A stretch of 64,000 bases of DNA. It comes from Escherichia coli. Lineage in GTDB: Bacteria > Pseudomonadota > Gammaproteobacteria > Enterobacterales > Enterobacteriaceae. Each line of letters starts with the position of its first letter. Position 1 is the first letter of the stretch. Location of the stretch: the NCBI RefSeq assembly GCF_009931435.1, contig NZ_CP043414.1. One strand, written 5' to 3'. Under the pieces are notes generated by a model, which had not been told where the DNA came from, searched no databases, and was given only the letters and a program-made list of their open reading frames with translations. Shown here piece after piece: positions 1 to 64,000 of this stretch. Made by a program: the position numbers and the translations under genes.

Positions 1-366
1 CGCGCCTTTGCCCGTGAAACGGGTATTGCCATTGCCTGGGATGAAAGCCTGCGTGAGCCGGATTTTGCCTTTGTGGCGGAAGAAGGCGTGCGAGCGGTGG
101 TGATCAAACCCACGCTCACGGGCAGCCTGGAGAAAGTGCGCGAGCAGGTGCAGGCGGCGCACGTGCTGGGGCTGACGGCGGTGATCAGTTCATCTATTGA
201 GTCGAGCTTAGGCTTAACGCAACTGGCGCGGATTGCCGCCTGGTTAACGCCAGACACTATCCCGGGGCTGGACACGCTGGATCTGATGCAGGCGCAGCAG
301 GTTCGTCGCTGGCCGGGTAGCACGCTGCCTTTTGTCGACGTTGATGCACTGGAGCGGTTGTTATGA
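1..366 (+). CDS. menC: o-succinylbenzoate synthase, C-terminal part (5' end lies outside the window)
   Basis: In-frame ORF running from the window edge to a stop at 364-366; ATGA overlap with the menE start at 363; conserved position upstream of menE. Confidence 0.8.
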
Positions 367-1718
367 TCTTCTCTGACTGGCCGTGGCGTCACTGGCGGCA
401 AGTGCGGGGAGAAGCCATCGCCTTACGTCTCAATGATGAGCAACTCAACTGGCGCGAGCTTTGTGTTCACGTCGATGAATTAGCCTTAGGCTTTGCGGCG
501 CAGGGCGTGGTTGAGGGCAGCGGCGTGATGTTGCGGGCGTGGAATACGCCGCAAACGCTGCTCTCCTGGCTGGCGCTACTGCAATGCGGGGCGCGGGTGT
601 TGCCCGTGAACCCTCAGCTGCCGCAACCGTTGCTTGAAGAATTGCTGCCCAATCTAACGCTGCAATTTGCGCTGGTGCCGGAAGGGGAAAACACATTTTC
701 GGCGTTAACGTCGCTGCACATTCAGCTGGTTGAAGGCGTACATGCTGCGGCGTGGCAGCCAACTCGTCTGTGCTCAATGACGTTGACCTCGGGTTCTACC
801 GGGTTGCCGAAAGCCGCTGTCCATACTTATCAGGCCCATCTTGCCAGCGCCGAAGGGGTGTTATCGCTGATTCCGTTTGGCGATCACGATGACTGGTTGC
901 TCTCTTTGCCGCTGTTTCACGTCTCCGGTCAGGGAATTATGTGGCGCTGGTTATACGCTGGTGCGCGGATGACGGTACGTGATAAACAGCCGTTGGATCA
1001 CATGCTGGCAGGCTGTACTCACGCATCGCTGGTGCCGACGCAGCTCTGGCGTTTGCTGGTTAACCGCAGTTCCGTTTCCCTGAAAGCAGTGTTGCTTGGC
1101 GGCGCGGCGATCCCGGTCGAGTTGACGGAACAGGCGCGCGAGCAGGGTATTCGTTGCTTTTGTGGCTATGGTCTGACCGAGTTTGCTTCCACGGTGTGTG
1201 CGAAAGAAGCCGACGGTCTGGCGGACGTCGGTTCGCCGCTGCCCGGTCGGGAAGTGAAAATCGTTAACGATGAAGTGTGGCTGCGGGCTGCCAGCATGGC
1301 AGAAGGTTACTGGCGTAACGGACAACTGGTGCCGCTGCTCAATGACGAAGGCTGGTACGCTACGCGCGATCGCGGCGAGATGCATAACGGTAAACTGACC
1401 ATTGTCGGGCGCTTAGATAATCTGTTCTTCAGTGGTGGCGAGGGTATTCAGCCGGAAGAGGTGGAGCGTGTAATTGCTGCACATCCTGCGGTTTTGCAGG
1501 TGTTTATCGTCCCCGTTGCGGACAAGGAGTTTGGTCATCGACCGGTAGCGGTGGTGGAGTATGACCATCAAAGCGTTGATCTCAGCGAATGGGTGAAAGA
1601 TAAGCTGGCCCGTTTTCAACAACCGGTGCGCTGGCTGACGCTTCCACCTGAACTGAAAAACGGTGGTATTAAAATTTCACGTCAGGCGCTAAAAGAGTGG
1701 GTGCAACGCCAGCAATAA
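363..1718 (+). CDS. menE: o-succinylbenzoate--CoA ligase (451 aa)
   Basis: 451-aa ORF with adenylate-forming enzyme motifs ([16 protein letters not shown]); synteny next to pmrD and arn. Confidence 0.95.
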
Positions 1719-1827
1719 TTAACCATCCGTTGCACTTCTCATTTCTGCCATTCCATTGCCGTTGATAAAGAGTTTATCTGTTAATCTGTAAATTGATGTG
1801 AAAACTCTTAGCAAACAGGATAATGCA

Positions 1828-2094
1828 ATGGAATGGCTGGTCAAAAAATCGTGCTGCGATAAACAAGATAACAGACATGTACTTATGCTCTGCGATGCTG
1901 GCGGCGCGATAAAAATGATCGCCGAAGTGAAGAGTGACTTCGCCGTGAAAGTGGGCGATTTACTCTCCCCTTTGCAGAATGCGCTTTACTGCATTAATCG
2001 TGAAAAGCTACATACGGTGAAAGTTCTCTCGGCATGCAGCTACAGCCCCGATGAGTGGGAACGGCAGTGTCAATCGGCTGAGAAAACTCAGTAA
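1828..2094 (+). CDS. pmrD: PmrD connector protein (88 aa)
   Basis: ORF 1798-2094 contains [10 protein letters not shown]...; start taken at the internal Met to give the 88-aa PmrD I recognise. Its 3' end overlaps the 3' end of arnF convergently. Confidence 0.9.
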
Positions 2095-2474
2095 CGTTGT
2101 TTTGTCGTGGGCAGGAAAATCAGCATCAACCCGCTCATAATACAGGCTACTCCCAGTAGTGCTTTCAGCGAAAAAGTCCCTTCCCAGCCGGGAAGTACCA
2201 TTGAAGCAATCCATACCAGCACATAACTCATACTGAGCAAGGCATAGGCTTTGCTTAGTGCAAGTTTATGTAGTGTTTTATACCAACAAAAAACGGAAAG
2301 CAGATAACCCAGCAGCCCGAGTAACAGTATCCGGGCATCCAGGCCAAAAGCTAACAGCGCCGCGATAAAATCCCATAAGTGCGTCATCGGCGGTAGATGA
2401 CTCGCCGCATAACCCAGGCTTAATTGCGCAGCTGAGGCAATAATGACGCTGAATAATCCCCACATCAGGCCCAT
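2088..2474 (-). CDS. arnF: undecaprenyl-phosphate-L-Ara4N flippase subunit ArnF (128 aa)
   Basis: C-terminal 128 aa of the 222-aa ORF match ArnF ([14 protein letters not shown]...); start ATG shares one nucleotide with the arnE stop. Confidence 0.9.
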
Positions 2475-2809
2475 TACACCGTACTCCCGAGGATCACAAT
2501 GCCGCCAATAATGAACGCCACCCCACACCAGTGACGCAGTGATACCGGCTCGTGCCACAGTTTTACTGCAGCCAGCGTCACCCAGACAAAATTCAGACTT
2601 AACATCGGGTAGGCAATGCCTACCGGTACGTTCTGCAAGACCAGCAGCCAGAGCACCATGGCAAGGCCAAGACAAGCCAGCGCCAGTCCCAGCCACAGCA
2701 CGATATGTCTGCGCCGTTTGTTTATCGCCACAAAGCAGGTTGCTTGTTTCTGACACAACTGCCCGGCAACGCTAAGCAAGCTGGCAAAGACTAATGTTAG
2801 CCAGATCAT
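2474..2809 (-). CDS. arnE: undecaprenyl-phosphate-L-Ara4N flippase subunit ArnE (111 aa)
   Basis: 111-aa small multidrug-resistance-like membrane ORF; 4-nt overlap with the arnT stop. Confidence 0.9.
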
Positions 2810-4458
2810 TTGGGCCGATACTGAATCAGCACCAGACGCTCCTGACGATCGATGGCATCTGCGGGCGGAATGGCGAGACTGTTGATATCTTCATCGCGGT
2901 CAACCGAAAGCACGAGTGTAATAACCCCCTCCTGACGATGTTGATTAAGCCAGTTTGCGAACTCATCACCGCTGACAAATCTCCCTTTCGCATCCGGATA
3001 ATTTAGGCCGTATTTCAATTCCCCTGTCTGGCGATACATGATGATGTCATCACGTCTCAGGCTCCATGCCAGACCAGCAGCAACGCCGACGCTATCGGTA
3101 AGAATATAGCGGCTTGGCTGCAGTGATTCTTGTGTCGTCTCGACAAAAAATTGCGGATGTTTTCCTTCCATGACTCTGTCAGGAATTGAAAATCCTACCA
3201 GCAACGCCAGCCCAAGCGGGCAAAGTGCGGCAAAAGGCCAGTTTTTTTCGACGTTTGTTAAGGTATACCAGCCGAAAAATGCCCATAGCGAAAAAATCGA
3301 CCATGCACAGAAGACTTTATAGCTCTCGAAGGTTTGCCACACCGGCGTGCTCATAGGTCCCCAGGGGGAGACCACAAACGTAGCAATAATGCCAGTGACG
3401 CCAAAAGCGATGTTAATCCAGCCATTAATCCGCAACGCCAGAGGATTATTTTTTGCTGCCAGCAAAGCGTAATGCGCCATCAGCATTGCCAGAGGTGCAA
3501 AGCAGGAAAGAATATAGGTGGGCAATTTGCCTTTGGCAACGGAGAAAAACAGCAGCGGCATTACCGCCCAGCTCAATAAATAGACGGTTGCGGAATGCTT
3601 GCGGTTTTTCCAGCCTGTGTACAGTGCTCCGGGGAGTAATCCCAGCCACGGCAGGCTACCGGCAATGATGACCGGCAAGTAGTACCAGAACGGAGCTCTA
3701 TGCTGGGCATCATCCAGTGCAAAGCGTTGAATATGCTCAACCCAGAAAAAATAGTGCCAGAAGTCAGGCTCCCGCTGCGCTATCGCCAGTCCCCAGGGGA
3801 GAACCGTCAGTACGCAACTGATAACCGCCAGCCAGCCGTAAATAAAGAGATCTTTCCAGCGTTTTTGCGTTGCAACCCATGGCAGCACGCTTAATACCGG
3901 CACGGCAAGGGCGAGAAAACCTTTGGTCATCACCCCCATGCCGCAGGTGATTCCCAGCAGTAAAAATCCCGCGCTTTTGCCTTTCCACGTCTGTGCCTGC
4001 ATTGCCAGCCAGAAGCTGCACATTCCCGCCACCAGCCAGAATGCAATAAACGGATCGAGCACGGCATAAGTGCCAATGGCATAGACAATAAACAGTGAGA
4101 GATAAATCACTGCGGCGAGTAGAGCCAGACGTTTATCGCGCCATAAGCGCAGGGTAAACCAGGTCACCAGCGCGGCAGTTAACAGGGTCGCAAAGATAAC
4201 GCCTGCCCGCACACCAAAGTTATTTGCGCCAAATAGCCATTGCCCAATACTGTTAATCCAGTATCCGGCAATGGGTTTTTCGAAATAACGTAGCCCTAAC
4301 ATATGGGGCACAATCCAGTCGCCGGATGCCAGCATTTCCCGACTGATTTCCGCATAACGCGTTTCATCTGGTTGCCAGAGCAGACGCGTGCTGATCGGTA
4401 ACAGGTAATAGCAGGCAATAAACGCGAAGAGGCCGATAAGGTAACGTACCGATTTCAT
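2806..4458 (-). CDS. arnT: undecaprenyl-phosphate-alpha-L-Ara4N transferase (550 aa)
   Basis: 550-aa polytopic membrane ORF ([13 protein letters not shown]...); position in the arn operon. Confidence 0.95.
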
Positions 4459-5348
4459 CAGCGACTACCCGCAATTTGTTGGCAACCCAGCCAGCCTTCA
4501 CGTCCGGCAATATTTCCGCGAACAACTTGTCCGAGCGGCAACGTCCCTGATAACAGTTCGCTTAAAGGGCAAAATGTCACGCCTTCCTGGGCTGCGCGTT
4601 TCAGGAGATCCACAAAATTATGCTGATAAGCGCAGCCTTCAACTTCTGCATGAATGGTATAAACCGGCGTGCCTTTATCTCGCAGGATGCGGTTGAGTAA
4701 CCAACCGTTAAAATCTTCAGCTTTCACATCCCGACCAATCACTTCATCCCAGGTGGGTAAGGTCACCGGAATTTGCGCCGTGCCGGGTTTTCCTGTTTCG
4801 AGCAATGGACGAAACGGCATAGCCCCACGACAATCGCTGTTGTAGCGCAAATGGAACGCTTCTTTTGCTTCGATCACCTGCTGGTCGGCACGCCAGCCAG
4901 CGGCTGCGGAGCAGGTTACCGGTTGGCCGATAATTTCTTCCAGGGTGCGAAGGCCGCGTGCGATATCGTCGACCATTGTTTGCCGATCCCAGTTACTGCT
5001 ATGGGCTTGCCAGGCATGGTGATCCCAGGCGTGCAGGCCGACTTCGTGATGTTTAGCCGCTTCACGAATGATATCGGCATTGGCATGACCAATCTCTTTA
5101 CCTGGCCAGGCCGTACCTGCCAGTAAAATATCCCAGCCATAAAGCGATGCCGCGTTTGAGCGCAGCATCTTCCACAAAAACTGTGGCTTCACCAGTCGCC
5201 AGAGATGGCGGCCCATATTGTCCGGGCCGACGCTGAAAAAAATGCTGGCCTGAATATTATGCTTACTCAAGATTTCCAGCAGACGCGGCACGCCTTCACG
5301 GGTGCCACGAAAGGTATCGACATCAATGCGTAAGCCTACTTTTGTCAT
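4458..5348 (-). CDS. arnD: 4-deoxy-4-formamido-L-arabinose-phosphoundecaprenol deformylase (296 aa)
   Basis: 296-aa polysaccharide-deacetylase-like ORF; overlaps arnA and arnT ends. Confidence 0.95.
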
Positions 5349-7326
5349 GATGGTTTATCCGTAAGCTCGACGGTGCGCAAGAAGAAATCCAGCGTTTCGT
5401 CGATGGTTTCCTGCATATCAATTTTGGGTTCCCAGTCCAGGCAGCGGCGGGCATTACGGATGCTTGGTTTACGATGCTCTACGTCCTGATATCCCTTGCC
5501 GTAGTAGCTGCTACTTTCGACAACGCGAAAGCCCGCAAACGGTGGGAAGTGATGGCGCAGCGGATGTTTTTCGAAGCTCGCCAGCAGCATCTCGCCCAGT
5601 TCCTCAATGCTCGCTTCGTTATCAGGATTGCCAATGTTGATAATTTCGCCGTCGCAGCGATTGCCTGCATTTTCGATAATGCGATACAACGCTTCAATGC
5701 CATCCCGGATATCAGTAAAGCAGCGTTTTTGTTTTCCGCCATCAATCAGCTTAATCGGTGAACCTTCCACCAGGTTGAGAATGAGTTGCGTAATAGCGCG
5801 GGAGCTGCCAATTCGCGCTGCATTAAGGTTATCCAGTCGTGGCCCCATCCAGTTAAACGGGCGGAAGAGGGTAAACTGTAAACCCTCTTTTTCGCCATAG
5901 GCCCAGATCACTCGATCAAGTAATTGTTTAGACACCGAATAGATCCAGCGTGGTTTATTCACCGGGCCGACGATTAAATTAGAATGGTCTTCATCGAAGT
6001 ATTTATCGCTACACATCCCATAAACTTCTGAAGTCGACGGGAAGATGATTCGCTTACGGTACTTCACGCAGTAGCGGATAATGCGCAGATTCTCTTCAAA
6101 ATCGAGTTCAAATACGCGCAGCGGGTTGCGGGTATATTCAATCGGCGTGGCTATCGCCACCAAAGGCAAGACGACATCACATTTTTTGACGTGATACTCA
6201 ATCCATTCGGAATGAATACTGATATCGCCTTCGACAAAGTGAAAATGCGGATGATTCAGAAAACGGCTTATCGCATCGCTGCCGATATCCAGACCGTAGA
6301 CTTCATAGTGATCTTCGCGCAGCAGGCGTTCTGTCAGATGGTTGCCAATAAAGCCATTCACCCCGAGGATGAGTACCCGTGTACGGCGTCGGGCGGCGCA
6401 GGCAGGCTGGCTATTCAAGCGTGAACCTTGCACCAGCCCCAGTGTCTGCGCCAATTGCGAGCCTTGCATAGTAATGCCGTCGCCCGCCTGTCCGGTGACG
6501 ATTTCCAGCGCGCCATCGCCACAGGCAATCAGCAACGGCGCAACAGAAATCACGCTTCCCGGCTGCGCTGCGGATGTATGAGGATGTACGCGTGACGACC
6601 AGACGGTAAATTTTTGATTACCAACATAGCTGAAGGCTCCCGGCCACGGATCGGCGACGGCACGCACCATGTTATGCAATACTGCTGCCGGTTTATGCCA
6701 CTCGAGGAAGCTGTCTTCTGGCGTTCTGCGACCAAAACAGGTGGCTTCGTTTTCGCGCTGGACGATTTCCAGAATATTACCGTCTTTAATGGCGGGTAAT
6801 GTCTGCTCCAGTAGCTGGCGCGCGGCATGGCATAACTTGTGATGAAGCGTAATGGCGATATCGTCTGGCGCAATGGCAATGCGCAATTGGGCCACAATGG
6901 CCCCAGCATCGGCACGTTTCACCATTCGGTGCAATGTCACGCCAGTTTCCGTTTCACCGTTCACCAGCACCCAGTTCAGCGGCGCGCGACCACGATATTT
7001 TGGTAACAGCGAACCATGCAGATTAAATGCGCCTGCAGGGGCGAGCTGCAAAATCTCGTCGTGAATAAGATGGCGATAATAAAACGAGAAAATCACCTCC
7101 GGCGACATTTGGGCAATGCGCTCCACCCATAGTGGATGATTAACGTTATCCGGCGCGTAAACCGGAATGCCTCTTTCCGCTGCAAGTCGGGCAACCGAAC
7201 CATAAAAGGCTTTTTCACCGGGATTATCAGTATGAGTAAAAATAGCGCTAATTTCGTAACCGGCAGCCAGCAGGGCTTCAATACCGAGGCATCCCATATC
7301 GTGGTAGGCAAAAACGACGGTTTTCA

Positions 7327-7327
<1 letters not shown>
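5345..7327 (-). CDS. arnA: bifunctional UDP-glucuronic acid decarboxylase / UDP-Ara4N formyltransferase (660 aa)
   Basis: 660-aa ORF with an N-terminal formyltransferase region and a C-terminal NAD-dependent epimerase/dehydratase region ([10 protein letters not shown]). Confidence 0.95.
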
Positions 7328-8298
<971 letters not shown>

Positions 8299-9456
8299 TT
8301 ATTGTCCTGCGAGTTGCTGAAGGGCTGTGATGACGCGGTCGGCATCGGCGGTGGTCATATCCGGGAACAGCGGCAACGAACAGATGCGTTCGCTATTCCA
8401 TTCGGTATTCGGTAACGACAGCTCGGGAAAACGCTCGCGATAATATTTTTGTGTGTGAGCGGCGCGGAAATGTAACCCGGTACCAATGCCTCTTTCTTTT
8501 AACGCTTCCATCAACGCATCGCGACTGATACCACAACGTTGTTCATCGACACGAATAATAAACAGATGCCAGGCGTGAACGTGCGGCCAGGCGGGAAGGC
8601 TTAATGGCTCAAAGGGGAGAGCTGCCAGAGCTTGCTGATATTGCAGAGCAATTTCGCACCGACGGGTGTTGAGGTGCTCTAATTTGGCTAACTGGGTCAG
8701 GGCAATCGCGGCGTTAATATCGGTCAGATTATACTTATAGCCCGGCGTTAAGACTTCAGCTTGCGGTGCACGGCCCCAGGTTTGTCTGTCATATGCATCG
8801 ACACCCAGACCGTGAAATTTCAGCATCCGTAGCTGGCGGGCAAGGTTTTCATTATCAGTAACAATCAGGCCACCTTCCGCACAGGTAATATTTTTGATGG
8901 CGTGAAACGAAAAAATAGCGGTACCTTTTGCGCCAATATGTCGGCCTTTGTAATACGTACCGACGGCATGGGCAGCATCTTCGATAACTGCGATGCCGTA
9001 ACGTTCGCCAATGGCGCGAATGGCGTCAATATCTGCTGGCGCACCGGCATAATGCACCGGAATGATGGCTTTAGTGCGTGGCGTAATGGCTGCTTCGATC
9101 GTTTCAGGCGTGACCATCAGCGTATCGCGGTCGACATCCACCATTACCGGCGTTGCACCCAACAAGGAGATCATATTGAGGGTTGAAACCCAGGTCAGGG
9201 AAGGCGTAATCACTTCATCGCCCTTGCCAATTTCCAACGCCATTAGCGTGATATGCATTCCGGCGGTGGCTGAACTGACCGCGATGGCATGCTGATTTCC
9301 CGTCAACTGGCAAAAGGCTTGTTCAATCGCCTGATTCTTCGGACCGGTTGTGATCCAACCGGATTCGAGAACCTCTTTAACTGCTGCGAGTTCCTCCACG
9401 CCCATTGCTGGTCGCGAAAAAGGCAAAAATTCTGACATTGCTTTTCCTTCCGCCAT
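8299..9456 (-). CDS. arnB: UDP-4-amino-4-deoxy-L-arabinose--oxoglutarate aminotransferase
   Basis: DegT/ArnB-type PLP aminotransferase ORF. Start chosen at MAEGKAM (385 aa); the ATG at 9438 (MSEFLPF) has the better RBS (GGAAGGA) and may be the true start. Confidence 0.9.
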
Positions 9457-9536
9457 TGAATACCTGTCCACTTATATTTGCTATAAAGAGTGTTGTGTAT
9501 ATTTTGCCATTTGGAGCGAAATTCTAAGGATAGAAT

Positions 9537-9553
9537 ATTAACTTAACCTTAAG
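9537..9553 (-). promoter_or_regulatory. Putative PmrA (BasR) box upstream of arnB
   Basis: On the arn strand the sequence reads CTTAAG-GTTAA-GTTAAT, a hexamer direct repeat with 5-nt spacing about 80-95 nt upstream of the arnB start, resembling the PmrA half-site arrangement. Confidence 0.45.
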
Positions 9554-9745
9554 AAATTAATATTAGACGTAAATATTGAAATTTTTATATTTTTTCTTAT
9601 TTAGGCTTTGCATTTGGCAAAATTTTGAGGCATTTTGCCGGCATCGTAGGATTTTTAATATTACACCAACTGCTAATTATCGCCAGAAATGTCGCTCAAT
9701 TTCACGGTAATTGTCTGGTTGCGCTTGTCTATAGGTGGAGTTTAC

Positions 9746-10348
9746 GTGTTAGCTTTTTGCCGCTCTTCGTTGAAGTCAAAAAAATATTTCATCATTTTAC
9801 TGGCGCTCGCTGCAATTGCCGGACTGGGTACTCATGCCGCCTGGAGTAGCAATGGTTTGCCACGTATCGACAATAAAACACTGGCCAGACTGGCACAGCA
9901 GCACCCGGTTGTCGTTTTGTTTCGCCATGCTGAACGTTGCGATCGTTCAACCAATCAATGCTTGTCAGATAAAACAGGTATTACGGTCAAAGGTACCCAG
10001 GATGCCCGTGAACTGGGCAACGCTTTTAGCGCTGACATCCCTGATTTCGATCTTTATTCCAGTAATACCGTCCGGACCATTCAGTCGGCGACCTGGTTTT
10101 CAGCGGGGAAAAAGCTGACGGTAGATAAACGACTTCTTCAATGCGGTAATGAGATTTATAGTGCAATTAAGGACTTACAAAGCAAAGCACCTGATAAAAA
10201 TATCGTTATTTTTACCCATAATCATTGCCTGACATATATTGCTAAAGATAAGCGTGATGCGACATTTAAACCTGATTATCTGGATGGTTTAGTCATGCAT
10301 GTAGAAAAAGGCAAAGTTTATCTGGATGGGGAATTCGTTAACCACTAA
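9746..10348 (+). CDS. ais: lipopolysaccharide core heptose(II)-phosphate phosphatase Ais (200 aa)
   Basis: Histidine-phosphatase motif (LFRHAERC); start placed at an in-frame GTG ([13 protein letters not shown]...) to match the 200-aa protein with its signal peptide; the upstream ATG at 9689 is the alternative. Confidence 0.8.
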
Positions 10349-10386
10349 ATTTTCAATCTGACAGCCAGTAATGGCTGCCATCACTG

Positions 10387-10812
10387 TTACAGAAGACCTT
10401 TCAAACGTAACGTTTTTCGGGTGGCGACATTCAAATCATAATGCACCAGATCTTCAGGTTTTACCCACGCGTAGTCCTGAAACTCTTCGTTTATTTTCAC
10501 TTCTCGGTTGGCAGAAACGCAGTCAAAAATCAGGTAAATCATATAAATCTCTTCCTTGCGGCCATCTGCATACGTCTTGGTGCGAATATCATCGCTGAAG
10601 GTCCACGGCGTGATTTCTGTCAAAAGCAGCTGTTCTCCCAGTTCTTCGCGAATTTCGCGGCGTAGTGCCTCTTCAATTCGTTCACCAGGCTCCACGCCGC
10701 CACCCGAAAGCGCCCATTGACCGGGGAAAACGCCGCGATCGTCGGCCATTTTACACAGCAAATAAGCACCATCATTTTCAATCAAAGGGCATACAATAGT
10801 CCGTTGTCGCAC
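10387..10812 (-). CDS. nudI: Nudix hydrolase NudI (141 aa)
   Basis: Nudix box ([24 protein letters not shown]); start placed at an in-frame GTG preceded by AGGA, giving the 141-aa form. Confidence 0.85.
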
Positions 10813-11090
10813 AGGAGTATTCCTTATAAATAAAAAGAAACCATGAGAATACGGCAACTTAGAAATATGTGAAAGTGACAGTAATCTCTTTTGCGATGAT
10901 AACTGTACTTATTATTATTTTTGTGTGTATCGGTAAAGTGTGTTTATTTTTTCGGCGTTTAATTATTTAAGAAGTATTTAGTTACAATAAGTGACTAGAT
11001 CCCTTTTTTCGCTCATTGAATCCTCTGTGCCAGGCAGTACAATCCCGCAGCTTTGGGAATTTTGATTTATTGCTTGTGGGAGAGGGGAAA

Positions 11091-11633
11091 ATGAAAAAAA
11101 TTGCGCTAGCAGGTCTGGCCGGAATGCTGTTGGTTTCTGCATCGGTCAATGCAATGAGTATCAGCGGTCAGGCGGGTAAAGAATACACCAATATTGGTGT
11201 CGGTTTTGGTACGGAATCGACGGGCCTGGCGTTAAGCGGTAACTGGACACATAACGACGACGACGGTGACGTCGCGGGTGTGGGGCTGGGGTTGAATCTG
11301 CCTCTTGGTCCGTTAATGGCGACCGTTGGCGGTAAAGGTATTTATACCAATCCGAATGATGGTGATGAAGGCTATGCCGCTGCTGTTGGTGGTGGTTTGC
11401 AGTGGAAAATTGGCAACAGCTTCCGTTTGTTTGGCGAGTATTACTACTCTCCAGATTCGCTCTCCAGCGGTATTCAAAGTTATGAGGAAGCGAATGCGGG
11501 TGCGCGTTACACCATTATGCGTCCAGTCAGTATTGAGGCAGGTTATCGCTATCTGAATCTGTCGGGTAAAGATGGTAACCGCGACAACGCCGTGGCTGAC
11601 GGTCCATATGTTGGGGTTAACGCCAGTTTCTGA
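11091..11633 (+). CDS. yfaZ: outer-membrane-like protein YfaZ (180 aa)
   Basis: Internal ATG with RBS GGGGAAA; signal peptide MKKIALAGLAGMLLVSASVNA; C-terminal aromatic residue typical of beta-barrel proteins. Confidence 0.85.
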   Translation: MKKIALAGLAGMLLVSASVNAMSISGQAGKEYTNIGVGFGTESTGLALSGNWTHNDDDGDVAGVGLGLNLPLGPLMATVGGKGIYTNPNDGDEGYAAAVGGGLQWKIGNSFRLFGEYYYSPDSLSSGIQSYEEANAGARYTIMRPVSIEAGYRYLNLSGKDGNRDNAVADGPYVGVNASF

Positions 11634-11639
11634 TGCCTT

Positions 11640-11675
11640 CCGGCGCGGCATTCTGTCGCGCCATTCAGTTTCTTA
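11640..11675 (+). terminator. Possible intrinsic terminator after yfaZ
   Basis: GGCGCG...CGCGCC hairpin followed by a T-containing tract. Confidence 0.35.
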
Positions 11676-11732
11676 CTACGCCTTATCTCCCTTTGCGTTA
11701 TAGTGATTCGATAACAAAAGCAGGAGATAACC

Positions 11733-12935
11733 ATGTTAACAGTGGAAATGTTATCCACCGGGGATGAAGTGTTACACGGGCAAATCGTTGACACTAACGC
11801 TGCCTGGCTGGCCGATTTTTTCTTTCATCAGGGGTTGCCATTATCTCGCCGTAATACGGTGGGGGATAACCTCGATGACTTAGTGACCATTCTTCGTGAA
11901 CGTAGTCAGCACGCCGATGTGCTGATTGTGAACGGCGGGCTGGGGCCGACCAGTGATGATTTAAGCACACTCGCCGCTGCGACTGCAAAAGGAGAAGGCC
12001 TGGTGCTGCATGAGGCCTGGCTCAAAGAGATGGAACGCTATTTCCGCGAACGTGGACGGGTGATGGCACCGAGCAACCGTAAACAAGCGGAGCTGCCAGC
12101 CAGTGCAGAATTTATCAATAACCCGGTAGGCACCGCTTGTGGTTTTGCCGTGCAGCTTAATCGTTGTCTGATGTTCTTTACCCCCGGCGTACCGTCGGAA
12201 TTTAAGGTGATGGTCGAGCACGAAATCCTGCCGCGCCTGCGCGAACGTTTTTCTTTACCGCAGCCGCCGATTTGTCTGCGTTTGACTACCTTCGGTCGTT
12301 CGGAAAGCGATCTGGCGCAAAGCCTGGACTCCCTGCAACTGCCGCCGGGCGTAACAATGGGCTATCGCTCTTCTATGCCGATAATTGAACTTAAGCTGAC
12401 CGGACCGGCAAGCGAGCAACAGGCGATGGAAAAACTGTGGCTGGACGTTAAACGTGTTGCCGGACAGAGTGTGATTTTCGAAGGTACTGAAGGACTGCCC
12501 GCGCAGATCAGCCGCGAATTGCAAAGCCGTCAGTTCAGCCTGACATTGAGTGAGCAATTCACCGGTGGTTTAATGGCTTTGCAACTTTCTCGCGCAGGTG
12601 CTCCATTGCTGGCGTGTGAAGTAGTTCCTTCACAGGAAGAAACCCTGGCGCAAACTGCGCACTGGATTACAGAACGGCGTGCCAACCATTTTGCCGGGCT
12701 GGCACTGGCTGTTTCGGGTTTCGAGAACGAACATCTCAACTTTGCGCTAGCCACGCCAGACGGCACTTTCGCTTTGCGTGTGCGTTTTAGCACTACGCGC
12801 TACAGTCTGGCTATTCGCCAGGAAGTCTGCGCAATGATGGCACTGAATATGCTGCGCCGTTGGTTAAACGGTCAGGACATCGCCAGTGAGCATGGCTGGA
12901 TTGAGGTTGTTGAGTCCATGACTTTATCTGTCTGA
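11733..12935 (+). CDS. yfaY: CinA-like competence/damage-inducible family protein (400 aa)
   Basis: 400-aa ORF; the N-terminus (MLTVEMLSTGDEVLHGQIVDTNAAWLA) is the MoCF-binding/CinA signature. Confidence 0.9.
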   Translation: MLTVEMLSTGDEVLHGQIVDTNAAWLADFFFHQGLPLSRRNTVGDNLDDLVTILRERSQHADVLIVNGGLGPTSDDLSTLAAATAKGEGLVLHEAWLKEMERYFRERGRVMAPSNRKQAELPASAEFINNPVGTACGFAVQLNRCLMFFTPGVPSEFKVMVEHEILPRLRERFSLPQPPICLRLTTFGRSESDLAQSLDSLQLPPGVTMGYRSSMPIIELKLTGPASEQQAMEKLWLDVKRVAGQSVIFEGTEGLPAQISRELQSRQFSLTLSEQFTGGLMALQLSRAGAPLLACEVVPSQEETLAQTAHWITERRANHFAGLALAVSGFENEHLNFALATPDGTFALRVRFSTTRYSLAIRQEVCAMMALNMLRRWLNGQDIASEHGWIEVVESMTLSV

Positions 12936-13154
12936 TTCCGCCACTCCGTGCCGGTTTACTGCACCGGCACATTCCCCCTCCGGCAAAATTTGTCCAACCT
13001 GTTGTACTCAATAAGAAAAAATCCGTGCGCTGATTCACAAATTTGTGCGTAATTTCTCCAGTCCGCTGGACGAGGTGCGGGATTTGATGCGCTTCACAAT
13101 TTTACTCCCCCTGAGCAACGAGACTGATTCCAGTATCTAAGACTGGAGTCCAGT

Positions 13155-13937
13155 ATGTTGGAATCAAGCAAAGTTCCCGCCCTGACACGGGCTATTGATA
13201 TTCTCAATTTGATTGCCCGCATTGGCCCCTGTAGTGCTGCGACGATCATTGACACATTGGGGATCCCTAAAAGCACGGCCTATTTGCTGCTTAATGAACT
13301 CAGGCGTCAGCGTTTTCTTAGCCTTGATCACCAGGAAAATTTTTGTTTGTGGACCAAGCTGGTGGAGCTTTCCGGTCATGCGTTAAGCAAGATGGATCTC
13401 CGGGAACTGGCTCGACCGCGTTTGACGCAACTGATGGATACCACCGGGCTGTTATGTCACCTGGGGATTATTGATAACGGCAGCGCTTATTACATTTTGA
13501 AAGTGGAGTCATCAGCCACTATCAGCGTGCGTTCCCATGAAGGAAAAAGCCTTTCGCTTTATCGCTCCGGAATAGGTAAATGCCTGCTAGCCTGGCAACC
13601 TGCATCTGTACAGCAAAGTATTATCGAAGGGCTGGTCTGGGAGCAGGTGACACCCACAACGATTACTCATCCACAGCAACTTCACGAAGAACTGGCGCGT
13701 ATTCGCCGTCAGGGCTGGAGCTATGACAATGGCGAAGATTACGCCGATGTCCGTTGTGTTGCTGCGCCGGTGTTTAACGCCAATAACGAGCTTACCGCTG
13801 CGATCTCGGTGGTCGGTACCCGCTTACAAATCAATGAAGAATACCGTGATTATCTGGCGGGCAAGGCCATTGCCTGCGCCAGGGATATTTCACGTCTGTT
13901 GGGATGGAAAAGTCCCTTTGACTTACAGGCCTCATAA
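13155..13937 (+). CDS. rhmR: IclR-family regulator of L-rhamnonate utilisation (260 aa)
   Basis: 260-aa ORF with N-terminal helix-turn-helix and IclR effector domain; first gene of the rhm cluster. Confidence 0.9.
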
Positions 13938-13951
13938 CAATGGAGAACAGC

Positions 13952-15157
13952 ATGACCCTACCAAAAATCAAACAGGTTCGCGCCTGGTTTACTGGCGGTG
14001 CGACAGCAGAAAAAGGCGCTGGCGGCGGTGATTATCACGACCAGGGGGCGAATCACTGGATTGACGATCATATTGCCACCCCGATGAGTAAATACCGCGA
14101 TTACGAGCAGTCACGCCAGTCATTTGGCATTAACGTTCTTGGCACGTTGATTATTGAAGTCGAAGCAGAAAACGGCCAGACCGGATTCGCCGTTTCGACA
14201 GCCGGTGAAATGGGCTGTTTTATTGTCGAAAAACACCTTAACCGTTTCATTGAGGGTAAATGTGTCAGTGATATCAAACTGATCCACGATCAAATGCTCA
14301 ATGCCACCCTGTATTACTCCGGCTCTGGTGGCCTGGTGATGAATACGATTTCCTGTGTCGATCTGGCTCTGTGGGATCTGTTCGGCAAAGTGGTCGGGCT
14401 TCCGGTTTATAAACTTTTAGGCGGCGCAGTTCGTGATGAGATTCAGTTCTACGCCACAGGTGCGCGTCCGGATCTGGCAAAAGAGATGGGCTTTATCGGT
14501 GGCAAAATGCCGACGCACTGGGGGCCACATGATGGCGATGCGGGGATCCGCAAAGATGCCGCTATGGTCGCGGATATGCGTGAAAAATGCGGTGAGGATT
14601 TCTGGTTAATGCTCGACTGCTGGATGAGTCAGGACGTGAACTATGCCACCAAACTGGCCCACGCTTGCGCGCCCTATAACCTGAAATGGATCGAAGAGTG
14701 CCTGCCGCCACAGCAGTATGAAGGTTATCGTGAACTGAAACGCAACGCGCCAGTCGGAATGATGGTCACCAGCGGTGAGCATCACGGCACACTGCAATCT
14801 TTCCGTACGCTTTCAGAAACCGGTATCGACATTATGCAGCCGGATGTTGGCTGGTGCGGTGGCTTAACCACGCTGGTGGAAATTGCCGCAATCGCCAAAT
14901 CCAGAGGGCAACTGGTGGTGCCGCACGGTTCGTCTGTTTACTCTCACCATGCGGTGATCACCTTCACCAATACGCCATTCAGCGAATTCCTGATGACCAG
15001 CCCGGATTGTTCAACGATGCGTCCGCAATTTGATCCGATTCTGCTTAATGAGCCAGTGCCAGTGAATGGTCGTATTCATAAATCAGTGCTTGATAAACCC
15101 GGTTTCGGCGTCGAGCTCAATCGTGACTGCAATTTGAAACGCCCCTACAGCCACTAA
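13952..15157 (+). CDS. rhmD: L-rhamnonate dehydratase, enolase superfamily
   Basis: Start chosen at MTLPKIKQ, preceded by RBS GGAGA; enolase-superfamily motifs. Confidence 0.9.
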
Positions 15158-15213
15158 TCATTCCGGGCGTTGCTGTGACAACGGTAACGCCCACATATTT
15201 TAAGGAGCTTTTT

Positions 15214-16503
15214 ATGAGCACCGCTTTGCTTGACGCCGTGGTGAAGAAAAACCGTGCGCGTTTAATTCCGTTTATGTTGGCGCTGTATGTGCTGGCGTTT
15301 CTCGACCGTTCGAATATCGGTTTTGCCAAACAGACCTACCAGATTGATACCGGGCTGAGTAATGAAGCTTATGCGCTGGGAGCAGGCATTTTTTTTGTGG
15401 TATATGCGTTTCTGGGTGTTCCGGCGAATCTTTTGATGCGCAAACTGGGGGCAAGAACCTGGATTGGTACGACAACACTGCTGTGGGGATTTCTTTCGGC
15501 AGCCATGGCATGGGCCGATACTGAAGCGAAATTTCTGATCGTTCGCACTCTGCTTGGTGCTGCGGAGGCCGGGTTCTTCCCTGGTATGATTTATCTCACC
15601 TCGCAATGGTTTCCGCAGCGTAATCGCGCCAGCATTATGGGGCTGTTCTATATGGGCGCACCGTTGGCGTTAACACTGGGATCACCGCTTTCCGGCGCGC
15701 TGCTGGAGATGCATGGATTTATGGGGCATCCCGGCTGGTTCTGGATGTTTGTGATTGAAGGATTGCTGGCAGTCGGCGCTGGTGTATTCACATTCTTTTG
15801 GCTTGATGACACGCCAGAGCAGGCTCGTTTTCTGAGTAAAGAAGAAAAAACGTTGCTTATCAACCAACTGGCAAGTGAAGAACAACAGAAAGTGACTTCT
15901 CGACTGAGCGATGCGCTGCGTAATGGGCGAGTCTGGCAACTGGCGATTATCTACCTGACCATTCAGGTGGCGGTTTACGGATTAATTTTCTTCCTGCCGA
16001 CGCAGGTTGCTGCATTGTTGGGGACAAAAGTGGGCTTTACGGCGTCGGTGGTCACCGCCATTCCGTGGGTCGCGGCCTTGTTTGGGACCTGGCTTATTCC
16101 GCGCTATTCCGATAAAACCGGCGAACGGCGTAATGTCGCGGCGCTGACATTACTGGCGGCGGGCATTGGTATTGGTCTCTCCGGGCTGCTTTCTCCAGTA
16201 CTGGCGATCGTAGCGCTGTGTGTTGCAGCCATCGGGTTTATTGCCGTGCAGCCGGTGTTCTGGACGATGCCGACACAACTGCTTTCCGGTACGGCGCTGG
16301 CGGCGGGGATTGGTTTTGTAAACCTGTTTGGTGCAGTGGGCGGGTTTATTGCCCCGATCCTGCGCGTGAAAGCAGAAACGTTGTTTGCCAGCGATGCGGC
16401 TGGATTACTGACGCTGGCAGCGGTGGCGGTCATCGGTTCGCTGATTATTTTCACTCTGCGTGTAAATCGCACTGTTGCGCAGACCGACGTGGCACATCAT
16501 TAA
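15214..16503 (+). CDS. rhmT: MFS transporter, putative L-rhamnonate transporter (429 aa)
   Basis: Start at [10 protein letters not shown] with RBS AAGGAG; multiple transmembrane helices of MFS type. Confidence 0.9.
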
Positions 16504-16519
16504 TAGGTTAAGGAACACC

Positions 16520-17323
16520 ATGAACGCATTATTAACCAATCCCTTTAAAGAACGTTTACGCAAGGGCGAAGTGCAAATTGGTCTGTGGTTAAGCTCGACT
16601 ACTTCTTATATGGCAGAAATTGCCGCCACCTCCGGTTATGACTGGTTGCTGATTGACGGGGAGCACGCGCCAAACACCATTCAGGATCTTTATCACCAGC
16701 TACAGGCGGTAGCGCCCTATGCCAGCCAACCCGTGATCCGTCCGGTGGAAGCCAGTAAGTCGCTGATTAAACAAGTCCTGGATATTGGCGCGCAAACTCT
16801 ACTGATCCCGATGGTCGATACTGCCGATCAGGCACGTCAGGTGGTGTCTGCCACGCGCTATCCTCCCTACGGTGAGCGTGGTGTCGGGGCCAGTGTGGCA
16901 CGGGCTGCGCGCTGGGGACGCATTGAGAATTACATGGCGCAAGTCAACGATTCGCTTTGTCTGTTGGTGCAGGTGGAAAGTAAAACAGCACTGGATAACC
17001 TGGACGAAATCCTCGACGTCGAAGGGATTGACGGCGTGTTTATTGGACCTGCGGATCTTTCTGCCTCGTTGGGCTACCCGGATAACGCCGGGCACCCGGA
17101 AGTGCAGCGAATTATTGAAACCAGTATTCGGCGGATCCGTGCTGCGGGTAAAGCGGCTGGTTTTCTGGCTGTGGCTCCTGATATGGCGCAGCAATGCCTG
17201 GCATGGGGAGCGAACTTTGTCGCTGTTGGCGTTGACACGATGCTCTACAGCGATGCCCTGGATCAACGACTGGCGATGTTTAAATCAGGCAAAAATGAGC
17301 CACGCATAAAAGGTAGTTATTGA
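16520..17323 (+). CDS. rhmA: 2-keto-3-deoxy-L-rhamnonate aldolase (267 aa)
   Basis: Start at MNALLTNPF with RBS AAGGA; HpcH/HpaI aldolase family. Confidence 0.9.
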
Positions 17324-17330
17324 TATCAAA

Positions 17331-17366
17331 GGCCCACGGGGAATTGCATGTGGGCCTGTGTTTATT
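17331..17366. terminator. Bidirectional intrinsic terminator between convergent rhmA and rpnB
   Basis: GGCCCAC-N12-GTGGGCC perfect stem followed by TGTGTTTATT; sits in the 41-nt gap between the two stop codons. Confidence 0.6.
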
Positions 17367-18267
17367 AGTGGTTATTGGCTGCAAGATCGGCTTCGCTTAG
17401 CTGGATGGCTGCGAGCACCTGGTCACGATCAATGCCCTGTTCCAGCATGCGCAAGGCAATTTTAATGGCTTGTTCATGCATGCCTTCCTGCCAGCCAATT
17501 TGATGCCCTTCCTGCCGTAGCCGTTCAGCAATAGTCATCAATCTCTCCTTTTGTAGTGGTGAACGTTCGGCAATCTCCTCAATAAAACGGGTGAAACGGG
17601 AGGTATCGCCGCATTGCAGCAGATAATTAAACAGCGTTTGTAGCTGGCTGTCATTAGTGAAGCCTCTAACCAAAAGCGTGGTGATCCTGTCGACCATACC
17701 GATTAAATCGCGGTCGCGAATATGCTTTTGAATCAGTTCCAGCAGAGCTATACGCCGATGTTGCATGATCTCATCGTCAGGCACGATGGTGATATCCACC
17801 AACGGAAAAGCTTCGGTGTACAACTGCCGGGCAAGTTGCGGATCATCAAACTCATCCAGCCAGTTAAGTGAGTATGGGTAGGGCGAGGTTTCGCCGTGAT
17901 AAAACAGCAACGGCACCACCAGAGGGACTCTGTCATAGCCTTTGTCCAGGTGACGCTGCATGGCGGCGGTGGCATAGCGCATTAGCCGAAAAGCCATATT
18001 CTTTTCTGCGGAACTTTGATGTTCAATCACGCAGTAGATATAGCCGTCACCATCGCTGGTTTCCACCGACCACAAAACATCCGAGTAGTAAGCGCGTAAA
18101 CTTTTTTCAATAAAGCTGGTGGGTTCCAGGCGTAAGGTTTGCAGGTTGCAAAGTTTACGCAGTGGCTCCGGTAGATGTATTTCGAGAAAATCCCGCGCGG
18201 TTTCGGGCGAGAACATAAAGGTTTTAAACACCGCATCATGCGGGGAGGAGGTTGTTGATTCGGTCAT
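17365..18267 (-). CDS. rpnB: Rpn-family recombination-promoting nuclease, PD-(D/E)XK / transposase_31-like (300 aa)
   Basis: 300-aa ORF ([19 protein letters not shown]...) at the position of yfaD between glpC and rhmA; equating yfaD with rpnB is from memory. Confidence 0.8.
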
Positions 18268-18414
18268 GGTTGTCCGTCACCTGATATTTATGATGACGCG
18301 ACATTACGGGGATCTCGAAACAATGACATCTGCCAGTTTCTGCCTTTGCGAGACGTTTTCAGAAGAATTTTCAAAGCGATGCAACGCATACATTGAGCGA
18401 GGAATCGCGCCCGC

Positions 18415-18449
18415 AAAAATGCCCGATAAGCAATGCGCTTACCGGGCAT
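18415..18449 (-). terminator. Intrinsic terminator downstream of glpC
   Basis: On the minus strand: ATGCCCGGTAAGCGCATTGCTTATCGGGCAT followed by TTTTT. Confidence 0.55.
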
Positions 18450-18460
18450 CACAAGGAAGA

Positions 18461-22525
<4,065 letters not shown>

Positions 22526-22798
22526 TGTTATCCCTCTGAAGTTCGTTTTTTTACCATTTAGCCATAGTAAAAACATGAATTGTTTGATTTCGCGCATATT
22601 CGCTCATAATTCGAAAGTGAAACGTGATTTCATGCGTCATTTTGAACATTCTGTAAATCTTATTTAATAATGTGTGCGGCAATTCACATTTAATTTCTGA
22701 ATGTTTTCTTAACATCGCGGCAACTCAAGAAACGGCAGGTTCTCCCACTGAATCAGGCTGTTAATCATAAATAAGACCACGGGCCACGGAGGCTTTCA
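22526..22798. promoter_or_regulatory. Divergent glpTQ / glpABC control region
   Basis: 273-bp AT-rich intergenic region between divergent operons; known in E. coli to carry GlpR operators and CRP/FNR sites. Individual sites were not mapped here. Confidence 0.6.
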
Positions 22799-24157
22799 AT
22801 GTTGAGTATTTTTAAACCGGCGCCACACAAAGCGCGCTTACCTGCCGCGGAGATCGATCCGACTTATCGTCGATTGCGCTGGCAAATTTTCCTGGGGATA
22901 TTCTTTGGCTATGCTGCTTACTATTTGGTTCGTAAGAACTTTGCGCTCGCTATGCCTTACCTGGTGGAGCAGGGATTCTCACGCGGTGATTTAGGTTTCG
23001 CGCTTTCTGGGATCTCGATCGCCTATGGATTTTCGAAATTCATCATGGGTTCGGTGTCGGATCGCTCGAATCCGCGCGTTTTCCTCCCCGCAGGTTTGAT
23101 TCTGGCGGCGGCAGTGATGCTGTTTATGGGCTTTGTGCCATGGGCGACATCGAGCATTGCGGTAATGTTTGTACTGTTGTTCCTCTGCGGCTGGTTCCAG
23201 GGGATGGGGTGGCCGCCGTGTGGTCGTACTATGGTGCACTGGTGGTCGCAGAAAGAACGTGGCGGCATTGTGTCGGTGTGGAACTGTGCGCACAACGTCG
23301 GTGGTGGTATTCCGCCGCTGCTGTTCCTGCTGGGGATGGCCTGGTTCAATGACTGGCACGCGGCCCTCTATATGCCCGCTTTCTGCGCCATTCTGGTGGC
23401 ACTATTCGCCTTTGCGATGATGCGCGATACCCCACAATCCTGTGGCTTGCCGCCGATCGAAGAGTACAAAAACGATTATCCGGACGACTATAACGAAAAA
23501 GCGGAACAGGAGCTGACCGCAAAGCAAATTTTCATGCAGTACGTGCTGCCGAACAAACTGCTGTGGTACATCGCCATCGCCAACGTGTTCGTTTATCTGC
23601 TGCGTTACGGCATCCTCGACTGGTCACCGACCTACCTGAAAGAAGTTAAGCATTTCGCGCTGGATAAATCCTCCTGGGCCTACTTCCTTTATGAATATGC
23701 GGGCATTCCGGGCACCCTGTTATGCGGCTGGATGTCGGATAAAGTCTTCCGCGGTAACCGTGGGGCAACCGGCGTCTTCTTTATGACACTGGTGACCATC
23801 GCAACTATCGTTTACTGGATGAACCCGGCGGGCAATCCCAACGTCGATATGATTTGTATGATTGTCATCGGCTTCTTGATCTACGGTCCTGTGATGTTGA
23901 TCGGTCTGCATGCGCTGGAACTGGCACCGAAAAAAGCGGCAGGTACGGCAGCGGGCTTTACCGGTCTGTTTGGTTACCTGGGCGGTTCGGTGGCGGCGAG
24001 CGCGATTGTTGGTTACACCGTGGACTTCTTCGGCTGGGATGGCGGTTTTATGGTAATGATTGGCGGCAGCATCCTGGCGGTTATCCTGTTGATAGTTGTG
24101 ATGATTGGCGAAAAACGTCGCCATCAGGAATTACTGCAAAAACGCAATGGAGGCTAA
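22799..24157 (+). CDS. glpT: glycerol-3-phosphate:phosphate antiporter (452 aa)
   Basis: 452-aa [35 protein letters not shown]... Confidence 0.95.
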
Positions 24158-24161
24158 TGGC

Positions 24162-25238
24162 ATGAAATTGACGCTGAAAAACCTTAGCATGGCGATCATG
24201 ATGAGTGGAATGATCATGGGAAGCAGTGCAATGGCGGCGGATAGCAACGAAAAAATAGTCATCGCCCATCGCGGTGCCAGTGGATATTTACCGGAGCATA
24301 CGCTGCCAGCAAAAGCGATGGCGTATGCGCAGGGGGCAGATTATCTGGAACAGGATTTGGTGATGACCAAAGACGACCATCTGGTTGTTCTGCATGACCA
24401 TTATCTCGATCGTGTTACTGATGTCGCCGATCGTTTCCCGGACAGGGCGCGTAAAGATGGCCGTTACTACGCGATAGATTTTACGCTGGATGAAATTAAG
24501 TCGCTGAAATTTACCGAAGGTTTCGATATTGAAAACGGTAAAAAAGTGCAGACTTATCCGGGGCGTTTCCCGATGGGTAAGTCTGACTTCCGGGTGCACA
24601 CCTTTGAAGAAGAGATTGAATTTGTTCAGGGGTTAAATCACTCTACCGGGAAAAATATCGGTATCTATCCAGAAATTAAAGCGCCGTGGTTCCATCATCA
24701 GGAAGGGAAGGATATTGCGGCAAAAACGCTGGAAGTGCTGAAGAAATATGGTTACACCGGCAAGGACGACAAAGTTTATTTGCAATGTTTTGATGTTGAT
24801 GAACTGAAGCGCATTAAAAATGAGCTGGAACCCAAAATGGGCATGGACCTCAATCTGGTACAGTTGATTGCCTATACCGACTGGAATGAAACGCAGCAGA
24901 AACAGCCGGACGGAAGCTGGGTTAATTACAGCTATGACTGGATGTTCAAGCCGGGCGCTATGAAACAGGTAGCGGAATATGCTGATGGCATTGGTCCGGA
25001 TTACCATATGGTGATTGAGGAGACATCGCAGCCGGGTAATATCAAGCTTACCGGAATGGTAAAAGATGCACAGCAGAATAAGCTGGTGGTGCATCCTTAT
25101 ACCGTGCGGGTCGACAAGCTGCCGGAATATGCCACCGATGTGAATCAGTTGTATGATGCTCTGTATAACAAAGCGGGTGTAAATGGGCTGTTTACTGATT
25201 TCCCTGATAAGGCAGTAAAATTCCTTAATAAAGAGTAA
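24162..25238 (+). CDS. glpQ: periplasmic glycerophosphodiester phosphodiesterase (358 aa)
   Basis: Start at MKLTLKNLSMAIMM with RBS GGAGG; signal peptide followed by HRGASGYLPEHT motif. Confidence 0.95.
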   Translation: MKLTLKNLSMAIMMSGMIMGSSAMAADSNEKIVIAHRGASGYLPEHTLPAKAMAYAQGADYLEQDLVMTKDDHLVVLHDHYLDRVTDVADRFPDRARKDGRYYAIDFTLDEIKSLKFTEGFDIENGKKVQTYPGRFPMGKSDFRVHTFEEEIEFVQGLNHSTGKNIGIYPEIKAPWFHHQEGKDIAAKTLEVLKKYGYTGKDDKVYLQCFDVDELKRIKNELEPKMGMDLNLVQLIAYTDWNETQQKQPDGSWVNYSYDWMFKPGAMKQVAEYADGIGPDYHMVIEETSQPGNIKLTGMVKDAQQNKLVVHPYTVRVDKLPEYATDVNQLYDALYNKAGVNGLFTDFPDKAVKFLNKE

Positions 25239-25248
25239 TGCTACTGCA

Positions 25249-25270
25249 GGATGGCGTTTATGCGCCATCC
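25249..25270 (+). terminator. Hairpin downstream of glpQ
   Basis: GGATGGCG-TTTAT-GCGCCATCC perfect stem-loop 11 nt after the glpQ stop; no strong T-tract. It lies at the boundary of the AT-rich islet. Confidence 0.45.
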
Positions 25271-25457
25271 TCTGCTAAAGCGAAATAATGCTACTACCGG
25301 TTATTCTTTTCATTAACGGGTGCATCCTGTAAAAAGATGCCAACATAATTTTCGTAAAACTCATTCGTTAAAAAAGCTAACACTGTGCATTGTTATTCTT
25401 TAAACAGTATGAATAGGTCTCAATAATAAATTGTAATGCAGTTTATACTGTAAAGTA

Positions 25458-26528
25458 TTATTCGAATTTCGGAAAGGTAAAGAAAATATTAATGTATCTT
25501 ATTAATTTATCATATTGTTCTTGGGTGAATGCTGTTTGCACACCTTCAGGGCAATATTTACCAGTAATAACCAGTTGCCCATTGCTGTGTTGTACCATTA
25601 AACCTTCTTTTTCCTTTGGATCTACAAAATTAGAATTATCAAATGTGAAGATATTTTTTTCCTGTTTTGAGTAAGTAAAGAAATCTCGTGTATAGCTGAA
25701 ACTATCATTTATTAATGGTGCTAACTTTTTGTCGGCGATATCGATAAGCTCACCACTTAATTTATTGATGTATTTAATTTGCTTCAATTTTTTCTGCGCT
25801 TGCACAATTTGCTTGTAGGTGTTTTCAATTTTTTTAGAAGAATTCTTAAATACATCATAGCGTTCCTCGGAGGATGTGTATTTGTACCATTCTGTATTTT
25901 TCTCAGAATGTTGTAGCAGGTCTGTATATTTTTTTTGATCGCTGTAAAGTTGACTTTTAATACTTTCCTCACTGCTGATCTTATAATGTTTATCAGAGTT
26001 GTTTGTTTTTGAAATGTCCTTTTCTGTCAGTGTCTGGTCCGTGTTGTGGGTATTTTCTTTTGCAACATGCTCATTGATGATGTTAATTGCAGTTTCATAT
26101 TCATTTAAATTTATTGTTCTTTGTGAAAGAAACCCTTCTTTGCTTTCGATACTCAAAACACCTTCGTTGTTTTCACCTCTGGTAAAGGTAAGGATATAGG
26201 GTTCATAATCTTCTGCAAATTCATTTTTATACGTTATGACATGCTCGACAAAATGTCTTATTGGTACGAAACCATAACTGTGAACGTCAATTTTTTTGGT
26301 CTTGACACTATCAATTTCATCTGAGGCTTTCGTGAAAAAAGCCAATAAATTAGCTATGTTGTCTGCTGAGGTTGATAACCCGAATCTACTTTGAGATATT
26401 TTTAGAAACTCATTGCAAAAAATCTCAAGTTTCGCGGTTTGTTGTGATTCTTTGTAAATTTCTGCTGTTTGCAATTTATTATTTTGTAAAATATTACAGC
26501 GAGATAAGTGAATAGATGTATTTGGCAT
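25458..26528 (-). CDS. Hypothetical protein, AT-rich orphan ORF (356 aa from the RBS-supported start; 368 aa from the first ATG)
   Basis: Long uninterrupted ORF with about 30% GC in a roughly 51% GC chromosome; AAGGA Shine-Dalgarno 7 nt upstream of the ATG at 26528; no signal peptide or TM helix evident; Lys/Glu/Ser/Asn-rich central segment; no family recognised. Confidence 0.6.
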   Translation of the reverse strand: MPNTSIHLSRCNILQNNKLQTAEIYKESQQTAKLEIFCNEFLKISQSRFGLSTSADNIANLLAFFTKASDEIDSVKTKKIDVHSYGFVPIRHFVEHVITYKNEFAEDYEPYILTFTRGENNEGVLSIESKEGFLSQRTINLNEYETAINIINEHVAKENTHNTDQTLTEKDISKTNNSDKHYKISSEESIKSQLYSDQKKYTDLLQHSEKNTEWYKYTSSEERYDVFKNSSKKIENTYKQIVQAQKKLKQIKYINKLSGELIDIADKKLAPLINDSFSYTRDFFTYSKQEKNIFTFDNSNFVDPKEKEGLMVQHSNGQLVITGKYCPEGVQTAFTQEQYDKLIRYINIFFTFPKFE

Positions 26529-26993
26529 AAATGATTCCTTGTAGTGTGAGTTAACAAGATACAATTTAATCTTTGCAGAATATATTCACTATCAAATTTA
26601 GCTCATTTTATTACGAAGACCTTTACGCATGTTAGAAAGTATCATTATTGTTAATAAATACGGTAATAAGTAACAAACAGATATTGATAACTTCCCTGAC
26701 AAGTTATTAGGTATCCCACTTGAAGATTGAGAATGGCTCCAGAGTAGACTGTGTACTGTTCGCCGGAGTGTCATTACTCTCAACAATCGGTTTTGACAGT
26801 GAGTCGGGCGCTTCATACCGGTTTCTACCTGGAGTCATTGTCACTTCCCTAATCTGGATAAATATTTATCGCTAATTCACAAAGTGGACCAAAATCAGGT
26901 GAAAACGAATTATTACGCATGGTAAAGACTACAGGCCAACTAAGTGTGGCGAATCAGACAATCTTACATTTGTCATCAATCTCATGTCTCACA

Positions 26994-27212
26994 TCAAATT
27001 TTTCCACTCACCACGAGTTGTTCCGTACACGTTTGTAGTAAAAACAGTGGACTGCCTTCTACCGGCTTTTCTTTAGCCAACAACGAAATCTGTCGATAGA
27101 AGGTTGGTTCGTGAGGAACGGAACACAATTCACCTGCAATGGTTTTCAGCGTTAACTCTGGTAATAAGGCGATGCCTAATCCCTGTCGAATAAAATTCAT
27201 CGCTGTATCCAT
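26994..27212 (-). pseudogene. yfaH: LysR-family regulator C-terminal remnant
   Basis: 72-aa ORF resembling the C-terminal effector domain end of LysR regulators (MDTAMNFIRQGLGIALLPE...); no room for the N-terminal HTH before inaA. Confidence 0.6.
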
Positions 27213-27415
27213 CTGATTAAATTCACATTTTATTTGCTGGGCGCACTATTAGTGGTAGTGGCTGGTGGAGTCTATGCGCTGCAAATGAAGGGTAAAAGCG
27301 GTGTCGCGCTAGTAGTGGCAAAAGAAATTCATTAATACGACACGTTTCATTAAGATTTTTCGCAGGTAACCACCTATAGTCATTGTCGTTAATAAAAAAT
27401 GACAGGCGATAGGGT

Positions 27416-28066
27416 ATGGCAGTTTCAGCAAAGCACGATGAATTTAATCACTGGTGGGCAACAGAGGGCGACTGGGTTGAAGAGCCTAACTATCGCCGTA
27501 ATGGTATGAGCGGGGTGCAATGCGTCGAGCGCAACGGCAAAAAGCTGTATGTGAAGCGCATGACGCATCATCTGTTTCATTCCGTACGTTATCCGTTCGG
27601 TCGACCGACGATTGTCCGTGAGGTTGCGGTAATTAAAGAGCTGGAACGGGCTGGTGTCATTGTGCCGAAAATCGTTTTTGGTGAAGCGGTGAAAATTGAG
27701 GGTGAATGGCGCGCGTTGCTGGTGACGGAAGATATGGCGGGGTTCATAAGTATTGCTGACTGGTATGCCCAGCATGCAGTAACACCTTATTCTGACGATG
27801 TTCGGCAAGCCATGTTGAAAGCTGTGGCGATGGCGTTTAAGAAAATGCATAGCGTTAATCGTCAGCATGGCTGTTGTTACGTTCGCCACATCTATGTGAA
27901 AACAGAAGGTATGGTAGAAGCTGGTTTTCTTGATCTGGAGAAAAGTCGTCGCCGCTTACGTCGGCATAAAGCGATTAATCATGATTTCCGCCAGCTGGAA
28001 AAATATCTGGAGCCGATCCCTAAAGCGGACTGGGAGCAGGTTAAAGCGTATTACTACGCCATGTAA
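27416..28066 (+). CDS. inaA: kinase-like acid-inducible protein InaA (216 aa)
   Basis: 216-aa ORF MAVSAKHDEFNHWWATEGDW...; conserved position next to yfaE. Confidence 0.9.
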   Translation: MAVSAKHDEFNHWWATEGDWVEEPNYRRNGMSGVQCVERNGKKLYVKRMTHHLFHSVRYPFGRPTIVREVAVIKELERAGVIVPKIVFGEAVKIEGEWRALLVTEDMAGFISIADWYAQHAVTPYSDDVRQAMLKAVAMAFKKMHSVNRQHGCCYVRHIYVKTEGMVEAGFLDLEKSRRRLRRHKAINHDFRQLEKYLEPIPKADWEQVKAYYYAM

Positions 28067-28068
28067 TC

Positions 28069-28110
28069 ACGTAGGCCAGATAAGACGCGTAAGCGTCGCA
28101 TCTGGCACAA
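28069..28110. repeat. REP element (imperfect palindrome)
   Basis: GTAGGCCAGATAAGACGCG...CGCATCTGGCAC between convergent inaA and yfaE. Confidence 0.6.
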
Positions 28111-28118
28111 GTACCCGA

Positions 28119-28373
28119 TCACAACTCGATTTCAATATCGCCTTTTGCCCGGCAACAACAGGGCAAAATTTCCCCCGGCTGAATAAAGGCTAACGGTTCG
28201 GCAATCCAGTCCACCTGGCCTGCAACAAGGCGTGTGCGACAGGAACCGCAGTAACCTTCGCGGCACTGGTACTCAACCGCCACATTGTGGGATTCCAGCG
28301 CCGCCAGAAGGGAAGGGTGTTCATCCTGGCACAGCAGTTGTGTGCCAGTGATGCGCAGGGTAACGCGAGCCAT
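28119..28373 (-). CDS. yfaE: 2Fe-2S ferredoxin for ribonucleotide reductase cofactor maintenance (84 aa)
   Basis: 84-aa ORF with a CxxxxCxxC...C ferredoxin motif immediately downstream of nrdB. Confidence 0.9.
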   Translation of the reverse strand: MARVTLRITGTQLLCQDEHPSLLAALESHNVAVEYQCREGYCGSCRTRLVAGQVDWIAEPLAFIQPGEILPCCCRAKGDIEIEL

Positions 28374-29503
28374 CAGAGCTGGAAGTTACTTAAATCGTCG
28401 GTGTCCACTTCCGAGTCAATCTGCCCGACCAGATAAGAACTCACTTCCACTTCCTGCGGAGCAACCTGTACGTTATCAGACACCAGCCAGGTGTTGATCC
28501 ACGGGATCGGGTTGGAGCGTGTCTGGAACGGCAGATCCAAACCGACCGCCTGCATACGGATATTGGTGATGTATTCAACGTACTGGCAGAGAATGTCTTT
28601 ATTCAGACCAATCATCGAACCGTCACGGAACAGATAATCCGCCCAGTCTTTCTCTTGCTGTGCCGCCTGGACAAACAGGTCATAGCACTCCTGCTTACAC
28701 TCTTCGGCAATTTCTGCCATTTCCGGATCATCCGCACCGCTGCGCAGCAGATTCAGCATATGCTGCGTACCGGTCAGGTGCAGGGCTTCATCGCGGGCAA
28801 TCAGGCGAATAATCTTGGCGTTACCTTCCATCAGTTCGCGTTCTGCAAAGGCAAAGGAACAAGCAAAGCTGACGTAGAAGCGAATGGCTTCCAGTGCGTT
28901 AACGCTCATCAGGCAGAGATACAGTTTTTTCTTCAGCTCACGTAGGCTAACGGTCACGGTTTTACCGTTGACGGTGTGGGTGCCTTCGCCCAGCAGGTGC
29001 CAGTAGCTGGTCATTTCGATCAGTTCATCGTAATAGCTGGAGATCCCTTCCGCACGTTTCTGGATCTGCTCGTTGGTGACGATATCGTCAAACACAACAG
29101 ACGGATCGTTAACGATATTACGAATGATATGAGTATAGGAACGGGAATGAATTGTTTCTGAGAATGCCCAGGTTTCTACCCAGGTTTCCAGTTCCGGGAT
29201 CGAGATCAGCGGCAGCAGTGCCACGTTCGGGCTGCGACCCTGAATGGAGTCCAGCAACGTCTGATATTTCAGGTTGCTGATAAATATGTGTTTTTCGTGT
29301 TCAGGCAGTGCCTGGTAATCGATACGGTCACGAGAAACGTCAACTTCTTCCGGACGCCAGAAGAAAGAGAGCTGCTTTTCGATCAGCTTTTCGAAGATGT
29401 CATATTTTTGCTGATCGTAGCGAGCCACGTTGACCGGCTGACCAAAGAACATCGGTTCTTTGAGCTGATCATTTTTCGTCTGAGAAAAGGTGGTATATGC
29501 CAT
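28373..29503 (-). CDS. nrdB: class Ia ribonucleotide reductase beta subunit (376 aa)
   Basis: Start at [17 protein letters not shown]; the longer track ORF runs upstream into the REP element and is rejected. Confidence 0.95.
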
Positions 29504-29527
29504 GAATGTGTCCTGTTGGGAGTTTAA

Positions 29528-29642
29528 TGCCGGATAAGGCATTTTACGCCGCATCCTGTGCCTGATGCGACGCTGGCGCGTCTTATCAGGCCTACAAATT
29601 CGAGCCGTAGGCCGGATAAGGCATTTACGCCGCATCCGGCAT
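29528..29642. repeat. BIME (clustered REP elements) between nrdA and nrdB
   Basis: Several copies of GCCGGATAAGGC...TTACGCCGCATCC / GCCTGATGCGACGCTGGCGCGTCTTATCAGGCCTAC motifs in alternating orientation. Confidence 0.7.
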
Positions 29643-29649
29643 CTCAATA

Positions 29650-31935
29650 TCAGATTTTACATGCGCCGCTTTCGCAGCCATCGTCCTGGATTGACGGCAC
29701 CAGATCGTCTTGTGCGTCTTCAGCACCGTCACGGGTGTTCTGATAATACAGCGTTTTGACCCCGAATTTGTAGGCGGTGAGCAGGTCTTTCAGCAACTGC
29801 TGCATCGGCACTTTTCCTGACGGGAAGCGTGATGGATCGTAGTTGGTGTTAGCAGAGATCGACTGATCGATAAATTTCTGCATGATACCCACCAGTTGCA
29901 GGTAGCCATCGTTACCCGGCATTTCCCACAGCAGCTCATAGGCGTCGTGCAGATGCTCGTAGTCCGGCACCACCTGGCGCAGAATACCGTCTTTCGACGC
30001 TTTGATGCTGACGTAACCACGCGGCGGTTCAATACCGTTAGTAGCGTTAGAGATCTGCGAAGAAGTCTCTGACGGCATCAGAGCAGAAAGCGTGGAGTTA
30101 CGCAGGCCGTGCGTTTTGATTGACTCACGCAGTGCTTCCCAGTCGTAATGCAGCGGCTCATTAGCGATGGCATCCAGATCTTTCTTATAGGTATCGATCG
30201 GCAGGATCCCTTTCGCGTAAGTGGTTTCGTTAAACCACGGGCACGCGCCTTGCTCTTTCGCCAGCTCATTAGAGGCTTTCAGCAGGTAATACTGAATAGC
30301 TTCGAAGGTTTTATGCGTCAGGTTGTTGGCGCTGCCGTCGGAGTAGCGTTTACCGTGCTTCGCCAGGTAGTAAGCGAAGTTGATCACACCAATACCCAGC
30401 GTACGACGACCCATCGCTCCACGTTTGGCGGCCGGGATCGGGTAATCCTGATAATCCAGCAGCGCGTCGAGTGCGCGTACTGCCAGAATCGCCAGCTCTT
30501 CCAGTTCATCCAGGCTATTAATTGCGCCCAGGTTGAAAGCAGACAGCGTACACAGCGCGATTTCACCGTTCTCGTCGTTGACATCATTCAGCGGTTTGGT
30601 CGGCAGGGCGATTTCCAGGCACAGGTTAGACTGGCGCACTGGCGCGATGGCCGGATCAAACGGGCTATGGGTATTGCAGTGGTCAACGTTCTGAATATAG
30701 ATACGACCGGTAGACGCACGTTCCTGCATCATCAGCGAGAACAGCTCAACGGCTTTCACACGCTGCTTGCGGATGCTGTCGTCTTTCTCATATTTGGTGT
30801 ACAGGCGTTCAAACTCTTCCTGATCGGCGAAGAACGCGTCGTACAGCCCCGGTACGTCGGACGGGCTGAACAGGGTGATATCTTCACCTTTCAGCAGACG
30901 GGTATACATCAGTTTGTTGATTTGTACCCCGTAGTCCATATGACGCACGCGGTTGCCTTCAACCCCACGGTTGTTTTTCAACACCAGCAGGCTTTCCACT
31001 TCCAGATGCCACATAGGGTAGAACAGTGTTGCCGCACCGCCGCGCACACCGCCCTGAGAGCAGGATTTCACTGCCGTCTGGAAATGTTTGTAGAACGGAA
31101 TACAACCGGTGTGGAATGCTTCGCCACCGCGAATCGGGCTACCCAGCGCACGAATACGCCCGGCGTTAATGCCGATCCCGGCACGCTGGGAAACGTATTT
31201 AACAATCGCGCTGGAGGTGGCGTTGATGGAATCCAGGCTGTCGCCGCACTCGATCAGTACGCAGGAGCTGAACTGACGAGTCGGGGTACGCACGCCGGAC
31301 ATGATTGGCGTCGGCAGCGAAATTTTAAATGTGGAAACCGCGTCGTAAAAACGCTTCACGTATTGCAGGCGCGTTTCACGCGGGTAGTTCGAGAACAGGC
31401 ACGCAGCAACCAGAATATAGAGGAACTGGGCGCTCTCATAGATTTCGCCGGTCACGCGGTTCTGTACCAGATATTTGCCTTCCAGCTGCTTAACGGCAGC
31501 ATAAGAGAAGGTCATATCACGGTCGTGATCGATAAACGTGTCCATCTGCTTGAACTCTTCTTCCGTGTAGTCTTCCAGCAGATGATTATCGTATTTGCCC
31601 ATCTCGACCATTTTCACCACGTGGTCGTACAGCGCAGGCGGCTCAAACTGGCCATAGGCTTTTTTACGCAGGTGGAAAATTGCCAGGCGCGCGGCGAGAT
31701 ACTGATAATCCGGCGCATCACGGGAGATCAGGTCTGCGGCAGCCTTGATAATGGTTTCGTGGATGTCAGAGGTCTTGATACCGTCATAAAACTGAATGTG
31801 GGAGCGCAGCTCGACCTGGGAAATCGAAACGTTATGCAGTCCTTCTGCCGCCCAATCCAGAACGCGATGGATTTTGTCGAGATTGATGCGCTCTGTGCTA
31901 CCGTCGCGCTTTGTCACCAGCAGATTCTGATTCAT
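29650..31935 (-). CDS. nrdA: class Ia ribonucleotide reductase alpha subunit (761 aa)
   Basis: Start at [25 protein letters not shown] (ATP-cone); the longer track ORF is rejected. Confidence 0.95.
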
Positions 31936-32009
31936 GTATGTCGTACCTGTTTTTGGAATTCTTTCCGCAATAGTTTCATGCAGACTACCTGTAGTGAGGG
32001 AAGCTGCTA

Positions 32010-32100
32010 AGAACACTATATATAGGGGGTATGTTTGGGATTCACTGCAAGATAGTGTGAAAATGGCCCTCTTGCAAGTGCATAACTTTGTGGATAACTC
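32010..32100 (-). promoter_or_regulatory. nrdAB promoter region with a DnaA box and NrdR-box-like motifs
   Basis: Perfect TTATCCACA on the nrd strand at 32089-32097; ACACTATATATAG (32013-32025) and GATAGTGTGA (32051-32060) resemble NrdR boxes. Confidence 0.5.
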
Positions 32101-32624
32101 AGGAAGGAAAAAGTGGCTTCCGCGCACCTTAGGTCAGACAAGGTATCCGGGAAAGTCAATGGGAAGAGAAAAATTTGTTAAAAATAACTGTTCGGCGATT
32201 TCTTGAACGGCAGAATAGTATGGGTAAATTGATATAGATGGTTTATTAATCTTGTCGCTAATGATTGTCAAAATTGATCTAAGCACGAATCATCACATAA
32301 TCTGATGTATCAGTTGTGGTCAATATATAAGCGAATGTAAGCGATTGTTGAGTCGGAAATGGTTGTTTTCTATTCGGTTATTGTTAAATACCAAGCCAAT
32401 TTGTTACTTTTGCATATATTATAAGAATATTATTTATTACTTTAATTCAGTTTACATATAACCGATTTACCTTAAGGTTATTAATTTGAATTATGACACA
32501 CTGATATTATTCATCAAATAATAACAAAATAGTCATTGCACCGGGTTGTACAATTTACAAAAGAAATATACCCCATAGCGCATAATGCGATTAAATACGC
32601 CGTCTTATAGAAAATGATGGTTAG

Positions 32625-35600
32625 ATGAATATGCGGATTATCTTTCTACGCAAGGAGTATTTATCTTTACTCCCGTCAATGATTGCATCTCTTTTCTCTG
32701 TTAACAGTGTTGCGGAGGTTTTGGATTCATGCCAGGGATATGATATCAAAGCGAGTTGTCAGGCCAGCAGGCAAAGCCTTTCAGGCATTACGCAGGACTG
32801 GAGCATCGCCAATGGGCAATGGGTGATTTTTTCGGGTATGGCCAATAATGCTAGCGGTGGCGCCGTATTTTTGCAACAAGGAGCGGAGTTTTCTCTATCG
32901 CCAGAAAATGAAACTGGAATGACTCTGTTTGCCAATAATACTGTCTCAGGAGAATATAATAATGGCGGGGCAATATTTGCTAAAGAAAACTCAACGCTGA
33001 ATCTTACTGATGTTATTTTTTCCGGTAACGTCGCAGGCGGCTATGGTGGCGCAATCTATTCTTCTGGTACTAATGATACTGGTGCCGTCGATTTACGTGT
33101 CACTAACACCATGTTTATCAATAACATCGCTAATGATGGCAAAGGTGGCGCAATTTATACCATCAATAATGATGTCTATTTAAGTGATGATGTTTTTAAT
33201 AATAACCAGGCATATACATCAACAAGTTACAGTGATGGCGATGGTGGTGCAATCGATGTCACCGATAATAATAGCGATATCACGCATCCGTCAGGTTTCA
33301 CAATAATAAATAACACCGCATTTACAAATAACACTGCCGAAGGTTATGGCGGGGCAATTTATACCAATAGCGTGACGGCTCCCTATCTTATTGATATTTC
33401 TGTTGATGACAGCTACAGCCAGAACGGCGGTGTGTTAATCGATGAGAACAATTGCGCAGCAGGCTATGGGGATGGTCCTTCCACTGCGGCGGGCGGCTTT
33501 ATGTATCTCGGCTTAAGTGAAGTTACCTTTGATATTGCTGACGGAAAAACGCTGGTTATCGGCAATACAGAGAATGATGGAGCTGTTGACTCTATTGCTG
33601 GTACCGGGTTGATCACCAAAACAGGTTCCGGCGATCTGGTACTTAATGCAGATAACAATGACTTTACTGGTGAGATGCAGATTGAAAACGGTGAAGTTAC
33701 CCTGGGTCGCAGCAACTCCCTGATGAATGTCGGAGATAATCATTGCCAGGACGATCCGCAAGACTGCTACGGTCTGACGATAGGGAGTATTGATAAGTAC
33801 CAGAATCAGGCAGAGCTAAATGTTGGCTCCACCCAACAAACCTTTGTGCACGCATTGACGGGCTTTCAGAATGGCACTTTAAATATCGATGCTGGTGGCA
33901 ATGTTACTGTTAATCAAGGCAGTTTTGCTGGCACCATCGAAGGTGCTGGTCAGCTCACCATTGCGCAAAACGGCAGCTACGTGCTGGCAGGGGCGCAGTC
34001 GATGGCGCTAACTGGCGATATAGTCGTTGATGATGGCGCGGTGCTTACGCTAGAAGGCGACGCGGCAGATCTCGCCGCTCTCCAGGACGAGCCGCAGTCG
34101 ATCGTGTTAAACGGCGGTGTGCTCGATCTCTCTGATTTCTCCACCTGGCAGAGCGGCACATCATACAACGATGGCCTTGAAGTCAGCGGCAGCAGCGGAA
34201 CGGTTATCGGCAGTCAGGATGTGGTAGATCTTGCAGGCGGAAACGATATGCATATCGGCGGCGACGGGAAAGATGGCGTCTACGTGGTGGTCGATGCGGG
34301 TGATGGGCAGGTCAGCCTGGCAAATGACAATCAATACCTCGGCACAACGCAAATTGCTTCCGGTACGCTGGTGGTGAGTGACAACTCGCAGCTTGGAGAT
34401 ACCCACTATAACCGCCAGGTTATCTTTACCGATAATCAACAAGAAAGCGTGATGGAGATTACTGCCAATGTCGATACTCGCTCTACAACGGTTGAGCATG
34501 GGCGTGATATTGAAATGCGCGCCGACGGTGAAGTGGCAGTTGATGCGGGGGTAGACACGCAGTGGGGCGCACTGATGGCTGACAGCAGCGGGCAGCATCA
34601 GGATGAGGGTAGCACATTGACTAAAACGGGTGCTGGCACCCTGGAGCTGACCGCCAGCGGTACTACGCAGTCTGCGGTACGTGTTGAAGAAGGTACCCTG
34701 AAAGGCGATGTTGCGGATATTTTTCCTTATGCTTCGTCGCTGTGGATTGGTGACGGAGCAACGTTCGAGACTGGCGCAGATCAGGATATCCAGTCTATTG
34801 ATGCTACTTCCAGCGGCACTATCGACATCAGTGATGGCACCGTTTTGCGCCTGACGAGTCAGGATACTTCCGCCGCACTGGATGCCTCGCTGTTTAACGG
34901 CGACGGTACGTTGGTGAATGCCACCGATGGCGTGACGTTGACAGGCGAGCTTAATACTAACCTGGAAACTGACAGCCTGACCTATCTTTCCGATGTGACG
35001 GTTAATGGTGATCTAACCAATATGTCCGGTACAGTCAGTCTGCAAAATGGCGTCGCTGGCGATACGCTCACGGTAAACGGTGATTACACCGGCGGCGGTA
35101 CGTTGTTTCTCGACAGCGAATTAAACGGCGATGACTCGGTAAGCGACCAACTGGTGTTGAACGGCAATACCTCGGGTAACACGACCGTGGTGGTTAACCC
35201 CATTACCGGCACTGGTGAACCGACTTCTACAGGTATTAAAGTGGTTGATTTCACTGCTGATCCCACGCAATTTCAAAACAATGCGCTGTTTAGTCTTGCG
35301 GGCAGCGGCTACGTTAATATGGGAGCGTATGACTACACGCTGGTGGAAGATAACAACGACTGGTATCTGCGATCGCAAGAAGTCACTCCGACGCCGCCGC
35401 CCGATCCGGACCCGACTCCAGATCCTGATCCCACGCCGGATCCTGATCCAACACCCGACCCGGCTCCAGCCCCTACGCCTGCCTACCAGCCGGTGCTGAA
35501 CGCCAAAGTTGGTGGCTATCTCAATAACCTACGTGCGGCAAATCAGGCATTTGTGATGGAGCGACGCGATCACGCTGGTGGCGATGGTCAGACGCTGAAT

Positions 35601-36389
35601 TTACGTGTTATCGGCGGAGATTATCATTACACGGCGGCAGGGCAGTTGGCCCAGCATGAAGACACTTCTACGGTACAGCTTAGCGGCAACTTGTTAAGCG
35701 GATACTGGGGCGATGATGGCCAGTGGATGCTAGGGGCCGTGGGCGGCTACAGCGATAACCAGGGTGACAGTCGATCAAACATGACCGGAACTCGCGCTGA
35801 TAACCAGAACTACGGTTATGCCGTTGGGCTGACCTCAAGCTGGTTTCAGCACCGTAGCCAAAAACAGGGGGCCTGGCTGGATAGCTGGCTGCAATACGCG
35901 TGGTTTAACAATGATGTTTCCGAACATGAAGATGGCGTGGATCATTACCACTCATCGGGGATTATCGCCTCGCTGGAAGCGGGGTATCAGTGGTTACCGG
36001 GGCGTGGTGTGGTGATTGAACCACAGGTGCAGGTGATTTATCAGGGTGTGCAGCAGGATGATTTTACCGCTGCTAACCATGCGCGGGTATCGCAATCGCA
36101 GGGCGATGATCTTCAGACGCGGTTGGGGATACACAGCGAATGGCGTACCGCTGTGCATATCACGCCAACCCTGGATCTGAATTATTATCACGATCCCCAT
36201 TCGGCGGGGATTGAAGAAGATGGCAGCGCTATCAGTGACGATGCGGTGAAGCAACGGGGTGAAATAAAAGTGGGGATAACAGGCAATATAAGTCAGCGAG
36301 TTTCCCTGCGTGGCAGCGTGGTGTGGCAGAAAGGAGACGATGGTTTTGTCCAAACGGCTGGGTTTCTATCGATGAGGGTGAAATGGTAA
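32625..36389 (+). CDS. yfaL: AIDA-I-type autotransporter adhesin (about 1250 aa)
   Basis: Signal-peptide-like N-terminus, long beta-helical passenger with repeated GGAIY motifs, proline-rich linker, and a C-terminal beta-barrel translocator ending in aromatic residues. The true start may be the ATG at 32631 (MRIIFL). Confidence 0.85.
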   Translation: MNMRIIFLRKEYLSLLPSMIASLFSVNSVAEVLDSCQGYDIKASCQASRQSLSGITQDWSIANGQWVIFSGMANNASGGAVFLQQGAEFSLSPENETGMTLFANNTVSGEYNNGGAIFAKENSTLNLTDVIFSGNVAGGYGGAIYSSGTNDTGAVDLRVTNTMFINNIANDGKGGAIYTINNDVYLSDDVFNNNQAYTSTSYSDGDGGAIDVTDNNSDITHPSGFTIINNTAFTNNTAEGYGGAIYTNSVTAPYLIDISVDDSYSQNGGVLIDENNCAAGYGDGPSTAAGGFMYLGLSEVTFDIADGKTLVIGNTENDGAVDSIAGTGLITKTGSGDLVLNADNNDFTGEMQIENGEVTLGRSNSLMNVGDNHCQDDPQDCYGLTIGSIDKYQNQAELNVGSTQQTFVHALTGFQNGTLNIDAGGNVTVNQGSFAGTIEGAGQLTIAQNGSYVLAGAQSMALTGDIVVDDGAVLTLEGDAADLAALQDEPQSIVLNGGVLDLSDFSTWQSGTSYNDGLEVSGSSGTVIGSQDVVDLAGGNDMHIGGDGKDGVYVVVDAGDGQVSLANDNQYLGTTQIASGTLVVSDNSQLGDTHYNRQVIFTDNQQESVMEITANVDTRSTTVEHGRDIEMRADGEVAVDAGVDTQWGALMADSSGQHQDEGSTLTKTGAGTLELTASGTTQSAVRVEEGTLKGDVADIFPYASSLWIGDGATFETGADQDIQSIDATSSGTIDISDGTVLRLTSQDTSAALDASLFNGDGTLVNATDGVTLTGELNTNLETDSLTYLSDVTVNGDLTNMSGTVSLQNGVAGDTLTVNGDYTGGGTLFLDSELNGDDSVSDQLVLNGNTSGNTTVVVNPITGTGEPTSTGIKVVDFTADPTQFQNNALFSLAGSGYVNMGAYDYTLVEDNNDWYLRSQEVTPTPPPDPDPTPDPDPTPDPDPTPDPAPAPTPAYQPVLNAKVGGYLNNLRAANQAFVMERRDHAGGDGQTLNLRVIGGDYHYTAAGQLAQHEDTSTVQLSGNLLSGYWGDDGQWMLGAVGGYSDNQGDSRSNMTGTRADNQNYGYAVGLTSSWFQHRSQKQGAWLDSWLQYAWFNNDVSEHEDGVDHYHSSGIIASLEAGYQWLPGRGVVIEPQVQVIYQGVQQDDFTAANHARVSQSQGDDLQTRLGIHSEWRTAVHITPTLDLNYYHDPHSAGIEEDGSAISDDAVKQRGEIKVGITGNISQRVSLRGSVVWQKGDDGFVQTAGFLSMRVKW

Positions 36390-36397
36390 TCGCTGTC

Positions 36398-36515
36398 TGA
36401 CCGGCACTATTGCCGGATGCGGCGTAAACGCCTTATCTGGCCTACGGGAGCATTTGTAGGCCTGATAAGACGCGGCAAGCGTCGCATCAGGCATTGGCAC
36501 GGTTGCCGGATGAAT
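36398..36515. repeat. BIME / REP cluster between yfaL and ubiG
   Basis: TGCCGGATGCGGCGTAAACGCCTTATCTGGCCTAC and GTAGGCCTGATAAGACGCGGCAAGCGTCGCATCAGGCA motifs. Confidence 0.7.
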
Positions 36516-36528
36516 CCAAACAACAACC

Positions 36529-37251
36529 TCACTTATTCTGCGTGTGCAGCATATAGTTCACATCTACGCCGGGACCGAGCTTAAAAGTGTTAGTAATCGG
36601 GTTGTAATGCAGTCCGATCATATGCCGTTCTTTTAGACTGGTCTGATCCACCCAGCCCAGCAATTCTGCCGGTTTAATAAACTTCTTCACATCATGCGTA
36701 CCTTTAGGCACCATGCGTAAAATATATTCCGCACCAACCACCGCCATCAGCCACGACTTGCCGTTGCGGTTAAGCGTCGAGAAAAAGACATCGCCGCCCG
36801 GTTTTACCAGTTGCGCACAGGCTCTGACCACTGACTGCGGATCGGGAACGTGCTCCAGCATCTCCATGCAGGTCACCACATCATACTGCCCGGCATGTTT
36901 TGCGGCGTGCTCTTCCACGGTTTCCTGCACGTAATTCACCTGAATGCCACTTTCCAGTGCGTGCAGCTTTGCCACCTGCAATGGCTCAAAGCCCATATCC
37001 AGACCGGTCACCGTCGCGCCTTCGCGCGCCATACTCTCGGCCAGAATGCCGCCGCCACAACCGACATCGAGTACCTTTTTGCCAAATAAACCGCCAGCAC
37101 GCTCGGCAATATAGCCCAGACGCAGCGGGTTAATGCGGTGCAGCGGTTTGAACTCACCTTCCAGATCCCACCAGCGGGAGGCGACGGCTTCAAATTTAGC
37201 GATCTCTTCGTGGTCTACGTTAGGGGTTACCGGCGATTTTTCGGCATTCAT
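36529..37251 (-). CDS. ubiG: ubiquinone biosynthesis O-methyltransferase (240 aa)
   Basis: Start at [20 protein letters not shown]; SAM-binding motif ([13 protein letters not shown]). Confidence 0.95.
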
Positions 37252-37397
37252 TGGCACTTCTACTCCGTAATTGGCAAGACAAACGAGTATATCAGGCATT
37301 GGATGTGAATAAAGCGTATAGGTTTACCTCAATCAGCGCGGCTGTGTTATAATTTGCGACCTTTGAATCCGGGATACAGTAGAGGGATAGCGGTTAG

Positions 37398-40025
37398 ATG
37401 AGCGACCTTGCGAGAGAAATTACACCGGTCAACATTGAGGAAGAGCTGAAGAGCTCCTATCTGGATTATGCGATGTCGGTCATTGTTGGCCGTGCGCTGC
37501 CGGATGTCCGAGATGGCCTGAAGCCGGTACACCGTCGCGTACTTTACGCCATGAACGTACTAGGCAATGACTGGAACAAAGCCTATAAAAAATCTGCCCG
37601 TGTCGTTGGTGACGTAATCGGTAAATACCATCCCCATGGTGACTCGGCGGTTTATGACACGATCGTCCGTATGGCGCAGCCATTCTCGCTGCGTTACATG
37701 CTGGTAGACGGTCAGGGTAACTTCGGTTCCATCGACGGCGACTCTGCGGCGGCAATGCGTTATACGGAAATCCGTCTGGCGAAAATTGCCCATGAACTGA
37801 TGGCCGATCTCGAAAAAGAGACGGTCGATTTCGTTGATAACTATGACGGCACGGAAAAAATTCCGGACGTCATGCCGACCAAAATTCCTAACCTGCTGGT
37901 GAACGGTTCTTCCGGTATCGCCGTAGGTATGGCAACCAACATCCCGCCACACAACCTGACGGAAGTCATCAACGGTTGTCTGGCGTATATCGATGATGAA
38001 GACATCAGCATTGAAGGGCTGATGGAACACATCCCGGGGCCGGACTTCCCGACGGCGGCAATCATTAACGGTCGTCGCGGTATCGAAGAAGCTTACCGTA
38101 CCGGTCGCGGCAAGGTATATATCCGCGCCCGTGCGGAAGTGGAAGTTGACGCCAAAACCGGGCGTGAAACCATTATCGTCCACGAAATTCCGTATCAGGT
38201 GAACAAAGCGCGCCTGATCGAAAAAATTGCGGAACTGGTAAAAGAAAAACGCGTGGAAGGCATCAGCGCGCTGCGTGACGAATCTGACAAAGACGGTATG
38301 CGCATCGTGATTGAAGTCAAACGCGATGCGGTCGGTGAAGTGGTGCTCAACAACCTCTACTCCCAGACCCAGTTGCAGGTTTCTTTCGGTATTAACATGG
38401 TGGCATTGCACCATGGTCAGCCGAAGATCATGAACCTGAAAGACATCATCGCTGCGTTTGTTCGTCACCGCCGTGAAGTGGTGACCCGTCGTACTATTTT
38501 CGAGCTGCGTAAAGCTCGCGACCGTGCTCATATCCTTGAAGCATTAGCCGTGGCGCTGGCAAACATCGATCCGATTATCGAACTGATCCGTCATGCGCCG
38601 ACGCCTGCAGAAGCGAAAACGGCGCTGGTTGCTAATCCGTGGCAGCTGGGCAACGTTGCCGCGATGCTCGAACGTGCGGGCGATGATGCTGCGCGTCCGG
38701 AATGGCTGGAGCCAGAGTTCGGCGTGCGTGACGGTCTGTACTACCTGACCGAACAGCAAGCTCAGGCGATTCTGGATCTGCGTCTGCAGAAACTGACCGG
38801 CCTTGAACACGAAAAACTGCTCGATGAATACAAAGAGCTGCTGGATCAGATCGCGGAACTGTTGCGTATTCTTGGTAGCGCCGATCGTCTGATGGAAGTG
38901 ATCCGTGAAGAGCTGGAGCTGGTTCGTGAACAGTTCGGTGACAAACGTCGTACTGAAATCACCGCCAACAGCGCAGACATCAACCTGGAAGATTTGATTA
39001 CTCAGGAAGATGTGGTAGTGACGCTCTCTCACCAGGGCTACGTGAAGTACCAGCCGCTTTCTGAATACGAAGCGCAGCGTCGTGGCGGGAAAGGTAAATC
39101 TGCCGCACGTATTAAAGAAGAAGACTTTATCGACCGACTGCTGGTGGCGAACACCCACGACCATATTCTGTGCTTCTCCAGCCGTGGTCGCGTCTATTCG
39201 ATGAAAGTTTACCAGTTGCCGGAAGCCACTCGTGGTGCGCGTGGTCGTCCGATCGTCAACCTGCTGCCGCTGGAACAGGACGAACGTATCACCGCGATCT
39301 TGCCGGTGACTGAGTTTGAAGAAGGTGTGAAAGTCTTCATGGCGACCGCTAACGGGACCGTGAAGAAAACTGTCCTCACCGAGTTCAATCGTCTTCGTAC
39401 CGCCGGTAAAGTGGCGATCAAACTGGTTGACGGCGATGAGCTGATCGGCGTTGACCTGACCAGCGGTGAAGACGAAGTAATGCTGTTCTCCGCCGAAGGT
39501 AAAGTGGTGCGCTTTAAAGAGTCTTCTGTCCGTGCGATGGGCTGCAACACCACCGGTGTTCGCGGTATTCGCTTAGGTGAAGGCGATAAAGTCGTCTCTC
39601 TGATCGTGCCTCGTGGCGATGGTGCAATCCTCACCGCAACGCAAAATGGTTACGGTAAACGTACTGCGGTAGCGGAATACCCGACTAAGTCGCGTGCGAC
39701 GAAAGGGGTTATCTCCATCAAGGTTACCGAACGTAACGGTTTAGTGGTTGGCGCGGTGCAGGTAGATGACTGCGACCAGATCATGATGATCACCGATGCC
39801 GGTACGCTGGTACGTACTCGCGTTTCTGAAATCAGCATCGTGGGCCGTAACACCCAGGGCGTGATCCTTATCCGTACTGCGGAAGATGAAAACGTGGTGG
39901 GTCTGCAACGTGTTGCTGAACCGGTTGACGAGGAAGATCTGGATACCATCGACGGCAGTGCTGCGGAAGGGGACGATGAAATCGCTCCGGAAGTGGACGT
40001 TGACGACGAGCCAGAAGAAGAATAA
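37398..40025 (+). CDS. gyrA: DNA gyrase subunit A (875 aa)
   Basis: 875-aa ORF with the active-site Tyr region and an acidic C-terminal tail; the quinolone-resistance region reads [11 protein letters not shown] (Ser83, Asp87). Confidence 0.97.
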
Positions 40026-40043
40026 TTTCATCGCCTCATGCCA

Positions 40044-40068
40044 AAAGGGAGTTATCTCCCTTTTTTGA
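40044..40068 (+). terminator. Intrinsic terminator after gyrA
   Basis: AAGGGAG-TTAT-CTCCCTT hairpin followed by TTTTTT. Confidence 0.6.
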
Positions 40069-40171
40069 ATTGAAGTCCAGGCTGCAAAGTCTGGGCTTTT
40101 GTCGTATTAGGGCGCGGTAAAGTTTTGCTGTACCCATAAAAAATGGCTGGCTTTACACAAGGAATGTGGCA

Positions 40172-47018
<6,847 letters not shown>

Positions 47019-48668
47019 GTGAACTGGCGCAGAATCGTCTGGCTATTAGCGTTGGTTACTCTGCCAACGCTGGCGGAGGAAACGCCGTTACAACTGGCGC
47101 TGCGGGGCGCGCAACACGATCAACTGTATCAGCTGTCGTCATCAGGCGTGACCAAAGTCTCGGCATTACCTGACACGCTCACCACGCCATTAGGGAGTTT
47201 GTGGAAACTGTATGTTTACGCCTGGCTGGAGGATACCCATCAACCAGAGCAGCCCTACCAGTGTCGCGGAAACTCCCCGGAAGAGGTTTATTGTTGTCAG
47301 GCTGGGGAGAGCATAACGCGCGATACCGCGCTGGTACGCTCCTGTGGACTCTATTTTGCGCCGCAACGGTTGCATATTGGTGCAGATGTTTGGGGGCAAT
47401 ACTGGCAACAGCGTCAGGCACCTGCGTGGTTAGCGTCTCTTCCGACGCTGAAGCCAGAAACCTCGGTAACGGTTAAATCGCTGCTTGATTCATTAGCGAC
47501 GTTACCCGCGCAAAACAAAGCTCAGGAAATCTTACTGGATGTGGTGCTGGACGAGGCGAAAATCGGTGTCGCATCCATGCTCGGTAGTCGGGTAAGGGTG
47601 AAAACCTGGAGCTGGTTTGCCGATGATGAGCAGGAAATCCGGCAGGGTGGTTTTGCCGGCTGGTTAACCGATGGTACACCGCTGTGGGTTACTGGCAGTG
47701 GCACCAGCAAAACGGTACTGACCCGTTATGCGACGGTGCTTAATCGGGTATTGCCAGTGCCGACGCAAGTTGCCAGTGGGCAATGTGTAGAGGTGGAGCT
47801 GTTTGCCCGTTATCCGCTGAAGAAAATCACGGCGGAAAAGAGTACGACAGCAGTAAAACCCGGCGTACTTAATGGGCGCTATCGTGTGACGTTTGCCAAT
47901 GGTAACCACATTACGTTTGTCAGCCACGGTGAGACGACCTTACTGACAGAAAAGGGCAAACTGAAATTGCAGTCGCATCTTGATCGTGAAGAGTACGTTG
48001 CCAGAGTACTGGATCGCGAGGCGAAAAGTACGCCCCCTGAGGCAGCGAAAGCTATGACCGTGGCGATTCGCACTTTCTTACAGCAAAACGCCAATCGGGA
48101 AGGCGATTGCCTGACCATCCCCGACAGCAGCGCCATGCAGCGTGTTTCTGCTTCGCCAGCCACCACGGGCGCGCGGACGATGACCGCCTGGACGCAGGAT
48201 CTCATTTACGCTGGCGATCCGGTTCATTATCACGGCAGTCGCGCTACCGAAGGGACACTCTCCTGGCGGCAAGCCACCGCCCAGGCGGGACAGGGAGAGC
48301 GTTACGACCAGATACTCACGTTTGCTTATCCCGACAATAGCCTTAGCCGCTGGGGAGCGCCACGCTCAACCTGCCAGTTATTACCTAAAGCGAAGGCCTG
48401 GCTGGCGAAAAAAATGCCGCAGTGGCGGGGTATGTTACAAGGCGAGACGGGGTACAACGAACCAGACGTGTTTGCGGTCTGCCGTTTAGTCTCAGGTTTC
48501 CCCTATACCGATCGGCAGCAGAAACGGCTGTTTATTCGTAACTTCTTTACGCTTCAGGATCGGCTTGATTTAACCCATGAGTATCTGCACCTGGCCTTTG
48601 ATGGTTATCCCACCGGGCTTGATGAGAACTATATCGAAACGCTGACCCGACAATTATTAATGGACTAA
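47019..48668 (+). CDS. yfaQ: uncharacterised conserved secreted protein (549 aa)
   Basis: GTG start immediately after the yfaS stop (TAAGTG), implying translational coupling; signal peptide WLLALVTLPTLA. Confidence 0.85.
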   Translation: MNWRRIVWLLALVTLPTLAEETPLQLALRGAQHDQLYQLSSSGVTKVSALPDTLTTPLGSLWKLYVYAWLEDTHQPEQPYQCRGNSPEEVYCCQAGESITRDTALVRSCGLYFAPQRLHIGADVWGQYWQQRQAPAWLASLPTLKPETSVTVKSLLDSLATLPAQNKAQEILLDVVLDEAKIGVASMLGSRVRVKTWSWFADDEQEIRQGGFAGWLTDGTPLWVTGSGTSKTVLTRYATVLNRVLPVPTQVASGQCVEVELFARYPLKKITAEKSTTAVKPGVLNGRYRVTFANGNHITFVSHGETTLLTEKGKLKLQSHLDREEYVARVLDREAKSTPPEAAKAMTVAIRTFLQQNANREGDCLTIPDSSAMQRVSASPATTGARTMTAWTQDLIYAGDPVHYHGSRATEGTLSWRQATAQAGQGERYDQILTFAYPDNSLSRWGAPRSTCQLLPKAKAWLAKKMPQWRGMLQGETGYNEPDVFAVCRLVSGFPYTDRQQKRLFIRNFFTLQDRLDLTHEYLHLAFDGYPTGLDENYIETLTRQLLMD

Positions 48669-48672
48669 TGCT

Positions 48673-49449
48673 ATGCGAAAGATTTTTTTTCCGTTGTTAC
48701 TGGTGGCGCTTTCGCCTGTCGCTCACAGTGAAGGTGTACAGGAAGTCGAGATTGATGCACCGCTCTCTGGCTGGCATCCTGCGGATGGTGAAGATGCCAG
48801 CTTTTCACAATCGATCAATTACCCCGCGTCGTCCGTCAACATGGCAGATGATCAAAATATCTCAGCGCAGATCCGCGGCAAAATAAAGAATTATGCGGCG
48901 GCGGGTAAAGTTCAGCAGGGCCGGTTGGTGGTCAACGGTGCCAGTATGCCGCAGAGAATTGAATCCGATGGTTCATTTGCACGCCCTTATATTTTCACTG
49001 AAGGCAGCAACAGCGTGCAGGTCATCAGCCCAGATGGGCGAAGTCGACAAAAAATGCAGTTTTACTCAACGCCGGGGGCTGGAGTGATTCGCGCGCGTTT
49101 ACGGCTGGTTCTCTCGTGGGATACGGACAATACCGACCTCGATCTTCATGTTGTCACGCCGGATGGTGAACACGCCTGGTACGGTAACACGGTGCTGAAA
49201 AACAGTGGTGCACTGGATATGGATGTCACGACGGGGTACGGACCGGAGATTTTCGCCATGCCAGCGCCAGTTCACGGGCGCTATCAGGTATATATCAACT
49301 ACTATGGCGGACGCAGTGAAACGGAATTGACGACCGCCCAACTGACGCTGATCACCGATGAAGGATCGGTTAATGAGAAACAGGAAACATTTATTGTACC
49401 GATGCGTAATGCTGGCGAACTGACGCTGGTGAAAAGTTTTGACTGGTGA
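48673..49449 (+). CDS. yfaP: uncharacterised conserved secreted protein (258 aa)
   Basis: Starts 4 nt after the yfaQ stop; signal peptide MRKIFFPLLLVALSPVAHS. Confidence 0.85.
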   Translation: MRKIFFPLLLVALSPVAHSEGVQEVEIDAPLSGWHPADGEDASFSQSINYPASSVNMADDQNISAQIRGKIKNYAAAGKVQQGRLVVNGASMPQRIESDGSFARPYIFTEGSNSVQVISPDGRSRQKMQFYSTPGAGVIRARLRLVLSWDTDNTDLDLHVVTPDGEHAWYGNTVLKNSGALDMDVTTGYGPEIFAMPAPVHGRYQVYINYYGGRSETELTTAQLTLITDEGSVNEKQETFIVPMRNAGELTLVKSFDW

Positions 49450-49482
49450 TTACTGAGGTTATCTTTACTGTCAATGTTCAAG

Positions 49483-49517
49483 AAAACGCCCGATGACTTT
49501 CGCTATCGGGCGTTTTT
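49483..49517. terminator. Bidirectional intrinsic terminator between convergent yfaP and atoB
   Basis: AAAACGCCCGAT-N11-ATCGGGCGTTTTT: a 10-bp perfect stem flanked by A and T runs. Confidence 0.65.
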
Positions 49518-49522
49518 ACATG

Positions 49523-50707
49523 TTAATTCAATCGTTCAATCACCATCGCAATTCCTTGACCGCCGCCAATGCACAACGTTGCCAGACCCAGCGTTTTATC
49601 GCGTGCCTGCATTGCATGTAATAGTGTGACCAGAATACGCGCACCGCTGGCGCCGATAGGATGCCCCAGCGCGATGGCCCCGCCGTTGACATTCACTTTC
49701 TCAGGATCAAAGCCCAGTGTTTTCCCAACGGCAAGGAACTGCGCGGCAAATGCTTCATTGGCTTCGATAAGATCAATGTCTGCCAGCTGCAGCCCCGCCA
49801 GTTGTAACGCTTTTTGCGTGGCAGGTACTGGCCCCATACCCATCAATGCGGGGGGCACTCCACCGCTGGCATAACTTTTAATGCGAGCCAAGGGGGTAAG
49901 GCCTGCTGCCAGCGCCGTAGATTCTTCCATAATCACCAGAGCGGCAGCACCGTCGTTAATACCTGACGCGTTCCCGGCGGTGACAGTACCTGCTTTATCG
50001 AAGGCCGGACGCAATGCAGCCAGAGCTTCTGTAGTAGAATCTGGTTTCGGGAATTCGTCTTGACTGAAGACGAGGGTTTTCTTCCGGGTGACAACATTTA
50101 CCGGGACGATTTCGGCTGTAAAAGCACCGGACTCAATTGCGGCAGCCGCTTTACGCTGTGAATGTAGCGCCAGTTCATCCTGCATTTCGCGGGTAATCCC
50201 GTACTCCTTAGCCACGTTTTCGGCGGTAATTCCCATATGATAACCATGGGTGGCGCACATCAGGCCATCGCGCAGGATTACGTCATAAACCTGTCCGTCT
50301 CCCAGACGATAACCAGAGCGCGCTTTTGCATCGAGTAAGTAGGGCGCTAAACTCATATTTTCCATACCCCCCGCCACAATGCTCTGCGCCTGACCTGCCT
50401 GAATTGCCTGGGCGGCAAGCGCCACGCTTTTCAGACCCGAACCACACACTTTATTGACCGTGAATCCGCACACCGTTTCGGCCAGTCCGCTTTTTAACAA
50501 TGCCTGACGCGCCGGATTTTGCCCCAGCCCGGCTTGCAACACGTTACCCATAATCACTTCATCGATATGTTGTGAATCGATTTTTGCGCGTTCAATAGCG
50601 GCCTGAATTACTGTTGCTCCCAGATCGATGGCGCTGGTGGAGGCGAGTGAACCATTAAAACTACCGATGGCAGTACGTACCGCACTGACGATGACACAAT
50701 TTTTCAT
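49523..50707 (-). CDS. atoB: acetyl-CoA acetyltransferase / thiolase II (394 aa)
   Basis: 394-aa thiolase ORF with conserved Cys and Gly-rich motifs. Confidence 0.95.
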
Positions 50708-50737
50708 TTTATATTCCTTCTGTCTGTAAAGTTGCCG

Positions 50738-52060
50738 TCAGAACAGCGTTAAACCAATGACGAAAATGACGCCGGAGAAAAGCAGAGCAGTGATGCAATA
50801 GCCCATGATGTCGCGGACACCGAGTCCGGCGATTGCCAGTGCTGGCAGCGCCCAGAACGGTTGTGCCATGTTCATCCATTGCTCGCCGTAGGCGATCGCC
50901 ATTACCGATTTACCGAGATCGGCTCCCAGCGCCTGGGCTGCAGGTATCACGAAAGGTCCCTGAATAACCCAGTGACCGCCGCCAGACGGAACGGCGAAGT
51001 TAATCAGTGCAGAACTAAAGAAGGTCATTACCGGGAAGGTGTCTTTGTTCGCAACATTGATGAAGAATTCAGTAATGAACCCACCCAGACCGGAGTGCTC
51101 CATCATCAGTTGGATCCCGGCGTAGAAGGGGAATTGCACCAGAATACCGGCGGTACTGCGCGCAGCCGCGCTGATAGCACGCATATAAGCCATTGGCGTT
51201 TTATGTAGCAGCAGACCCGCAATCATAAACATCAGGTTGACGGTATTGATGGTGATGTTGAAGCCATGTTCGCTGAAGTACATCGCCAGGTAAGCGATAC
51301 CGAGTGCGCCGATGATCAACGTCAGGATGCGACTTTCCTCCAGTCGCTCGGATGGTGGGGCATCTTTCGGTAGCTGCTTCTGAAAATCAGCCTCTTCCAT
51401 GAGTAGTTTCGGATCGATACTCACCACGTCAGACGGTTTTGGCATCATCATGCGGGTAATAAATGGCATCACCACAATCAATGCCACAGTGATGAAAATG
51501 TTAAAACCACTGAACAGAGTATCGCCCACCGGGATAAGCCCGGCGATATGCTCAACCGGATTGCCCGGTGTGGCAGCCAACAGAGGCATTGAACCAGAGA
51601 AACCGCCACCCCAGGTAAGAAAACCAATGTAGGCGCAGGCAATGAGCAACGGATAATCAGAACCGGGTACTCGCCGGGCGACTTCACGGGCGAACATTGC
51701 TCCGACAACCAGACCAAATCCCCAGTTGATGACACAAGCGACTGAACCGAAGAAAGTGACCAGCATGACGCCCTGTACGGGCGTCTTTGCGGCGGAAGCG
51801 GCAGTACGCAGCAAGCTTTTCACCGGAGCAGAGCTGGCAAGGGCATGACCGGTAACGATGATAAGCGCCATCTGCATACCGAACGCCAGCAAGTTCCAGA
51901 AACCGTCCCCCCACATTTTCACCATGCTGATCGGCGTTTGTGGTGTTAACCAAAGCGCGATCACGAACGTTAGCAATGTCAGCAACATGGCAAAGATCAG
52001 TGGATCGGGAAGCCACCGGCTGACAAAACGCGTCATAAAACGCGAGATGCGACCAATCAT
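50738..52060 (-). CDS. atoE: short-chain fatty acid transporter (440 aa)
   Basis: 440-aa polytopic membrane ORF within the ato operon. Confidence 0.9.
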   Translation of the reverse strand: MIGRISRFMTRFVSRWLPDPLIFAMLLTLLTFVIALWLTPQTPISMVKMWGDGFWNLLAFGMQMALIIVTGHALASSAPVKSLLRTAASAAKTPVQGVMLVTFFGSVACVINWGFGLVVGAMFAREVARRVPGSDYPLLIACAYIGFLTWGGGFSGSMPLLAATPGNPVEHIAGLIPVGDTLFSGFNIFITVALIVVMPFITRMMMPKPSDVVSIDPKLLMEEADFQKQLPKDAPPSERLEESRILTLIIGALGIAYLAMYFSEHGFNITINTVNLMFMIAGLLLHKTPMAYMRAISAAARSTAGILVQFPFYAGIQLMMEHSGLGGFITEFFINVANKDTFPVMTFFSSALINFAVPSGGGHWVIQGPFVIPAAQALGADLGKSVMAIAYGEQWMNMAQPFWALPALAIAGLGVRDIMGYCITALLFSGVIFVIGLTLF

Positions 52061-52707
52061 AAATCACCCCGCTGCGTATTCAGATCGGCGGCGACTTCAA
52101 ACTGAGCTTCGGTTTTGGCACGCACGGTGGCTAAATCACACCCGTCGGCAATTTCGGTGAGCCACATTTTGCCGTCAATGAAACGAAAGACTGCCAGTTC
52201 AGTGACCAGCATATGCACCGCGTGTTGCGCAGTGAGCGGCATGGTGCAGCGGCGCAAAATTTTTGCTGAACCATCTTTGGCGCAATGTTCCATGGCGATG
52301 ATCACTTTGCGCGACCCGGTCACCAGATCCATCGCGCCACCCATACCGGGCACCATTTTTCCAGGCACTACCCAGTTCGCGAGGTTGGCTTCTTCGTCTA
52401 CCTGCAAACCACCGAGTACGCAGGCATCAATATGACCACCACGAATCAGCGCAAACGACATTGCGCTGTCGAACATCGCTGCGCCGGGTAAAATGCCGCA
52501 TGGTTGCCCGCCAGCGTTCACCAGATCTGGATGCGCTGTAGTGACTGGGCCTAAACCGAGGAAGCCATTTTCCGATTGCAGAGTGATATGAATATCCTCC
52601 GGTAAATAATTGGCGACCATTGTGGGTAAACCGATCCCTAAGTTAACGATGTCACCATCACGAAGCTCTTGCGCCACACGGCGCGCAATACGTTGTTTCG
52701 CATCCAT
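52057..52707 (-). CDS. atoA: acetate CoA-transferase beta subunit (216 aa)
   Basis: 216-aa ORF; 3-oxoacid CoA-transferase subunit B family. Confidence 0.95.
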   Translation of the reverse strand: MDAKQRIARRVAQELRDGDIVNLGIGLPTMVANYLPEDIHITLQSENGFLGLGPVTTAHPDLVNAGGQPCGILPGAAMFDSAMSFALIRGGHIDACVLGGLQVDEEANLANWVVPGKMVPGMGGAMDLVTGSRKVIIAMEHCAKDGSAKILRRCTMPLTAQHAVHMLVTELAVFRFIDGKMWLTEIADGCDLATVRAKTEAQFEVAADLNTQRGDL

Positions 52708-53369
52708 TATTTGCTCTCCTGTGAAACGATGATGTGGTCGATAACGGCACCAGGGGTGACAATATGGTCAGGTTGCAGTTCGCCGGTTTCGACCAGTTCA
52801 TCTGGCTCCACCAGCGTGATATCAGCCGCAAGGGCAATCAGGGGGTTAAAGTTGCGGGCGCTAAGTTGGTAGGTCAGGTTGCCAAGTGTGTCGCAACGAT
52901 GGGCGCGAATGAGCGCCAGGTCGGCGCGCAGTGGACGTTCAAGCAGCCAGGTTTTACCGTCGAGTGTCAGCGTCTGTTTGCCTTCCTCTACGACGGTGCC
53001 GACACCAGTTGGCGTGAGAAAACCACCAAGTCCAGCTCCACCACAGCGAATTTGCTCAATCAATGTACCTTGCGGTACGAGAACGACCTCCATTTCGCCA
53101 GAAATCATGCGCCGTCCGGTTTCCGGGTTGGTGCCGATATGTGAAGCAATTACTTTGCGGACTCGACCATTGACGATGAGCGGACCGATGCCGGTATCAA
53201 CAAACGCGGTATCATTGGCTATCAATGTCAGGTCGCGAACGCCAGATTCCAGTAATGCTTCCACCAGGCGGGATGGAGTGCCAATTCCCATAAATCCGCC
53301 CACCATGATGGTCATGCCGTCACGAAAGAAGCCGGAGGCGTCTTGTAATGTCATCAATTTTGTTTTCAT
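52707..53369 (-). CDS. atoD: acetate CoA-transferase alpha subunit (220 aa)
   Basis: 220-aa ORF; CoA-transferase subunit A family. Confidence 0.95.
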
Positions 53370-53414
53370 TATTTATCCCTCTTGCATACACCGTTGTGGG
53401 TACAGTCAGGGAAT

Positions 53415-53430
53415 AGCAAGGGGAGTGCCA
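53415..53430 (-). promoter_or_regulatory. sigma54 (-24/-12) promoter of atoDAEB
   Basis: On the ato strand TGGCAC-TCCCC-TTGCT matches the sigma54 consensus TGGCAC-N5-TTGCW, about 45 nt upstream of the atoD start. Confidence 0.55.
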
Positions 53431-53513
53431 GAATGAAAATGTTTGATATTGTTTTTTAACTTATTGAATAGTAAAGAATAAATAAGGTGGGGATTAAGAG
53501 GTTGAATGAACGG

Positions 53514-53552
53514 CTATGCAGAAATTTGCGCACTGTGCAAATTTCTGCATAG
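53514..53552. promoter_or_regulatory. Perfect 39-bp palindrome, probable AtoC enhancer binding site
   Basis: CTATGCAGAAATTTGCGCA-C-TGTGCAAATTTCTGCATAG, perfectly symmetric, about 100 nt upstream of the sigma54 promoter and just downstream of the atoC stop. Confidence 0.6.
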
Positions 53553-53564
53553 CAAGTTTTGGCG

Positions 53565-54950
53565 TTATACATCCGCCGGATCGATACCGTATTCCTGGAG
53601 TTTATACATCAATGCACGGCGACTGATGCCCAGCATTAAAGCAGTGCGGGTTCGGTTTCCTTCTTGTTGTTCCAGCACTTCCATAATGATGCGTTTTTCG
53701 ACGCGTTTAATTTCCTCTTTTAAATTACGCTCACCGACAGGGGCTGTTTTTGCTTCACCAGCACTACAGACTGGCTGACGAATCTGCGGCGGAAGATCCT
53801 CAGAAAAAATGATCGGGCCTGAATTCATCACGACGGCGCGTTCAATAACGTTGGAAAGCTCTCGAATATTTCCCGGCCATGACCATGCGGTAAGCAGTGA
53901 CATTGCCATCGGATCGATGTCGATAATATCGCGCTGATTCTCACTACTGAATTTTTGCAAAAAGTGATTAGCTAACAGGGAAATATCTTCCCGGCGATCG
54001 CGCAGAGGCGGCAGTATTAAATGAATAACGTTAAGGCGATAAAAGAGATCTTCACGGAAGGTGCCTTCTTTCACCATTGCCTGCAAGTCGCGGTTGGTGG
54101 CAGCAATGATGCGGATATCAACTTTTATGGTCTGATGACCGCCAATCCGTTCAAATTCCCGTTCCTGCAGAATGCGTAGTAATTTGGCTTGCAGTACCAG
54201 CGGCATTTCACCAATTTCGTCAAGGAGCAGAGTACCTTCGTTGGCACGTTCAAATAATCCCTGACGCAGGGTTTGTGCACCAGTAAATGCGCCTTTTTCA
54301 TGACCAAACAGTTCACTTTCGAGCAACGATTCCGGCAGCGCCGCGCAGTTGACTTTAATAAACGGCCCCTTGGCCCGCCGCGAATTGTAGTGAATCGCTC
54401 TGGCAATCAACTCTTTCCCGGTGCCGCTTTCACCGCTAATCAAGACGCTGGCCTGAGAAAGGGCAATTTTGGCGGTGTCTTTGCAGATGTCCATCATTGC
54501 CGGGCTGTTAGTGAGAATGTGCCCCCATTGCCAACTGGTGCTTAGTGCCTGGTGCAGATGACGGATCTCTTTTTTCATTGACTGGAGTTGTAAAGCGCGC
54601 TGAACGATTAAATTCAACTCATCGAGATCAAACGGTTTGATGACATAGTCAAAGGCTCCGCAGCGTAGTGCTTCGACGGCGGTTTCCACTTCAGCATAGG
54701 CCGTCATCAGAATAACGGGTGTCCGTGTCTCATGGCTGCGCATCTCCTTGAGTGCCTTGATGCCGTCCATCTCTGGCATGCGGATATCCATCAACACCAC
54801 GTCAGGGTGAATATCGGCAAACAGGTGTAATGCTGTGCGCCCGTTGTTCGCACAATGTGTTTCGAATCCTTGTAGTGCAAAAGCGGTGCTCAGCATACGG
54901 CGAACATTATCTTCATCATCCACAATAAGGATGCGATTAATAGCAGTCAT
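53565..54950 (-). CDS. atoC: sigma54-dependent response regulator AtoC (461 aa)
   Basis: Receiver domain, AAA+ sigma54-interaction domain (GESGTGKE) and C-terminal HTH. Confidence 0.95.
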   Translation of the reverse strand: MTAINRILIVDDEDNVRRMLSTAFALQGFETHCANNGRTALHLFADIHPDVVLMDIRMPEMDGIKALKEMRSHETRTPVILMTAYAEVETAVEALRCGAFDYVIKPFDLDELNLIVQRALQLQSMKKEIRHLHQALSTSWQWGHILTNSPAMMDICKDTAKIALSQASVLISGESGTGKELIARAIHYNSRRAKGPFIKVNCAALPESLLESELFGHEKGAFTGAQTLRQGLFERANEGTLLLDEIGEMPLVLQAKLLRILQEREFERIGGHQTIKVDIRIIAATNRDLQAMVKEGTFREDLFYRLNVIHLILPPLRDRREDISLLANHFLQKFSSENQRDIIDIDPMAMSLLTAWSWPGNIRELSNVIERAVVMNSGPIIFSEDLPPQIRQPVCSAGEAKTAPVGERNLKEEIKRVEKRIIMEVLEQQEGNRTRTALMLGISRRALMYKLQEYGIDPADV

Positions 54951-56773
54951 ACAGTCTGATTTCCCTGCGGGTTGATCGGTAAAATAAGCGTGAAGGTTGC
55001 GCCGTAGCCCGGCAAACTGGCGACGCGAATATCACCCTGATGGGCATTAATGATGCGTTGACTTAACGCCAGACCAAGCCCGGTTCCTGAGGCTTTGGTA
55101 GTGAAAAAGGGATCGAAGATCTTTTTTTGCAGCGAGAGATCAATGCCACTGCCGTTGTCCTCTATCGAAATGGCCTGTTGTGAGTCGCTATACTGCCAGG
55201 TTCGAATGCGAATTTTCCCTCGTGCACTGATAGCCTGGACGGCATTGATCAGGATATTCAGTAGTACCTGTTTGAGCAGTTCACGATCGGCGTTAATCGG
55301 GCTTAATTCATTATCCAGTTCGCTTATGAAGTCGACTCGCGCTTGTACGCCGGCGGTTTGTACCAGTACCAGAGTTTCTTCAACCAATGCATTGAGGCTG
55401 ACTTGTTGCCATTGACTGTGGCGTGGGCGTGAAAATTCGAGCAATTGCTGAATAACTTTGTTAATTGAATCGATTTCTTTGAGTACTACGGACAGATATT
55501 CCTGATGTATTGGGTCACTGGTTTGTTGGCGCAAGATCTGTACATAACCACGAATAGCCGTTAACGGATTACGTACTTCATGCGCCACGCCAGCCATCAG
55601 CTCACCCAGTGTGGCGAGGCGTTCAGCTTGCGCCATGCGGCGCTGGGTTTCTTTGCGGGCAGTTAAATCAGAGAAAATCACCAAAGCACCTATCATTTCA
55701 CCATGCGTATTATGAATACGACTGGTAGTGACACTGAGTTCAATGGTGCGCTCACGGCCTGGAAAACTGATCTCCAGCGCCACATGTTCGGTACCATGTT
55801 CCAGCGTATCCAGTACTGGACTGTAGAACGGAGTATTGTCGAACAACATGGAGTAAGGCTGCCCTACCAGTTCATGACGTTGATAGCCAGTGATGACTTC
55901 TGCTGCCGGGTTCATGGTGGTTACATCACCCTGGCGGTCAATGGCAATGACGCCATCGGCAGCGTTTTCAATAATCAGATCGTTAAGTGTTCGCGTTTCA
56001 CGCAGTGCCTGGGCGAGGTTGTTGACACTCTGACTAATTTGCCCCATTTCACCGGGCAATTGTGGTAATCGAGTGGGAATATTTTGCGCCAGAGTCGCGA
56101 GACCATCGGTGATGATATCTATATTGGCGCTCAGGCGACGGGAGAAAAGGACAATCAACAGCAGGCTTATCAGCAAACCGGCGGTGAGCACAATGATAAT
56201 CCTCACATCCATTTTCCAGGCCTGGCGGCGAATATCTTCGGTTAATTCATTGGCCCAGATATAACCGAGGATTTCACCATTACGCTCAATGGGGATCATT
56301 GAATTCAAAATATCGCCGCGCACCTGCCTGCCTGAATAAATCAAAGGAGTATTTGTACGCATGACTTCGCGACCAGGGTGATCTGCGGCAATAGTAACGC
56401 CCACATTATTCTGATACAGCGCTGAAGGCGCGTAAGTGATTATCGCATCCAGTGTTTTGTTGTAATAACCAGCACCTATGCCAGGAAAGGCGTGAGTGAT
56501 ATTTTCAGTAATGGGAGCAAGTTCTGCATTCAGTGCGTGGATTCGCTCCTCACGTGGTAAGTCGTTGTAGAGATCGTAGCGATCGCCTAGCGCCTGATTA
56601 AGCAGGTTGACCACGGCAGAAAGTTTTTTCTCTTTTTCAGATAAGACTGCTGAACGTCCTTCCGTTTCTACGATATAACCAATAGTAAGCGTTGGGACAA
56701 TGACCATCAGGATTGCCATCAGGATCATTTGATTGCGTAAGCGGCGTGGATAAATCCACTTCATATAATGCAT
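54947..56773 (-). CDS. atoS: sensor histidine kinase AtoS (608 aa)
   Basis: Start at MHYMKWIYPRR; TM helices, PAS and HisKA/HATPase domains; 4-nt overlap with atoC. Confidence 0.9.
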   Translation of the reverse strand: MHYMKWIYPRRLRNQMILMAILMVIVPTLTIGYIVETEGRSAVLSEKEKKLSAVVNLLNQALGDRYDLYNDLPREERIHALNAELAPITENITHAFPGIGAGYYNKTLDAIITYAPSALYQNNVGVTIAADHPGREVMRTNTPLIYSGRQVRGDILNSMIPIERNGEILGYIWANELTEDIRRQAWKMDVRIIIVLTAGLLISLLLIVLFSRRLSANIDIITDGLATLAQNIPTRLPQLPGEMGQISQSVNNLAQALRETRTLNDLIIENAADGVIAIDRQGDVTTMNPAAEVITGYQRHELVGQPYSMLFDNTPFYSPVLDTLEHGTEHVALEISFPGRERTIELSVTTSRIHNTHGEMIGALVIFSDLTARKETQRRMAQAERLATLGELMAGVAHEVRNPLTAIRGYVQILRQQTSDPIHQEYLSVVLKEIDSINKVIQQLLEFSRPRHSQWQQVSLNALVEETLVLVQTAGVQARVDFISELDNELSPINADRELLKQVLLNILINAVQAISARGKIRIRTWQYSDSQQAISIEDNGSGIDLSLQKKIFDPFFTTKASGTGLGLALSQRIINAHQGDIRVASLPGYGATFTLILPINPQGNQTV

Positions 56774-56939
56774 GCTGAATCCCACTAGTCTTGTCCGGTA
56801 TATGACGATTATCAGAGGTTAAGGTGATGATTTCTCGGCGGTGTATCATATTCCAGAGAAGAGAGAACATTGCGGTAACACGCTTTTACCGCTACCTTAA
56901 CCACACTCCATCGGTCACCTGAGGCGGAGCTTCGCCCCT

Positions 56940-59784
56940 TTGAAATACCTTGCTTCTTTTCGTACAACCCTGAAAGCCTCGCGCTACATGTTCAGAGCAT
57001 TGGCGTTAGTGCTCTGGCTGTTGATTGCTTTTTCATCCGTTTTTTACATCGTTAATGCGTTGCATCAGCGAGAATCGGAAATTCGTCAGGAATTTAATCT
57101 GAGTTCCGATCAGGCTCAGCGCTTTATTCAACGCACCTCTGATGTGATGAAAGAGCTGAAGTACATAGCTGAAAATCGCTTATCGGCAGAAAACGGTGTG
57201 CTTTCGCCGCGTGGACGAGAAACGCAGGCAGATGTGCCAGTGTTTGAACCACTGTTTGCCGACTCCGATTGTTCCGCAATGAGTAACACCTGGCGAGGTT
57301 CTCTGGAGTCATTGGCGTGGTTTATGCGCTACTGGCGCGATAATTTCTCTGCGGCTTACGATCTCAACCGGGTATTTTTAATCGGCAGCGATAACCTTTG
57401 CATGGCCAATTTCGGTCTGCGTGATATGCCAGTGGAACGCGATACCGCGTTGAAAGCTTTGCATGAACGCATCAATAAATATCGAAATGCACCACAAGAT
57501 GATAGCGGCAGTAACCTCTACTGGATCAGCGAAGGTCCGCGCCCTGGCGTCGGGTATTTTTACGCCTTGACGCCAGTTTATCTGGCGAACCGGTTGCAGG
57601 CGCTTTTAGGTGTTGAGCAGACCATCAGGATGGAGAACTTCTTCTTACCTGGTACGTTGCCGATGGGGGTAACCATTCTTGATGAAAATGGTCATACCCT
57701 GATTTCGCTTACCGGACCGGAAAGCAAGATTAAGAGCGATCCTCGCTGGATGCAGGAACGTTCCTGGTTTGGCTATACGGAAGGGTTCCGGGAACTGGTG
57801 CTGAAGAAAAACCTGCCACCTTCATCGTTAAGCATCGTCTATTCGGTGCCGGTTGATAAGGTGCTGGAGCGCATTCGCATGTTGATCCTTAACGCGATTT
57901 TACTGAATGTGCTTGCCGGAGCCGCGTTGTTTACTCTCGCACGGATGTACGAGCGGCGTATATTCATTCCTGCGGAAAGCGACGCCCTGCGACTGGAAGA
58001 GCACGAGCAGTTTAATCGCAAGATTGTCGCTTCCGCGCCAGTGGGTATCTGCATTTTGCGTACCGCTGATGGCGTTAATATTTTAAGTAACGAACTTGCG
58101 CATACCTATCTCAATATGCTTACGCATGAGGATCGCCAACGACTGACGCAAATTATTTGTGGTCAGCAGGTCAATTTTGTTGATGTCCTGACCAGCAACA
58201 ATACCAATCTGCAAATCAGCTTCGTCCATTCGCGCTATCGTAATGAAAACGTGGCTATTTGTGTGCTGGTGGATGTTTCTTCGCGCGTGAAGATGGAAGA
58301 GTCGTTGCAGGAGATGGCACAAGCAGCGGAACAGGCGAGTCAGTCAAAATCGATGTTCCTTGCCACCGTAAGTCATGAGCTGCGAACGCCGTTGTATGGC
58401 ATTATCGGTAACCTGGATCTGTTGCAAACCAAAGAGCTGCCAAAAGGCGTCGATCGTCTGGTGACGGCAATGAACAACTCTTCCAGCCTGTTGTTGAAAA
58501 TTATCAGCGATATTCTCGATTTCTCGAAAATTGAATCAGAACAGTTGAAGATCGAACCGCGTGAGTTTTCACCGCGTGAAGTGATGAACCACATCACCGC
58601 CAACTATTTACCGCTGGTGGTACGCAAGCAGCTAGGCTTGTACTGCTTTATTGAACCGGATGTGCCAGTGGCCTTAAATGGCGACCCAATGCGTTTACAG
58701 CAGGTCATCTCCAACCTGTTGAGTAACGCCATAAAATTCACCGATACCGGCTGTATAGTTCTGCATGTTCGCGCTGATGGCGATTATCTCTCTATCCGTG
58801 TTCGCGATACCGGCGTGGGGATTCCGGCGAAAGAAGTGGTGCGCTTGTTTGATCCCTTCTTCCAGGTCGGAACGGGCGTACAGCGTAACTTCCAGGGGAC
58901 TGGTCTGGGTCTGGCGATTTGTGAAAAACTGATCAGCATGATGGACGGCGACATCTCGGTAGATTCAGAACCGGGAATGGGCAGCCAGTTTACCGTGCGT
59001 ATTCCGTTGTACGGCGCTCAGTACCCGCAGAAAAAAGGCGTGGAAGGGTTGAGTGGTAAACGCTGCTGGCTGGCGGTCCGCAATGCGTCGCTCTGTCAGT
59101 TCCTGGAAACCAGTTTGCAGCGCAGCGGCATCGTCGTTACAACATACGAAGGGCAGGAACCGACTCCCGAAGATGTGTTAATCACTGACGAGGTAGTGAG
59201 CAAAAAATGGCAGGGTAGAGCGGTAGTGACCTTCTGTCGTCGCCATATTGGTATTCCGCTGGAGAAAGCGCCAGGGGAGTGGGTACACAGTGTGGCTGCA
59301 CCGCATGAGCTACCGGCATTGTTGGCGCGTATTTATTTGATCGAGATGGAGAGCGATGATCCTGCTAACGCTCTGCCGTCGACGGACAAAGCGGTCAGCG
59401 ATAACGACGATATGATGATTCTGGTCGTGGATGATCATCCGATTAACCGGCGTCTGCTTGCAGATCAGTTGGGATCGTTGGGTTATCAATGTAAAACTGC
59501 GAATGATGGCGTCGATGCGCTTAATGTACTTAGCAAGAATCATATCGATATCGTGCTTAGCGACGTCAACATGCCAAATATGGATGGTTACCGCTTGACG
59601 CAACGCATTCGTCAGTTGGGGCTGACGTTGCCGGTAATCGGAGTAACTGCTAATGCGCTGGCTGAAGAGAAGCAGCGGTGTCTGGAGTCCGGTATGGACA
59701 GTTGCCTGTCGAAGCCGGTAACGCTGGATGTTATAAAACAGACACTGACGGTATATGCCGAGAGGGTCCGGAAATCGCGGGAAT

Positions 59785-59789
<5 letters not shown>
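56940..59789 (+). CDS. rcsC: hybrid sensor histidine kinase RcsC (949 aa)
   Basis: 949-aa ORF with periplasmic domain, HisKA (SHELRTP), HATPase and C-terminal receiver domain. Confidence 0.95.
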
Positions 59790-59982
<193 letters not shown>

Positions 59983-59987
59983 GATGA

Positions 59988-60638
59988 TTAGTCTTTATCT
60001 GCCGGACTTAAGGTCACAGAAGAGAGATAATTCAGCAGAGCAATATCGTTCTCGACACCCAGCTTCATCATCGCAGATTTCTTCTGGCTACTGATGGTTT
60101 TGATACTGCGGTTCAGCTTTTTAGCGATCTCGGTCACCAGGAAACCTTCCGCAAACAGGCGCAGAACTTCACTCTCTTTTGGCGAGAGACGCTTGTCACC
60201 GTAACCACCAGCACTGATTTTTTCCAACAGGCGAGAAACGCTTTCCGGGGTAAATTTCTTCCCTTTCTGCAGCGCGGCGAGAGCTTTCGGCAGATCGGTC
60301 GGTGCACCTTGTTTCAGCACGATCCCTTCGATATCCAGATCCAATACCGCACTAAGAATCGCCGGGTTGTTGTTCATGGTCAGAACGATGATCGACAGGC
60401 TTGGGAAATGGCGCTTGATGTACTTGATTAAGGTAATTCCATCGCCGTACTTATCGCCAGGCATGGAGAGATCGGTAATCAACACATGCGCATCCAGTTT
60501 CGGCAGGTTGTTGATCAGTGCTGTAGAGTCTTCAAATTCGCCGACAACATTCACCCACTCAATTTGCTCAAGTGATTTGCGAATACCGAACAAGACTATC
60601 GGATGGTCATCGGCAATAATTACGTTCATATTGTTCAT
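59988..60638 (-). CDS. rcsB: response regulator RcsB (216 aa)
   Basis: Start at MNNMNVIIADDHPIV; receiver domain plus LuxR-type HTH. Confidence 0.95.
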   Translation of the reverse strand: MNNMNVIIADDHPIVLFGIRKSLEQIEWVNVVGEFEDSTALINNLPKLDAHVLITDLSMPGDKYGDGITLIKYIKRHFPSLSIIVLTMNNNPAILSAVLDLDIEGIVLKQGAPTDLPKALAALQKGKKFTPESVSRLLEKISAGGYGDKRLSPKESEVLRLFAEGFLVTEIAKKLNRSIKTISSQKKSAMMKLGVENDIALLNYLSSVTLSPADKD

Positions 60639-60654
60639 GTAATAGGCTACCTTG

Positions 60655-63327
60655 CTACAGCAAGCTCTTGACATAACTGTCAATGTCGCTGATGTATTTT
60701 TCTATTCCTGGAACATCCTTCTCACGAATCAGATGTTCCAGCGTTTCACATAACTGCTTGCCGGGTACCAGATTTAGCATGGCAAATACGCCTTTAAGAC
60801 GATGAGCCGTTTGGGCTAACGCAGCAAAGTCACTGGTTGCTGCTTCAGTATACAGCCTCTTAACATCATCCGGTACTGTGTCTACAAAGAGCGCATAATA
60901 GCCGCTGGCATGGAGTTGCGCATTTTCATCTCCGCCCAGAGGCGATTCTGTCACCTCTTCCTGCGCCAGTTGCACTTCAATTAATTGTAAGACCGCTTCC
61001 TGCATAGCGTTGCTCATATTGAAGTTGACGCACAATTGACCAGGCCCAATTTCCCGTACGCCAGACTCATCATCGCTTAAAAGCAAGCCAGAGGCAGTAA
61101 GATTAGACGGATTATCCGTTAAAAAGATATCATAATCTTGACTAATTAATCTTTCATCGGGTGTGATACAGGTTGCACCCCAATTTTCTAACTGGCGAGT
61201 GACAATATTCCGAATTTCTGCTGAAGTGACATCCACCATTACGCAGACATCATCCAGTAAACGCTCTTCTTCCTCTTCAACTTCCGGATCAGCTGCGAGC
61301 ATTTTGATATGCACAGAATAGCGTGTACCAAGCCCGTCCCGCGTTTTGATGTTTAAATGACCGCCCAGTTTACGCGCCAGTTGATCGCTCAACCAGAATG
61401 CCAGCGGGTCGGCCTTGCCATAGCGATCGTTTTGGGTCCGGTTGATAAACGGGAAGTGCAAATTATCCATTTCATGAATGCTTACGCCTTCACCGGTGTC
61501 CAGAATGCGGAAAGTCAGGCGGTCTTCGGACGATTCATCCTGATCAACCTCAAGGGTGATTTTTCCCAATTGTGTTGAGGTCACGGCATATTGCATCAAT
61601 AGCAGCAAAATACGGCGTAAGGCATCGCGATCGCCACGGCGCATATCGTGTGCTTTCAGATGATTGTTAATCAGCAGTTGCAGTCCTTTACGCTTGATGG
61701 CAGGCAATACTGAAGGCACAACTTCATCAATCAAATCCTGCACGGAGAACAGCTCCGTCTCACTTTTCCAGCTATCGTCCGCAAGCATATTCGCTAACTG
61801 TATTTCATCGACCAGCCGCACCAGCACATCTGCCTGATTCGCCAGTTGTTTGCCTTCCGGGGCGTTGAGTTTAGCCGCGCTCTCCGCCAGGGACTGTGCG
61901 GGTTCTTTCAGCGCATCGCCAATGTTTTTCATAAAGGTCATCCGCCCCTGCTGGTTTTTCTCATACAGACGCTGCGCCTGCTTGAGTTTCTTGTTTACCA
62001 GCACTTCGCGATCCTGATCGCGAATAATGAAAATTTGTGTGCGCGGCGCAACCTGGCTGCGGAACATGCGGATCTCATACAGCTCGTTATTGATCGTCGC
62101 CTGAATAATCCCCTGATGCTGCTCCGCCATGGTAGTGATGTTTTGCAGATTTAAATGCGGCAGCAAATGATCGGCAATTTTGTTACTTATGACAGTGCGG
62201 TTCGATTCCTGATCGTGAACCAGCAAGCCGAGCGGCAGCAGTGAGACTATCTCTTCATTAATTGCCCGTAAAATGCGCAATTCGTTATTGACCGCCGTGC
62301 TGGGGACGCTTTCTGTACTGCGGCTGGAGAAATGGCGGAATGTGGTATAGCCAAATAACGCCAGCGCCAGCAAACCGATGTTCAGCAGCAGTGGCAGCAG
62401 AATGTTTTGCAACGTATCCAGCAATAAGGTGCCATAAGGAACCTGCCAGACCAGGCGCATATCGGTAGAGTTGAGTGCCGAGGAGATTTCAATCTTCGTA
62501 CTGTTAAAGTGGATACTGACGCTATCCGTCCCTTCTTTCTCATTTTCATTGTTTCCCGTTGCCGTCGCGTCTGGCTCAAGGCGGAAACTGTCCAGCGGCA
62601 TACCCGGTGGGATCAAATCATTAATCGGCAGATCAAAAGCAACGACCGTTGCCAGATGTCCCGGCTGGTTGAACGTGGTACGCAAGGTAAAGTAATGACC
62701 GTTCTGCCAGGCCAGGCGGCGCAGGTTAGAAAAACTTTCGCGTTCATCGAGCGCGTTGGCCTGTTGCAACATCTCTGCGCGACGTGAATCAACAATGTCG
62801 CTGACGGTCGATTCTTTAAATCCGGAGGTGAGATCTTTGAGGGGCAGGGTCGAGATCAGTACCAGACTGTTATCCTGACCATTCAGGTAATACATCGACC
62901 ACGGTATATTTTCTGCGCCCCATAACGTGTCCAGATAGGTGGACATCCGTTGAGTCATCTCAAGCGTTGAGTTGTCGTGAGAGCCAAAGATTAACGCTTC
63001 CGTTTTGCGGCGTGGTTTTTCCAGATAGTAGACATCCTGTTTCAGGCGCGTCTCTTGTAAACCTTCGCCGGAGGAGGGGGAGGTCGTCGCGGCAATGTTG
63101 TCGTAGATCTGCCAGGTCACATAACGCCAGGTATCGACGCGCTTTTGGATAGCGTGGGTAATGTCGACAATCTGGTAACTTTTATCTTTCAGCCAGGCGT
63201 TAACGGCGCTTTGTACCATTACACCCATCGTCACCAGTAACACAATGATCAACAGTAAAAAGAAGCGGGTAATGCTCCCCGGTAGGAGTGAAAAGCGGGT
63301 CGTGGCCGTTGTCTCTTTCTGACGCAT
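60655..63327 (-). CDS. rcsD: phosphotransfer intermediate RcsD (890 aa)
   Basis: 890-aa ORF with N-terminal TM region, degenerate kinase-like domain and C-terminal HPt domain. Confidence 0.95.
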   Translation of the reverse strand: MRQKETTATTRFSLLPGSITRFFLLLIIVLLVTMGVMVQSAVNAWLKDKSYQIVDITHAIQKRVDTWRYVTWQIYDNIAATTSPSSGEGLQETRLKQDVYYLEKPRRKTEALIFGSHDNSTLEMTQRMSTYLDTLWGAENIPWSMYYLNGQDNSLVLISTLPLKDLTSGFKESTVSDIVDSRRAEMLQQANALDERESFSNLRRLAWQNGHYFTLRTTFNQPGHLATVVAFDLPINDLIPPGMPLDSFRLEPDATATGNNENEKEGTDSVSIHFNSTKIEISSALNSTDMRLVWQVPYGTLLLDTLQNILLPLLLNIGLLALALFGYTTFRHFSSRSTESVPSTAVNNELRILRAINEEIVSLLPLGLLVHDQESNRTVISNKIADHLLPHLNLQNITTMAEQHQGIIQATINNELYEIRMFRSQVAPRTQIFIIRDQDREVLVNKKLKQAQRLYEKNQQGRMTFMKNIGDALKEPAQSLAESAAKLNAPEGKQLANQADVLVRLVDEIQLANMLADDSWKSETELFSVQDLIDEVVPSVLPAIKRKGLQLLINNHLKAHDMRRGDRDALRRILLLLMQYAVTSTQLGKITLEVDQDESSEDRLTFRILDTGEGVSIHEMDNLHFPFINRTQNDRYGKADPLAFWLSDQLARKLGGHLNIKTRDGLGTRYSVHIKMLAADPEVEEEEERLLDDVCVMVDVTSAEIRNIVTRQLENWGATCITPDERLISQDYDIFLTDNPSNLTASGLLLSDDESGVREIGPGQLCVNFNMSNAMQEAVLQLIEVQLAQEEVTESPLGGDENAQLHASGYYALFVDTVPDDVKRLYTEAATSDFAALAQTAHRLKGVFAMLNLVPGKQLCETLEHLIREKDVPGIEKYISDIDSYVKSLL

Positions 63328-63638
63328 TCGTGTTTATGACCTGTTAAAACTTCGCGAAGTGATAGGGCAGTATAAAGGGTACAGTGTGAAATTCCAGACT
63401 CTTACCTGATTGATGATTCTCTATTCTCCCGTGATATTTATCATCCTGCATTGGGGGAAATAGATGTACAAGCGCCATTTTGCTGTACAAATAACCTACA
63501 AAAAGCCTAACGAAATTAATTGCAAATAAACGAAGATTGCTGGAAATTATGCTGATGTTAATTATTTGTGAAATAGTTAACAAGCGTTATAGTTTTTCTG
63601 TGGTAGCACAGAATAATGAAAAGTGTGTAAAGAAGGGT

Positions 63639-63731
63639 AAAAAAAACCGGATGCGAGGCATCCGGTTGAAATAGGGGTAAACAGACATTCAGAAATGAAT
63701 GACGGTAATAAATAAAGTTAATGATGATAGC
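63639..63731 (-). ncRNA. micF: MicF antisense sRNA (93 nt)
   Basis: The reverse complement reads GCTATCATCATTAACTTTATTTATTACCGTCATTCATTTCTGAATGTCTGTTTACCCC...CCGGATGCCTCGCATCCGG followed by eight T: the MicF sequence with its terminator hairpin. Confidence 0.85.
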
Positions 63732-63887
63732 GGGAGATATTCTAGTTGCGAGTGAAGGTTTTGTTTTGACATTCAGTGCTGTCAAATACTTAAGAATAAG
63801 TTATTGATTTTAACCTTGAATTATTATTGCTTGATGTTAGGTGCTTATTTCGCCATTCCGCAATAATCTTAAAAAGTTCCCTTGTAT

Positions 63888-63990
63888 TTACATTCTGAAA
63901 CATCTATAGCGATAAATGAAACATCTTAAAAGTTTTAGTATCATATTCGTGTTGGATTATTCTGCATTTTTGGGGAGAATGGACTTGCCG
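63888..63990 (+). promoter_or_regulatory. ompC promoter region with OmpR-binding sites (ompC coding sequence lies beyond the window)
   Basis: TTTACATTCTGAAACATCTATAGCGATAAATGAAACATCTTAAAAGTTTTAGTATCATATTCGTGTTGG matches the ompC upstream OmpR-box region as I recall it; divergent from micF. Confidence 0.6.
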
Positions 63991-64000
63991 ACTGATTAAT

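Follow-up and report, generated by a model that had tools for sequence, protein, structure and literature searches.

Between atoC and atoD, in the 64,000-nucleotide stretch of Escherichia coli DNA analyzed here (the window), a long inverted repeat lies upstream of a sequence resembling a sigma-54 promoter. This arrangement raises the question of whether the repeat is the site from which the enhancer-binding protein AtoC activates transcription of the atoDAEB operon, as an earlier note made from the sequence had proposed. The genes at this locus follow the order atoS, atoC, site, atoDAEB, all on the minus strand, and both their order and annotation match those of K-12 b2219-b2224. The atoC-atoD intergenic region spans 195 bp (53370-53564), which is also its length in K-12, and the features discussed below are collected in Table 1.

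Table 1. Genes and regulatory features of the ato locus, in positions of the window; binding sites are assigned by correspondence with K-12.
Feature	Position	Strand	Description
atoS	54947..56785	-	Sensor histidine kinase; NCBIfam NF008468, 989.2 bits (cut-off 646)
atoC	53565..54950	-	Sigma-54 enhancer-binding response regulator, 461 aa; NCBIfam equivalog NF008469, 1002.6 bits (cut-off 714)
AtoC upstream activating sequence	53513..53553	-	41-bp near-palindrome; 20-nt arms, 1-nt center at 53533, 19/20 pairs complementary
AtoC half-site 1 (promoter-distal)	53534..53553	-	GCTATGCAGAAATTTGCACA; contains the dyad unit TGCA-GAAATT-TGCA
AtoC half-site 2 (promoter-proximal)	53513..53532	+	GCTATGCAGAAATTTGCGCA; one base off the K-12 site GCTATGCAGAAAATTGCGCA
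IHF-like core	53457..53469	-	ATTCAATAAGTTA; matches WATCAANNNNTTR, a loose consensus, with one mismatch; 40 bp upstream of the -24 GG
Sigma-54 promoter	53415..53430	-	TGGCACTCCCCTTGCT; -24 TGGCAC, -12 TTGCT; exact TGGCAC-N5-TTGCW
atoD leader (predicted)	53370..53404	-	35 nt; from the C(-12) to ATG spacing and the distance of 35 in PMC4591121
atoDAEB operon	49523..53369	-	Target operon, acetoacetate and short-chain fatty-acid catabolism; NCBIfam matches
atoD	52707-53369	-	NF007394, 443.8 bits (cut-off 315); ATG at 53369
atoA	52057-52707	-	NCBIfam match
atoE	50738-52060	-	NCBIfam match
atoB	49523-50707	-	NCBIfam match

The product of atoC has the domain composition of a sigma-54 activator, with Response_reg, Sigma54_activat, AAA_lid_14, and HTH_8 domains identified by Pfam, the D55 context in the receiver, a Walker A motif (residue 173), and the GAFTGA motif (residue 220). 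A cognate bacterial enhancer-binding protein (bEBP), with both a sigma-54-interacting AAA+ domain (GAFTGA) and an HTH, is therefore encoded at the locus itself. Residues 396 and 400, neither of them in the HTH, are the only differences from K-12 AtoC, and the DNA-binding domains of the two proteins are identical. No solved structure of AtoC was found in a structural homology search, in which the closest match was the NtrC-family regulator 4l4u from Aquifex.

The earlier note described the repeat as a perfect 39-bp palindrome lying about 100 bp upstream of the -24/-12 element. The 39-mer CTATGCAGAAATTTGCGCACTGTGCAAATTTCTGCATAG is indeed found at 53514-53552, but it is not perfect: 18 of its 19 arm pairs are complementary around an unpaired center base, and position 17 (G53530) is mispaired with position 23 (T53536). 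The inverted repeat grows outward by one further pair, giving the 41-bp element listed in Table 1, which begins 11 nt past the atoC stop codon. The estimate of distance was a fair one, as the center of the palindrome is 104 bp from the first G of the -24 GG, or 82 bp when measured edge to edge. At a score of at least 19/20 complementary pairs, the palindrome is the single site in the 64-kb window; reading it with a 3-nt center instead gives 18/20, and nothing else in the window reaches 17/20. When the window was simulated 200 times with a first-order Markov model, the highest scores were 14-17 of 20. The symmetry of the element is thus far beyond what chance would produce.

Facing atoD, the -24/-12 element (53430-53415, minus strand) fits TGGCAC-N5-TTGCW without mismatch, as does no other sequence in the window, and its description in the earlier note as a clear element oriented toward atoD is borne out. 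Matches with one mismatch occur at chance level, with four found in the window against 4.1 expected. The element is identical in sequence to the K-12 sigma-54 ChIP-seq motif assigned to atoD, CTGGCACTCCCCTTGCT, for which the distance to atoD is given as 35 and earlier confirmation is noted (PMC4591121). An RpoN site identified by gSELEX also maps within the atoC>atoD spacer (PMC8743547). Transcription of atoD would be predicted to start at about 53404, which is 12 nt past the C of the -12 GC.

The enhancer and sigma-54 promoter of the K-12 atoDAEB operon have already been footprinted and mutagenized, and Matta et al. 2007 (J Bacteriol 189:6324) reportedly describe both this promoter and the AtoC binding site. 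Two K-12 AtoC sites upstream of atoD, positive for in vivo binding, are listed as GCTATGCAGAAATTTGCACA (-184 to -165) and GCTATGCAGAAAATTGCGCA (-163 to -144) relative to the atoD start (Pilalis et al. 2011, PMC3118216, Table 5), and the first of these was verified by both ChIP and EMSA (PMC3118216). Earlier work summarized in the same paper found that the 40-bp palindrome governs AtoC binding as well as acetoacetate inducibility, and that expression is sigma-54-dependent (PMC3118216). Comparison with the published sites, which the earlier note had suggested as a check, shows that half-site 1 of the window is identical to its K-12 counterpart, half-site 2 matches at 19 of 20 positions, and the offsets from the atoD ATG equal those of K-12, with 53553 lying at -184 from the ATG at 53369. 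The two regions also share the atoSC-atoDAEB locus, the intergenic length, the -24/-12 element, and the DNA-binding domain of AtoC. Half-site 2 reads AAATTT in the window, whereas it reads AAAATT in K-12, which makes the window allele more symmetric (19/20 versus 18/20). The feature is the already characterized atoDAEB control region, and the claim of an AtoC site activating a sigma-54 promoter is supported by the equivalog-level assignments of AtoC and AtoD, the published sites at the same offsets, and the sigma-54 ChIP-seq motif. AtoC binding, acetoacetate inducibility, and rpoN dependence would be expected of this allele as well, by transfer of the K-12 data through sequence identity.

Very probably, then, an AtoC enhancer at the near-palindrome and the sigma-54 promoter together control atoDAEB, by a mechanism that was established in K-12 and is transferred to this allele by near-identity. 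The proposed course of events follows the general scheme in which a bEBP bound at an upstream activating sequence (UAS) reaches its promoter through IHF-assisted looping (PMC7175178). AtoS would detect acetoacetate and phosphorylate AtoC, dimers of which would occupy the near-palindrome directly downstream of their own gene, and the phosphorylated protein would then form an AAA+ ring. Bending of the A/T-rich spacer by IHF would allow this ring to reach the RNA polymerase-sigma-54 holoenzyme waiting as a closed complex on TGGCAC-N5-TTGCT. ATP hydrolysis, coupled through the GAFTGA loop, would open the promoter, and transcription of atoDAEB would begin about 35 nt ahead of the atoD ATG. Judging from the sequence, two AtoC dimers would bind the same face of the DNA with 19-20 bp, or about two helical turns, between them, much as dimers do at NtrC-type enhancers.

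The NtrC enhancer of glnAp2 consists of two dyad sites for NtrC dimers upstream of a sigma-54 promoter, with the sites about three turns apart. The atoDAEB region resembles it in the family of the activator (receiver, AAA+, HTH_8), in having two dyad units with TGCAC-type boxes about 100-140 bp upstream of the -24/-12 element, and in activation by looping. However, the AtoC units are adjacent, at 19-20 bp from center to center, and jointly form one long palindrome; in addition, the atoDAEB region features an IHF-like site, and the inducer is acetoacetate, acting via AtoS. A layout in which the UAS, an IHF-type bend site, and the -24/-12 element fall within about 150 bp is known from IHF-assisted sigma-54 promoters (PMC7175178), with prp as an example (PMC2965739). 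The order of UAS, IHF-type site, and -24/-12 element at pspA (activated by PspF) and the Salmonella prpBCDE operon (activated by PrpR) would be shared by atoDAEB, where the IHF-type site is a predicted one; the activator and the signal differ. The gSELEX peak in the atoC>atoD spacer is given as 48% in the RpoN-alone table and as 77% in a table of a later section (PMC8743547). We take the later table to be the RpoN-plus-NtrC set and, if this is correct, NtrC could possibly cross-bind the TGCAC-type boxes of the AtoC site.

Comparison across species delimits the parts of the intergenic region that are held constant. A scan of species-representative genomes with AtoC recovered orthologous loci in a divergent Escherichia, five Citrobacter, and Edwardsiella ictaluri, as well as two distant loci in which AtoC is 57% identical. 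An alignment of 16 orthologous intergenic regions, drawn from Escherichia, Citrobacter, and Edwardsiella and including the window, K-12, and seven further E. coli alleles, reveals four conserved blocks: the palindrome, the ATTCAA-N4-TTA core, the CTGGCA(C/T)-N4-CTTGC element, and the leader up to the ATG. The other parts of the spacer diverge freely. The palindrome is conserved in all 16 regions, as are the GG of the -24 element and the GC of the -12 element, which are invariant. Spacing is likewise constrained, with 104-107 bp between the palindrome center and the GG across the aligned orthologues and exactly 47 nt from C(-12) to the ATG in 16/16 sequences. Edwardsiella carries 34 extra bases upstream of the palindrome and none between the palindrome and the promoter.

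The same blocks stand out when only the window and K-12 are compared. Differences number 1/41 in the palindrome, 1/13 in the IHF-like core, 0/16 in the -24/-12 element, and 2/45 from the -12 element to the ATG, against 20/69 (29%) in the rest of the spacer. The corresponding figure for four-fold degenerate sites of the six ato genes is 12.6%. The spacer (window 53431-53512, with the IHF-like core excluded), which shows no indels relative to K-12, has thus diverged more than twofold beyond the four-fold sites (Fisher p = 4e-4).

The IHF-like core is found by a relaxed pattern at a fixed place, 39-41 bp upstream of the GG, in all 16 aligned regions, with diverging spacer adjoining it. It reads ATTCAA-N4-(T/C)TA in 15 of the 16, the exception being Citrobacter R56 with AATTAA-N4-TTA. 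Exact matches to the IHF consensus are absent from the atoC-atoD intergenic region, and the two in the whole window are at chance level; the case for the one-mismatch core derives solely from its conservation. A role of IHF in the atoDAEB spacer is suggested by this conserved core and its position. Matta et al. 2007 reportedly found IHF to be required for atoDAEB; the literature collection searched yielded nothing usable on atoDAEB with IHF or footprinting.

The invariant columns of the palindrome are concentrated in four TGC(A) boxes, which start at palindrome positions 5, 15, 24, and 34. Given this clustering, each 20-bp arm looks like a full dyad for an AtoC dimer, YGCA-N6-TGCR, with boxes 10 bp apart, which is the size that would be expected for one HTH_8 dimer. 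If each arm is a full dimer site, the enhancer as a whole would hold two dimers 19-20 bp apart. Taken singly, YGCA-N6-TGCR is a common unit (0.14 per kb). The double unit, [YGCA-N6-TGCR]-N4-7-[YGCA-N6-TGCR], occurs in the 586 kb examined only immediately behind atoC, a count made in the very sequences from which the pattern was derived, so that the distant metagenome-assembled genomes (MAGs) alone lend it partly independent support. It is present in the window, K-12, every E. coli allele, the divergent Escherichia, four of the five Citrobacter, Edwardsiella, and a Nitrospiraceae MAG, while Citrobacter R56 has one degenerate box. In the Nitrospiraceae MAG, AtoS, AtoC, and AtoD score above the NCBIfam equivalog cut-offs and an AtoA homologue scores above that of the subfamily model. 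A Deltaproteobacteria MAG shows the same two-unit layout with one degenerate box, in a site that overlaps the atoC stop codon. Both distant MAGs feature a TGGCAT-N5-TTGCT promoter downstream, and none of these taxa, the two MAGs included, departs from the AtoC recognition helix LGISRRxLxYKLQEY. The cassette of a regulator gene, its own enhancer, and a sigma-54 promoter is much older than the enterobacterial locus. The two-dimer pattern, YGCA-N6-TGCR twice, also holds in such remote AtoSC cassettes, and could make searches for members of the AtoC regulon more precise.

Two further observations concern the distant cassettes. In both the Deltaproteobacteria MAG (L010, 4372-4412) and the Nitrospiraceae MAG (L009, 4376-4415), the presumed AtoC site begins within the atoC stop codon or a few bases past it. 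The first target gene in the Deltaproteobacteria MAG is an atoE-type transporter, not atoD.

An inverted repeat just past a stop codon could also act mainly or additionally as RNA, in the form of a stem-loop at the 3′ end of atoSC that terminates or protects the mRNA and limits read-through into atoDAEB. The sense-strand RNA would fold into a 17-bp hairpin with an MFE of -33.4 kcal/mol (z = -6.95 versus shuffles), and in three of the 20 arm pairs both bases are substituted among the taxa, with a covariation score above that of all 500 shuffles. However, two half-sites recognized by one protein would be just as likely to change in both arms, and related sequences without structure are known to exceed a shuffle control. 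Despite the stable stem, an intrinsic (Rho-independent) terminator was rejected, since no U-tract (T-run in the DNA) follows the stem and the terminator scan found none. Sense-strand pair 18 is an A.C mismatch conserved in 15 of the 16 sequences, and the eight other sampled E. coli alleles, K-12 included, have a second mismatch (18/20). Edwardsiella retains only 14/20 pairs yet has the TGCA boxes, and its element lies 45 nt from the atoC stop codon. A function in RNA is consequently unlikely. The milder version, in which the AtoC enhancer doubles as an RNA element whose 17-bp hairpin sets the 3′ end or stability of the atoSC mRNA and insulates atoDAEB from read-through, is held to be just as improbable; were it true, selection on both pairing and AtoC contacts would account for the both-arm substitutions in three lineages.

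It is scarcely credible that the palindrome arose by chance, is a REP/BIME-type dispersed repeat, or serves another regulator, with a sigma-54-like neighbor by coincidence. The frequency of single YGCA-N6-TGCR units and the sub-threshold, hairpin-shaped Rfam matches that any palindrome gives (mir-19, 23.7 bits versus 50) fit such a view, but a score of 19/20 was never approached in the simulations, the half-site is absent elsewhere in the window at up to three mismatches, and E. coli genomes match the intergenic query at a median of one place each. The element also has the sequence of AtoC sites verified by experiment, and its position and sequence are kept across three genera. The REP/BIME-like repeat was rejected on the same copy-number data, and a known RNA family was rejected as well, all Rfam matches being chance matches of this kind. 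The preferred reading therefore remains that of an AtoC enhancer paired with a sigma-54 promoter.

Apart from these elements, the atoD leader on the minus strand is strongly conserved from Escherichia to Edwardsiella, with GTACC and AGGGA.A.A.AATG invariant. This conservation exceeds what a Shine-Dalgarno sequence alone would require, and atoD is presumably among the listed targets of the sRNA Spot 42. On the opposite strand, a 90-aa ORF with an ATG start (53506-53778, plus strand) begins just upstream of the palindrome and runs antisense to the 3′ end of atoC. It is most likely spurious, being the opposite strand of a real gene.

The additions made here to what was known of the control region are a modest refinement, and comprise a rare and slightly more symmetric allele, a four-block footprint with fixed spacing, and the reading of the palindrome as two dimer sites. 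The case carries little weight as a discovery, and serves instead as a positive control, in that a reader with only the sequence found both elements and their logic correctly. The intergenic allele of the window is rare: among the 3923 E. coli genomes in which the region occurs, 3 reach at least 99% identity. Over the 195-bp intergenic region, identity to the window is 80-90% in most E. coli genomes, compared with 95-99% over the locus and flanking coding sequence. Parts of the window spacer resemble a divergent Escherichia locus (L002) and not K-12, for which recombination may be responsible.

Elsewhere in the window, positions 30000-50000 (gyrA, nrdA, yfaL, and yfaA-to-yfaS-type genes) are 90-95% identical to 5314 E. 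coli complete-genome records, the best reaching 98.3%, and the ato region (52700-55000) is missing from about 1500 of the 5426 genomes in the E. coli complete-genome collection. From the identity of this 20-kb stretch, and from the frequent absence of the ato region, the window derives from an Escherichia lineage a few percent removed from mainstream E. coli. In the genome closest to the window, NZ_CP169399.1, the 195-bp intergenic query has two places, and the places found in the whole collection outnumber the matching records by 22.

Other E. coli strains carry damaged versions of the locus. In CUVM53 (NZ_CP116976.1; L088, 1501-1700), a deletion runs from the promoter's -24 TGGCAC to another TGGCAC within atoD and joins the two. 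The -12 element, the leader, and the 5′ end of atoD are lost, atoD is annotated as a partial pseudogene, and the AtoC palindrome is kept. In Combat13F7 (L087), atoC is annotated as an N-terminally truncated remnant, and in ST130 (L084) it is annotated as frameshifted; the palindrome and promoter are intact in both. From these two strains, loss of the regulator with retention of the cis elements seems to recur.

Follow-up and report, generated by a model that had tools for sequence, protein, structure and literature searches.

A 64,000-nt window of Escherichia coli DNA ends in what is almost certainly the canonical micF–ompC divergent control region

The stretch of DNA analysed here, 64,000 nt of E. 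coli chromosome referred to below as the window, almost certainly ends in the canonical E. coli divergent control region of micF and ompC. The micF side is complete, and the sequence stops just past the start of ompC transcription. Few regulatory regions of bacteria have been studied as thoroughly, and among base-pairing regulatory RNAs encoded on a chromosome, MicF was the first to be described. As read from the sequence, all functional elements are intact, and the control region is an ordinary, already known one; no result of the analysis contradicts the canonical reading. An intact micF–ompC region in another E. coli says nothing new about mechanism. The locus is useful as an anchor, as it shows that the DNA is E. 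coli, which way it is oriented and where the window has its right-hand boundary. The features are given below in window coordinates; ‘ten genomes’ stands for an alignment that included K-12, ST131, UTI89, O157:H7 and HET6.

60655–63327, minus strand: rcsD coding sequence, downstream of micF on the same strand (ORF of 890 aa)
63328–63638, no strand: micF–rcsD spacer, with five SNPs against K-12 and no feature identified
63639–63731, minus strand: micF gene for the 93-nt MicF sRNA (Rfam RF00033 and alignment to K-12 ncRNA b4439)
63639–63667, minus strand: MicF intrinsic terminator with a 10-bp stem, a 3-nt loop and a U-tract (terminator scan and fold)
63698–63731, minus strand: MicF 5′ seed (nt 1–34), identical to K-12 and invariant in ten genomes
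63739–63744, minus strand: micF −10 hexamer TAGAAT, read against the K-12 +1
63764–63782, minus strand: MarA/SoxS/Rob box (marbox), one mismatch to AYNGCACNNWNNRYYAAAY, overlapping the micF −35 region
63783–63886, no strand: AT-rich spacer from the micF promoter to the OmpR boxes, with IS1 targets of other strains and a hypervariable patch
63887–63906, plus strand: OmpR box C1 (TTTACATTCT GAAACATCTA), from the published C1 oligonucleotide and K-12 alignment
63907–63926, plus strand: OmpR box C2, identical to K-12 and invariant in ten genomes
63927–63946, plus strand: OmpR box C3, identical to K-12 and invariant in ten genomes
63952–63957, plus strand: ompC −35 TTGGAT, identical to K-12
63975–63980, plus strand: ompC −10 GAGAAT, identical to K-12, with a 17-bp spacer from the −35
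63987–64000, plus strand: first ∼14 nt of the ompC 5′ UTR (GCCGACTGATTAAT), from alignments to K-12, R32_14_1F and a draft relative (L007, see below)

The segment 63327–64000 (674 nt) matches 5376 of the 5426 complete E. coli genomes, always in the chromosome and at a median of one location in each genome. It is 98.5% identical to K-12, and one complete genome, R32_14_1F, is 100% identical over all 674 nt, with rcsD and ompC as flanking genes. In R32_14_1F the ompC gene, which is intact, begins 66 nt beyond the position equivalent to 64000 and is followed by apbE and ada. These flanks indicate the gene order rcsD (−), micF (−), ompC (+); K-12 has this order too, in the opposite orientation. 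The ORF equivalent to the one at 60655–63327 is annotated as rcsD both in R32_14_1F and in K-12, and the exact RcsD protein is on record with the Pfam domains RcsD_ABL and Hpt. Thus micF sits upstream of ompC, divergent from it and adjoining rcsD, as expected of MicF genes. The K-12 rcsD promoter presumably lies within the micF–rcsD spacer.

Two further Rfam matches were observed on the rcsD side of the locus. Between rcsC and rcsB, two palindromes of the REP type at 59788–59978 match naRNA4 (RF02564); the copy at 59902–59978 exceeds the gathering threshold whichever strand is scored. Inside rcsC, a partial match to the Rev24 antisense RNA (RF02738) at 58000–58197 (−) reaches 102.6 bits against a gathering threshold of 246; this match, clipped by the start of the search range, is probably conserved rcsC coding sequence.

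The MicF gene was identified by a cmscan search against all Rfam families, in which 63639–63732 (−) matched RF00033 with 116.8 bits (gathering threshold 79) and an E-value of 8.9e-19, the match covering the covariance model in full (model positions 1–94 of 94). A base-by-base alignment places the 93-nt K-12 micF (b4439) on 63639–63731 with a single differing base inside the gene, at 63650. The score, above the gathering threshold over the whole model, is that of a member of the family. The terminator was detected independently of the family model: a scan of 63300–64000 reported one site (0.4 expected by chance), on the minus strand at 63667–63645 and followed by a T-run. Its stem has ten pairs, six of them G-C. 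A Rho-independent terminator is expected at the 3′ end of a MicF RNA, and the hairpin appears in both the minimum free energy and the centroid folds of the window MicF. The whole 93-nt RNA takes the MicF fold of two hairpins, at −21.4 kcal/mol, while shuffled sequences have a mean of −7.95 kcal/mol (z −5.4) and none out of 200 folds as well. The earlier statement that the full MicF sRNA is recognisable together with its terminator was therefore borne out. Two ORFs running across micF (63537–63674 on the plus strand and 63558–63785 on the minus strand) were dismissed as noise in AT-rich DNA.

The base that differs from K-12 inside the gene is MicF nt 82, C in the window and U in K-12, which turns a G·U pair of the terminator into a G-C pair. 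With this change the fold energy is −21.4 kcal/mol versus −18.5 kcal/mol for K-12, a gain in stability of about 2.9 kcal/mol that leaves the structure as it is in K-12. The G-C allele is present in 8 of the 10 sampled genomes, so that the K-12 form is in the minority. Pairing of the 5′ seed was computed with K-12 ompF as the target, the strain's own ompF lying outside the window. Nucleotides 1–34 of the window MicF are predicted to pair with positions −17 to +10 of the K-12 ompF mRNA at −27.4 kcal/mol, in a duplex region that spans the Shine–Dalgarno sequence and the AUG; shuffled seeds gave −14.2 ± 2.9 kcal/mol against the same target, and 1 out of 500 did as well as the real one.

By the position of the K-12 +1, micF transcription starts at 63731 on the minus strand, and the starts of micF and ompC, ∼255 bp apart, diverge. 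At −6, just past the −10 hexamer (63737), the micF strand has T in the window and A in K-12; in the alignment of ten genomes this allele is common to the window, ST131 and UTI89. A 107-nt stretch with micF and its promoter recurs with no more than one mismatch in 2929 genomes, and 7 of 40 evenly spaced rows put the share of genomes with an exact copy at about a sixth. The marbox, at −52 to −34 from the micF +1, has one mismatch to the consensus AYnGCACnnWnnRYYAAAYn, which is what a promoter responsive to mar/sox/rob would be predicted to carry, and it is unchanged across all ten aligned genomes. The pattern was used for position only, since its matches in the 64 kb (3 versus 1.5 expected) are not significant on their own. 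The assignment of marbox function to 63764–63782 follows what is established for K-12 micF and what reviews describe.

On the ompC side, the earlier note held the OmpR-box region to be recognisable, and the alignment agrees: from 63887 to 64000 a single base, 63895, differs from K-12, so that 59 of the 60 bases of C1–C3 (63887–63946) are as in K-12. These bases would form three tandem OmpR sites, the organisation described for ompC, in which each 20-bp site has two 10-bp halves and C1 is filled first, at low OmpR∼P (PMC3050692). Box C1 of the window also equals, apart from two SNPs, the C1 oligonucleotide printed as TCCCTTGCATTTACATTTTGAAACATCTATAGCGAT (PMC2586830).

Promoter elements were placed with the help of K-12. 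A scan with the consensus promoter model misses both the micF and the ompC promoter (the latter matches 7 of 12 consensus positions), as they are weak and activator-dependent; their assignment thus rests on identity to K-12. The exact borders of C1–C3 (−100 to −41) follow the K-12 footprinting literature; likewise, we take 63952–63980 to be the ompC core promoter from what is known of K-12, and the start of ompC transcription to be near 63987 from the K-12 mapping. Two plus-strand sites reported by the scan, at 63566–63593 and at 63916–63944 (inside C2/C3), were disregarded, as two such sites were found where 2.5 are expected by chance.

The ompC coding sequence had been described as cut off by the edge. 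This has to be corrected: by the position of the gene in R32_14_1F and in near-identical genomes, the window ends 66 nt short of the ompC ATG, the coding sequence is entirely outside, and no ompC coding base is found inside. Extension beyond the edge and alignment to reference sequences, the check proposed in the earlier note, otherwise confirmed its assignment, as the window maps to micF and to the ompC promoter and its MicF seed is the K-12 seed.

The mechanism is established for K-12, and near-identity suggests that it would operate here in the same way. At high osmolarity OmpR∼P would fill C1 and then C2 and C3 (63887–63946), and would thereby activate the weak ompC promoter downstream. 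Transcription of micF would proceed in the opposite direction, activated by OmpR and by MarA/SoxS/Rob, the latter through the marbox overlapping the −35 region. The 93-nt MicF RNA would end at its intrinsic terminator, and its first ∼34 nt would pair across the Shine–Dalgarno sequence and start codon of ompF and block translation, the repression of OmpF synthesis by MicF RNAs being dependent on Hfq. Joint action of this block and of ompC activation would make OmpF fall while OmpC rises.

An intact control region may stand before a gene that is itself broken. This reading was raised by three draft relatives found through the exact RcsD protein: L007 (GCA_035607835.1), L008 (a Logan contig, SRR27493683) and L009 (GCA_009820115.1), all of them identical to the window across the micF–ompC region. 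In L007 and L008 nucleotide 714 of ompC is G, not C, so that Tyr238 becomes a stop (TAC>TAG) and the product has 237 aa. The gene lies at 2159–3262 (−) of L007, where ompC is missing from the called protein-coding genes listed, and the truncated ORF is at 4001–4714 of L008; the window-equivalent position is ∼64067–65170. In L009 ompC is intact and encodes 367 aa, exactly the L007/L008 product with the stop restored to Tyr. A protein look-up of this repaired OmpC gave no record, from an index that is incomplete, since L009 encodes the protein.

The question is then on which side of this difference the source of the window falls. L008 has no mismatch in 3935 nt, i.e. it is 100% identical to window positions 60066–64000, and L007 has one mismatch in 7346 nt. 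L009 has two differences from the window, both synonymous and in rcsD (61531 and 61534), and at both sites the window agrees with L007 and L008. Since the window sides with these two, its source may carry the nonsense codon as well. The promoter would then express a truncated porin of 237 aa while MicF keeps repressing ompF, and the strain would have lost a porin, as variants do under selection by phages, colicins or beta-lactams. Against this, codon 238 is located ∼780 nt past the window end, outside the readable sequence; L009, at a distance of just 2 nt, has the intact gene; L007 and L008 may be one isolate and hence one observation; and the base at 58656 shows that the window is not the L007 assembly. 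Weighing both sides, we give a broken ompC in the source strain an even chance. We also observed that 58656, the sole base distinguishing the window from L007 over 7.3 kb, is within rcsC, with C in the window and T in L007.

Over the 25 kb from 39001 to 64000, none of the 5426 complete RefSeq E. coli genomes reaches more than 98.9% identity to the window, which is colinear with them at an identity per kb from 96% to 100%. Because the best complete-genome identity over this length is only 98.9%, the sequence suggests an under-sampled or mosaic E. coli lineage as the source. A Shigella origin was considered for the same reason and set aside: the stretch is colinear with E. coli, IS1 was not found in window positions 39001–64000, and the relatives assemble into contigs of 0.2–1 Mb. 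Also in line with an under-sampled or mosaic lineage, the ato operon is present in this 25-kb stretch and R32_14_1F, identical over the micF region, is without it. We tentatively put forward, as a possibility somewhat short of probable, that such an under-sampled lineage combines a conserved OmpR/MicF hub with an ompC gene carrying the Tyr238 nonsense codon and so has a reduced general-porin capacity; its rare C1 haplotype (see below) could retune OmpR occupancy. If true, the consequences of the ompC pseudogene would be confined to that one isolate, in its antibiotic, phage and bile-salt phenotypes.

Returning to the control region itself, the alignment over the 674 nt shows ten bases that differ from K-12. 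Four of them fall inside 63639–64000 (63650, 63737, 63885 and 63895). In the micF–rcsD spacer, five differences cluster in 46 bp (63508, 63512, 63516, 63532 and 63553), and this cluster is common to R32_14_1F and the lineage relatives.

The two changes at C1 deserve separate consideration. Position 63885 (−102 relative to the ompC start), 2 bp upstream of C1, is T in the window and C in K-12; the T allele is found in its exact 75-nt context in 515 genomes. Position 63895 (−92), the ninth of half-site C1a, is C in the window and T in K-12; the C allele is found in its exact 70-nt context in 441 genomes, and its carriers include UTI89, 536, S88, APEC O1, LF82 and the type strain ATCC 11775. The two alleles together, in the 66-nt C1 region, are exact in only 61 of the 5426 genomes. 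These changes (−92 T>C and −102 C>T), perhaps along with the one at micF −6, could be read as adaptive, shifting the occupancy of C1 by OmpR and with it the balance of OmpC and OmpF. The rarity of the combination speaks for this idea, as do the role of C1 as the site first occupied at low OmpR∼P (PMC3050692) and the location of −92 within the T-tract of C1a. Yet each change is common alone, in the 515 and 441 genomes just mentioned, and −92 C occurs in well-studied B2 strains (UTI89, 536, S88 and the type strain among them). The rare combination looks, most simply, like a recombinant of two common haplotypes, with T as in ST131 and C as in UTI89. The 7 bp directly upstream of C1 (63880–63886, which include the SNP at 63885) exist in six versions among the ten genomes, a hypervariability across phylogroups that suggests relaxed constraint and not selection. 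We thus consider an adaptive origin of the C1 changes very improbable.

Taken singly, each of the four variants inside 63639–64000 is found in hundreds of genomes. In the alignment of ten genomes, MicF nt 1–81, the marbox, C1b, C2, C3 and the −35 and −10 elements are invariant; the ompC 5′ UTR has a single variable site, −2, where HET6 differs, and the window UTR is that of K-12. Comparison of the variable with the invariant sites thus places the changes of the window where the species tolerates change. None of the four differences is a new mutation: all belong to the standing natural variation of E. coli, and the most fitting reading is that they are neutral or close to it.

In other E. coli of near-identical haplotype, IS1 has inserted at two independent sites within the AT-rich DNA that lies between micF promoter and OmpR boxes. 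The 9-bp target duplications are located at window-equivalent positions 63794–63802 in EF7-18-51 and 63828–63836 in S163-2. Strains C21, TUM9754 and HZ13 have the same two-piece pattern of IS1 matches; junctions were mapped only in EF7-18-51 and S163-2. No IS1 insertion was found in the micF–ompC region of the window itself. A general remark in the earlier note, that porin regulatory regions are frequent targets of adaptive mutation, is hence upheld in part: it agrees with the IS1 sites in other strains and with the ompC nonsense codon of the relatives, but the regulatory region in the window itself has standing polymorphism only.

The last alternative takes the likeness to micF and the OmpR boxes for a coincidence in AT-rich intergenic DNA, or for the remains of a decayed locus. 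It could appeal to the AT-richness of the region and to plain pattern scans for promoter and marbox that are not significant alone, yet it has practically no chance of being true and has already been refuted by the Rfam match (E-value 9e-19, every model position matched), by 98.5–100% identity to a characterised locus with conserved synteny in thousands of genomes, and by a K-12 alignment in which the window copy has no indel or disruption. Bases failing to align with micF or the ompC promoter had been named as the result that would overturn the assignment; they align at 98.5% to K-12 and at 100% to one genome, with a full-length Rfam match.

Compared with known systems, the micF of the window has the same 93 nt as K-12 micF and the RF00033 family, with the same 5′ end, the same two hairpins and terminator, and nt 1–81 identical. 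It occupies the same place between ompC and rcsD, divergent from ompC, and its seed pairs with the ompF initiation region; it differs from K-12 at nt 82 (C for U) and at promoter position −6. The ompC promoter is identical to that of K-12 in C1b, C2, C3, −35, −10, spacing and the first 14 nt of the UTR, and it differs in half-site C1a (TTTACATTCT in the window versus TTTACATTTT in K-12, at −92) and at −102 (T versus C), both being natural alleles. The organisation of ompN and micC has been noted as reminiscent of that of ompC and micF (PMC3617542). There, too, a porin gene is paired with a divergent sRNA that represses the other major porin, but the genes and the locus are different, whereas the window holds the micF–ompC pair itself.
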